64,000 nt of DNA from Ranitomeya imitator. Its lineage: Eukaryota. The notes beneath the pieces were generated by a model that saw nothing but the letters and a program-made list of their open reading frames with translations, ran no database searches and was not told the origin of the DNA. The position numbers and the translations under genes were made by a program. This document shows positions 1 through 64,000 of the stretch, piece after piece (within the stretch, counting starts at the first letter, position 1; each line of letters opens with the position of its first letter). Location: NCBI RefSeq assembly GCF_032444005.1, contig NC_091289.1, forward strand, positions 34,100,001 through 34,164,000, read 5' to 3'.

Positions 1-577
1 TTCTCATATATCGTGAGAAGCAAAACTGACACAAATCTTGGGCTCTTGTCCATCATACAACAATATATATTTGTCCATCATGCGGTCAGCTGACAGTTTT
101 GTCTGCCTGCATAGTCTGCTTGTACTTGAGATAATGGAGTGGCTAGATACTTGGAGAGATCAATTTCAGACTAGACTTGTCTGTCAGATGACTGTCTCAA
201 GACAGCTTTATTTAAGTGCTCTGTAATGACTGTGAGAAAAGGGCAATTTATAGGAGGTAATCATAAACTATTCAACTCTATGCTAGGCAAACAAATGTTT
301 TCTTTTTTTATAGACATCCAGTGATATTGTTTGCCTTTATAAAATACAGTGAAGCAAGTGAAGTGGTGTGACGAACAGAAGAGACAGCTTTGCTTACTAC
401 ATTACTATCACTGTTGTGTAGGTAAAATCCAATAATTTTGATTGCTTTGCAGCTGTTCACAGCATAGGACTTCAAGGCAGAAATGTTACATGCACTGTTA
501 AGATGCACTATATGAGCAAATCTTTTGGGACACATGTCATAACCATTAAATTCAGGTTTCTCATTCAGCTCCATTAC

Positions 578-835
578 CCTCGGCGTATAACATCCGGACT
601 CTCTCCACAGGTGTATAACCCTCCGGCCCCTCGCCCCAGGTGTATAACATCCCGACCCTCACCCAAGGTTTATAACATCCGGCCCCTTGCCCCAGGTGTA
701 TAATATCTGGACTTTCTCCCCAGGTGTATAACATCCGGACCCTTGCCCCAGGTGTATAACATCCCGACCCTCACCCAAGGTTTATGGCATCCGGCCCCTC
801 ACCCCAGGTGTGTAATATCTGGACCCTCATCCAAG
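578..835. repeat. ~29-bp tandem minisatellite, ~9 diverged copies
   Basis: Unit approx. CCCCAGGTGTATAACATCCGGACCCTTG; AGGTGTATAA recurs at 609 and 638 (29-bp spacing). Confidence 0.85.
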
Positions 836-3411
836 ATTCACTACACCTATAATTTTTTTTTATGTTACATGCTGGATTAATCAATTTCTTAACTTTTACA
901 AGTGAAGTGTCAGTCATTAGGTACATGTCCCGATAATACATGGACAAGTATGAGATACAAGTTAGAAGACAACACCTTCAACCTTTAGATGAACAAAGCT
1001 TCTAGGTCAGCTTCCCCTGGATCGGCAAATCTCCTCGGTATCGTATAGCGGCTGTGCTCTTCTTTTTCACTTTGTGTAAGCTTTGTGCAAAGATCTTTAC
1101 AAATTCATCATGGATGGTGGAATTGATCCAGACTGAACACTGTTTTCGTATCAAGTCATCATTTTCTTACTTGAATCCCAGGGAGCTATGAGATTTTTGA
1201 TGAAGTGCAACAATCTCACTAAAGGTTGCTGAAGGGTCACTGAGATGAAGATTACCAATTGATCAGTGTTAATGGACCATAGGAGCAATAAACTACAAGA
1301 TGTTATGCAAAGGTACAGAGTGATTCCTGGGCAAGAAGACACGTCCACCGTAGTCTAAGAAAAGTTTTAAGTGGGACCTTGTGCAACAGTGTCCCAATGA
1401 GCCCCTTTTGGCTTTCGATTTTGACTCATCACCTTCCAAGAACTATACATTTTTTATAGCTTTATGAGGGCATTTTATTAGCTGGATAGAAACAAACCCC
1501 CAAAATAATACTTCATTGTTTTTGGGATCTGTTTGTTATGAAGGCTACTCTATGGTAAAGGTGACTTATCATTACCGATCACTATGATGATTCTACATTT
1601 ATTTATGCATTACTTTTTGAAATAAAAAATAAATTAAAAAAATTAGTTTGTGTCACAATATGCCGGAGAGTCAATATGCTTCCTGCAGCAAAACCAAGCA
1701 ACAAAAATTAAAATTTTGTGTAAGTTTTGTTTTAAACCAAGCTTTGTCTGTTTTTCTCTAGTGATTTTGGGGTCTGGACCCATGTCTGAATACATATTTT
1801 TGGATCTGGACTAGGGTGTGCTTTATTTTAAAGACCAATGTTGGATCTGATTTCATTTTGAGGTCTGTTTTGGTGCCTGAATTCATTTTGGGGTTTGATC
1901 AGGGGTCTGATTTAATTTTAGGGCCTTGAGTTTTATGCTTTCTGAGATCCATTCTGTATTCTCTAGAAGATAAGTTTCATTTGTTTCCTAACCTCTTCTT
2001 TCATATGTATAAACATCGTTAGCCACTTTCATTATGGTGGTAAAGTATTTCTGGGTTTGGTGCAGCACTTCAGCAATGAGGGCATATAGGGCAGATGTAG
2101 GCATAATATTGAAGGTAGTAGAATATTGTCATTGTTAAAGGGGTCAGAAAGAAAATTGTTGGGTTGTATTATGATAAAGGGGGCGTGGAGGAGTAAGGAG
2201 CCAAAGTCAGAGGTATAACCCGAATCTGAAAGTTGCTAAATGTCTGCTGTGATGCTCCGAAGACAGCACAAGATAGGAGGGCACTGAGAAGGGCAATATT
2301 TACTTTTCTATCATTTGATGTTGATTTGAAGTGTAAAAAGATATTTTTATATTTCCCAAATATTTGTAGCATAATAGACAGCTTTAGACACTAAATTAAA
2401 ATATGAAATCTAAAACTGTGTATTTTCCTGTTCAATGTACCTCTATGTTATGTGCCCCTCCCTGCATTTGGCAACTTAATCTGTCAAATTCCCATTAAAT
2501 TTATCAGTGCCCGAATTAATATGTAAATGATGTAAAAAAGTAATTTAATTTGTTTAATAAGCTTTTCTTAAAAAAAAAAAAAAAGTTAGCTACTGAAAAA
2601 ATAATTGATAATAAAAAAAATAGAAATGTCAGCAAATAGCGGATGATAAACATATGTAAATTAATTTTTTTTTTTTTTTAAATGGTGAGAAAAACAGTTT
2701 TAAAACCTCATGTGAAACTGTCAGAAGATAAACCCTGACTTATAACACTAGTCCAAGTCTCCTACAAGATCATCAGGAAATAAGTCGCCTTCAGGCAGAG
2801 AGGAAAAGGATTTTTAAATTGTTTTAAAACAAAAAAAAGAAAATTATCAGACCGAATTCACACTAGGCGGTGGAGTAAAATTAAATGTTAATGGCTTGAG
2901 GGGGAAACAAAATGCACCTCTCATACAGATCACCAATCCATGGAAGTATGAGGACAACAGTCTGAGAAATAATAAATAATGGCAATAAAATACCCAAAAG
3001 GCTAGGTCATACAGAGAAATTAGGGGGCCCATTGCAAATAATAAAAAAGACCCCTTTCTAGTGCTGGTTAATATTTTTTCACCTCCAACTATATGGGACA
3101 TTTCTGTTTGTCTCGTCTCCTGTTCATAATCAGTGGGTTAGACAGGTTATACATTGTCAAAAATGGTAGTGGGCGGGCTCCGGCTCTCCAGTGGGTCACC
3201 TTGTCGTCCATAAGGGCCAGCAGTCTCCCCTTCGTGGTGCAGAGCTTGTGGGAGTGCTTGCTCAGTCCAGATATCGCATTCAAGGAGGTCCATCGTTGGG
3301 AGGCAGTGCGCTGCTGCTCCCATCGATTATGCTGTGCGGGGACCCCAAGACCTCGGGTCCCCTGGTATTAGCTGCCCTCAGCGGGCGTAGGATGCCATAC
3401 GTGCAGGGGCA

Positions 3412-4208
3412 TTTCAAAAACCTGACCTGCACATCCAAACATAGACTAAGTGTGAACAGGTGCTGAACCCAGAGTCGCCAACTCGTATATAGTTAAGTAA
3501 ATAAGGCAGCACACTGCAGCGCTAAAACATGTAAACTTGAAAACACGAAATTTGAACTGCATTACTGCACTAGAAATATGAAAAATGAGAGCGTTTAGCG
3601 CATAAAAATGGCCAATTTTATGTGTACCTGGTAGCCACTTTACGGCATCGCTCTTATAGCAGGTCCTACGCTTGCCCTACCTCACTGAGAATAAACGTCT
3701 CCATCTGAATGGGTGCATGTGAAACCTCTTCCTAGACTAAAATTCTCTCTCAAAAATTGGCCATTTTTATGCGCTAAAAGCTCTCATTTTTCATATTTCT
3801 AGTGCAGTAATGCAGTTCAAATTTCGTGTTTTCAAGTTTGCATGTTTTGGCGCTGCAGTGTGCTGCCCTTTTTACTTAACTATATACGAGTTGGCGACTC
3901 TGGGTTCAGCACCTGTTCACACTCAGTCTATGTTTGGATGTGCAGGTCAGGTTTTTGAAATGTATTCTCTAGCCTTCTGATCGTGCACTCCGCCTCCTAG
4001 CTTCAGGTGTTTTAATTACAGCAGGTCCAATACCCCTCCACAGAGAGAGAGAATTTTAGTCCCAGAAGAGGTTTCACATGCACCCATTCAGATGGAGACG
4101 TTTATTCTCAGCGAGGTAAGGCAAATGTAGGACCTGGTATAAGAGAGATGCCGTAAAGGGGCTACCAGGTACACATAAAATTGGCCATTTTTATGCGCTA
4201 AATGCTCT
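3412..4208. mobile_element. Insertion made of two inverted, circularly permuted copies of a ~420-bp repeat (Penelope pseudo-LTR-like arrangement)
   Basis: 3412-3617 is the reverse complement of 3752-3960, and ~3588-3750 of ~4043-4208. Direct repeat CATACGTGCAGGGGCA at 3396-3411 and 4209-4224 brackets it. The PLE assignment is inference from architecture only. Confidence 0.6.
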
Positions 4209-4976
4209 CATACGTGCAGGGGCAGTCATATGGTGGGAGGTTCCCTCCAGCCTTCTCTCTCCCCCTTCGATGTCTCTGTGGTCAGGGGGTGGAGATTTAC
4301 TCCAGCGTGGTCAGGTGACTCATGGGAGTCAAATTTAAGCCTGCCATTTCCTCCTTTTGTTGCTGATTATTCTCAGTTCCGGTGGGTGGTTAAGGTCAGT
4401 GCTGTGGTGCTTCTGAGGAGGTTCATGCTTTGGTGCCTGTGCTTGATTTATTATTGTTCACTGGCCTTCAAGGATGCGCGGCAGTGTGACAGCTAGCTCC
4501 AAGTGCTCTTGCAGACTTACATGAGGTCATTTCACTATCACCCAGCATAACATACATGATAAAATCCCTGTTGTCCCTGCTATAGATATAGCAGTGCTCA
4601 AGAGCTGTGTATCACCCAGTCCACACCCATAAATGGCAGATTCCTGAGTACATTGTCAGCAAACCACCAATCATTGTTGGGGGGCAAGGTTATAATCATT
4701 AGCTGGACTGCTGGGCACGTGAGACCTAGTCTGGCAATGATAATCTGTTGCTAGTAAAACACTGATTGCATTGAAACTATAACATTTAGCCTAAAAAGAG
4801 ACACATCGCTGGAATAAGGGTGTCTTGCTCTATTATATTACTCTCAAATTAAATAGGAAAAAACTGCTGATAGATTTCCTTTAATAGAGCTGAGCTGCAA
4901 CATCGGATACAACACAAGGGACAATATGGCGCTGCCGCTACTTTTGAAACATAAGCCTTTTTTTTCAAATCCTTAA

Positions 4977-5750
4977 CCCCTTACCGGCATCGGACGTACT
5001 ATACCGTCCGATGCCGGCTCCCCTGCTTTGATGCAGGGCTTCGCGGTGAGCCCGCACCAAAGCCGGGACATGTCAGCTGTTTTGAACAGCTGACATGTGC
5101 CCGTAATAGACGCGGGCAGAATCGCGATCTGCCCGCACCTATTAACTAGTTAAATGCCGCTGTCAAACGCAGACAGCGGCATTTAACTACCGCTTCCGGC
5201 AAGTAAAATGCAATAACGGGCGATCAAAAGAACGTATCTGCACAGAAATGCTATCATTAAAAACGTCATCTCGGCACGCAAAAAATAAGCCCTCAACCGA
5301 CCCCAGATGATGAAAAATGGAGACGCTACGAGTATCGGAAAATGGCGCAATTTTTTTTTTTTTTTTTTTTTAGCAATGTTTGGAATTTTTTTTCATCACT
5401 TAGATAAAAAATAACCTAGTCATGTTTGGTGTCTATGAACTCGTAATGACCTGGAGAATCATAATGGCAGGTCATTTTTAGCATTTAGTGAACCTAGCAA
5501 AAAAGCCAAACAAAAAACCAATGTGGGATTGCACTTTTTTTGCAATTTCACCGCACTTGGAATTTTTTTCCCGTTTTCTAGTACACGACATGCTAAAACC
5601 AAAGATGTCGTTCAAAAGTACAACTCGTCTCGCAAAAAATAAGCCCTCACATGGCCAAATTGACGGAAAAATAAAAAAGTTATGGCTCTGGGAAGGAGGG
5701 GAGCGAAAAACGAACACGGAAAAACGAAAAATCCCCCGTTCATGAAGGGG
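4977..5750. mobile_element. Non-autonomous piggyBac-like element (774 bp)
   Basis: TTAA at 4973-4976 and 5751-5754; termini CCCCTT...AAGGGG; no transposase ORF. Confidence 0.85.
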
Positions 5751-6329
5751 TTAAAAACCCCTTTACTTAACAGCAAGTTTGTTTGTCAACAGTGAAAGCC
5801 TTATGAAGATGTCCAATCTCGGCTGGGCTTCTTTTCTCCACTCTAGAGGCATTTTGCGGATACATGATCAACATCCAAGCTCACTTCGCAACATTTTCAA
5901 TGCCCAAAATTCGGAAACGTAAGCAGCACCTTGGGATGGTCAAGGAACAACCATCAAAATATCTCTGACAAAATTAGAAACTATGTTCTATGCTAGATAT
6001 GTTCTTGCAATGGGAACTCTGAAGGCCTGTGCACAATAGATGTAAAAGTATAACAGTCATAATATACATATAATGTAATTACATATATACATACATATAT
6101 GCCCACTTTAATATACTACATAAAAATAGATAAAAGAGAAAAAATTAAGACATTATTCCACTTGATCATCTGGGAAGGAGATGTGCAATCTGGAAAATTC
6201 CTTTACGGTTTTCGACCAATAAAATGTCAATAGTAAAGAAAGTTCTAATAGAAAAACAATCTGCAGAAGGTCCCATAAACAAAGAACTGGAGCAATTACC
6301 CTTTTCCGGTACACAGCAGCTTAGCTTAC

Positions 6330-6389
6330 CTGTAGATCAGCATCGAATTCATGCTTTAAATGAGCCTCCTCAGCTGCTTCGACCAGCCT
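6330..6389 (-). CDS. cacna2d3: Internal coding exon (60 nt, phase 0-0) of voltage-gated calcium channel subunit alpha-2/delta-3, probably exon 4
   Basis: Minus strand: tgtctccatttttag|AGG CTG GTC GAA GCA GCT GAG GAG GCT CAT TTA AAG CAT GAA TTC GAT GCT GAT CTA CAG|gtaagc = RLVEAAEEAHLKHEFDADLQ, recognised from CACNA2D3 (…RRLVEAAEEAHLKHEFDADLQYEYFNAVL…). Canonical splice sites. Exon number is from recall of the mammalian gene. Confidence 0.9.
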
Positions 6390-7090
6390 CTAAAAATGGA
6401 GACAAACACCAGAGTCAGTAAGGAGTTACAAAAGGCTTCAGACCATGCAATATAAGTCAATTGGGAGGAATGTATCAAAAATGGGGCAGTTGCCCATAGC
6501 AAATAATTAGATTTTATCTCTTATTTCAAGGGCTTTATGTTGACTTGGTCTTACAGGAAATGTACACTGACTTTTGTAGAACAAAGGAGACGCTGTTTGA
6601 CATAGAGATCGATAAACAGTATTATCGTCTTGTCATTCTCTGTTCATTATTCCACAGGAAAGAATTACCGTGAGTGCAAGCTGCTTCTCATCTCAAGACA
6701 ACAGATATTAGACATCAGACCTTCCTCGTGAGCAGCACTCACGCTAAAGTAATGCAGGGGCCCAGGAGAATAGTGGACGCTTCTCTTGACCACTTTCGAA
6801 ATAGCAACTAAGCAAAAGTAATGTGGAAATAGTAAATGTTGGTGTAACGCAAGAGTGGAAATTGCACTAAGACCAAGACCTTCAAGTGCTGCTATATACA
6901 GAGTTACAGTGTTCTTCCTTAAAAACAAATGTCAGCAGCTACTTCTTCCGATAGAACAGGAACATTTTTTTTGAAGAATATGGAGATACAGTAGAGTCAT
7001 ATTACAATTATGTAAGCCCTACAAACGACCCAGGGATTTTGGTCTTCTTTTCTGAAGTGCTACTCTTTATCAAATATCACAACCCTTCTC

Positions 7091-8151
7091 TGTTAGGACT
7101 GGCGGAACACACCAAGTATAAGGTGTAATGGTATTAGGTGCGTTCGCCGTCCGAGGTCCACCGTGCAGGTGAAAGACCCTGCTGCTAGTAAGACGGACTA
7201 TATGGCGGTACTAAGTATACACACATGGGTTAACTTCACCCTGCGTGAAGGAAGCGATCCTGTTGCGTCACAGGACCGCAGTACCGCACATAAAGCGCGA
7301 GCAAGAAGTCAGCGGACTCAACCCCTACACAGGATTGAAGTCCGATTAGACACTTGCTGGCACAACACCGCAACTGGGTGTGTCAGAGGAATATAAATAA
7401 TAATATAAAGGCACAAAAGTGCGTGCGGTGCCGCACTGACGGATGCCACTGACCACCCAGGCTTGGGTCAGGAAAGCGCACAGCAAGCGCACGGCGCCGT
7501 ACTGGCGGACACAGCAACTGGTAGCTGAAATGTGTGTTTCGTGCTGTTGGATAAGTCGGGCGCTAGATAGCAAACATACACCTTCCGCGAACAGACATTC
7601 AATAGGGAGGGTTATTTAAAGAGCGACTTTCACTCACAACACACACACATATTTACAAGACAATACTAGCGCATGGCCGTGCGGCCATGCGAGGCTTAAA
7701 TAGCTGCAGCATGTTTAGGACCTTCCAAAGAAGGACCAATGGAGTGCTGCAGCACCTGAGCATGTGACCCTGGATCTCCACTGAGAGATCTCGCCCTGGG
7801 CATGCTCAGAGTGCAAAGCAGGATTTAGTCCTAGCAGCTACAAGGACCTTAGCTGCAGTATCTGATCATGTGACCCTTGATCTCCACTGAGAGATCTTAC
7901 TCTGGGCATGCTCAGAATGTAAAAAGCAGGACTTAGCCCCAGAAACGTCCGCTCGCCGCTGCCCAGCACTGACTTCAATGGGAGAAGCAGGAAACGCAGC
8001 AGTAACTCTAAGCACAGAGTCAGACTGAGCGAGACGCTGGGATCGACGTCTCTGCTGAGCAAGCTCCACTGCGGCAGGAGAAGAATGGGAGACCGCAGTG
8101 GAGATGGCCCGAGATTCCCCCTGTGCAGAGGCAGGAACTCGACCCCTAACA
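7091..8151 (-). repeat. 3' LTR of the gypsy element
   Basis: TG...CA termini; 10 substitutions counted by eye versus 12322-13382, no net length difference. Confidence 0.95.
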
Positions 8152-9209
8152 TTACCCACCCTCCTAGGGCCCCCCCGTCCTTGGGCCACGCTACGTTCGA
8201 AGGCAGCAATGAGCTGCGGAGCCCGAATGTGCTCAGCAGGCTCCCAGGACCTGTCCTCAGGGCCATAACCCTTCCAATCCACCAAATAGAATTTTTTACC
8301 ACGTACCACCTTGTACCCCAAAATAGCGTTCACCTCGTAATCATCCGTAGACGAACCCGATGTCCCGGCAGATGACTCAGAAAACCGGGACATGTATACG
8401 GGCTTAAGGAGGGACACATGAAAGGTGTCGGTGATACCAAGGCGTGGAGGAAGGGCCAGACGGTAGACCACAGGATTAACCTGTTCGAGGACCTTGAAGG
8501 GACCCAAGTAGCGAGGTGCAAACTTAGTGGACTCTACATGCAGCCTGATGTTACGGGCGGAGAGCCACACTAAATCGCCAGGAGCAAAGGTCGGGGCAGG
8601 GCGCCGATGTGCATCGGCGGAGGACCTCATTCTCTCCTTTGAGGCCCGAATGGCATCCTGAGTGCGGTCCCAAATGTCCCGTGCCTCCACTGCCCAGTCT
8701 GCCACCCTGGAGTCAGCAGAGGACACGGGCATAGGCACAGGAACCCGCGGATGCTGGCCGTAATTAAGGAGGAAAGGAGTCTGACCGGTGGAGTCGGCTA
8801 CGGCATTGTTAAGTGCGAACTCTGCCCATGGTAATAAAGATGCCCAGTCATCCTGCCTGGCAGAAACAAAATGTCGTAGATATGTGACCAGAGTCTGATT
8901 GGCCCTCTCTACCAACCCATTCGTCTCGGGATGATATGCGGAAGAGAGATTTAACTCAATGCTGAGAAGACGACAAAGCTCTCTCCAGAACCGAGACGCA
9001 AACTGGGGACCCCGGTCACTGACAATTTTGTCTGGCATGCCGTGTAGGCGGAAGATGTGTCTTATGAACAACGCTGCCAAGGCCCGTGCAGAAGGTAACC
9101 GTGGGAGCGGCACCAAATGCACCATTTTCGAGAAATGATCGGTAATAACCCAAATGACGGTACAGCCGCGAGACTTGGGCATACCCACTACAAAGTCCAT
9201 CCCGACCAT
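7866..9209 (-). CDS. Integrase core + GPY/F + chromodomain (distal gag-pol, downstream of the premature stop); frame stays open into the 3' LTR
   Basis: MDFVV (D), VSDRGPQF (D), PETNGLVER (E), GPFKV, chromodomain YEVNAILGYKVVRGKKFYLVDWKGYGPEDRSWEP; same frame as 9213-12293. Confidence 0.9.
   Translation of the reverse strand: MVGMDFVVGMPKSRGCTVIWVITDHFSKMVHLVPLPRLPSARALAALFIRHIFRLHGMPDKIVSDRGPQFASRFWRELCRLLSIELNLSSAYHPETNGLVERANQTLVTYLRHFVSARQDDWASLLPWAEFALNNAVADSTGQTPFLLNYGQHPRVPVPMPVSSADSRVADWAVEARDIWDRTQDAIRASKERMRSSADAHRRPAPTFAPGDLVWLSARNIRLHVESTKFAPRYLGPFKVLEQVNPVVYRLALPPRLGITDTFHVSLLKPVYMSRFSESSAGTSGSSTDDYEVNAILGYKVVRGKKFYLVDWKGYGPEDRSWEPAEHIRAPQLIAAFERSVAQGRGGPRRVGNVRGRVPASAQGESRAISTAVSHSSPAAVELAQQRRRSQRLAQSDSVLRVTAAFPASPIEVSAGQRRADVSGAKSCFLHSEHAQSKISQWRSRVT
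8152..8164 (-). promoter_or_regulatory. Polypurine tract
   Basis: Minus strand GGAGGGTGGGTAA directly abuts the TG of the 3' LTR. Confidence 0.8.
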
Positions 9210-9212
9210 CTC

Positions 9213-12200
9213 TCAGGGCCTGTCTGCCACCGGCAAGGGATAGAGTAACCCAGACGGCCGTTGTCGAGGAGACTTATTTTTGGCGCATGAGACACATGCC
9301 AGAACGTAATCTCTGACATCTCGGAGCATATGCGGCCACCAGTACGTCCTCGCCAGCAGCTCAGATGTCCTTTTTGTCCCAAAGTGTCCCCCCACCCTGG
9401 AGGAATGAGCCCAAGAGAGAACCTCCGGTCGCAAATTTATGGGCACAAAAGTCTTGCCCGGAGGCACAGACTCAAGCGACACCGGAGCCACGGTTCTCAA
9501 GCTCTCAGATGGAACAATAAGCCGAGGCTCTCCTTCCTCCTCCTCAGATGACACAACAGAGCGAGAAAGGGCATCAGCTCGAATGTTCTTCTCCCCAGCG
9601 AGATAATGGAGGGTGAAGTGGAATCGGGAGAAGAATAAGGACCATCTGGCCTGGCGAGAATTTAGCTGCTGGGCTGTTTGCAAATATAGCAAATTTTTGT
9701 GGTCAGTGAAAACTTGAAAGGGAAAACAAGCCCCCTCCAAGAGATGTCTCCACTCTGAGAAAGCCAATTTCATCGCTAGCAACTCCCTGTCCCCAATGGA
9801 ATAATTCCTCTCCGCTGGTGTGAAGGTCTTGGAGAAGAAGAAGCATGGATGCTTCCGACCTTGAGCATCCTTTTGGAAGAGGACTGCTCCAGCACCAACG
9901 GAAGAGGCATCCACCTCCATTATAAACGGCTTATCGACATCGGGACGATGTAGGATGGGAGCGCTAGCAAAATGAGACTTAGTAGAAGAAAAGGCCCTGG
10001 ACACCTCTTCAGACCACACTTTGGGATTTGCTCCCTTCTTGGTGAGGGCTACCAAGGGAGCTACCAGAGTTGAGAAGTGGGGAATGAACTGGCGGTAATA
10101 ATTAATGAACCCCATAAAGCGCTGCACCGCCTTAAGAGAATGGGGCTCTTGCCAGTCCATCACAGCCTGTAGTTTGGCAGGATCCATAGCCAATCCCTGG
10201 GCGGAGATGATATAGCCCAGGAACGGTAAAGACTCCTGCTCAAACATACACTTCTCCAACTTTGCATAAAGAGAGTTTGCCCGTAGGAGGTCGAAGACTC
10301 TGCCAACATCTCTCCGGTGGGAGTCAATATCTGGAGAAAAGATGAGAATATCATCCAGATAGACTACAACCGAGGTGGAAAGCATATCCCGGAAGATGTC
10401 GTTGACAAAGTCTTGGAAAACGGCTGGGGCATTACAGAGCCCAAAGGGCATCACCAGATACTCATAGTGCCCATCTCTGGTGTTAAACGCCGTTTTCCAT
10501 TCGTCCCCCTCACGGATGCGAATCAGGTTGTAAGCACCCCGCAGATCTAGTTTGGTAAACACCCTTGCTCCCCGAAGCCTATCGAAAAGCTCAGATATCA
10601 AGGGCAAAGGATACTTGTTCTTAACGGTGATAGCGTTAAGACCCCTGTAGTCTATGCATGGACGTAGTTCCCCATTCTTCTTCTGCACGAAAAAGAACCC
10701 TGCCCCAGCAGGTGACACTGACTTCCTGATGAACCCTCTTGCCAGATTCTCTTGAATGTACTGAGACATTGCCTCCGTCTCTGGGAGAGATAATGGATAG
10801 ACTCTACCCAGGGGAGGCTCAGCACCAGGCAAGAGATCAATAGGACAGTCATAGGGGCGATGGGGCGGAAGGGTCTCCGCCGCCTTTTTGGAGAACACGT
10901 CTGCATACGACCAATATTGCTTGGGGAGAGAGGATAGATCTGCGGGTACCTCTGTAGTAGCAACCTGAACGCACTCTCGGTGACAACTACCCCCACATGA
11001 TTCACCCCATCCCAGAATTCTGCCTGAGGACCACTCGATGTGAGGAGAGTGGTACCGTAACCAAGGTATCCCCAAAAGGACCTCATCAATCCCCTCAGGA
11101 ATGATGAGCAGAGATATAATCTCCTGATGGGATGGTGACATGGACAGAGTAAAAGGGATGGTCTGATGTGTTATCCGTGCGGGCAGTGTCGACCCATTCA
11201 CCACTCGTACCGTTACTGGTTGAGGTAGCATAACCAGGGGTATTGCGTGACGTTGGGCGAAGGCAGAAGACATAAAATTGCCCTCCACCCCAGAATCCAC
11301 GCAGAGGTCTACCGAGTGGGAGGATGTGCCTAATGTTATTGTCCCCTTAAAGGATAATTTGGAGGCAAACGTCGCCGTGTCTAGTGCACCTCCACCTACT
11401 ACCACTAGACGCTGACGTTTCCTCGACCGCTGGAGACATCTGGTGGCAAGATGTCCTGACTGTTGGCAAACATGACAAACCTGGAGTGCACGAGCAGTCC
11501 GGGACTTAGATCCCGCTCGTGACACTACCATAGGCTCATGGGACTCAGGAGCCTGGACTGGAGATTCCAAAGGTTTGGCGAAGGTGGGAGCCAGCCGAAA
11601 CCTCTGCCTACACTGGGCTCGCTCTAACATCCGCTCGTGAAAACGGAGGTCAATACGAGTGGATACTGTTATTAATTCCTCCAGTGTGGCGGGAATCTCC
11701 CTAGTGGCCAGGGCGTCCTTAATGTGGTCAGCCAGCCCCCTCCAAAATATAGGAATAAGGGCCTTATCCGACCACTCCAGCTCAGATGCTAGCGTGCGGA
11801 AGTGGACGGCAAACTGGCTGACCAAGGATGAGCCCTGAGTCAATGCCAACAGTTGGAGCGCCGTATCATGGGTGACACGAGGTCCTAAAAAGACCTGTTT
11901 CAGAGTGCTCAGGAATAACGGAGCACTCTGCACCACATGATCGCCACGCTCCCACAGCGGCGTAGCCCACTGCAACGCCCTGTCCGACAATAAAGATACA
12001 ATAAAGCCCACCTTAGCCCGCTCTGTAGGGAAACGAGAGGCCAGAAGCTCGAGATGTATTGAGCACTGACTCACGAAACCCCTACAGGACTTACTGTCAC
12101 CAGAAAATTTCCCTGTTAGCGGGAGGTGAGATAGCGTCGGTACAGGGGCGGCAGTGGACAAGGTAGCTGCAGCCACACTTGCAGCCTGAACAGCGACAGC

Positions 12201-12293
12201 AGTAACATCCACAGCTGAGGTTGAACGCTCAAGAGCTGCCAACCTTCCCTCCAGCTGCTGGATGTACCGCTGTAGACGCTGATCGTCCGTCAT
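9213..12293 (-). CDS. Gag-Pol polyprotein (Gag, CCHC knuckle, protease, RT, RNase H, integrase HHCC), cut by an in-frame TGA
   Basis: CHVCQQSGHLATRC, VDSG, LPPHRPYDCPIDL, YLDD, EVDAS, TDHKNL, HSSRVGGHFG..CVSC; ends RP-TGA-EMVGMDF where RPWEMVGMDF is expected. Confidence 0.93.
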   Translation of the reverse strand: MTDDQRLQRYIQQLEGRLAALERSTSAVDVTAVAVQAASVAAATLSTAAPVPTLSHLPLTGKFSGDSKSCRGFVSQCSIHLELLASRFPTERAKVGFIVSLLSDRALQWATPLWERGDHVVQSAPLFLSTLKQVFLGPRVTHDTALQLLALTQGSSLVSQFAVHFRTLASELEWSDKALIPIFWRGLADHIKDALATREIPATLEELITVSTRIDLRFHERMLERAQCRQRFRLAPTFAKPLESPVQAPESHEPMVVSRAGSKSRTARALQVCHVCQQSGHLATRCLQRSRKRQRLVVVGGGALDTATFASKLSFKGTITLGTSSHSVDLCVDSGVEGNFMSSAFAQRHAIPLVMLPQPVTVRVVNGSTLPARITHQTIPFTLSMSPSHQEIISLLIIPEGIDEVLLGIPWLRYHSPHIEWSSGRILGWGESCGGSCHRECVQVATTEVPADLSSLPKQYWSYADVFSKKAAETLPPHRPYDCPIDLLPGAEPPLGRVYPLSLPETEAMSQYIQENLARGFIRKSVSPAGAGFFFVQKKNGELRPCIDYRGLNAITVKNKYPLPLISELFDRLRGARVFTKLDLRGAYNLIRIREGDEWKTAFNTRDGHYEYLVMPFGLCNAPAVFQDFVNDIFRDMLSTSVVVYLDDILIFSPDIDSHRRDVGRVFDLLRANSLYAKLEKCMFEQESLPFLGYIISAQGLAMDPAKLQAVMDWQEPHSLKAVQRFMGFINYYRQFIPHFSTLVAPLVALTKKGANPKVWSEEVSRAFSSTKSHFASAPILHRPDVDKPFIMEVDASSVGAGAVLFQKDAQGRKHPCFFFSKTFTPAERNYSIGDRELLAMKLAFSEWRHLLEGACFPFQVFTDHKNLLYLQTAQQLNSRQARWSLFFSRFHFTLHYLAGEKNIRADALSRSVVSSEEEEGEPRLIVPSESLRTVAPVSLESVPPGKTFVPINLRPEVLSWAHSSRVGGHFGTKRTSELLARTYWWPHMLRDVRDYVLACVSCAKNKSPRQRPSGLLYPLPVADRP

Positions 12294-12309
12294 TACTAGC
12301 CAGACCTGG

Positions 12310-12320
12310 GCGCTAGTATT
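12310..12320 (-). promoter_or_regulatory. Primer-binding site of self-priming type (non-tRNA)
   Basis: Minus strand AATACTAGCGC starts 1 nt after the 5' LTR. It has no TGG and is exactly complementary to GCGCTAGTATT at 12903-12893 in the LTR. Confidence 0.8.
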
Positions 12321-12321
12321 A

Positions 12322-13382
12322 TGTTAGGACTGGTGGAACGCACCAAGTATAAGGTGTAATGGTATTAGGTGCGTTCGCCGTCCGAGGTCCACCGTGCAGG
12401 TGAAAGACCCTGCTGCTAGTAAGACGGACTATATGGCGGTACTAAGTATACACACATGGGTTAACTTCACCCTGCGTGAAGGAAGCGATCCTGTTGCGTC
12501 ACAGGACCGCAGTACCGCACATAAAGCGCGAGCAAGAAGTCAGCGGACTCAACCCCTACACAGGATTGAAGTCCGATTAGACACTTGCTGGCACAACACC
12601 GCAACTGGGTGTGTCAGAGGAATATATATAATAATATAAAGGCACAAGAGTGCGTGCGGTGCAGCACTGACGGATGCCACTGACCACCCAGGCTTGGGTC
12701 AGGAAAGCGCAGAGCAAGCGCACGGCGCCGTACTGGCGAACACAGCAACTGGTAGCTGAAATGTGTGTTTCGTGCTGTTGCATAAGTCGGGCGCTAGATA
12801 GCAAACATACACCTTCCGCGAACAGACATTCAATAGGGAGGGTTATTTAAAGAGCGACTTTCACTCACAACACACACAAATATTTACAAGACAATACTAG
12901 CGCATGGCCGTGCGGCCATGCGAGGCTTAAATAGCTGCAGCATGTTTAGGACTTTCCAAAGAAGGACCAATGGAGTGCTGCAGCACCTGAGCATGTGACC
13001 CTGGATCTCCACTGAGAGATCTCGCCCTGGGCATGCTCAGAGTGCAAAGCAGGATTTAGTCCTAGCAGCTACAAGGACCTTAGCTGCAGTATCTGATCAT
13101 GTGACCCTTGATCTCCACTGAGAGATCTTACTCTGGGCATGCTCAGAATGTAAAAAGCAGGACTTAGCCCCAGAAACGTCCGCTCGCCGCTGCCCAGCAC
13201 TGACTTCAATGGGAGAAGCAGGAAACGCAGCAGTAACTCTAAGCACAGAGTCAGACTGAGCGAGACGCTGGGATCGACGTCTCTGCTGAGCAAGCTCCAC
13301 TGCGGCAGGAGAAGAATGGGAGACCGCAGTGGAGATGGCCCGAGATTCCCCCTGTGCAGAGGCAGGAACTCGACCCCTAACA
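12322..13382 (-). repeat. 5' LTR of the gypsy element with TATA-like box (12933-12927) and predicted TSS near 12903
   Basis: TG...CA termini; minus strand TATTTAA lies 30 nt before GCGCTAGTATT; U3 carries a ~110-bp imperfect tandem duplication. Confidence 0.95.
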
Positions 13383-15475
13383 CTTCTCTGTAGCCTCCTC
13401 ATTCTACAGATTAGTGGATGTCTAAGTGGTCAGACTTCCAATACCTGCATGTCATCTCTTGCTGGCCTCCATGATGCAACGGCAAATGCCTGGAGGAGCA
13501 CATTTTGAATGGGAATCTGCATTTTTCAAATGTCATAAAGTGATGGCATATCTTTAAGCTATGCTATCACTTTATGATCGTTGGGAGTCCAACTCCCCTA
13601 GTGTTCCATGTCCTTCTACGCTTCATTGTACAGAGGTGATTTGGGCTTTCCAGTTTTGCGGAGAACAGAGCAGGAAATCTGCAGGTAACTACTTGCTGGC
13701 ACCACGCTTGTGTAGGACCACTCTGAAGTATATAGGATGATATGTGGTGCCCCTGATCTCCTTAGATAGCCCTAGCAAAACTTACCGCGATGAAAGGTGA
13801 TGAAAGAGATGATTGGATGTAATAGCAACAGTTGATAAGTGAGAGTCCAGAGTCTAAAAAGTAATTATAAATATGGTGATAATATCTTATGATTCTTTGC
13901 TTGTGACTCAACCCGTTTCCCCATCTTTCCAGGTTCATCAGGGGGCTTGATGCGACTAGGAGTAGGCAATGAAGGTCACAGGCTCCTTCTGGTGTTCCTT
14001 ATGGTAATGGTGATGTGCTTTAAATATGCCTCCATAATCAGGGTTTTGTTAATTCTAGCCCTCTTAATAAAGTTACTATTCAACAATACAGGCCCACCCT
14101 GTCATCACGATAGTAAATGGTGCTGGACCATAGAGGTTGCAGTGTCCATATTAGATCAGAGCTTCTGCTCTTCTATAGTCTGCGCATGCTTTATAGCGCA
14201 ATCAGGATGGCAATAATCAGTGTACTCGTGACTAGAGCACACATCCGAATATGCAAACGTCTGTTTGGAAGCGCATGCGCTGTACATCAAACTGTGTGCG
14301 CATGCGCTGTACGCCCAACTTTGTGCGCATGCACTCCAAATCGGAACGCAAAGCATTTCTCCTTGTCCGTATATATGGCCAGATGTGAACATGACCTATA
14401 ATATGGACAGAATACACCTGCTGCAAATAATGAAGCCTTTGATTACAATCATCAGACGTGCTTAAGACAACATCAGTGGTGACATTTTATGTTAAATTTG
14501 GAGAAAACACTTGATATACTGTATATGTTGCGTTGAGCTATTTAAATTATTCTCGATTAATTGGTTTATTGCAAACAGCAGAAAGTTTGTCACATTCTGC
14601 TAATAAAACAAATTTGCAATGAGGGTTTGATTATTTGATTGCAATTGTATGTCTGCAACTTGTTGCCTTGTTGATGTCTATGGCATTTAGCCTGCATACA
14701 ATGATACCAATTTCTGTAGGTACATTAAAATATTGGAAAGACACCAAAAAAAGTTTCCTCAAAAGCTATCATGTCAGATCAAAACTTCTCGAGAGAAGAA
14801 TATAAAGACTAGATAATGATGACATCTTGATATTACAAGCCACAAATTGTCTGAACCATAGAATGAAAGGCGACCAAACAAACGCTAGATCAATATCACA
14901 TCTTATGGAAAGCCTATAAACATCATTATAAATTACAATTACAGCATTATTTCACTGTAATCAATGCGAAGAGAACAGCAGGACATCACTAATCTGCATT
15001 TTTCTATTACATGGATATGATGATCAATAAACTCCCTGAAATGTGCAACATTCACTTTATTATATCGATATGGACTTTTTTTTTTATAATTAGCATTCTT
15101 ACTAAAGAGCAGAATCAGTTTGTGCCACAGAAAAAAATATTGCATTTCTACTAAATGGTACAAAGAAAATTGCTGGTTGGTTACTGCACCAATAAGAAGA
15201 GAAAAAAAAGAGAGAAAATGATGGTGTTATGATTCAATTAGAGTCATACATTCAGAATTTAGGGTTAAATATACTGCTACTACCCTCATCACAGATGCAT
15301 TGAGTCATTCCTGTCACAATTCTAACTCTCAGTGTGTCTGGGATAGTCTCTTCTGATAGGAGGATGACTAGAACTCTAGTGCCACCTATTGGAAGTAGCA
15401 ATCCTAGCAGTCAATGTCGACTCTTTAACGAGCCTTGTCACATGACTTAGGATAAGAACCAAACCAAAATCTCAA

Positions 15476-15520
15476 TTTGCAGACACTGTGTTTTGGGGTA
15501 CTGCCCCTCGTCAGTGCAAA
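15476..15520 (-). ncRNA. Minimal type I hammerhead ribozyme motif, G12->A (probably inactive)
   Basis: TTTGCA CTGACGA GGGG-CAGTA-CCCC AAA ACACAGTGT C TGCAAA: stem I TTTGCA/TGCAAA, stem II GGGG/CCCC, short near-palindromic stem III, GUC site; GAAA reads AAAA. Confidence 0.7.
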
Positions 15521-15729
15521 GTGGAGATCTGGTTTGGCTGAGTGAGAGGCGTCTGACCGTGATAGTCCTCTTCCTCTCTGAAGAGACTATTTGCATATTT
15601 CACAGAGGAGCATTACGGCTTTAAGTCTCCTCATCTCGGCATACTTAAGATGTCACTCTCCGCAAGGAGAAACGTTACTGCTTGGCTCACGGTCAGAGGC
15701 CTCTCACGCAGCCAAACCAGATCTCACAC

Positions 15730-15774
15730 TTTGCACTGATGAGGGGCAGTACTCCAAAACACAGTGTCTGCAAA
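15730..15774 (+). ncRNA. Minimal type I hammerhead ribozyme motif, G12->A (probably inactive)
   Basis: TTTGCA CTGATGA GGGGCAGTACTCC AAA ACACAGTGT C TGCAAA; cleavage triplet GUC ends at 15768. Confidence 0.7.
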
Positions 15775-15980
15775 TTGAGATTCTGGCTCGGCTTTTATCC
15801 TAAGTGATGTGACAAGGCTCGTTAAAGGGTCGACATTGACTTTTAGGATTGCCACTTCCAAAGGGTGGCACTAGAGTTCTAGTCATCTTCTACTATTTGA
15901 ATACTCCATCTGGTTTGAAATCTCTTGTTGCATAGCATACTACATATACATATATACATATATATACTGTTTATATACAC

Positions 15981-16175
15981 TAGAGATGAGCGAACATGCT
16001 CGAGCATGCTCATATGCTAACCAAGTGTCTTCGGTGTGCTCGAATAATATGTTCAAGTTGAGACATCGGGACAGCCACAATACATGCAGACGCGGGGACT
16101 TGGACATATTTTTCGAGCACGCCGAAGACACTTGGTTAGCACATGAGCATGGTCGGGCACGTTCGTTCTTCAATA
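15981..16175. mobile_element. Palindromic hAT-type MITE (TAGAGATGAGCGAA end)
   Basis: Internal inverted arms (GCTAACCAAGTGTCTTCGG / CCGAAGACACTTGGTTAGC); degenerate 8-bp TSD ATATACAC/ATATCTAC. Confidence 0.7.
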
Positions 16176-19100
16176 ATATCTACACATACACCGGGATACA
16201 GGCTTCACATGAAAAAAAAACATAAACAAAGAGCGTACAGCTAAAATTACCCAAGCCTCGGAAGTATCTGTGACCTAGCCTATCCTTGCTCTATAAAAAA
16301 TGTTTAGCCTAGGGACTTGGTGGGGGGGATTCACTAATGTAATCCTAGCCTTGGGCCCACTAATGTCTTTCCACAAAAGATCAAAATGTTTTCATATCAG
16401 GCCGCGGCACATTACCATTATGCATTCGTGCATTAGTAATTCACAGGGGGCAAACTATGAAAATTGTAGAAAACATGGAAAATTGGAGGGAAAGAAAATG
16501 GGATTAATCATCCCTATTTGTTGTTATGGAGCTAAGACGCGCTAGCGTGCTGCTATTGGAAAACAAGTCACCACTTTCCATTTATCAAGAGGTGATGTGC
16601 TCTAATGTCTAATGGGTATAATTACACATTTGGATAAATAGCACTGAAAATGCGGCATAAATAGCAGACAGAGAGAGCACTTCCAGGCTGAGCAACTGAG
16701 TAAATGATATAAATGCTGCAATAAAGCACATACAGTACAACACTAATAGCAATCATTGTGTTCAAAATAACCCTTAAAGAGAGCCCGTCACCACAAAATG
16801 TACTTATTTACTGTGTGATTGGCCAAAACACCATCACATTATAAGTACTGATGCTTCTTATATTCTGTAGACACCTTCAAGATTAATGAACATTGATAGC
16901 AGAAGAGGTGTAAAGGCTCAAATTTTGCCGCTATGTTTATTTCAATGAAAAATACATGAAGATCGACCCTCTCTCTCTGGAAAACAATGTTCCCTTGTCT
17001 CTAAAGACAATATTTGAAGCTACCGAGCATCGAAGCAAAATATGTAAGAGGAGGTCCAACCAGAAGGTATTGTGGCACTGTAGAAGTCATACAAAAAGTA
17101 TAACATTCTAATGCTATAGTAGTTTATACTTGCAAACATTTTTTCAGTTGGGCATCAGGGAGGAAAGCTAGTTGATAGCTGTCCTGGTTCAAGCTCCAAA
17201 TCTACAACCCATCTCCTTATCTGACCGGCTCCTTCTGAAACACGGCACAAACCTCTAAGATCACATTCCCTGGGCTTAATGGTCAGCTCGGGAATCAGAA
17301 CTCTGCCTGAGTATTCGGGTTGTCAGCGTTCTAGCCAGTACTCTGGATCAATATTCCGGCCACTCAATTTTACTACATCATTACTGTGATTCACTTGATA
17401 AGCCCAGCTCTGCTACAAGGCTGGGCTCTGCTACAACACTCAACTCTTCTACATCACTGGGTTCTGCTACAAGATAACTTTGAGTTAACAAGCAAGTCTG
17501 TGTTCCAACCACAAGTATATGACTTCACAGATGATTTGAATACAATTAAAATGTATTTAGAATAGTAACTACAATTAAAAGAGATAAAGATAAGAAATAA
17601 AAAGTATATACGGAACCCCTATGACTGTGTGAGAGAGATCTGCCCTGTTACAAAAGGGTGCAGTATTTAAATCAAAATTCTGGCTCATAACCATGAAGTT
17701 TCCATGCATGATCAGACTGAATTATTAAATAAAGGGGTTGTCCACTACTAGGACATCCCCTTCTCACTCTCAATGTTAAAATAAAAATACCTACTGTATA
17801 TGCACCTCTCATGCTGGGGCGATTCCAGTGGTTTTGGGTACCAGCAATTGGACATATAAGGAATCAAGAGGAAGTCAGAGCTATGACTGGCCGCTCACTT
17901 CCTCTTGATCCCTTATACGTCTGAAGGCGGGGACAGTGACACCAGTGTTAATTGGGAGCAGGGCTCGCGTAATGTAACAATCTCATTTGAGCACCGGGAA
18001 TGCGACTACGCAATTGTTTTTTTACTTGAAAAAGACTCTAGTCCAGCGCTGAAACGCCTTGTGAAAATGAAAACCGTTCAACTTATCTTGGTCCCAAGGA
18101 TTCTTTATTACAGCCTGATATCATGGTATCATCCAAACTGGTCAACTATGCTGGAGAAGATCATCCCACCGACACGAGGCAGCAGCAGCTGCTATCTTCA
18201 GGTGTTCAAAGGTAGATAACCAGCTCAGGTGAGCACCTTCCTTTTACTTACCTTTGCACCTAAATAGGCATCACCTGACGGTCTTGTTCCCTCACGGATT
18301 TTATACAAGTTTAGAGATGTCTTACAAAGTAAGGTCAAACTTGGGAAAAACGTTATGGCTCTCCCCAAAAATATCTCAAAATAGAAAAATTCAAATGAGT
18401 CATGAAACTTTTTTAACATTTTGGTTGAACTAATGCGTTTATTATTAAATCTGTCCCAAAAGACATCGTATCACATCCTAATGAAATTCTTATGAATGTT
18501 GATTCAGCTAGAAAAGTAGCTGCTACCTTGATATGTAGGTGACAGTTGCCTTCTGGGGATCGGCTCTGGCCCATGGGCATTGTGCTGCAATATCACCAAA
18601 CACAGATTATATTAATGCTTATAAGACAAAAGATTACATCTGTTTACTGAAGCAACTTTCCATCCAGATAATTAGGTCACAGCCGACGCGGCTTCCTGTG
18701 AACCTCTTGTTGCCATGAATGTTCCGTAACTTCGGAAGGGACTTGTCTCTTTAATTCTAATGCACAAAACGTAAATGCGCAGCATTTTATTTGTTCCAGT
18801 AAATTAAACAGTACAGAAAACAGAGTTTAAAAAGGGAGAAAAACAATCTCTACTGGGACCGAGCTCTTCAAACAACTATGATATCAATTAAAACCACACT
18901 CTATTTACAGCTAACAAAATCCTAATTAAACAGCTTGGCACCCAACTCACAGCTAAAAGAAACAAAGTAAAAGGTCATTTGAGCCTCTTGACATTGCTGG
19001 ATTATGTGTTTGTTCAACCGCGGAGAGAAAAATCATCCTTGCTACTTGCTGTCTGCAGTAGGGGTCTCTGACAGTTAAAATAAACTGTATTTCATATATG

Positions 19101-19181
19101 CTGTTTATATAGAACTAACATAGTTTCCGCATAGAAAATTCTCATCTATAAGACCATATTCTGATGGGGACCCCTATCTAA

Positions 19182-19780
19182 AGGCCCCATACACATTAGA
19201 CTAATGACTGCCAATTGCCGAATCCACATTCATCGAGGCGCTCAAAGACTGCCGAACTGACCTATATCGAGGTGCTCAGAGACTGCCGAACCCACCTATA
19301 TCGAGGTGCTTAGACACTGCCGAACCCACCTATATCAAGGTGCTTAGACACTGCCGAACCCACCTATATCGAGGCACTCAGAGACTGCCGAACCCACCTA
19401 TATCAAGGCGCTCAGAGACTGCCAAACCCATCTACATCGAGGCGCTCAAAGACTGCCAAACCCATCTATATCAAGGCGCTCAGAGACTGCCGAACCCATC
19501 TATATCAAGGCGCTCAGAAACTGCCGAACCCACCTATATCGAGGCGCTCAGAGACTGCCGAACCCACCTATATCAAGGCGCTCGGAGACTGCCAAACCCA
19601 TCTATATCGAGGCGCTCAGAGACTACCAAACCCATCTATATCAAGGCGCTCAGAGACTGCCGAACCCATCTATATCAAGGCGCTCAGAGACTGCCGAACC
19701 CACCTATATCGAGGCGCTCAGAGACTGCCGAACCCACCTATATTGACGAGCTCGGACGACAATCCAATGTGTATAGGGGC
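19182..19780. mobile_element. Harbinger-like MITE containing a 34-bp tandem array
   Basis: Ends GGCCCCATACACATT...AATGTGTATAGGGGC. Superfamily inferred from the GGC..CATACAC terminus. Confidence 0.5.
19222..19745. repeat. 34-bp tandem repeat, ~15 copies
   Basis: Unit GAGACTGCCGAACCCACCTATATCGAGGCGCTCA; starts at 19381 and 19415. Confidence 0.92.
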
Positions 19781-22129
19781 ACCAGATGACTGATCGTTAG
19801 GTAAGATGTCAATTGGGCATGTCCACTTTTCAGACTGACAATTGCATTGTTCTCCCAGAAATAAGCCGCTGGCTTTTCATCGGTGACTTTCTCATAGGGA
19901 ACACAGGAGCATCCCTGTGTATGGGAGAGTTGGCTGGATTGGCTGTCGGCCCTTTTAATCTATATGAGGGCCTTAACTTTATTGTAAAGTGGATCTGTCA
20001 CCAGATTCAACAATGTAAAGAACTGCATAAATTATTCAGAATTGCTCTATGATCCAGGACTCATAAACTCATGACATGATCATTATAATAATAGGATTAT
20101 ACAGCCTTTCTGACTTGGATGTTTTTAGAATTCGCTTTTGGGTTCAGCAATATTTACCACTCCTGCCCCTCTGCTCCTCACCGCCACTCGTCTGGTCCTC
20201 TTTGCATCATTGAATCTTTGTCGACAGTGATGAAATCCTGAGGCATTGGTCACTCTCTGCCTGGCTTTCCTTTCACGTTTCCTCAGAGCTCTGTGCGGTA
20301 ACATTTACGGACGCATGTGCAGAACCTCCCAGTTCTACAAATCCCGGAAGCCTCGACCTAGCGACCAATGCCTGCTACGCCAGCGTTGTCTGTACTTTTG
20401 TGATAGTTAACAGTATTGTGACTTTGGGACAGTTTTCAGCCCCGTCATTTGCTAAAAGTAGGGTGTTACTCTTCTCTATGCAACAAGAAATTGAGTTAAC
20501 TGGAACTCTGCTTTCTGTTACATTGCCCCAAAGCAGATATGGAGACTTTTCATGGTATGTTGTTGAACAGTAGCTGACACATGAGTGGGCCATTGAGCAA
20601 GAACAATATATGGACCCTTTGAAGTCCAATAATGCATTTTAATGCACAATTCCACATGGTTTGAAGGTGGAAATTGGCCCCCTGACTTCTTGTGCCCCTG
20701 TGTGGCCACAAAAGTAGCACCAATAATATGTCCACCCCTGATATTGAACTGTAGATTTCTCACATTTTGGGACTAGAGGTAGGCAGGTTTTTGGAGAACA
20801 TAGGTGTGCGTTTCACCCTAAACTAACTTGCCCACATTGGAGAAAAATGAGTGACCTTCAACCATGGAGTCTTGCAGTTATAAAGAAGTGATAAGTGAAT
20901 CCTTAAACCAATATTTTAATCTGAATATTAACATGTCAGCAAATCTTCCCCTCTCTTCCCGTTGCTATTAGAAGTTCTGAACTTTGCAGTTAGATCATGA
21001 TTTTAACTTAACGAAATTAGGATGATACTGAACGCTGATCTCCAACATGAATCAGAGATGAATAAAATATTGTAAATTGGTGTTTTGACTGCTGAGTGGG
21101 GTGACAGGTTGAGATTATCCCTGACAGCTGTCTGAGCTAATCAGTATCTCATTTAGGAAGGTTGAAGAAACTCTCGTACACTATTAAGAGCAAGTCCCAG
21201 GCTAAAAGGAAAGACCAGTAACATTCTAGAAGAGCGGTAGCTTTCATTGTGATACACAGGCTGCAAGATCAAACGTGTTTATCACCATAAATATGAAAGG
21301 CTTCCTGTTAAATTAATAATTAAAAAGAAAAAAATTAAGATCAAAATATTTGATGTAAAGGAGAGGATGATGTTAGGATGTTATGTGCTCTTGTACGTCC
21401 CTTCTGGAAGTCATTCCAAAAAGGTACTCAAAGTAAATACCACCAAAGGAATATATGGGGAAATAGATGAGAGTTGGGTAGATGAGCTCAATCGACATGA
21501 TGTCTTATTTTGATATTATAGAGTTTTGCGCAGGGAGCTTACTCTAAGGGTGCATAGGTTGTACCTGGACCATGGAGCTGAAGGAGGAGATCCGTACTAT
21601 ATTTCATGTTTAAGAACGGCAACTCTCTTACTCTTGTGGGTATGTGTCAAAAATTTACCATAGTAATCAAAAATTTTGAGCTGTGATTCAATATTAGTTC
21701 TCCATCTTGAAAGGAGCCTAATGAGCCTTAGTATGGACTATAAAAGAACCAGATGGGCCTCAAAAAATTAACATTTTATATTGGTACGTAAAGTCATTAA
21801 TTTAGCAAATACTTACCAATAGAGATTAATGAATCAATTCAACGCAAATCGAATTTGTGATGAATTTTAGGACGCCCCCTGGACCTGACGAATTATGACA
21901 ATATCCAATTTGATTTGCGCAAATAGCCATAATGCCTGCTCCTATTTTACACAATCCCAAAGCAAATATCAGTCAGAGACAGATCACATGACCTTGGGCG
22001 AAACAAGACAGGCTTCCCAATAATGTATTACCGCTATCTCATCAGATAGTATAAGGGGTAATGTTTCTCCTTGTAGAGAGAGACATGCCTGACATTCTAT
22101 TTTAAGGAGACATATAGGCCATGCAATGC

Positions 22130-22600
22130 TCCTCGGGGAAATTAAATATGCAAATTACCTCTTTAGAGAAGAAGAGGACTTGAACTCTAGTGCCACCTTT
22201 TGGAAGTAGCAATCCTAAAAGTCAATATCGACCACTTAGCGGGCAGTGCAACATGACTTAGAATAAAAGCCAAATCAGAATCTCTATTTGCAGATGTGTT
22301 GCCCCTCTTCAGTGCAAAGCATGGGATCTAATTTGGTTGTGTGAGAGACCACAAGGAAAAACATTACATTATAGACCCCAGGCAAATGCCTCTCATACTG
22401 CCAAATCAGATCTTTGCACTGAGGAAAGGCAACACCCCGAAAAGCATGTCTAAAAATTGAGAGTCTAGTTCGACTTTAATGCTAAGTCAAGTGACAAGGC
22501 TCATTAAAGGGTTGATATTAACTATTAGGATTGATACTTCCAATGTGAGGCACTAGAGTTCATGTCCTCTTCCTCTTTGAAAAGGCAATTTGTATATTAC
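22130..22600. mobile_element. Older copy of the Penelope-derived inverted hammerhead element
   Basis: Arms homologous to 15362-15890 (GAACTCTAGTGCCAC...GGCACTAGAGTTC). The plus HHR at 22413-22456 keeps CTGAGGA, GAAA and GTC but has eroded stems; the minus HHR at ~22287-22318 is internally deleted. Confidence 0.65.
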
Positions 22601-22699
22601 AAAGTATAGCACTTCACATAGTATAATACAGCATATCGTAGCCTGTATAAAAGCTAAAACAGGGAATGCAGAGCAGCAACCATTTTGGGATAAATCGGT

Positions 22700-22945
22700 T
22701 TAGTGAGTGGATTTCACAGTTCACAGTCTAGCAATAGTAATAGGGAGAAAGCCAAAAACTCTGGTAGATATAGTACAGATATGGTGCATGACAAAACAGC
22801 AGTTTTCCCTATCAGTATGTCTTTGGAATGTGGGAGGAAACCCATGCAAACACGAAGAGAACATACAAACTCTTTGCTGATGTTGCCTTAGTGGGGCTTG
22901 AACCCAGGACTCCAGCGCTGCAAGGCTGCTGTACTATCCACTCCA
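22700..22945 (-). mobile_element. tRNA-derived V-SINE, degenerate
   Basis: Minus strand AGTGGATAGTACAGCAGCCTTGCAGCGCTGGAGTCCTGGGTTCAAGCCC (A/B boxes), then GAGTTTGTATGTTCTC..GGGTTTCCTCCCACATTCCAAAGACAT (V-domain-like). The low-coordinate end is approximate. Confidence 0.75.
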
Positions 22946-25900
22946 CTTGCTTTGACATTTTTAAGACTGTGTTGTGTTCAAGAGCTTGAAAGGGGTTAGA
23001 TAGAGTCTAAGGAGACCTTGGAGTGTTATTTACCATACATCACTTCAGGGCAATTAGAGTACTTGCAATTCATGAAAAATTTATTCAACGCAAATCGAAT
23101 TTTGAGGGAAAAATTTTGGCAAAACTGGAGAATTCAGTTTTCAAATAATTTGATCATCTCTACCTACTAACTCTCCTACAACCCCAGTAAGCTCCCATAA
23201 AAAGGCCTTCTTGGACTCTCAGAAGAGTTAACGCATCTCCTTATGGCCACAAAAACCTCCTGAAAACAGCACTTCCGGAAAGTTTCTTGTACGTGATGCT
23301 GAGATGCCCCAAAACTCACATTCAGTAGGTGGAAAATAGGGTTTTGGGGGAATGTGAACTGATAAAGGGGCATAGTTACTGGCAATTAATATACACACAT
23401 CTCATCCCCTCCACCAAATGACTATAAAGTTTAGCAGGTTTGACATAAAGGTATCTGGCACCAAAGAATACTCCCTCAGATTAGGGCACATGCAAAATAT
23501 TAAGACCTGACATGACCTCTGTAGGTGCACAATACTCAATATATTTAGATAAATTACCTAAAGGAGTCATCTATGACTTAACCATTCAGGCATTTCTTTA
23601 TTGATGGTCTACATTTAGGAAAAAAAAATAGAAGTTTGAGCAATGGATAACGTCTAGTCCTCTGTAAATTCCCGGGAGCTCACATCTCCTTCGTTGTCTC
23701 CAAATACACAATGCCCTGTCCTTGCAGATGGCTTTGATTGGCATGGCTGCTCAGTCATATTCACGTCAATACCAGGCACATCCACCCTGATATATGGGAC
23801 GCTGTGCCTATAGAAGCAATGAAGAGACAACTGAAGTTCCGCTCAGCATAGTTTATATGAAAAGGCGCGATATCTGCATGAAAGCAAACATCTGATTGGT
23901 GGATGAGTGATTGTTGTGGCCTCTGTATCGTGTCATAAAGAGGTCTCAGTGTTTTTAATTAAAAAGACGACAGAAAATACAGGTTATATTTAAAATTGAA
24001 ATACAAGGATCAAGCAGATGTTAATTAATGAGTTTATACTAGTCAGAGCCGTAGAAAATGCGATACGCATGACTTACCGGAGCGTGACATGTTTTATTAT
24101 AAACTGCTTCAGGGGCAACAAGACAGAGTTAACAGAGGGTGAAAATATGGGTGTAAATTGAAGCTAAATATTATTAGCTCTGGAGAAGCTGGCTGCAAAT
24201 GATAGCTGATAGCAAACGTCCATTTCCATGAAAGAACCTGGAGAAATGACTGAAGTTTACAAGAACATTTCCAGTTCAGAGTCTCTTTCCTTTTTTTTTT
24301 TTGGGGGGGGGGTCTGAAAATAGAAAGTAAAATGCTCCTTCTAAAGCTGATAATTCTGAATAATAAACCTACTAAACCTAACAAATTGTCAGTATTCTGC
24401 CCAATGGGAAGAGACTACAGGTAATACCAATTGTCTTAATTTATTATTACATACAAAATCGTCTCGAGTAAAAAGTTGGAGTAACTTTATAAATACATTG
24501 TATTATCATATCAATTATCTTGTACAAATCCCAAATTATAGCAGGTGCCATATTCCAGAGCTGCGTTCACAATTGTGAAGGCTTCGAAGCTGAAATCTCT
24601 TTTTAATCCATGCGAGTAAATATTTGGATTTATTGTACTCTGGCGATTTGCATTCTACCGTAGGAAAATCTGTATTTGGTTGTCCCACTGTAACGATCTT
24701 CATATTCGATGTTCTTCTAAATCATATTTAAATGGTTATTCCAAGAATCAAAAGTTATCCCCTATTTATAGAAGAACTTACTGATCACAGGGGGGCTGAC
24801 TGCCGGCACCCTCATCAATGCTGAGAATGGAGCCAGGAAGTCTGAAAACCCCGGTATTGAACGAAGAAGTGCATGTCATTGACCTGCGTTCCAATTATTG
24901 TTTATGGTACTGAAGAAGAAATGCTATCTAACATATAGAAAAAAAACATATAAAAGATATAACTTATTAACAATAGTTAAAAAGAACTATAATCCCAAAA
25001 TAATATAATACTGATTGGCAAAAAAAAATGGTCACAATAGACGTCCACCACTTTACCATACCGAGATAGTGACCGGCGGTAGGGCTAGAGAAACGGGTAC
25101 GGGCACAAGAACCAAGTCATTATTTTCCCTCCATAGAAGATGATCCCTATAAACAACCCTAGGTTGGCAGTCTAGATAAACATGCAACATAGGCCCCACC
25201 ATTGACCATCGTCTCCCCCAAGGAAACCCTAGGAGACCCTGTTCTAAACTAAACCTTATATGAACAGACTTCCATGATGTAAGGTAAGCAAAACAACAAC
25301 AACAACAGGAGTGTCTATCCCTTAGTGTTGCAAAATCCAACAGTACAGAATTTAAAGTGACATCAGTGCAAAAAATCAGGCAAAAGCATACATAAGGTGC
25401 TATCAGTTTTTGATTACCTTGTTAAACCAAGACACAAAGTAATCAATAGAATCCACCAAACACTTATGAGTAAAAGGGTTTTCCCAAGAACAAAGTTAAT
25501 TTTAATCAATAGATCTTGCAATAATAATAATTTCCACAATTGGATGTAATTAAATAAAATGTTCCTGTGCTGAGATAATCTTAAAAAAGTGCCCCTGCTG
25601 TGTACTGTGTAATGGCCGTGTCTGACCGTACAGGACATGGTCTGATCATATCACATCTCCTGGGCGGAGGAGGGGGAGAAAAAGAGAGTACAGACATTAC
25701 AGCATGGCAGTAAAATAGTTTATCTCACAAGAAGAATCACCTGTGATCCTATGCTGTGATGTCTGTGTACTGTCCTGTGCTTCCTCCCCTGCCCAGGAAA
25801 TGTGGTATGATCGGAATATGTTCCTGTTCCAGTTCATCTACCCATTTCTCTAGACCTAACAATGTCACATCACCCAGTACTGTCAGGTTGATGAAGTGGT

Positions 25901-25990
25901 AGATGTCTATTGTGATTATTTTTTTGCCATCGAGTATAATATTGTTTTGGGAATATTGTAATGTTTTCTTCTTTTTAACTATCATTAATA

Positions 25991-28900
25991 CCGTATATAC
26001 TCGAGTATAAGCCGAGATTTTCAGCCCATTTTTTTGGGCTGAAAGTCCCCCTCTCGGCTTATACTCGAGTCATATACCCGGGTGTCAGCAGGGGAGGGAG
26101 AGCGGGGGCTGTGTAATCATACTTACCTGCTCCCAGCGCGGTCCCTGCAGTCCCTGGCTTCTCCGGCGCTGCAGATTCTTCCTGCACTGAGCGGTCACAT
26201 GGCACCGCTCATTACAGAAATGAATAGGCAGCTCCACCCCCATAGGGGAGGAGCCGCATATTCATTGCTGTAAATGATCGGTGCCATGTGACCGCTCAAT
26301 TACAGGAAGAAGCTGCAGCGCCGGAGAAGCCAGGGACTGCAGGGACCGCGCCGCAGCAGGTAAGGGGAGCGCAGCGCTATAATTACCTGCTCCTCGCTCC
26401 GGCTCCGTCTGCAGCGTGCAGCAATGACGCTCAGGTTAGAGGGCGCTGTGACGTAGTCAGTGCGCGCCCTCTGCTGAGCGTCAGTGCTGGAGACGGAGCC
26501 GCACGGAGCAGGTAATTATTGAAAGCGCCGGCGTCCTGAGAAGAGAGGTGAGTATGTGATTTTTTTTTTTTTATGGCAGCACCAGCAGCATTCTAAGGAG
26601 CACCTATGGGGCCATAAAGGTGCAGAGCATATATGGGGCACAGCATTATAAGGAGCACCTATGGGGCCATAAAGGTGCAGAGCATATATGGGGCACAGCA
26701 TTATAAGGAGCACCTATGGGGCCATAAAGGTGCAGAGCATATAAGGGGCACAGCATTATAAGGAGCACCTATGGGGCCATAAAGGTGCAGAGCATATATG
26801 GGGCACAGCATTATAACGAGCATCTATGGGGCCATAAAGGTGCAGAGCATATATGGGGCACAGCATTATAAGGAGCACCTATGGGGCCATAAAGGTGCAG
26901 AGCATATAAGGGGCACAGCATTATAAGGAGCATCTATGGGGCCATAAAGGTGCAGAGCATATAAGGGGCACAGCATTATAAGGAGCACCTATGGGGCCAT
27001 AAAGGTGCAGAGCATATAAGGGGCACAGCATTATAAGGAGCACCTATGGGGCCATAAAGGTTCAGAGCATATATGGGGCACAGCATTATAAGGAGCACCT
27101 ATGGGGCCATAAAGGTGCAGAGCATATATGGGGCACAGCATTATAAGGAGCACCTATGGGGCCATAAAGGTGCAGAGCATATATGGGGCACAGCATTATA
27201 AGGAGCACCTATGGGGCCATAAAGGTGCAGAGCATATATGGGGCACAGCATTATAAGGAGCATCTATGGGGCCATAAAGGTGCAGAGCATATATGGGGCA
27301 CAGCATTATAAGGAGCACCTATGGGGCCATAAAGGTGCAGAGCATATATGGGGCACAGCATTATAAGGAGCACCTATGGGGCCATAAAGGTGCAGAGCAT
27401 ATAAGGGGCACAGCATTATAAGGAGCACCTATGGGGCCATAAAGGTGCAGAGCATATATGGGGCACAGCATTATAAGGAGCACCTATGGGGCCATAAAGG
27501 TGCAGAGCATATATGGGGCACAGCATTATAAGGAGCACCTATGGGGCCATAAAGGTGCAGAGCATATAAGGGGCACAGCATTATAAGGAGCACCTATGGG
27601 GCCATAAAGGTGCAGAGCATATATGGGGCACAGCATTATAAGGAGCACCTATGGGGCCATAAAGGTGCAGAGCATATATGGGGCACAGCATTATAAGGAG
27701 CACCTATGGGGCCATAAAGGTGCAGAGCATATAAGGGGCACAGCATTATAAGGAGCACCTATGGGGCCATAAAGGTGCAGAGCATATAAGGGGCACAGCA
27801 TTATAAGGAGCACCTATGGGGCCATAAAGGTGCAGAGCATATAAGGGGCACAGCATTATAAGGAGCATCTATGGGGCCATAAAGGTGCAGAGCATATAAG
27901 GGGCACAGCATTATAAGGAGCACCTATGGGGCCATAAAGGTGCAGAGCATATAAGGGGCACAGCATTCTAAGGAGCACCTATGGGGCCATAAAGGTGCAG
28001 AGCATATATGGGGCACAGCATTATAAGGAGCACCTATGGGGCCATAAAGGTGCAGAGCATATATGGGGCACAGCATTATAAGGAGCACCTATGGGGCCAT
28101 AAAGGTGCAGAGCATATAAGGGGCACAGCATTATAAGGAACACCTATGGGGCCATAAAGGTGCAGAGCATATAAGGGGCACAGCATTATAAGGAGCACCT
28201 ATGGGGCCATAAAGGTGCAGAGCATATAAGGGGCACAGCATTATAAGGAGCACCTATAGGGCCATAAAGGTGCAGAGCATATAAGGGGCACAGCATTATA
28301 AGGAGCACCTATGGGGCCATAAAGGTGCAGAGCATATATGGGGCACAGCATTATAAGGAGCACCTATGGGGCCATAAAGGTGCAGAGCATATAAGGGGCA
28401 CAGCATTATAAGGAGCACCTATGGGGCCATAAAGGTGCAGAGCATATAAGGGGCACAGCATTATAAGGAGCACCTATGGGGCCATAAAGGTGCAGAGCAT
28501 ATATGGGGCACAGCATTATAAGGAGCGCCTATGGGGCCATAAAGGTGCAGAGCATATATGGGGCACAGCATTATAAGGAGCACCTATGGGGCCATAAAGG
28601 TGCAGAGCATATAAGGGGCACAGCATTATAAGGAGCACCTATGGGGCCATAAAGGTGCAGAGCATATAAGGGGCACAGCATTATAAGGAGCACCTATGGG
28701 GCCATAAAGGTGCAGAGCATATAAGGGGCACAGCATTATAAGGAGCACCTATGGGGCCATAAAGGTGCAGAGCATATATGGGGCACAGCATTATAAGGAG
28801 CACCTATGGGGCCATAAAGGTGCAGAGCATATATGGGGCACAGCATTATAAGGAGCATCTATGGGGCCATAAAGGTGCAGAGCATATATGGGGCACAGCA

Positions 28901-31900
28901 TTATAAGGAGCACCTATGGGGCCATAAAGGTGCAGAGCATATAAGGGGCACAGCATTATAAGGAGCACCTATGGGGCCATAAAGGTGCAGAGCATATATG
29001 GGGCACAGCATTATAAGGAGCACCTATGGGGCCATAAAGGTGCAGAGCATATAAGGGGCACAGCATTATAAGGAGCACCTATGGGGCCTTAAAGGTGCAG
29101 AGCATATAAGGGGCACAGCATTATAAGGAGCACCTATGGGGCCATAAAGGTGCAGAGCATATATGGGGCACAGCATTATAAGGAGCACCTATGGGGCCAT
29201 AAAGGTGCAGAGCATATAAGGGGCACAGCATTATAAGGAGCACCTATGGGGCCATAAAGGTGCAGAGCATATAAGGGGCACAGCATTATAAGGAGCACCT
29301 ATGGGGCCTTAAAGGTGCAGAGCATATAAGGGGCACAGCATTATAAGGAGCACCTATGGGGCCATAAAGGTGCAGAGCATATAAGGGGCACAGCATTATA
29401 AGGAGCACCTATGGGGCCATAAAGGTGCAGAGCATAAAAGGGGCACAGCATTATAAGGAGCACCTATGGGGCCATAAAGGTGCAGAGCATATATGGGGCA
29501 CAGCATTATAAGGAGCGCCTATGGGGCCATAAAGGTGCAGAGCATATATGGGGCACAGCATTATAAGGAGCACCTATGGGGCCATAAAGGTGCAGAGCAT
29601 ATAAGGGGCACAGCATTATAAGGAGCACCTATGGGGCCATAAAGGTGCAGAGCATATAAGGGGCACAGCATTATAAGGAGCACCTATGGGGCCATAAAGG
29701 TGCAGAGCATATAAGGGGCACAGCATTATAAGGAGCACCTATGGGGCCATAAAGGTGCAGAGCATATATGGGGCACAGCATTATAAGGAGCACCTATGGG
29801 GCCATAAAGGTGCAGAGCATATATGGGGCACAGCATTATAACGAGCACCTATGGGGCCATAAAGGTGCAGAGCATATAAGGGGCACAGCATTATAAGGAG
29901 CACCTATGGGGCCATAAAGGTGCAGAGCATATATGGGGCACAGCATTATAAGGAGCACCTATGGGGCCATAAAGGTGCAGAGCATATAAGGGGCACAGCA
30001 TTATAAGGAGCACCTATGGGGCCTTAAAGGTGCAGAGCATATAAGGGGCACAGCATTATAAGGAGCACCTATGGGGCCATAAAGGTGCAGAGCATATATG
30101 GGGCACAGCATTATAAGGAGCACCTATGGGGCCATAAAGGTGCAGAGCATATATGGGGCACAGCATTATAAGGAGCACCTATGGGGCCATAAAGGTGCAG
30201 AGCATATAAGGGGCACAGCATTATAAGGAGCACCTATGGGGCCATAAAGGTGCAGAGCATATAAGGGGCACAGCATTATAAGGAGCACCTATGGGGCCAT
30301 AAAGGTGCAGAGCATATATGGGGCACAGCATTATAAGGAGCACCTATAGGGCCATAAAGGTGCAGAGCATATAAGGGGCACAGCATTATAAGGAGCACCT
30401 ATGGGGCCATAAAGGTGCAGAGCATATATGGGGCACAGCATTATAAGGAGCACCTATGGGGCCATAAAGGTGCAGAGCATATATGGGGCACAGCATTATA
30501 AGGAGCACCTATGGGGCCATAAAGGTGCAGAGCATATATGGGGCACAGCATTATAAGGAGCACCTATGGGGCCATAAAGGTTCAGAGCATAAATGGGGCA
30601 CAGCATTATAAGGAGCACCTATGGGGCCATAAAGGTGCAGAGCATAAATGGGGCACAGCATTATAAGGAGCACCTATGGGGCCATAAAGGTGCAGAGCAT
30701 ATATGGGGCACAGCATTATAAGGAGCACCTATGGGGCCATAAAGGTGCAGAGCATATATGGGGCACAGCATTATAAGGAGCACCTATGGGGCCATAAAGG
30801 TGCAGAGCGTAAATGGGGCACAGCATTATAAGGAGCACCTATGGGGCCATAAAGGTGCAGAGCATAAATGGGGCACAGCATTATAAGGAGCACCTATGGG
30901 GCCATAAAGGTGCAGAGCATATAAGGGGCACAGCATTATAAGGAGCACCTATGGGGCCATAAAGGTGCAGAGCATATATGGGGCACAGCATTATAAGGAG
31001 CACCTATGGGGCCATAAAGGTGCAGAGCATATATGGGGCACAGCATTATAAGGAGCACCTATGGGGCCATAAAGGTGCAGAGCATATAAGGGGCACAGCA
31101 TTCTAAGGAGCACCTATGGGGCCATAAAGGTGCAGAGCATATAAGGGGCACAGCATTATAAGGAGCACCTATGGGGCCATAAAGGTGCAGAGCATATAAG
31201 GGGCACAGCATTATAAGGAGCACCTATGGGGCCATAAAGGTGCAGAGCATATAAGGGGCACAGCATTATAAGGAGCACCTATGGGGCCATAAAGGTGCAG
31301 AGCATATATGGGGCACAGCATTATAAGGAGCACCTATGGGGCCATAAAGGTGCAGAGCATATATGGGGCACAGCATTATAAGGAGCACCTATGGGGCCAT
31401 AAAGGTGCAGAGCATATAAGGGGCACAGCATTATAAGGAGCACCTATGGGGCCATAAAGGTGCAGAGCATATAAGGGGCACAGCATTATAAGGAGCACCT
31501 ATGGGGCCATAAAGGTGCAGAGCATATAAGGGGCACAGCATTATAAGGAGCACCTATGGGGCCATAAAGGTGCAGAGCATATATGGGGCACAGCATTATA
31601 AGGAGCACCTATGGGGCCATAAAGGTGCAGAGCATATAAGGGGCACAGCATTATAAGGAGCACCTATGGGGCCATAAAGGTGCAGAGCATATATGGGGCA
31701 CAGCATTATAAGGAGCACCTATGGGGCCATAAAGGTGCAGAGCATATAAGGGGCACAGCATTATAAGAAGCACCTATGGGGCCTTAAAGGTGCAGAGCAT
31801 ATATGGGGCACAGCATTATAAGGAGCACCTATGGGGCCATAAAGGTGCAGAGCATATATGGGGCACAGCATTATAAGGAGCACCTATGGGGCCATAAAGG

Positions 31901-32392
31901 TGCAGAGCATAAATGGGGCACAGCATTATAAGGAGCACCTATGGGGCCATAAAGGTGCAGAGCATAAATGGGGCACAGCATTATAAGGAGCACCTATGGG
32001 GCCATAAAGGTGCAGAGCATATATGGGGCACAGCATTATAAGGAGCATCTATGGGGCCATAAAGGTGCAGAGCATATATGGGGCACAGCATTATAAGGAG
32101 CACCTATGGGGCCATAAAGGTGCAGAGCATATATGGCACAGCATTATAAGGAGCACCTATGGGGCCATAATCAACGGTGCAGAGCATTCTATATAGCACA
32201 GTTGTATATGGAGCATCTATGGGGCAATAATGAACGGTATGGAGCATCTATTTTTATTTTTGAAATTCACCGGTAAATGCTCCATTTTCTACCCTAGGCT
32301 TATACTCGAGTCAATAAGTTTTCCCAGTTTTTTGTGGCAAAATTAGTGGGGTCGGCTTATACTCGGGTCGGCTTATACTCGAGTATATACGG
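25991..32392. mobile_element. Non-autonomous Tc1/mariner-superfamily element of Tc2/pogo type, expanded to 6.4 kb by an internal satellite
   Basis: TIR CCGTATATACTCGAGTATAAGCCGA / TCGGCTTATACTCGAGTATATACGG; TA on both sides (25989-90, 32393-94); no transposase. Confidence 0.88.
26600..32165. repeat. 55-bp satellite, ~100 highly homogeneous copies
   Basis: Unit GGGGCCATAAAGGTGCAGAGCATATA(T/A)GGGGCACAGCATTATAAGGAGCACCTAT; period 55 (26881 to 26936). Confidence 0.97.
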
Positions 32393-32769
32393 TATATGGG
32401 TATATCGTTTTTTATGTTTTTTTTCTTTATGTTAGCTTTTTATATCCTCTGGATTAATTGCTTTTATGCTGGTCTACTGGCGAAAGAAGCCAATTATAGC
32501 CCCCCCTTCGGCCATCAGTCCCATAGAAAATGAAGAAAGCATAGGTCAAGCAGACAAACCTGATCAAGACGAAGCTCTGCAGAGCCTGATTCCTGAATTC
32601 CAGAGTCCTACTATCAGGATCGTTCCTGGTTCCAATAGTTGGACCCCCAACAATCAGCAAACTATACCTTATCTTACAAATAAAGGTTAATTTTTAGGTT
32701 TTGGATTGGAAAAATGTCACTTTAATCTCTATAACATTAGATAGGCAGGTATACTAATTTATACAAAAC

Positions 32770-33437
32770 TGTCATATGTTTACCGCGACAGAGAGGGTCC
32801 AGAAGACCTTGGTATCTGATTTCTCATACTGATTAGGAGCACTTCACCACCATATTAAACAGTGCAGGTTTCTGCTAGCAGTGCAGCGGTTAGTCTGTTC
32901 AGTTGAGAGCTCCTGCAAGCTTTCAAGCTTTGATGATCTCAGCAGTTCATTGTCGCCCAATTGTTTCTACTATATACTATATACATACTTCTGGAAAGCA
33001 GGGATTGCCTGTGTTAGTTTTATACTATCTGGTTCTGAACTTGGAGGTGTTGGCAGATAGGATGTGTTTGGAGTGCTGTTCTAAAGACTGTTGTTTGGTG
33101 ATTTGTCTGTGCTTATATCCTCATCCTCTCCTATTTAGTTTTCCCTCTCTTTACTTCCCAGTATTACACTCTGCTATTTATAAGTGTATATTTGTATGAG
33201 TGGTATTTTCATTTATCCCTGTACGTCTTCCCCTGTTAGTCGAGTTTGTGTATTCCTATACACTGCTACTCCCTACTTCCCTTGGTGAGGGAGGGGGCAG
33301 ATAAGAGCTGATTTAGGAACTCAGTAAAGCATGTGGATCCGGTGTCATCACCATCACAAGTAACCCGAGGAACAGGGATAGCTATATATAGGAAAGGAGC
33401 CCCTAGCCCTGGGATCTCTGGCAACTGTGCCATGACA
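32770..33437. mobile_element. Probable old solo LTR
   Basis: Termini TGTCAT...ATGACA; LTR-like T-rich body; flanks AAAAC/GAATC match only partly. Confidence 0.5.
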
Positions 33438-34199
33438 GAATCAATTTATGTCATAAAATAATAGCTACAGTTTATTATAATGGAGTTGCAATGAAAGAAG
33501 GGGTTCCCAGGAGGAGACACGTTATCTTCCCATGGAGTTTTTCTTTAGTGTGATGTTATTACATATGAAGGCATGTAATAAGTGCTGTCAAGTATAAATT
33601 ACAGTGTACTTGATTAAAACCCATTGCCAGTACTATAGACCTTACACTACTATACTATATCACTTCACAACATGTTAAGTCCCACAATCCACAGTTAAAC
33701 ATGACAATAAGACTGAGTAAACTCCCAGGACCTTGTAGCTTGAAGGTTACAAGGGACATATTACTTGATTTTATGTAGGTTGTTCCTAAGAGAGTGTTCT
33801 ATAATTACAACTATTATTAACAATGCAATCATAACAGTGCTTTATGGTATAAATTATCCAGACTTTCTGTGTATTTTACAAGCAGTATAAAGCGCTCGAG
33901 ATGTAATTGTATTTGCAGTGTTTTAATGTTAGTCACTCAATAGGCTGCGCAGGGAAATATAAAAATGATTAGTACTCAGGAAAGAAAGCTGAGGCACACA
34001 GAGCGAGCGGGAGAGTGCAAACCGTGATTATTATAGATCTTTATAGGCTGGAAAACACTGACTGCAGGAATTAGAAGTACATCGGTTTAACTATGCAATC
34101 ATGATTAGAATCGGAATTATTCCACTTTTAGTGAAAAAATTTACGTAGTCCATTTTACACTGCAACAAAAAAAAGTAAGAAAAAAGCTACAGTATGCAA

Positions 34200-35247
34200 T
34201 GGGTAACCTACATATGTAGCAGCTCAGGAAGGCGCCTTATAAGTGACACCATTTTGGAAACAAAACCCCTGAGGGAACTTATCTATTTGTGTGGTAAGCA
34301 ACGTAAACTCCCAGGTGCTTCACAAAAGTTTATAATGTTGAGCCGTGGAAATAAAAAATCACATTTTCCCCACAAAAAAATGTATTTGGCCCCAAATTTC
34401 ACATTTTCACAATGGTAACAAGAGAAATTGCACCATTCAATTTCATGTGCAATTTCTCCTGAGTACGCAAGTACTCCATATGAGGGGGGAAACTACTGTT
34501 TGGGTGCACAACAGGGCTTGGAAGGGAAGGGGTGCCATTTGTGGTATAAGTGATTTAACAACTTTATTCTTCAGGTCAGTGCGATTACAGAAATACCAGA
34601 TTTATATATTTTTTCTCTGATTGGCTGCTGTCACACACTAAAAGATGCTTTTTTCAGAAACTAATTTTTGCATCGCCATATTTTGAGAGCTTTAATTTTT
34701 CCATATTTCGGCCAACAGAGTCATATGAGGGCTTATTTTGTCGGGACGAGTTTACATTTTTATTGGTATTATTTTCGTATTATAATTATTATTTTGTGAT
34801 TTTTTTTACAATTTTTTTCTTACTTTTTTTTACTTTTTTACAAATCCCCACTATGGTACTTTTACTTTCTGCAGTCTGATTAGAGTTATAAGGTCTAACA
34901 ATGCAGGAGCATTGCCATACCTTACAACCTGTCAGTGCTGCAGACACAAATTAGTTAGATCATGATCTAACTAACTTGCTAGTGCCTGGTGACCCACATG
35001 TCATCATGGCGGGGTCTCCGATCCAAGCATAGAGGAGCTTTCTTCCATCTGCCTGCTCACTAAATGCTGCGGGCACCACTCCTGGAACTGAGAGCCAGAT
35101 GTCAGCTGTCAGAATCAGCTGACACCCAGCAGTGATCGAGTGCGCACTGACTGTGTGAGCGCAAAATCACCTGGACATATCCATACGTCCAATGTTGGTA
35201 AGTACCAGGTGACATAGATGTATGGATACGAAGGTTGTAAAGGGGTA
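34200..35247. mobile_element. Degenerate non-autonomous piggyBac-like remnant
   Basis: Ends ...GTTGTAAAGGGG next to TAAA (decayed AAGGGG-TTAA, like the terminus at 5745-5754). The left boundary is a guess. Confidence 0.4.
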
Positions 35248-35630
35248 AATGTTCAAAAAAATAAGAAAATACTTTTATTTCTCTATAAATAATGTAATGT
35301 TTCCTTGTGCAAAAATTCTACTTTATTTTCTCTACATTTTATTTTTGAAGTTGTTTGCACCAAAATATGCAACAACAATCTGCATTACATGCATATTTTC
35401 AAAAATGTTATGTATTTTTGGTGCAATGTTGTTTTTCATTTTTTTAGTACAAAAATGCCGCGATTCTGCATTTAAAAATGCAATTTTTAGTTTATTTGTT
35501 TTTTGCATGTTTTTTTTAGCCTCTCCATAGAACCCTATTGGAGAAAAAGCAACAACAAAATGCACTATTCACAGCATCTTTAAAGATGCTTCTCATACCC
35601 CTCACTTGGCCCCTATAAAATAATAAAGCC

Positions 35631-36003
35631 TATACTCACCTCCCGTGCTGGCGCTGTTCCTGCAGTGTTGGCACTCGGTCTCGCGGAGCTCTCACACGGT
35701 TGTTTTGACATGTGATGCCGGAGTCACTGTCCTCGCCTCCTGTCGAATTGAGCATGAAGAGGAAGTCTGAGATCAGCTCAACCAGTACTTCCTCTTCATG
35801 TTTGATTAGTTGGGGCTCGGTGATGCTGGTGCTGATTGGGCACCGATGACAAGTGTCATAACAACCACACAAGAGCCCTGGGAGAGCATATGCTGACGTG
35901 AAAATTTTGCCATCACGGAAAGTGAGTATAAGCTTCATTATTTTGTGTGATCCAAACATTTGGATCAAGAAGGGACTTGTCCTAGTAGTGGACCACCCAT
36001 TTA
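35631..36003. mobile_element. Kolobok/T2-like MITE with palindromic core; partial relative at ~17729-17960
   Basis: Right end TTGTCCTAGTAGTGGACCACCCATTTAA is the reverse complement of the AAAGGGGTTGTCCACTACTAGGACA start at 17732. Core arms CATGAAGAGGAAGT / ACTTCCTCTTCATG. Confidence 0.6.
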
Positions 36004-38014
36004 AATGCACAGAGGGCAAGAGTTCTAATGAAATCACATCGACTTTTCTTGAACTGTTACACAAAGCAAATTTTACGCACAAAAAAACAGTGGAGAAAGA
36101 AATATAGCATTTACTCCATGCCGACACGTTGGAATTTGATTTTTTTGCTTTGAGCAATTGCTCAACCCTTCCCTTCTAGACCCTTTTTAAATCCCTTCGA
36201 AACTTAAAAACAGAATATTTAGCTGCTTGAATAGCAACGTAACTAGTCGCTATCTAAATTAGTACTGTATAAATGCTGGAGTGGCAGTGTTGTGATCTAA
36301 TATTACAGTAAAAAAAGCTTGTTTCAACTCCAACTACCTTTTAATGGATATCAATTATTCATAAATGATGTCCTGTCTAGCGTATTCTCAATCCCAGAAG
36401 AGCTGGTACAACTGTAACTCAGCAAAACTAACAGCACATTAAACACAAAGATAATCTTCTCTCCATATATTGAAAAAAAATCTTTACCGGGAATGCTCTG
36501 AAGAGGAGTATGTAGAAATGTTTGACACTGGCAATTCCAAAGATTCAGATATTCAGATGTCATCCAAATATGGCTCAAAAAAGGATCAAACAAGACTTTA
36601 AACAAAGTCGATAAATAACATAGACACCTATAACAAAAAAGTCACTTTAGCCTGGTCAAAACTAAAGAACAGCAAGTTCTATGGGCTACAATAATGTCGT
36701 TTTAGTTTCAATAATGAAAAATCTATGAACATAGGCATCATATACAAAATATGTTGGGGTCTTCCTTTTGTCTTCTTTCTATTTGCAATTGAAAAAATTA
36801 AGAAAAGAAAAATCTAAGACATTTAGTAATATCCCAAAAGCAACAACCAAAACTAAATATTCTGAAATGAGGGATAAACAGGGATAAAGGTCAACGAGGA
36901 GTTTGAGTAGGAAGCAGGATTGACACTGGAATTAGTTTTTTAGTCTTTGCCTGTTTTTTTTTTTTTGCTCATGTATGTGTAAAACAACATTCATAATGGG
37001 GTATTCTCATTTGATGCTGAGTTCATGTTGTTTTTTGAGGCTTCCAATGGAGGTTTAGGAGTGATAGGAGTTCACCTATTGAGGTGGATTCGCTAAGCCC
37101 TACGTCATGGTTAGCAGCATGGACCACAGGCGATTTGGTAGCGTAACACGTCTTGACAGTTGACAGGTGGATGTCCAAGAACCTGGATAGTAGGGTGTGC
37201 CACACAAGCAAGCAGAGCAGAATGTCAGCCAAACAAACAGAGAAGGTAGCACGGAAGAAGCAATGCCAGGTGTGTGGATACTCACAAGAACAGATACTGA
37301 TATCTTTCAGCAGGCATGCAGCTAACCACAGGAACATAGTATAATTTCTACCAGCAGGGCAGTGGTTAATTATAGATATAACAGACAAGTAATTTCTGTT
37401 TGGTACCCATCAGCAAGGCAATGGTTAATTTAGCGTTTTGTAAGCTCCACGGTTCATTTTTGCCACTGGATCCCAATGGAACAACTGTCAAAGCGGATGA
37501 AGCTGCTGTAAGGTGAATATAACACAGGAGTTGGGTGAGCTGCATGACCATTGTCAGCAAATTGGATTCTACCAGGCACCAAAAGCATTTTAATTAAATT
37601 TCAGAATACAGTGTATGCAAGCGAGGGCCTGTATTGCGGTCAGTCTTTCAGGCCTGAAACCCATGTCAGGAACATGTACAAGCCTCATTTAACTTGGAAG
37701 CAGCCTCCTCAAGGGAAATAGCCAGGAGTGCCATTGACTAATCTGCACAAGCCTACGCATTTTCTATTGGTTTAATAAATAGCGTATCTTTATCTAGCAG
37801 TTGTGTGACTGGCGCAAAGCCTGCAGAGATAGGCAAACTTCACTATTTAACTCTAATTTTCGTGAGTCTGCTGTTGCATGTGTAATAAAGCTGATATCTT
37901 AAAAAAAATTGCCACACATTGCTCGATATAATGAATTTGTGCATAAAACCTCTTAGGGTACATGTCAAAAATAAAGCCAGGATTTTTTTTTTTCATAAAC
38001 ATAAAGCATTCATT

Positions 38015-38910
38015 ATGAGAAAGGGTGACATTAAGGGATGTGGATGTGGGTGTGCCAACCAAGGCCATGTTACAAATCAGAAGGTGACTGGGTCTCGTTC
38101 TAGCTTCCTGTCAAAATGTAGTCAGCGTGGTTCACCACTGATGAACCCAGACAATTGCCAAGATGTTTTGGGTTGGATGGCAGACAAAGGCTCCAGTGTA
38201 TTAATAAGCAGCATCACGAAGTCTTCCACACAGTCTAGTCTCAGTAGCCAAGAGGTTTGCTCTCTGAATCCTCAACCTGGTCCTCCTTCCTCCCACCATC
38301 AAGGAGACATCTGATTCCAATGCTGGCCACTGTGAGGAACTGTTTACATTCATATATAGTAAAGAGAAAGCCAGCTCACCTAGTACTTGAAGTCCAGCTT
38401 GCGCGGAACTAGGTGGATCCACACCAGATAATATGCTCAAGGAAAAAACAGTTGTTGTTCCAGCGTCAGGTAAAATAGTTCTTTCTTTATTTTAAGTCCA
38501 TTAAAGTCCATTAAAAATATGCAAAAATTACTAAGGTTGCATAGACGGGGCAAGGGAGCAAGACGCGTTTCGAATGCTCACTTGCGTTCTTTATCACAGG
38601 TGTGAACAACATTTCTTTCCTTGAACTGTTTACATTCCCTTGTAATTTTTCAGGCCTCTCAATGTGCACCATTAAAAAGATTCATGAGGAGGTGGAGTGC
38701 AGTGATGCCCAAACATTTGAGCACCCACGACCAGGTAAAAGTCACATAGGGGAACGTCAATGCATGTCTGAAGAGGTGGAGGATGATCAAGACGCAGAAT
38801 TGCTATGAAGTCAGCCTAAAATCAGAAGTCAGGAGGAGGATCAGATTGAGGAATTGGAAGATGACGTGGTCGATGATGAGGCCAGTGATCCAACCTGGCA
38901 TGGTGGCATG
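38015..38910 (+). pseudogene. Relic 5' part of an older related hAT transposase
   Basis: MRKGDIKGCGCG ~ MRKSSGRGRGRG; NPDNCQDVLGWMADKGSS ~ KPEQQEQVLAYLADSASS; EELF ~ MELF; VVDDEASDPTW (ends ~38898) ~ LLDDPVLDPDW of the 43641 protein. Has stops and insertions. Confidence 0.7.
38558..38600 (-). ncRNA. Degenerate Penelope-type minimal hammerhead remnant inside the hAT relic
   Basis: Minus strand GTGATAAA-GAACGC-AAGTGA-GCATTC-GAAACGCGTC: stem II and the palindromic GAAACGCGUC signature are present; core and stem I are damaged. Confidence 0.35.
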
Positions 38911-39009
38911 CCAAACAAGCACAGCAGTGCAGACAGGGATAGATTTGTAGCACAAAAGATTTTTAAAAACATACCCTGACTTGCCGGACCTACTTGCCAA
39001 GGTATGGCG

Positions 39010-39462
39010 TGTCAGCGCACAAGGGAGGGGATAATTAATGAGCGACTTTCACACGTCAATACACACACGTTTACAAGTGTACACTAGTGCATGGCCGAGC
39101 GGCCATGCAAATCTTTTATAGCGGCAGTGCTACAAGACCTTCCAGATGGTCCAATAGGAGCCGCAACAGGACCTGAGCATGTGACCCCGGACCTCCAATG
39201 GGAGGTCGTCCCGTGGGCATGCTCAGTAAGGGAAAAGCAGGACTTAGTCCCAGAAAGACCTGTTTGCTGATGAACATTGCTGGCTACAAGGACTGAGCCT
39301 GGAAGGGCAGTAGTAACCAGTCATCCAGTATCAGCCTGAGCTTGACGCTGGGACCGACGTCTCCGCTGAGCAGACTCTACTGTGGCTGGAGAAGAATGGG
39401 AGACCTCAGCGGAGATGGTTCAAGATTCCCCCTGTGCAGAGGCGGGAACTTGACACCTAACA
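39010..39462 (-). mobile_element. Truncated LTR (U3 + R) of a sister subfamily of the 7091-13382 element
   Basis: Shares GAGCGACTTTCAC, GCATGGCC..GGCCATGC, GAGCATGTGACC and AGATTCCCCCTGTGCAGAGGC; ends CCTAACA at 39462; lacks the U3 duplication. Confidence 0.85.
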
Positions 39463-39684
39463 CAATTTAAGCCTAGTTTTAAGAATTCTAATAAAATATA
39501 AATATTTTCTATGATTTAGGTTTCTTTACCATTCATTCTACTTTATTGAGGTCCTCATGATCCATTTTATTTTAGAGTGACCTTTTATAGTTGCCATAGT
39601 GGCCACCCTACGATACATCTGTGCAATAATCATGTGTCTAATCAGTATCTGTAAGGTGGATGGATTTTCTCAGCAAACGAGAAA

Positions 39685-40082
39685 AGCTCACTAGCACAGA
39701 TTAGGAGAAGAGCTCACTAACACAGATTAGGAGAAGAGCTCACTAGCACAGATTAGGAGAAGAGCTCACTAACACAGATTAGGATAAGAGCTCACTAGCA
39801 CAGATTAGGAGAAGAGCTCACTAATACAGATTAGGAGAAGAGCTCACTAACACAGATTAGGAGAGGAGCTCACTAACACAGATTAGGAGAAGAGCTCACT
39901 AACACAGATTAGGAGAAGAGCTCACTAACACAGATTAGGAGAAGAGCTCACTAGCACAGATTAGGAGAAGAGTTTACTAACACAGATTAGGAGAGGAGCA
40001 CACTAGCACAGATTAGGAGAAGAGCTCACTAACAGATTAGGAGAGGAGCTCACTAACACAGATTAGGAGAAGAGCTCACTAA
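39685..40082. repeat. 26-bp minisatellite, left part (split by the hAT insertion)
   Basis: Unit CTCACTAACACAGATTAGGAGAAGAG; period 26 (39841 to 39867). Confidence 0.93.
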
Positions 40083-40245
40083 TAGGGTTGAGCGAAACGG
40101 GTCGAACATTTTCAAAAGTCGCCGACTTTTGGCTAAGTCGGGGTTTCATGAAACCCGATCCGACCCCTGTGCGTGGTCGGCCATGCGGTACGCGACTTTC
40201 GCGCCAAAGTCGCGTTTCAATGACGCGAAAAGCGCCATTTCTCAG

Positions 40246-40390
40246 CCAATGAAGGTAAACGCAGAGTGTGGGCAGCGTGATGACATAGGTCCTGGTCCCC
40301 ACCATCTTAGAGAAGGGCATTGCAGTGATTGGCTTGCTGTCTGCGACGTCACAGGGGCTATAAAGAGGCGTTCCCGCCGACCGCCATCTT
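40246..40390 (+). promoter_or_regulatory. Candidate transposase promoter
   Basis: CCAAT 40246, inverted CCAAT 40328, CRE-like CGACGTCA 40344, TATAAA 40359, YY1-like CGCCATCTT 40382, in a CpG-rich patch. Motif-based only. Confidence 0.55.
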
Positions 40391-40889
40391 ACTGCTGCTG
40401 ATCTGAGCTTAGGGAGAGGTTGCTGCCGCTTTGTCAGAAGCAGGGATAGCGTTAGGCAGGGTCCATTAACCACAAAACCGCTTGTGCTGCAGCGATTTGC
40501 ACTGTCCAACACCACCCTCGGTGTGCAGGGACAGTGGAATTTTTTTTTTTTTTTTTTTTCCCCTCAGCGCTGTAGCTCATTGGGCTGCCCTAGAAGGCTC
40601 CCTGATAGCTGCATTGCTGTGTGTACGCCGCTGTGCAAACCAACTGCTTTTTTCAAAGCACAAATCCTCTTGTTCCTTCCTTTCTGCACAGCTATCTTTT
40701 TTGTTTGTCCACACTTTTTATTTCATTTGTGCATCAGTCCACTCCTTATTGCTGCCTGCCATACCTGGCTGAGATTACTGCAGGCAGGGAGATAGTAGCT
40801 GCCTGCCATACCTGGCTGAGATTACTGCAGGCAGGGAGATAGTAATTGTAGGACATTCCCTGTTTTTTTTTTTTTTTTTTTTTTGGTGG

Positions 40890-42215
40890 GAGATTAAGAT
40901 TGGCAATTTGGCATTTCTGCTAGAGTGCCATCCCTGTGTGTGCCATCTCTCTCACATAGTGGGCCATAGAAAGCCTTTTCATTTTTCTGTATTTTTTTTT
41001 GTGGGGTGTATAAATTCTCCCTGATAAAAATACAGTGGGAGATTAATATTGGCCTTTGGGCTTGTGTGCCAGTCCTGAGTGTGCCATCTCTCTCACAAAT
41101 AGTGGGCCATAGAAAGCCTATTTATTTTTTTTTTTGGTTTTATAAATTCTCCCTGAAAAAAAGGGAGATTAATATTGGCCTCTGGGCTTGTGTGCCAGTC
41201 CTGAGCGTGCCATCTGTGCCAGCCCTGAGCGTGCCATCTCTCTCAGAAATAGTGGGCCATAGAAAGCCTATTTAATTTTTTTTTTTGTTTTATAAATTTT
41301 CCCTGAAAAAAGGGAGATTAATATTGGCCTCTGGGCTTGTGTGCCAGTTGTGAGCGTGCCATCTGTGCCAGTCCTGAGCGTGCCATCTCTCTCACAAATA
41401 GTGGGCCATAGAAAGCCTATTTAAATATTTTTTTGGTTTTATAAATTCTCCCAGAAAAAAAGGGAGATTAATATTGGCCTCTGGGCTTGTGTGCCAGTCC
41501 TGAGCGTGCCATCTGTGCCAGCCAGCCCTGAGCGTGCCATCTCTCTCACAAATAGTGGGCCATAGAAAGCCTATTTAATTTTTTTTTTTGTTTTATAAAT
41601 TTTCCCTGAAAAAAGGGAGATTAATATTGGCCTCTGGGCTTGTGTGCCAGTTGTGAGCGTGCCATCTGTGCCAGTCCTGAGCGTGCCATCTCTCTCACAA
41701 ATAGTGGGCCATAGAAAGCCTATTTAAATATTTTTTTGGTTTTATAAATTCTCCCAGAAAAAAAGGGAGATTAATATTGGCCTCTGGGCTTCTGTGCCAG
41801 TCCTGAGCGTGCCATCTGTGCCAGTCCTGAGCGTCCCATCTCTCTCACAAATAGTGGGCCATAGAAAGCCTATTTTATTTTTTTTTTGGGTTTCAGAAAT
41901 TCTCCCTGGAAAAAAAAAGGGAGATTAATATTGCCCTTTGGGCTTGTGTGCCAGTACTAAGCGTTCCATCTCTCTCTCTCTCTCAGTCAGTGGGCCATAG
42001 AACGCATATTTTTGGTTTTATTTGTTTTCTAAATTCTCCCTGAAAAAATCATTTTATTTTATTTGGTTTCTAAATTCTTCCTGATAAAATCATATTTTTT
42101 TTATTATTTTTTTTTCTAAAGTCTCCCTGAAAAAAAAAAAAAAAAAACAACCAAAAAAACAGTGGGAGATTAATATTGGCCTTTCTGCTTGTGTGCCAGT
42201 CTTGACTCCTGGGTG

Positions 42216-42260
<45 letters not shown>

Positions 42261-43440
42261 ATTGTGGTCCATAGAAAGCCTATATTTTTTTTCCTTGATT
42301 TGGGTTCTAAAATCTACCAGAGAAAATAACTACATCAATCATTGGTAGAAAAATATTGGCCTCTGGGTTTGTGTGCCACTCCTGACTCCTGTGTGCGTCA
42401 TCTCTCAGTCAGTGGGCCATAGAACGCCTATTTTTGGTTTTATTTGTTTTCTAAATTCTCCCTGAAAAAATTATTTTATTTTATTTGGTTTCTAAATTCT
42501 TCCTGATAAAATCATATTTTTTTTATTATTTTTTTTTCTAAAGTCTCCCTGAAAAAAAAAAAAAAAAACAGTGGGAGATTAATATTGGCCTTTCTGCTTG
42601 TGTGCCAGTCTTGACTCCTGGGTGCGTCATCTCTCAGTCAGTGGGCCATAGAACGCCTATTTTTGGTTTTATTTGTTTTATAAATTCTCCCTGAAAAAAT
42701 CATTTTATTTTATTTGGTTTCTAAATTCTTCCTGATAAAATCATATTTTTTTTATTATTTTTTTTTCTAAAGTCTCCCTGAAAAAAAAAAAAAAAAAACA
42801 ACCAAAAAAAACAGTGGGAGATTAATATTGGCCTTTCTGCTTGTGTGCCAGTCTTGACTCCTGGGTGCGTCATCTCTCAGTCAGTGGGCCATAGAACGCC
42901 TATTTTTGGTTTTATTTGTTTTATAAATTCTCCCTGAAAAAATCATTTTATTTTATTTGGTTTCTAAATTCTTCCTGATAAAATCATATTTTTTTTATTA
43001 TTTTTTTTTCTAAAGTCTCCCTGAAAAAAAAAAAAAAAAAAACAACCAAAAAAAACAGTGGGAGATTAATATTGGCCTTTCTGCTTGTGTGCCAGTCTTG
43101 ACTCCTGGGTGTGCCATCTCTCTCTCTCTCTCTCTCCAATTGTGGTCCATAGAAAGCCTACATTTTTTTTCCTTGATTTGGGTTCCAAAATCTACCAGAG
43201 AAAATAACTCCATCAATCATTGGTAGAAAAATATTGGCCTCTGGGCTTGTGTGCCACTCCTGATTCCTGTGTGCGTCATCTCTCACTCAGTGGCCCATAG
43301 AAAGCATATAGTTTGTTACATTTGTTTTCTAAATTCTCCCTGCAAAAATCTATTTTTTTTTTTTTGGGGGGTTTCTAAAGTGTTCCTGAAAAAAATAAAA
43401 ATAAAAAAAAAATAATAGTGTGACATTAATATTAACATTT
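40890..43440. repeat. hAT 5' subterminal array (~125-250-bp units)
   Basis: Recurrent GGGAGATTAATATTGGCCT..GCTTGTGTGCCAGT and GTGGGCCATAGAA(A/C)GCCTA modules with poly-T/A linkers and (CT)n. Confidence 0.9.
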
Positions 43441-43640
43441 GTGCTTCAGTGACAGTCCTGCGTGTGGGGCATCTCTCTAATTTGCAGCCACCAAAAAAAG
43501 AGTGTGTAACATTGGGCCTGATTTTCGCTGTGGTCTCACCAACCTGTAAAGGGGTAGCTAAATCATACTGAAGTTATAGCTCACCGTGTAAGTTGTGTGA
43601 CTGCAACAAATAACGTTAGTTTGGTTACGTTTTTAAAACA

Positions 43641-46600
43641 ATGAGGAAGTCTAGTGGAAGAGGTCGTGGCCGGGGGCGTTCATTGTCAGCTGGTAATGAG
43701 GGTAGTGGTAGTGGTGGAGCATCAGGTGGTCGTGGGGGAAAAAATATTGCACCTAAGTCTGGAGCTGTGGAGCCAGGTTCGTCGTCCGGCTACACAAGGC
43801 CTCGAACGCTCCCTTTTCTGGGATTAGGAAAACCGCTTTTAAAGCCGGAGCAGCAAGAGCAAGTTTTGGCTTATCTTGCTGACTCAGCCTCTAGCTCTTT
43901 TGCCTCATCTCGTGAAACTGGTAAAAGTAAAAGCAGCGCGTCGTTAGTGGATGTTCACGGTCAGGGACAAGTCACTTCCTTGTCCTCTTCAGCAAAAACA
44001 ACAACAGAGAAGAATGCAGCAGGCGACACAACGGGTTACTCCATGGAGCTCTTTACACATACCGTCCCTGGCTTAGAAAGTGAAGCAGTTAACAGTCCAT
44101 GCCCATTACAAATTGAATCTGACATGGAGTGCACTGACGCACAGCCACAGCCAGACTACTATGCTGGTCCTTTGACTCAGACCACAACATTGCCCTCGCA
44201 GGGTGCTGATCAAGAATCAGACCCTGATGAGACTATGTTGCCCCATCACGAACGCTATACCACCGAACGACACGGTGACACAGACGAAGTTGCGCAGGAG
44301 GTACAAGAAGAGTTATTAGATGACCCAGTTCTTGACCCCGATTGGCAGCCATTGGGGGAACAGGGTGCAGGCGGCAGCAGTTCTGAAGCAGAGGAGGAGG
44401 AGGGGCCGCAGCAGGCATCAACATCGCCACAGGTTCCATCTGCCGGGCCCGTATCTTGCCCAAAACGCGTGGCAAAGCCAAAACCTGGTGGAGGACAGCG
44501 TGGCCATCCGGTTAAAGCTCAGTCTGCAATGCCTGAAAAGGTATCCGATGCTAGAAAGAGTGCAGTCTGGCATTTTTTTAAACAACATCCAATTGATCAG
44601 CGCAAAGTCATCTGTCAAAAATGTTCTACTTCCTTAAGCAGAGGTCAGAATCTGAAAAGTCTCAATACTAGTTGCATGCATAGACATTTAACCACCATGC
44701 ATTTGAAAGCTTGGACTAACTACCAAACGTCCCTTAAGGTTGTTGCACCCTCGGCCAATGAAGCTAGTCATCAACGCAACATCCCTTCCGGCAGTGTAGG
44801 ACCACCATTTAGCGCACCACCTGCTGTATCTGTGCAGGTATCTTTGCCAGGCCAAAGCAGTCAGGGTCAGGGAATCACCAGTTTCGTAGTAGGAAACACT
44901 GCATCTAGGGCACCGGCGGCAACAATACCATCTCCCACCGTCTCTCAGTCTGCCATGTCCACCGGCACCCCCGCTAGTTCCACGATCTCCAGCTCTCCAG
45001 TCCAGCTCACCCTACATGAGACTATGGTTAGAAAAAGGAAATACTTAGCCTCGCATCCGCGTACACAGGGTTTGAACGCCCACATAGCTAGACTAATCTC
45101 GTTAGAGATGATGCCCTACCGGTTAGTTGAAAGCGAAGCTTTCAAAGACCTGATGGACTACGCTGTACCACGCTACGAGCTACCCAGTCGACACTTTTTT
45201 TCCAGAAAAGCCATCCCAGCCCTCCACCAGCATGTTAAAGAGCGCATCGTCCATGCACTCAGGCAATCTGTGAGCACAAAGGTGCACCTGACAACAGATG
45301 CATGGACCAGTAGGCATGGCCAGGGACGTTACGTGTCCATCACGGCACACTGGGTAAATGTGGTGGATTCAGGGTCCACAGGGGACAGCAAGTTTGGGAC
45401 AGTTCTGCCTAGCCCACGGTCTAGTAAACAGTTGTCTGTAGCCGTTCGCACCCCCTCCTCCTCCTCCTCCTCGTCCTCCTGCAGAAGCAAGAGCTCGTCC
45501 ACAGACCGCAGTCGCACAAACACTCCATCCGCACCTGCCACTGTTGCACACCAGGTCTCCCATTATGGGGCAGCTACTGGCATACGTCAGCAGGCTGTAT
45601 TGGCTATGAAGTGTTTGGGCGACAATAGACACACCGCGGAAGTTCTGTCCGAGTTCTTGCAGCAAGAAACGCAGTCGTGGCTGGGCACTGTAGATCTTGA
45701 GGCAGGCAAGGTAGTGAGTGATAACGGAAGGAATTTCATGGCTGCCATCTCCCTTTCCCAACTGAAACACATTCCTTGCCTGGCTCACACCTTAAACCTG
45801 GTGGTGCAGTGCTTCCTGAAAAGTTATCCGGGGTTATCCGACCTGCTCCTCAAAGTGCGTGGACTTTGCGCACATATCCGCCGTTCGCCTGTACACTCCA
45901 GCCGTATGCAGACCTATCAGCGTTCTTTGAACCTTCCCCAGCATCGCCTAATCATAGACGTTGCAACAAGGTGGAACTCAACACTGCACATGCTTCAGAG
46001 ACTGTGCGAACAGAGGCGGGCTGTTATGTTTTTGTGGGAGGATACACATACACGGGCAGGCAGTAGGATGGCAGACATGGAGTTGTCAGGTGTGCAGTGG
46101 TCGAAGATTCAAGACATGTGTCAAGTCCTTCAGTGTTTTGAGGAATGCACACGGCTGGTTAGTGCAGACAACGCCATAATAAGCATGAGCATCCCCCTAA
46201 TGCGTCTGCTGATGCAAAGTTTGACGCACATAAAGGATCAGGCGTCTGCACCAGAGGAAGAGGAAAGCCTTGATGACAGTCAGCGATTGTCTGGTCAGGG
46301 CAGTGTACATGACGAGGTACCGGGCGAAGAGGAGGTGGAGGATGAGGAGGATGATGGGGATGAGTATATTTTTAATGAGGAAGCTTTCCCGGGGGCACGG
46401 GAAATTGGTGGCGTGGCAAGGCCGGGTTCTGGTTTTTTGAGGGACACAAGTGACGTAGATTTGCCTGCAACTGCCCCTCAACCAAGCACAACCGCAGATT
46501 TGACAACGGGAACTTTGGCCCACATGGCGGATTATGCCTTGCGTATCCTCAAAAGGGACACACGCATTACAAAAATGATGAACGATGACGATTACTGGTT

Positions 46601-47216
46601 GGCCTGCCTCCTTGATCCTCGCTATAAAGGCAAATTGCAAAATATTATGCCACATGAGAACTTGGAACTAATATTAGCAACAAAACAATCAACTCTTGTT
46701 GACCGTTTGCTTCTGGCATTCCCTGCACACAGCGCCCGTGATCGTTCTCACACGAGCTCCAGGGGCCAGCAGACCAGAGGTGTTAGAGGGGCAGAAATCA
46801 GAAGTGGCGTTGGACAGAGGGGTTTTCTGACCAGGTTGTGGAGTGATTTTTCTATGACCGCAGACAGGACAGGTACTGCAGCATCAATTCAAAGTGACAG
46901 GAGACAACATTTGTCCAGTATGGTTACAAACTATTTTTCATCCCTTATCGACGTTCTCCCTCAACCGTCATTCCCATTTGATTACTGGGCATCCAAATTA
47001 GACACCTGGCCAGAATTGGCAGAATATGCATTGCAGGAGCTTGCTTGCCCGGCAGCTAGTGTCCTATCAGAAAGAGTATTCAGTGCTGCAGGTTCAATAC
47101 TAACAGAAAAAAGGACTCGTCTGGCTACCCAAAATGTAGATGATCTAACCTTCATTAAAATGAACCACAACTGGATTTCAAAATCTTTTGCCCCACCCTG
47201 CCCGGCTGACACCTAG
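43641..47216 (+). CDS. hAT transposase, 1191 aa, uninterrupted
   Basis: BED finger (SAVWHFF..VICQKC..MHRHLTTMH), LTTDAWTS (D), VSDNGRNF (D), CLAH (CxxH), TRWNS, C-terminal ACPAASVLSERVFSAAG (E; hATC dimerisation region). Confidence 0.96.
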   Translation: MRKSSGRGRGRGRSLSAGNEGSGSGGASGGRGGKNIAPKSGAVEPGSSSGYTRPRTLPFLGLGKPLLKPEQQEQVLAYLADSASSSFASSRETGKSKSSASLVDVHGQGQVTSLSSSAKTTTEKNAAGDTTGYSMELFTHTVPGLESEAVNSPCPLQIESDMECTDAQPQPDYYAGPLTQTTTLPSQGADQESDPDETMLPHHERYTTERHGDTDEVAQEVQEELLDDPVLDPDWQPLGEQGAGGSSSEAEEEEGPQQASTSPQVPSAGPVSCPKRVAKPKPGGGQRGHPVKAQSAMPEKVSDARKSAVWHFFKQHPIDQRKVICQKCSTSLSRGQNLKSLNTSCMHRHLTTMHLKAWTNYQTSLKVVAPSANEASHQRNIPSGSVGPPFSAPPAVSVQVSLPGQSSQGQGITSFVVGNTASRAPAATIPSPTVSQSAMSTGTPASSTISSSPVQLTLHETMVRKRKYLASHPRTQGLNAHIARLISLEMMPYRLVESEAFKDLMDYAVPRYELPSRHFFSRKAIPALHQHVKERIVHALRQSVSTKVHLTTDAWTSRHGQGRYVSITAHWVNVVDSGSTGDSKFGTVLPSPRSSKQLSVAVRTPSSSSSSSSCRSKSSSTDRSRTNTPSAPATVAHQVSHYGAATGIRQQAVLAMKCLGDNRHTAEVLSEFLQQETQSWLGTVDLEAGKVVSDNGRNFMAAISLSQLKHIPCLAHTLNLVVQCFLKSYPGLSDLLLKVRGLCAHIRRSPVHSSRMQTYQRSLNLPQHRLIIDVATRWNSTLHMLQRLCEQRRAVMFLWEDTHTRAGSRMADMELSGVQWSKIQDMCQVLQCFEECTRLVSADNAIISMSIPLMRLLMQSLTHIKDQASAPEEEESLDDSQRLSGQGSVHDEVPGEEEVEDEEDDGDEYIFNEEAFPGAREIGGVARPGSGFLRDTSDVDLPATAPQPSTTADLTTGTLAHMADYALRILKRDTRITKMMNDDDYWLACLLDPRYKGKLQNIMPHENLELILATKQSTLVDRLLLAFPAHSARDRSHTSSRGQQTRGVRGAEIRSGVGQRGFLTRLWSDFSMTADRTGTAASIQSDRRQHLSSMVTNYFSSLIDVLPQPSFPFDYWASKLDTWPELAEYALQELACPAASVLSERVFSAAGSILTEKRTRLATQNVDDLTFIKMNHNWISKSFAPPCPADT

Positions 47217-47685
47217 CTTTCCTATGAAAAGGTCTTGCCTGTGGACTATTCTGAATGACTTTTCCAATCTCGTAATTTTCTTCACCTGATTGTCCAGCAT
47301 ACGACATGTTTCCACCTCACGAAATGGCCAAACTCCCCACACGGGGCCGTGCTATCGCCACTTTGCGCTTGGACCCTTGAGAGTGCTGTTTGTCTGAAGA
47401 GGTGGGTGTGGCCGCTTTTGGTCGACGGCACTGCCACTGGGTCCCTCATAGTACAATAAAGTGTCTCTGGCGGTGGTGGTGCGCACCCAACGTCAGACAC
47501 ACCGTTGTAATATGAGGGGCCCTGTGCCTGTACCGCCGGCCACAAGACAGTTCCCCCCCCCAGCTCAAACAGTGCTCTACCACTAGCAAAATTATCTCTC
47601 ACAGCTTCACCAATGTGTAGTCTAGCCGCTGACATCCTTCAATGCCTGGCACTGACAATACCATTGTTTTGACATTTTTGTTATG

Positions 47686-50600
47686 TTAGGCCTTCGAAGC
47701 CTGTCTGCGGTCCCTTCTTTCTACAACTACTACACTGACCAGGCCACTGCTGGCCGTGTTACCCTGGAACCAATTTAAAAGTGCCTACAGTCAGCCCAAT
47801 TTTGTTATGTTAGGCCTTCGAAGACTGTCTGCCGTCACTCCTTCCACTAGACTTCCACTGACCATACACTGCTGCCCATGTACCCCTGGAACCAATTTAA
47901 AGTGCCTACAGCCAGCCCAATTTTGTTATGTTAGGCCTTCGAAGCCTGTCTGCGGTCACTCCTTCCACTAGACTTCCACTGACCAGACCACTGCTGCCCG
48001 TGTACCCCTGGAACCAATTTAAAAGTGCCTACAGCCAGCCCAAGTTTGTTATGTTAGGCCTTGGAAGCCTGTCTGCGGTCACTCCTTCCACTAGACTTCC
48101 ACTGACCAGACCACTGCTGCCCGTGTACCCCTGGAACCAATTTAAAAGTGCCTACAGCCAGCCCAAGTTTGTTATGTTAGGCCTTGGAAGCCTGTCTGCG
48201 GTCACTCCTTCCACTAGACTTCCACTGACCAGACCACTGCTGCCCGTGTACCCCTGGAACCAATTTAAAAGTGCCTACAGCCAGCCCAAGTTTGTTATGT
48301 TAGGCCTTGGAAGCCTGTCTGCGGTCACTCCTTCCACTAGACTTCCACTGACCAGACCACTGCTGCCCGTGTACCCCTGGAACCAATTTAAAAGTGCCTA
48401 CAGCCAGCCCAAGTTTGTTATGTTAGGCCTTCTAAGCCTGTCTGCGGTCCATTCTTTCAACTACTACTACACTGACCAGGTCACTGCTGCCCGTGTACCC
48501 CTGGAACCAATTTAAAATTGCCTACAGCCAGCCCAATTTTTTTATTTTAGGCCTTCGATGCCTGTCTGCGGTCCATTCTTTCAACTACTACTACACTGAC
48601 CAGGTCACTGCTGCCCGTGTACCCCTGGAACCAATTTAAAATTGCCTACAGCCAGCCCAATTTTTTTATTTTAGGCCTTCGATGCCTGTCTGCGGTCCAT
48701 TCTTTCAACTACTACTACACTGACCAGGTCACTGCTGTCCGTGTACCCCTGGAACCAATTTAAAATTGCCTACAGCCATGTGTTATTATTTTAGGCCTTC
48801 GATGCCTGTCTGCGGTCACTCCTTCCACTAGACTTCCACTGACCAGACCACTGCTGCCCGTGTACCCCTGGAACCAATTTAAAAGTGCCTACAGCCAGCC
48901 CAAGTTTGTTATGTTAGGCCTTCGATGCCTGTCTGCGGTCACTCCTTCCACTAGGCCTCCACTGACCACACCACTGCTGCCCGTGTACCCCTGGAACCAA
49001 TTTAAAATTGCCTACAGCCAGCCCAATTTTTTTATTTTAGGCCTTCGATGCCTGTCTGCGGTCCATTCTTTCAACTACTACTACACTGACCAGGTCACTG
49101 CTGCCCGTGTACCCCTGGAACCAATTTAAAATTGCCTACAGCCAGCCCAATTTTTTTATTTTAGGCCTTCGATGCCTGTCTGCGGTCCATTCTTTCAACT
49201 ACTACTACACTGACCAGGTCACTGCTGTCCGTGTACCCCTGGAACCAATTTAAAATTGCCTACAGCCATGTGTTATTATTTTAGGCCTTCGATGCCTGTC
49301 TGCGGTCACTCCTTCCACTAGGCCTCCACTGACCACACCACTGCTGTCCGTGTACCCCTGGAACCAATTTAAAATTGCCTACAGCCATGTGTTATTATTT
49401 TAGGCCTTCGATGCCTGTCTGCGGTCACTCCTTCCACTAGGCCTCCACTGACCACACCACTGCTGTCCGTGTACCCCTGGAACCAATTTAAAATTGCCTA
49501 CAGCCAGCCCAATTTTTTTATTTTAGGCCTTCGATGCCTGTCTGCGGTCCATTCTTTCAACTACTACTACACTGACCAGGTCACTGCTGTCCGTGTACCC
49601 CTGTAACCAATTTAAAATTGCCTACAGCCATGTGTTATTATTTTAGGCCTTCGATGCCTGTCTGCGGTCACTCCTTCCACTAGGCCTCCACTGACCACAC
49701 CACTGCTGCCCGTGTACCCCTGGAACCAATTTAAAATTGCCTACAGCCATGTGTTATTATTTTAGGCCTTCGATGCCTGTCTGCGGTCACTCCTTCCACT
49801 AGGCCTCCACTGACCACACCACTGCTGCCCGTGTACCCCTGGAACCAATTTAAAATTGCCTACAGCCAGCCCAATTTTTTTATTTTAGGCCTTCGATGCC
49901 TGTCTGCGGTCCATTCTTTCAACTACTACTACACTGACCAGGTCACTGCTGTCCGTGTACCCCTGGAACCAATTTAAAATTGCCTACAGCCATGTGTTAT
50001 TATTTTAGGCCTTCGATGCCTGTCTGCGGTCACTCCTTCCACTAGGCCTCCACTGACCACACCACTGCTGCCCGTGTACCCCTGGAACCAATTTAAAATT
50101 GCCTACAGCCAGCCCAATTTTTTTATTTTAGGCCTTCGATGCCTGTCTGCGGTCCATTCTTTCAACTACTACTACACTGACCAGGTCACTGCTGTCCGTG
50201 TACCCCTGGAACCAATTTAAAATTGCCTACAGCCATGTGTTATTATTTTAGGCCTTCGATGCCTGTCTGCGGTCACTCCTTCCACTAGGCCTCCACTGAC
50301 CACACCACTGCTGCCCGTGTACCCCTGGAACCAATTTAAAATTGCCTACAGCCAGCCCAATTTTTTTATTTTAGGCCTTCGATGCCTGTCTGCGGTCCAT
50401 TCTTTCAACTACTACTACACTGACCAGGTCACTGCTGTCCGTGTACCCCTGGAACCAATTTAAAATTGCCTACAGCCATGTGTTATTATTTTAGGCCTTC
50501 GATGCCTGTCTGCGGTCACTCCTTCCACTAGGCCTCCACTGACCACACCACTGCTGCCCGTGTACCCCTGGAACCAATTTAAAATTGCCTACAGCCAGCC

Positions 50601-52875
50601 CAATTTTTTTATTTTAGGCCTTCGATGCCTGTCTGCGGTCCATTCTTTCAACTACTACTACACTGACCAGGTCACTGCTGTCCGTGTACCCCTGGAACCA
50701 ATTTAAAATTGCCTACAGCCATGTGTTATTATTTTAGGCCTTCGATGCCTGTCTGCGGTCACTCCTTCCACTAGGCCTCCACTGACCACACCACTGCTGC
50801 CCGTGTACCCCTGGAACCAATTTAAAATTGCCTACAGCCAGCCCAATTTTTTTATTTTAGGCCTTCGATGCCTGTCTGCGGTCCATTCTTTCAACTACTA
50901 CTACACTGACCAGGTCACTGCTGTCCGTGTACCCCTGGAACCAATTTAAAATTGCCTACAGCCATGTGTTATTATTTTAGGCCTTCGATGCCTGTCTGCG
51001 GTCACTCCTTCCACTAGGCCTCCACTGACCACACCACTGCTGCCCGTGTACCCCTGGAACCAATTTAAAATTGCCTACAGCCAGCCCAATTTTTTTATTT
51101 TAGGCCTTCGATGCCTGTCTGCGGTCCATTCTTTCAACTACTACTACACTGACCAGGTCACTGCTGTCCGTGTACCCCTGGAACCAATTTAAAATTGCCT
51201 ACAGCCATGTGTTATTATTTTAGGCCTTCGATGCCTGTCTGCGGTCACTCCTTCCACTAGGCCTCCACTGACCACACCACTGCTGTCCGTGTACCCCTGG
51301 AACCAATTTAAAATTGCCTACAGCCATGTGTTATTATTTTAGGCCTTCGATGCCTGTCTGCGGTCACTCCTTCCACTAGGCCTCCACTGACCACACCACT
51401 GCTGTCCGTGTACCCCTGGAACCAATTTAAAATTGCCTACAGCCAGCCCAATTTTTTTATTTTAGGCCTTCGATGCCTGTCTGCGGTCCATTCTTTCAAC
51501 TACTACTACACTGACCAGGTCACTGCTGTCCGTGTACCCCTGTAACCAATTTAAAATTGCCTACAGCCATGTGTTATTATTTTAGGCATTCGATGCCTGT
51601 CTGCGGTCCATTTTTTCAACTACTACTACACTGACCAGGTCACTGCTGCCCGTGTACCCCTGGAACCAATTTAAAATTGCCTACAGCCATGTGTTATTAT
51701 TTTAGGCCTTCGATGCCTGTCTGCGGTCACTCCTTCCACTAGGCCTCCACTGACCACACCACTGCTGCCCGTGTACCCCTGGAACCAATTTAAAATTGCC
51801 TACAGCCAGCCCAATTTTTTTATTTTAGGCCTTCGATGCCTGTCTGCGGTCCATTCTTTCAACTACTACTACACTGACCAGGTCACTGCTGTCCGTGTAC
51901 CCCTGTAACCAATTTAAAATTGCCTACAGCCATGTGTTATTATTTTAGGCCTTCGATGCCTGTCTGCGGTCCATTCTTTCAACTACTACTACACTGACCA
52001 GGTCACTGCTGTCCGTGTACCCCTGGAACCAATTTAAAATTGCCTACAGCCATGTGTTATTATTTTAGGCCTTCGATGCCTGTCTGCGGTCACTCCTTCC
52101 ACTAGGCCTCCACTGACCACACCACTGCTGCCCGTGTACCCCTGGAACCAATTTAAAATTGCCTACAGCCAGCCCAATTTTTTTATTTTAGGCCTTCGAT
52201 GCCTGTCTGCGGTCCATTCTTTCAACTACTACTACACTGACCAGGTCACTGCTGTCCGTGTACCCCTGTAACCAATTTAAAATTGCCTACAGCCATGTGT
52301 TATTATTTTAGGCATTCGATGCCTGTCTGCGGTCCATTTTTTCAACTACTACTACACTGACCAGGTCACTGCTGCCCGTGTACCCCTGGAACCAATTTAA
52401 AATTGCCTACAGCCATGTGTTATTATTTTAGGCCTTCGATGCCTGTCTGCGGTCACTCCTTCCACTAGGCCTCCACTGACCACACCACTGCTGCCCGTGT
52501 ACCCCTGGAACCAATTTAAAATTGCCTACAGCCAGCCCAATTTTTTTATTTTAGGCCTTCGATGCCTGTCTGCGGTCCATTCTTTCAACTACTACTACAC
52601 TGACCAGGTCACTGCTGTCCGTGTACCCCTGTAACCAATTTAAAATTGCCTACAGCCATGTGTTATTATTTTAGGCCTTCGATGCCTGTCTGCGGTCCAT
52701 TCTTTCAACTACTACTACACTGACCAGGTCACTGCTGTCCGTGTACCCCTGGAACCAATTTAAAATTGCCTACAGCCATGTGTTATTATTTTAGGCCTTC
52801 GATGCCTGTCTGCGGTCCATTCTTTCAACTACTACTACACTGACCAGGGCACTGCTGGCCGTGTACCCCTGGAAC
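47686..52875. repeat. hAT 3' satellite of 120/123-bp units with a 243-bp higher-order dimer, ~43 units
   Basis: Unit TTAGGCCTTCGATGCCTGTCTGCGGTC...GTGTACCCCTGGAACCAATTTAAAATTGCCTACAGCC; TACAGCCAGCC recurs at 49861, 50104, 50347. Confidence 0.95.
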
Positions 52876-53344
52876 CAACATCAGAAAATATAAAAATAAG
52901 TATTTTGCTTATAAAAAAGAAAATACTGGTGAGATATCAAATGCAGACATTTTAACATTAAAAACAAACACACAACTCTAATCTGGTACAGTACTAAAAA
53001 TGGCCACCAGCTACAATTACTTTCTCCTGCAAGTAGTTAACTGAAAGTTTTTTTAAATTGAAAACACACATATGGCATCCACCGAGTGTTGTCCTGTCGC
53101 GTCTTCTTTATATTATTGCCGAGAAGATGCAAAATAATGAAAATAATAAAATCATTAATTACCAAAATAATAGAGAAAGTCAACACCACATTGCAAATAA
53201 ACATTCATTCCAAATAAAGAAGCAGGGCGCGTCCGAGGGTGAGTATATACCTAATAAGAATATAATCACCCTCGGACGCGCAATGCTTATTTCCAACAGC
53301 CTTCCTTCCTAAGAATCAGCCCTTCCGTCGTGTAGAGAGACGTT

Positions 53345-54560
53345 GTGTTACACTCCAAGGTGTTCCCCAGGTTGCCTTTCCTGAGCTTCGATCTTCCGGC
53401 TCTCGTTTAGTAGTTCTTGGAAACTACTCTGCATTAGGCCTTCAAATTGGGTATGGGGTGTAGAGAGATGGTGTGTTCCACTCCAAGGTGTTCCCCAGGT
53501 TGCCTTTCCTGAGCTTCGATCTTCCGGCTCTCGTTTAGTAGTTGTTGGAAACTACGCTGCATTAGGCCTTCAAATTGGGTATGGGGTGTAGCGAGAGGGT
53601 GTGTTACACTCCAAGGTGTTCCCCAGGTTGCCTTTCCTGAGCTTCGATCTTCCGGCTCTCGTTTAGTAGTTCTTGGAAACTACACTGCATTAGGCCTTCA
53701 AATTGGGTATGGGGTGTAGAGAGAGGGTGTGTTACACTCCAAGGTGTTCCCCAGGTTGCCTTTCCTGAGCTTCGATATTCCGGCTCTCGTTTAGTAGTTG
53801 TCGGAAACTACGCTGCATTAGGCCTACAAATTGGGTATGGGGTGTAGAGAGAGGGTGTGTTACACTCCAAGGTGTTCCCCAGGTTGCCTTTCCTGAGCTT
53901 CGATCTTCATGCTCTCGTTTAGTAGTTGTCGGAAACTACGCTGCATTAGGCCTACAAATTGGGTATGGGGTGTAGAGAGAGGGTTTGTTACACTCCAAGG
54001 TGTTCCCCGGGTTGCCTTTCCTGAGCTTCGATCTTCCGGCTCTCGTTTAGTAGTTGTTGGAAACTACGCTGCATTAGGCCTTCAAATTGGGTATGGGGTG
54101 TAGCGAGAGGGTGTGTTACACTCCAAGGTGTTCCCCAGGTTGCCTTTCCTGAGCTTCGATCTTCCGGCTCTCGTTTAGTAGTTGTTGGAAACTACGCTGC
54201 ATTAGGCCTTCAAATTGGGTATGGGGTGTAGCGAGAGGGTGTGTTACACTCCAAGGTGTTCCCCAGGTTGCCTTTCCTGAGCTTCGATCTTCCGGCTCTC
54301 GTTTAGTAGTTCTTGGAAACTACACTGCATTAGGCCTTCAAATTGGGTATGGGGTGTAGAGAGAGGGTGTGTTACACTCTAAGGTGTTCCCCAGGTTTCC
54401 TTGCCATTGCTTCGGTCTTCCGACTCTCGTTTAGTAGTTGTAGAAAAGTACACTGCATTAGGCCATACAAAATGGGTATGGGGTGGAGAGAGATGGTGTG
54501 TTACACTCCAAGGTGTTCCCCAGGTTGCCTTTCCTGAGCTTCTATCTTCAGGCTCTCATT
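53345..54560. repeat. hAT 3' satellite of 128-bp units, ~9.5 copies
   Basis: CACTCCAAGG at 53351, 53479, 53607. Confidence 0.95.
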
Positions 54561-55625
54561 AAATTGTGGTTAAATGGAACAACTGCATTTGGCGTACTAG
54601 TTGGTTTGGGGCCTACTATCGGTGTCTGCCACTCCTTGCTGTTCTCCTCCACTGAACAAAGCTGTGCCGCCTGTTTACTACGGTTGCCAATTTTGAACTG
54701 CATTTCGACTACTTACTGATTTGGCCCTACTCTCTGTGTCAGCCTCTCATTCCAGTTGTCCTCCACTGCAATGCCCCCTGGTTATTCCTGTGTTACCAAT
54801 TTTGAACTGCATTTAGCCCACTTTCTTCTTTGGGCCTATATCTGTGTTTCCACTTCATCGTGCCCATTGCCCAGCCAGTGATAGATGAGTCTGCTGGTAC
54901 ATTGACCCATAACGCAACATTCCCCGTGCACGCTACACAACAACATTGTGACCCTGCTGAAAGTCAGGTTGCTCTTCCCGCATACCATACCACCTTACAC
55001 GGGGACAAAGAGGAAGGTGCAGATGAAAGTGCAGGTTCCTTCATCAGGTGGGGGGAGGAATACTAGTTGGCGACGTCACTGGCACAGGGCCTCTCATAGT
55101 ACGCAAAAGTGTTGCTGCCGGTGGGAGGCGCCCCCGCCGTGCAAACACACCGCTGTACTTTGAGGGGCCCTGTGCCAGTGCCAATGCCAACGAGTGGGCC
55201 CCCCCTGCTTGCTCAGGTTCACAGCACTTGCAAAGTTGAAATACTTACCTCTCCCTGCTCCACTGCCGTGACGTGGTCCAGATTTCCTGGGCCCACTAAT
55301 TACTTGAACCAGCCCTACCCCCCACAACTTTAGCCAAATGACCCCCAATTTCAAATGCCTTCCAATTATTATAAGGTAAATTACGCTTGACAAGCTTCAT
55401 TAAGAAGAATGGATGGTTTTGACATTAAAATGGCCACTCTAGGTGTTTTCCTGGCCCCCACTCACTGCCGACTATGCTGCCCCATTGACTTGCATTGGGT
55501 TTCGTGTTTCGGTCGATCCCGACTTTACGTCATAATCGGCCGATTTCACTCGACCCGACTTTGGACATAGTCGGGTTTCGCAAAACCCGGCTCGACTCTA
55601 AAAAGGTCAAGGTCGCTCAACTCTA

Positions 55626-56455
55626 CTCACTAACACAGATTAGAAGAAGAGCTCACTAACACAGATTAGGAGAAGAGCTCACTAATACAGATTAGGAGAA
55701 GAGCTCACTAACACAGATTAGGAGAAGAGCTCACTAACTCAGATTAGAAGAGCTCACTAACACAGATTAGAAGAGGAGCTCACTAGCACAGATTTAGACA
55801 GATTTGTGAACAATATTTGAGAGAAACAAGCCTTTTGCTTACATAGAAAAACACAGATTAGGAGAAGAGCTCACTAACACAGATTAGGAGAAGAGCTCAC
55901 TAACACAGATTAGGAGAAGAGCTCACTAGCACAGATTAGGAGAAGAGCTCACTAACACAGATTAGAAGAAGAGCTCACTAACACAGATTAGGAGAAGAGC
56001 TCACTAACACAGATTAGGAGAAGAGCTCACTAACACAGATTAGGAGAAGAGCTCACTAACACAGATTAGGAGAAGAGCTCACTAGCACAGATTAGGAGAA
56101 GAGTTTACTAACACAGATTAGGAGAGGAGCTCACTAACACAGATTAGGAGAAGAGCTCACTAACACAGATTAGAAGAAGAGCTCACTAACACAGATTAGG
56201 AGAAGAGCTCACCAGCACAGATTAGGAGAAGAGCTCACTAACACAGATTAGAAGAGGAGCTCACTAACACAGATTAGAAGAAGAGCTCACTAATACAGAT
56301 TAGAAGAAGAGCTCACTAACACAGATTAGAAGAAGAGCTCACTAATACAGATTAGGAGAAGAGCTCACTAACACAGATTAGGAGAAGAGCTCACTAACAC
56401 AGATTAGGAGAAGAGCTCACTAACACAGATTAGAAGAGGAGCTCATTAGCACAGA
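55626..56455. repeat. 26-bp minisatellite, right part, with a duplicated unique spacer
   Basis: Same unit as 39685-40082; the ~60-bp segment GATTTAGACAGATTTGTGAACAATATTTGAGAGAAACAAGCCTTTTGCTT occurs at ~55790 and ~56453. Confidence 0.92.
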
Positions 56456-56522
56456 TTTAGACAGATTTGTGAACAATATTTGAGAGAAACAAGCCTTTTG
56501 CTTGCATAGAAAAAGTCTTAGA

Positions 56523-57499
56523 TAGGGTTGAGCGACCTTTACTTTTATAGGATCGGGTCGGGTTTCACGAAACCCGACTTTTTCAAAAGTCAGGTCGAGT
56601 GAAATCGGCCGATCCTATAAAAAAGTCGGGGTCGGGGTCGGCCAAAACTCGAAACCCAATGCAGTGCATTGGGTTTCCAATGGTTCCCAGGGTCTGAAGG
56701 AGCGGAAACTCTCCTTCAGGCCCTGGGATCCATATTTAAGTGTAAAATAAAGAATTAAAATAAAAAATATCGCTCTACTTACCCTCTGACGTGCCCTGGT
56801 ACTAACCGGGAACCTTCCTTCCTTCGAATCAGCGCTTCCAGGACATTGCGGTGACGTCGCGGTGACGTCGCGGCTTGTGATTGGTCGCGCGGCCGCCCAT
56901 GTGACCGCTCGCGCGACCAATCACAAGCCGCGACGTCACGCAAGGTCCTGCAAGCGCTGATTCTTAGGAAGGAAGGCTGCCGGAAAGAAGCAGGGCGCGT
57001 CCGAGGGTGAGTATATTCCTATTAGGTATATACTCACCCTCGGACGCGCCCTGCTTCTTTCCGGCAGCCTTGCTTCCTAAGAATCAGCGCTTGCAGGACC
57101 TTGCGTGACGTCGCGGTGACGTCGCGGCTTGTGATTGGTCGCGCGAGCGGTCACATGGGCGGCCGCGTGACCAATCACAAGCCGCGACGTCACCGCAAGG
57201 TCCTGCAAGCACTGATTAGAAGGAAGGAAGGTTCCCGGTTAGTACCAGAGCGCGTCAGAGGGTAAGTATAGCGATATTTTTTATTTTAATTCTTTATTTT
57301 ACATTAAATATGGATTCCGATACCGATTTTCGATATTGCAAACATATCGGAAATCGGGATCGGAATTCCGATACCACATTCAGAAGATCGCCGACTTCAT
57401 GGCCGACCCCACACAGGGGTCGGGTCAGGTTTCATGAAACCCGACTTTGCCAAAAGTCGGCAACTTCTGAAAGTGGCCGACCCGTTTCGCTCAACCCTA
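56523..57499 (-). mobile_element. 977-bp hAT MITE of the same TIR family, inverted relative to the autonomous copies
   Basis: TIRs TAGGGTTGAGCGA / TCGCTCAACCCTA; 8-bp TSD GTCTTAGA (56515-22, 57500-07). Left end resembles the autonomous 3' end and right end the autonomous 5' end; internal ~540-bp palindrome. Confidence 0.95.
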
Positions 57500-57903
57500 G
57501 TCTTAGATCTTTGAGTTCAGCTCATGAAAAATAGGAGTAAAAAAAAAGGGTTGCGCTTATATTTTGGGTCAGTGTAGCATATTTAGACAGTTGCAAGTGC
57601 CAAGTACTTATAAAAGTAATGCTGATAAAATATGTAAACTTTTTGTGCTTTGATGTGGATGGAGAGCTTTACCTCTACGAATGTTTCTATGCTGAGTGAT
57701 AAAAACTTTATTTATTTAACCATGAGGCACCTTGTGCAAAATAATTTAATTGGGTGCATGGCGGATCCATTGCTTTCGAATAATGGACAGTTAATTACAC
57801 AGGATAGTTTGACCTACTAATTGCATGATCTCAGTGATGTAATGACTGGTTATCTGCCTGGAAAATAAAAGGTTGCATTGTAACCATTGGTAATTATTAC
57901 TAC

Positions 57904-60037
57904 TAGGGTTGAGCGAAACGGGTCGAACATTTTCAAAAGTCGCCGACTTTTGGCTAAGTCGGGGTTTCATGAAACCCGATCCGACCCCTGTGCGTGGTCG
58001 GCCATGCGGTACGCGACTTTCGCGCCAAAGTCGCGTTTCAATGACGCGAAAAGCGCCATTTCTCAGCCAATGAAGGTAAACGCAGAGTGTGGGCAGCGTG
58101 ATGACATAGGTCCTGGTCCCCACCATCTTAGAGAAGGGCATTGCAGTGATTGGCTTGCTGTCTGCGACGTCACAGGGGCTATAAAGAGGCGTTCCCGCCG
58201 ACCGCCATCTTACTGCTGCTGATCTGAGCTTAGGGAGAGGTTGCTGCCGCTTTGTCAGAAGCAGGGATAGCGTTAGGCAGGGTCCATTAACCACAAAACC
58301 GCTTGTGCTGCAGCGATTTGCACTGTCCAACACCACCCTCGGTGTGCAGGGACAGTGGAATTTTTTTTTTTTTTTTTTTTCCCCTCAGCGCTGTAGCTCA
58401 TTGGGCTGCCCTAGAAGGCTCCCTGATAGCTGCATTGCTGTGTGTACGCCGCTGTGCAAACCAACTGCTTTTTTCAAAGCACAAATCCTCTTGTTCCTTC
58501 CTTTCTGCACAGCTATCTTTTTTGTTTGTCCACACTTTTTATTTCATTTGTGCATCAGTCCACTCCTTATTGCTGCCTGCCATACCTGGCTGAGATTACT
58601 GCAGGCAGGGAGATAGTAGCTGCCTGCCATACCTGGCTGAGATTACTGCAGGCAGGGAGATAGTAATTGTAGGACATTCCCTGTTTTTTTTTTTTTTTTT
58701 TTTTTTGGTGGGAGATTAAGATTGGCAATTTGGCATTTCTGCTAGAGTGCCATCCCTGTGTGTGCCATCTCTCTCACATAGTGGGCCATAGAAAGCCTTT
58801 TCATTTTTCTGTATTTTTTTTTGTGGGGTGTATAAATTCTCCCTGATAAAAATACAGTGGGAGATTAATATTGGCCTTTGGGCTTGTGTGCCAGTCCTGA
58901 GTGTGCCATCTCTCTCACAAATAGTGGGCCATAGAAAGCCTATTTATTTTTTTTTTTGGTTTTATAAATTCTCCCTGAAAAAAAGGGAGATTAATATTGG
59001 CCTCTGGGCTTGTGTGCCAGTCCTGAGCGTGCCATCTGTGCCAGCCCTGAGCGTGCCATCTCTCTCAGAAATAGTGGGCCATAGAAAGCCTATTTAATTT
59101 TTTTTTTTGTTTTATAAATTTTCCCTGAAAAAAGGGAGATTAATATTGGCCTCTGGGCTTGTGTGCCAGTTGTGAGCGTGCCATCTGTGCCAGTCCTGAG
59201 CGTGCCATCTCTCTCACAAATAGTGGGCCATAGAAAGCCTATTTAAATATTTTTTTGGTTTTATAAATTCTCCCAGAAAAAAAGGGAGATTAATATTGGC
59301 CTCTGGGCTTGTGTGCCAGTCCTGAGCGTGCCATCTGTGCCAGCCAGCCCTGAGCGTGCCATCTCTCTCACAAATAGTGGGCCATAGAAAGCCTATTTAA
59401 TTTTTTTTTTTGTTTTATAAATTTTCCCTGAAAAAAGGGAGATTAATATTGGCCTCTGGGCTTGTGTGCCAGTTGTGAGCGTGCCATCTGTGCCAGTCCT
59501 GAGCGTGCCATCTCTCTCACAAATAGTGGGCCATAGAAAGCCTATTTAAATATTTTTTTGGTTTTATAAATTCTCCCAGAAAAAAAGGGAGATTAATATT
59601 GGCCTCTGGGCTTCTGTGCCAGTCCTGAGCGTGCCATCTGTGCCAGTCCTGAGCGTCCCATCTCTCTCACAAATAGTGGGCCATAGAAAGCCTATTTTAT
59701 TTTTTTTTTGGGTTTCAGAAATTCTCCCTGGAAAAAAAAAGGGAGATTAATATTGCCCTTTGGGCTTGTGTGCCAGTACTAAGCGTTCCATCTCTCTCTC
59801 TCTCTCAGTCAGTGGGCCATAGAACGCATATTTTTGGTTTTATTTGTTTTCTAAATTCTCCCTGAAAAAATCATTTTATTTTATTTGGTTTCTAAATTCT
59901 TCCTGATAAAATCATATTTTTTTTATTATTTTTTTTTCTAAAGTCTCCCTGAAAAAAAAAAAAAAAAAACAACCAAAAAAACAGTGGGAGATTAATATTG
60001 GCCTTTCTGCTTGTGTGCCAGTCTTGACTCCTGGGTG

Positions 60038-60082
<45 letters not shown>

Positions 60083-63000
60083 ATTGTGGTCCATAGAAAG
60101 CCTATATTTTTTTTCCTTGATTTGGGTTCTAAAATCTACCAGAGAAAATAACTACATCAATCATTGGTAGAAAAATATTGGCCTCTGGGTTTGTGTGCCA
60201 CTCCTGACTCCTGTGTGCGTCATCTCTCAGTCAGTGGGCCATAGAACGCCTATTTTTGGTTTTATTTGTTTTCTAAATTCTCCCTGAAAAAATTATTTTA
60301 TTTTATTTGGTTTCTAAATTCTTCCTGATAAAATCATATTTTTTTTATTATTTTTTTTTCTAAAGTCTCCCTGAAAAAAAAAAAAAAAAACAGTGGGAGA
60401 TTAATATTGGCCTTTCTGCTTGTGTGCCAGTCTTGACTCCTGGGTGCGTCATCTCTCAGTCAGTGGGCCATAGAACGCCTATTTTTGGTTTTATTTGTTT
60501 TATAAATTCTCCCTGAAAAAATCATTTTATTTTATTTGGTTTCTAAATTCTTCCTGATAAAATCATATTTTTTTTATTATTTTTTTTTCTAAAGTCTCCC
60601 TGAAAAAAAAAAAAAAAAAACAACCAAAAAAAACAGTGGGAGATTAATATTGGCCTTTCTGCTTGTGTGCCAGTCTTGACTCCTGGGTGCGTCATCTCTC
60701 AGTCAGTGGGCCATAGAACGCCTATTTTTGGTTTTATTTGTTTTATAAATTCTCCCTGAAAAAATCATTTTATTTTATTTGGTTTCTAAATTCTTCCTGA
60801 TAAAATCATATTTTTTTTATTATTTTTTTTTCTAAAGTCTCCCTGAAAAAAAAAAAAAAAAAAACAACCAAAAAAAACAGTGGGAGATTAATATTGGCCT
60901 TTCTGCTTGTGTGCCAGTCTTGACTCCTGGGTGTGCCATCTCTCTCTCTCTCTCTCTCCAATTGTGGTCCATAGAAAGCCTACATTTTTTTTCCTTGATT
61001 TGGGTTCCAAAATCTACCAGAGAAAATAACTCCATCAATCATTGGTAGAAAAATATTGGCCTCTGGGCTTGTGTGCCACTCCTGATTCCTGTGTGCGTCA
61101 TCTCTCACTCAGTGGCCCATAGAAAGCATATAGTTTGTTACATTTGTTTTCTAAATTCTCCCTGCAAAAATCTATTTTTTTTTTTTTGGGGGGTTTCTAA
61201 AGTGTTCCTGAAAAAAATAAAAATAAAAAAAAAATAATAGTGTGACATTAATATTAACATTTGTGCTTCAGTGACAGTCCTGCGTGTGGGGCATCTCTCT
61301 AATTTGCAGCCACCAAAAAAAGAGTGTGTAACATTGGGCCTGATTTTCGCTGTGGTCTCACCAACCTGTAAAGGGGTAGCTAAATCATACTGAAGTTATA
61401 GCTCACCGTGTAAGTTGTGTGACTGCAACAAATAACGTTAGTTTGGTTACGTTTTTAAAACAATGAGGAAGTCTAGTGGAAGAGGTCGTGGCCGGGGGCG
61501 TTCATTGTCAGCTGGTAATGAGGGTAGTGGTAGTGGTGGAGCATCAGGTGGTCGTGGGGGAAAAAATATTGCACCTAAGTCTGGAGCTGTGGAGCCAGGT
61601 TCGTCGTCCGGCTACACAAGGCCTCGAACGCTCCCTTTTCTGGGATTAGGAAAACCGCTTTTAAAGCCGGAGCAGCAAGAGCAAGTTTTGGCTTATCTTG
61701 CTGACTCAGCCTCTAGCTCTTTTGCCTCATCTCGTGAAACTGGTAAAAGTAAAAGCAGCGCGTCGTTAGTGGATGTTCACGGTCAGGGACAAGTCACTTC
61801 CTTGTCCTCTTCAGCAAAAACAACAACAGAGAAGAATGCAGCAGGCGACACAACGGGTTACTCCATGGAGCTCTTTACACATACCGTCCCTGGCTTAGAA
61901 AGTGAAGCAGTTAACAGTCCATGCCCATTACAAATTGAATCTGACATGGAGTGCACTGACGCACAGCCACAGCCAGACTACTATGCTGGTCCTTTGACTC
62001 AGACCACAACATTGCCCTCGCAGGGTGCTGATCAAGAATCAGACCCTGATGAGACTATGTTGCCCCATCACGAACGCTATACCACCGAACGACACGGTGA
62101 CACAGACGAAGTTGCGCAGGAGGTACAAGAAGAGTTATTAGATGACCCAGTTCTTGACCCCGATTGGCAGCCATTGGGGGAACAGGGTGCAGGCGGCAGC
62201 AGTTCTGAAGCAGAGGAGGAGGAGGGGCCGCAGCAGGCATCAACATCGCCACAGGTTCCATCTGCCGGGCCCGTATCTTGCCCAAAACGCGTGGCAAAGC
62301 CAAAACCTGGTGGAGGACAGCGTGGCCATCCGGTTAAAGCTCAGTCTGCAATGCCTGAAAAGGTATCCGATGCTAGAAAGAGTGCAGTCTGGCATTTTTT
62401 TAAACAACATCCAATTGATCAGCGCAAAGTCATCTGTCAAAAATGTTCTACTTCCTTAAGCAGAGGTCAGAATCTGAAAAGTCTCAATACTAGTTGCATG
62501 CATAGACATTTAACCACCATGCATTTGAAAGCTTGGACTAACTACCAAACGTCCCTTAAGGTTGTTGCACCCTCGGCCAATGAAGCTAGTCATCAACGCA
62601 ACATCCCTTCCGGCAGTGTAGGACCACCATTTAGCGCACCACCTGCTGTATCTGTGCAGGTATCTTTGCCAGGCCAAAGCAGTCAGGGTCAGGGAATCAC
62701 CAGTTTCGTAGTAGGAAACACTGCATCTAGGGCACCGGCGGCAACAATACCATCTCCCACCGTCTCTCAGTCTGCCATGTCCACCGGCACCCCCGCTAGT
62801 TCCACGATCTCCAGCTCTCCAGTCCAGCTCACCCTACATGAGACTATGGTTAGAAAAAGGAAATACTTAGCCTCGCATCCGCGTACACAGGGTTTGAACG
62901 CCCACATAGCTAGACTAATCTCGTTAGAGATGATGCCCTACCGGTTAGTTGAAAGCGAAGCTTTCAAAGACCTGATGGACTACGCTGTACCACGCTACGA

Positions 63001-64000
63001 GCTACCCAGTCGACACTTTTTTTCCAGAAAAGCCATCCCAGCCCTCCACCAGCATGTTAAAGAGCGCATCGTCCATGCACTCAGGCAATCTGTGAGCACA
63101 AAGGTGCACCTGACAACAGATGCATGGACCAGTAGGCATGGCCAGGGACGTTACGTGTCCATCACGGCACACTGGGTAAATGTGGTGGATTCAGGGTCCA
63201 CAGGGGACAGCAAGTTTGGGACAGTTCTGCCTAGCCCACGGTCTAGTAAACAGTTGTCTGTAGCCGTTCGCACCCCCTCCTCCTCCTCCTCCTCGTCCTC
63301 CTGCAGAAGCAAGAGCTCGTCCACAGACCGCAGTCGCACAAACACTCCATCCGCACCTGCCACTGTTGCACACCAGGTCTCCCATTATGGGGCAGCTACT
63401 GGCATACGTCAGCAGGCTGTATTGGCTATGAAGTGTTTGGGCGACAATAGACACACCGCGGAAGTTCTGTCCGAGTTCTTGCAGCAAGAAACGCAGTCGT
63501 GGCTGGGCACTGTAGATCTTGAGGCAGGCAAGGTAGTGAGTGATAACGGAAGGAATTTCATGGCTGCCATCTCCCTTTCCCAACTGAAACACATTCCTTG
63601 CCTGGCTCACACCTTAAACCTGGTGGTGCAGTGCTTCCTGAAAAGTTATCCGGGGTTATCCGACCTGCTCCTCAAAGTGCGTGGACTTTGCGCACATATC
63701 CGCCGTTCGCCTGTACACTCCAGCCGTATGCAGACCTATCAGCGTTCTTTGAACCTTCCCCAGCATCGCCTAATCATAGACGTTGCAACAAGGTGGAACT
63801 CAACACTGCACATGCTTCAGAGACTGTGCGAACAGAGGCGGGCTGTTATGTTTTTGTGGGAGGATACACATACACGGGCAGGCAGTAGGATGGCAGACAT
63901 GGAGTTGTCAGGTGTGCAGTGGTCGAAGATTCAAGACATGTGTCAAGTCCTTCAGTGTTTTGAGGAATGCACACGGCTGGTTAGTGCAGACAACGCCATA
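57904..64000 (+). mobile_element. Second, near-identical copy of the autonomous hAT (runs off the window)
   Basis: Starts exactly at TAGGGTTGAGCGA in a different flank (…ATTACTAC); colinear with 40083 onward at offset 17821/17822. The only difference I noticed is T22 vs T23 (~40863 vs ~58684). Confidence 0.96.
61463..64000 (+). CDS. hAT transposase, second copy, 3'-truncated by the window end
   Basis: ATG AGG AAG TCT at 61463, matching 43641. Missing from the ORF track, presumably because no stop falls inside the window. Confidence 0.93.
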   Translation, partial: MRKSSGRGRGRGRSLSAGNEGSGSGGASGGRGGKNIAPKSGAVEPGSSSGYTRPRTLPFLGLGKPLLKPEQQEQVLAYLADSASSSFASSRETGKSKSSASLVDVHGQGQVTSLSSSAKTTTEKNAAGDTTGYSMELFTHTVPGLESEAVNSPCPLQIESDMECTDAQPQPDYYAGPLTQTTTLPSQGADQESDPDETMLPHHERYTTERHGDTDEVAQEVQEELLDDPVLDPDWQPLGEQGAGGSSSEAEEEEGPQQASTSPQVPSAGPVSCPKRVAKPKPGGGQRGHPVKAQSAMPEKVSDARKSAVWHFFKQHPIDQRKVICQKCSTSLSRGQNLKSLNTSCMHRHLTTMHLKAWTNYQTSLKVVAPSANEASHQRNIPSGSVGPPFSAPPAVSVQVSLPGQSSQGQGITSFVVGNTASRAPAATIPSPTVSQSAMSTGTPASSTISSSPVQLTLHETMVRKRKYLASHPRTQGLNAHIARLISLEMMPYRLVESEAFKDLMDYAVPRYELPSRHFFSRKAIPALHQHVKERIVHALRQSVSTKVHLTTDAWTSRHGQGRYVSITAHWVNVVDSGSTGDSKFGTVLPSPRSSKQLSVAVRTPSSSSSSSSCRSKSSSTDRSRTNTPSAPATVAHQVSHYGAATGIRQQAVLAMKCLGDNRHTAEVLSEFLQQETQSWLGTVDLEAGKVVSDNGRNFMAAISLSQLKHIPCLAHTLNLVVQCFLKSYPGLSDLLLKVRGLCAHIRRSPVHSSRMQTYQRSLNLPQHRLIIDVATRWNSTLHMLQRLCEQRRAVMFLWEDTHTRAGSRMADMELSGVQWSKIQDMCQVLQCFEECTRLVSADNAI

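What the first reader, a model, noticed from the sequence alone, without database searches (positions are those of the whole stretch)
12291..12933. Self-priming reverse transcription signature in an amphibian chromovirus (11-nt PBS pairs with the transcript's own 5' end)
Seen: there is no TGG-type tRNA PBS after the 5' LTR. The minus strand reads CA|T-AATACTAGCGC, and its exact 11-nt complement GCGCTAGTATT sits in the LTR (12903-12893), 30 nt downstream of TATTTAA (12933-12927), where transcription should start. A competing hairpin (ACTAG-CGC-CCAG-GT-CTGG-CTAGT) overlaps the PBS just ahead of the gag AUG. Established: S. pombe Tf1 primes from an 11-nt duplex between its first bases and the PBS, and self-priming has been proposed for vertebrate Tf1/sushi elements. 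Inference: this young element uses the same tRNA-independent priming, possibly with a priming/translation switch.
Basis: partly seen in the sequence, partly recalled or inferred. Interest (0 to 1): 0.75.

Follow-up and report, generated by a model that had tools for sequence, protein, structure and literature searches.

The report
Self-priming frog retrotransposon, known family trait
A young jumping gene, likely from a poison frog, has no tRNA landing site and instead carries 11 bases that match the predicted start of its own RNA, so it likely starts copying itself with its own RNA end, a trick proven in yeast Tf1 and already proposed for this vertebrate group.

Summary
Observation confirmed. 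A young Ty3/gypsy chromovirus (minus strand, 99%-identical LTRs 13382-12322 and 8151-7091, nearest proteins from poison frogs) has no tRNA-type PBS. The bases at 12320-12310 pair exactly with 12903-12893, 30 nt below TATTTAA (14 of 20,000 shuffles). Four related loci that group with fish and frog proteins each carry their own, differently lettered primer/PBS pair with the same geometry, matching only their own LTR. The two flanking helices of the Tf1 'pretzel' are predicted too. Self-priming is therefore likely (0.88), but it is the published hallmark of the Tf1/sushi group, already proposed for vertebrates; this scan noted it earlier in mosses, diatoms and BEL/Pao elements. Instead a predicted 15-bp duplex between the LTR's 3' end and the gag start buries the AUG. 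Similar duplexes score as specific in 3 of 4 relatives tested. That is the only possibly new point, and no effect on translation is shown. No start-site data were obtained. This copy's integrase is interrupted by a stop codon.

The parts
12322..13382 (-). 5' LTR, 1061 bp, TGTTAGG...CCTAACA termini
   Evidence: self-BLAST; ends and 10 differences from the 3' LTR
7091..8151 (-). 3' LTR, 99.06% identical (K2P distance 0.0095)
13383..13388 (-). target-site duplication, 5' copy (6 bp)
7085..7090 (-). target-site duplication, 3' copy (6 bp)
12927..12933 (-). TATA-like box TATTTAA, 30 nt above the primer (predicted promoter)
   Evidence: aligns with TATAAAA in the diverged LTR fragment of the window
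12901..12922 (-). perfect 9-bp inverted repeat at the predicted U3/R border, overlapping the first 3 primer bases
   Evidence: 8 bp of it kept in the diverged LTR; function unknown
12893..12903 (-). predicted self-primer, first 10-11 nt of the transcript
   Evidence: exact complement of the PBS; start site not measured
12415..12429 (-). LTR arm of the predicted outer duplex, pairs with 12300-12285
12385..12390 (-). LTR arm of the predicted middle helix, pairs with 12307-12302 just 3' of the PBS
12327..12383 (-). predicted inner stem-loop at the LTR 3' end (U5-IR-like), just 5' of the PBS
   Evidence: variants at 12334 and 12379 in other copies keep or improve pairing
12310..12320 (-). primer-binding site, one base after the LTR's CA; lies in a predicted 19-nt single-stranded loop
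12285..12300 (-). 3' arm of the outer duplex, containing the gag AUG (12293-12291)
   Evidence: the AUG matches the first residue of P0003 and P0004
9213..12293 (-). gag-pol in one frame: capsid, CCHC knuckle, protease, RT, RNase H, integrase zinc finger; ends at an in-frame stop (9215-9213) that interrupts the integrase
7866..9212 (-). rest of the integrase: core, SH3, chromodomain (about 8339-8193); the frame runs on into the 3' LTR
8152..8165 (-). polypurine tract and short spacer before the 3' LTR
39022..39463 (-). fragment of a related LTR (77% identical): TATAAAA at the same place, different letters at 4 of the 11 primer positions, PBS not present

Best explanation
This is a young vertebrate-clade Tf1/sushi chromovirus whose PBS pairs exactly with 11 bases of its own LTR and which likely primes reverse transcription with the 5' end of its own RNA instead of a tRNA. 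Shown in the sequence: LTR pair, no tRNA-type PBS, the 11-nt complement, its place 30 nt below a TATA-like box, and the same layout with other letters in four relatives. Predicted by folding: the PBS is held open in a 19-nt loop between an inner stem at the LTR end and outer helices, the outermost of which buries the gag AUG. Inferred from Tf1: transcription starts at about G12903; the 5' end loops back onto the PBS, making a pseudoknotted three-duplex 'pretzel'; the element's RT/RNase H cuts after base 10 or 11; the freed 3'-OH is extended across the LTR to give minus-strand strong-stop DNA. This copy cannot make a whole integrase and would need one in trans.
For: Exact 11-nt complement, 14 of 20,000 shuffles. 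RT tree: window, frog and fish proteins and loci L001-L005 form one clade, FastTree support 1.0. L001-L004 (4 of 4 testable; L005 lacks the LTR 5' part) have complements of 11, 10, 10 and 9 nt in their own LTR; the best of 30 non-cognate pairings is 8 nt. In all five elements the complement starts at a G after T, has an AT-rich TATA-like 7-mer at -29 to -31, and the PBS ends at +11 or +12 after the LTR. Local fold z = -3.9, 0 of 200 shuffles as stable; PBS mean P(unpaired) 0.79. With the start at 12903 the primer:PBS duplex is in the minimum-energy fold of the whole 634-nt leader. Literature passages: Tf1 uses its first 11 bases, cut by RNase H (PMC7175516); self-priming and the pretzel are features of Tf1/sushi (10.1101/2022.12.06.519325).
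Against: No start-site, cleavage or cDNA evidence. TATA-like matches in L001 and L002 are only 5 of 7, and my scoring broke ties towards -30. The nested fold gives primer:PBS 0.38 and outer duplex 0.6 as alternatives; the pseudoknot itself was not modelled. Local fold z-scores in the five relatives are weak (-0.3, -0.7, -2.4, +0.6, -1.3). Five of 14 loci with LTR ends fixed by the repeat pair, all outside the vertebrate clade, lack a TATA-linked complement. A 7-nt second partner for the primer lies at 12797-12791 (-12.1 vs -16.6 kcal/mol). No reference Tf1 or sushi-ichi sequence was in the tree, and no frog tRNA set was compared.
Confidence: 0.88

Rival explanations
1. A host tRNA fragment or other small RNA primes at this PBS; the LTR complement is a secondary structure partner or a relic.
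For: Half-tRNA priming exists in some copia lineages (PMC6317226 passages). No frog tRNA set was available to exclude a match.
Against: Five vertebrate-clade elements have five different PBS sequences, each matched only by its own LTR at the predicted start; a host primer would need five separate matches. No TGG within 19 nt of the LTR end.
Confidence: 0.05
2. The complement is real and selected but serves another role, such as closing the leader for packaging or dimerisation, or priming in trans from the second packaged RNA, and the true start site lies elsewhere.
For: Start site unmeasured; the same 11-mer is in the 3' LTR copy, so a 3'-end or second-molecule partner is possible. In 5 non-vertebrate loci a complement sits 88 nt from the LTR end with no TATA box, i.e. 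a purely structural match.
Against: Fixed distance of about 30 nt from a TATA-like box and a T|G start in 5 of 5 vertebrate-clade elements is what a 5'-terminal primer predicts; Tf2 RACE/CAGE places the self-primer at the start of R (PMC5341516 passages).
Confidence: 0.06
3. One reading: a local hairpin over the PBS and just ahead of the AUG toggles the RNA between priming and translation.
For: A 7-bp stem (12318-12312/12300-12294, -8.5 kcal/mol) can form, and has probability about 0.85 in an RNA that lacks the LTR 3' arm, as a short downstream-initiated transcript like that of Tf2 would.
Against: Probability 0.01 in the full leader; the drawn inner stem needs a 2-nt loop; 12308 differs in other copies; the stem does not cover the AUG triplet; in the free folds of relatives L002-L005 the AUG region pairs with the LTR, not with the PBS.
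Confidence: 0.07
4. The 11-nt match is chance or an artefact of this copy.
For: Only the post-hoc nature of looking for complements.
Against: 14 of 20,000 shuffles before counting the position below the TATA box; repeated with different letters in 4 of 4 testable relatives.
Confidence: 0.01

Closest known systems
Vertebrate Tf1/sushi group = V-clade chromoviruses (sushi-ichi of Takifugu, Amn-ni of Danio, Amn-san of Xenopus tropicalis); Butler et al. 2001 not held, known from citing passages
   Same: Chromodomain integrase, gag-PR-RT-RH-IN order, CCHC Gag, TGT..ACA termini like the Sushi motif in PMC3601003, RT groups with fish and frog elements, no tRNA PBS, self-primer complement and predicted pretzel.
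   Different: New host family (likely Dendrobatidae); long 1061-bp LTR with the primer 582 nt from the LTR end against 237-415 nt in L001-L004; gag and pol in one frame, whereas most non-yeast members are said to frameshift; no AATAAA or ATTAAA in the LTR; 6-bp target duplication.
Tf1/Tf2 of Schizosaccharomyces pombe and Tj1 of S. japonicus (self-priming shown for Tf1)
   Same: 11-nt complement between predicted RNA start and PBS; helices on both sides of the PBS; chromodomain; single gag-pol frame as in Tf1/Tf2.
   Different: Gag has a CCHC knuckle, which the fission-yeast elements lack; PBS starts one base after the LTR; the outer helix here includes the gag AUG; nothing here is shown by experiment.
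HIV-1 U5-AUG duplex (search listing; reference titles in PMC3362945)
   Same: A long-range duplex between the LTR 3' part and the gag start codon that encloses the PBS domain.
   Different: tRNA-primed retrovirus, no sequence relation; analogy only. One cited title states that the HIV-1 leader switch does not regulate translation.

Membership tests
Ty3/gypsy (Metaviridae) LTR retrotransposon | LTR pair with TG..CA ends, TSD, PPT, gag-PR-RT-RH-IN order | tested here: met
Chromovirus | chromodomain at the integrase C-terminus | tested here: met
   PF00385, E 3e-13, residues 292-340 of P0002
V-clade / vertebrate Tf1/sushi | RT-RH phylogeny with vertebrate chromoviruses | tested here: met
   clade with Leptobrachium, Takifugu, Cyprinus, Oryzias and other fish proteins, FastTree support 1.0
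V-clade / vertebrate Tf1/sushi | placement against named reference elements (sushi-ichi, Amn-san, Tf1) | not tested
   no named reference sequence was delivered by any search; the Takifugu proteins P0024 and P0027 are not labelled sushi
Tf1/sushi self-priming group | no tRNA-complementary PBS (no TGG next to the LTR) | tested here: met
   nearest TGG at +20
Tf1/sushi self-priming group | PBS not complementary to an internal tRNA fragment | not testable with these tools
   no frog tRNA set; 0 tRNA genes in the window, 0 Rfam matches over the element
Tf1/sushi self-priming group | PBS complementary to 9-12 nt of the element's own LTR below a TATA box | tested here: met
Tf1/sushi self-priming group | primer and PBS change together between families | tested here: met
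   cognate 9-11 nt in 5 of 5 testable elements, non-cognate at most 8 nt in 30 pairings; within frog subfamilies not tested
Tf1/sushi self-priming group | three-duplex pretzel: LTR sequences pair with both PBS-flanking stretches | tested here: met
   predicted helices 12383-12368/12344-12327, 12390-12385/12307-12302, 12429-12415/12300-12285; prediction only, pseudoknot not modelled
Tf1/sushi self-priming group | transcript 5' end coincides with the primer's first base | not testable with these tools
   only contigs were available; they cannot show RNA starts
Tf1/sushi self-priming group | RT/RNase H cleaves the 5' end to free the primer | not testable with these tools
   needs RNA or cDNA end mapping

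The most novel reading that the evidence does not exclude
In vertebrate Tf1/sushi elements the outer arm of the self-priming pretzel is built from the gag start codon region itself (in L001 the first in-frame AUG lies inside the PBS), so an RNA folded for priming cannot be translated: a built-in choice between mRNA and genome, convergent with the HIV-1 U5-AUG duplex, with Gag made from a refolded or shorter RNA.
Probability: 0.25. Interest if true: 0.55.

Novelty: new member of a known kind. Interest (0 to 1): 0.3.

Why it matters
Self-priming has been shown by experiment only for yeast Tf1; for vertebrate elements it is a sequence-based proposal, as far as the passages I read say. A young, apparently high-copy frog family with a clean primer, PBS and pretzel offers an observational test in a vertebrate by mapping RNA and cDNA ends. 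The conserved burial of the gag AUG, if functional, would link priming and translation in the lineage related to the mammalian sushi-ichi-derived genes. The mechanism itself is not new.

Tried and rejected
No whole genome is held, so frog copies could not be aligned. Viral contigs: 0 relatives in 2 scans. The look-up of sequencing runs: no RNA holder on record, only contigs; read laying gave no start or end sites (table 6 empty), and no variant row inside the primer or PBS among 40 rows shown, but 337 rows were not shown, so this says nothing. Rfam: 0 matches on 6900-13600. ARAGORN: 0 tRNAs. The sigma-70 scan is irrelevant to a Pol II promoter. A broad duplex test (whole post-PBS stretch against shuffled LTR ends) was not significant for the window (65 of 500), L001 (216) or L004 (125), only for L002 (14), L003 (2) and L005 (3); the narrower 28-nt test was chosen after seeing the folds. 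Splice-made primer as in earlier BEL/Pao notes: rejected, the complement is contiguous in the LTR, and the joints listed across it have no GT..AG ends. A primer-covering hairpin at the U3/R border as a clade feature: present in 5 of 5 vertebrate-clade elements but from -3.4 to -18.6 kcal/mol and with no control run, so not claimed. Papers not held: Lin and Levin 1998, Butler 2001, Esnault and Levin 2015. The first tree missed the loci through a script error and was redone.

Full report
What is there. The finding lies in a full-length LTR element on the minus strand. The LTRs are 13382-12322 and 8151-7091, 1061 bp each, with 10 differences, TGTTAGG...CCTAACA ends, a 6-bp target duplication and a polypurine tract. 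The K2P distance between the LTRs is 0.0095, so the insertion is young; I assume no rate and give no date. One frame from the AUG at 12293 encodes capsid, a CCHC knuckle, protease, RT, RNase H and the integrase zinc finger; an in-frame stop at 9215-9213 interrupts the integrase, whose core, SH3 and chromodomain follow in the same frame. The nearest proteins are from Ranitomeya imitator (83-94% identity, four best hits), then Phyllobates, fish and Leptobrachium (88 hits among 7999 scored candidates). The host is therefore likely a dendrobatid frog (inference).

The observation. After the LTR's CA come one T and AATACTAGCGC (12320-12310). Its exact complement is at 12903-12893 and in the 3' LTR, nowhere else in the window; TATTTAA is at 12933-12927. 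Of 20,000 dinucleotide shuffles of the LTR, 14 hold an 11-nt complement to a stretch starting 0-3 nt after the CA. With one G-U pair the duplex extends to 13 bp. A 77%-identical LTR fragment elsewhere in the window has TATAAAA at the aligned place, which supports the TATA reading.

The pretzel. Jia and colleagues (10.1101/2022.12.06.519325, passages) state that Tf1 priming needs three duplexes: primer with PBS, and each PBS-flanking stretch with LTR sequence. Both flanking sets are predicted here: an inner stem 12383-12368/12344-12327, a helix 12390-12385/12307-12302, and an outer duplex 12429-12415/12300-12285 of 7 + 8 bp with the U of the AUG bulged. The PBS sits in a 19-nt single-stranded loop, mean P(unpaired) 0.79; the local fold has z = -3.9, 0 of 200 shuffles as stable. 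In the whole leader from 12903 the primer:PBS duplex is in the minimum-energy fold, at P 0.38 against 0.6 for the outer duplex; the two cross, and the pseudoknot was not modelled. These are single positions, not phased copies.

Covariation across families. A scan of metagenome contigs (5 of 64 parts scanned, best 80 of 590 kept, 79 loci) gave 5 loci, L001-L005, that fall in one clade with the window and the fish and frog proteins, FastTree support 1.0 (102 sequences, no named Tf1 or sushi reference). L001, L002 and L004 have LTR ends fixed by the repeat pair; L003's end was placed by eye and is not a canonical ACA; L005 lacks the 5' part of its LTR and cannot be tested. The four testable loci have complements of 11, 10, 10 and 9 nt in their own LTR; among 30 non-cognate pairings the longest is 8 nt. 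In these four and the window the complement starts at a G after T, an AT-rich 7-mer matching TATAWAW at 5 or 6 of 7 lies at -29 to -31 (ties were broken towards -30), and the PBS ends at +11 or +12. Three of five have a 2-nt spacer, so the true primer may be 10 nt, with the eleventh pair optional (inference). Over all loci: 25 of 79 had a flanking repeat; I dropped 8 whose repeat did not end at an LTR end and 3 more whose 3' end was not covered by the pair, leaving 14. Nine of 14 have a 9-12-nt complement 29-34 nt below a TATA-like box (L036 with one G-U); 5 of 14, one non-vertebrate clade, do not. A looser scan of 34 loci gave 14 more candidates, but there the LTR end was chosen by the signal, and several share one PBS, so I do not count them.

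The AUG duplex. In all six vertebrate-clade elements the first long-frame AUG lies 3-29 nt after the LTR. A 28-nt window around the AUG pairs best with its own LTR end in the window, L002, L003 and L005 (-25 to -28 kcal/mol; 0, 2, 3 and 0 of 150 internal control windows as strong; 14, 6, 16 and 0 of 1000 shuffles) but not in L004 (56 of 150; 198 of 1000). L001 was left out because its AUG lies in the PBS. The window size was chosen after seeing the folds, and a broader test was not significant for the window itself (65 of 500). The paired letters differ between families, so this looks selected, but it may simply be the pretzel's outer arm landing on the AUG because the leader after the PBS is short. 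No effect on translation is shown; a reference title in PMC3362945 (title only) says the analogous HIV-1 switch does not regulate translation.

Mechanism. Shown: anatomy, complement, family-level covariation. Predicted: the flanking helices and open PBS. Inferred from Tf1 (PMC7175516 passages): start at about 12903, loop-back, RNase H cut after base 10 or 11, extension into the LTR. Confidence 0.88. Rivals are a tRNA fragment primer (0.05), a non-priming or trans role of the complement (0.06) and chance (0.01). The local-hairpin switch (0.07) is a separate add-on claim.

Comparison with what is known. Passages read: PMC6317226 (self-primers described in Tf1/sushi from yeast and vertebrates), 10.1101/2022.12.06.519325 (self-priming a common feature of the group, pretzel), PMC4600332 (implicated from fungi to vertebrates), PMC2774666 (V-clade in fish, amphibians and amniotes, Amn-san from X. 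tropicalis), PMC3601003 (Sushi LTR motifs), PMC5341516 (Tf2 short and long transcripts), PMC2864245, PMC4340606 (not relevant). Butler 2001, Lin and Levin 1998 and Esnault and Levin 2015 were not held, so I cannot say whether the vertebrate pretzel drawings already include the AUG. Six searches listed no paper on experimental self-priming in a vertebrate element or on an AUG-burying duplex in this group; the library lacks most subscription papers. Earlier notes of this scan report the same signature in moss chromoviruses, diatom copia and BEL/Pao elements and none in vertebrates; they are unchecked and not counted as support.

Verdict. A real and clean example of a known kind: works like Tf1, and meets every membership feature of vertebrate Tf1/sushi elements that could be tested. 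Novelty: new member of a known kind. Interest 0.3. The boldest reading left open, a priming-versus-translation choice through the AUG duplex, I put at probability 0.25 and interest 0.55.

Noticed in passing
13388-13383 and 7090-7085: The target-site duplication is 6 bp, whereas 7 of 8 related loci checked have 5 bp and one has none; none of those 8 is in the vertebrate clade.
   Followed up: partly
13382-12322: The LTR has no AATAAA or ATTAAA on the sense strand, while L001, L003 and L004 have AATAAA 52-75 nt before the LTR end. The poly(A) signal is unexplained.
   Followed up: partly
12903-12294: The predicted 610-nt leader holds 5 upstream AUGs, all out of frame with gag, with ORFs of 4-68 codons, and is strongly folded (z -6.1 on 20 shuffles): hard to scan, which suggests a shorter or refolded mRNA.
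   Followed up: partly
12922-12901: Perfect 9-bp inverted repeat between the TATA-like box and the primer, largely kept in the 77%-identical LTR fragment; it would cover the first primer bases in any RNA that includes U3, such as the 3' end of the genome.
   Followed up: partly
13178-12977 and 7947-7746: Two copies of a 106-bp tandem unit in U3 of both LTRs.
   Followed up: no
8151-7866: The integrase frame runs through the PPT and about 95 codons into the 3' LTR before stopping.
   Followed up: no
43620-47216 (+): 1198-codon frame with BED zinc finger and hAT dimerisation domain, flanked by tandem arrays of 150, 243 and 128 bp; the arrays at 40751-43122 recur at 58572-60944: likely a large hAT transposon region.
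   Followed up: no
26586-32230: Very homogeneous 55-bp satellite, about 103 copies, 97% matches.
   Followed up: no
3410-4211, 15360-15890, 22145-22598: Long inverted repeats typical of miniature transposons; the last two are related.
   Followed up: no
L033, L050, L064, L067, L072: One non-vertebrate chromovirus clade has neither a TGG PBS nor a TATA-linked complement, only an 8-nt match about 88 nt from the LTR end: priming mode unexplained.
   Followed up: partly
L001:1263-1275: The first in-frame AUG of a 1470-codon single gag-pol frame lies inside the PBS, at +3 after the LTR; downstream AUGs at +63 to +75 are alternatives.
   Followed up: partly
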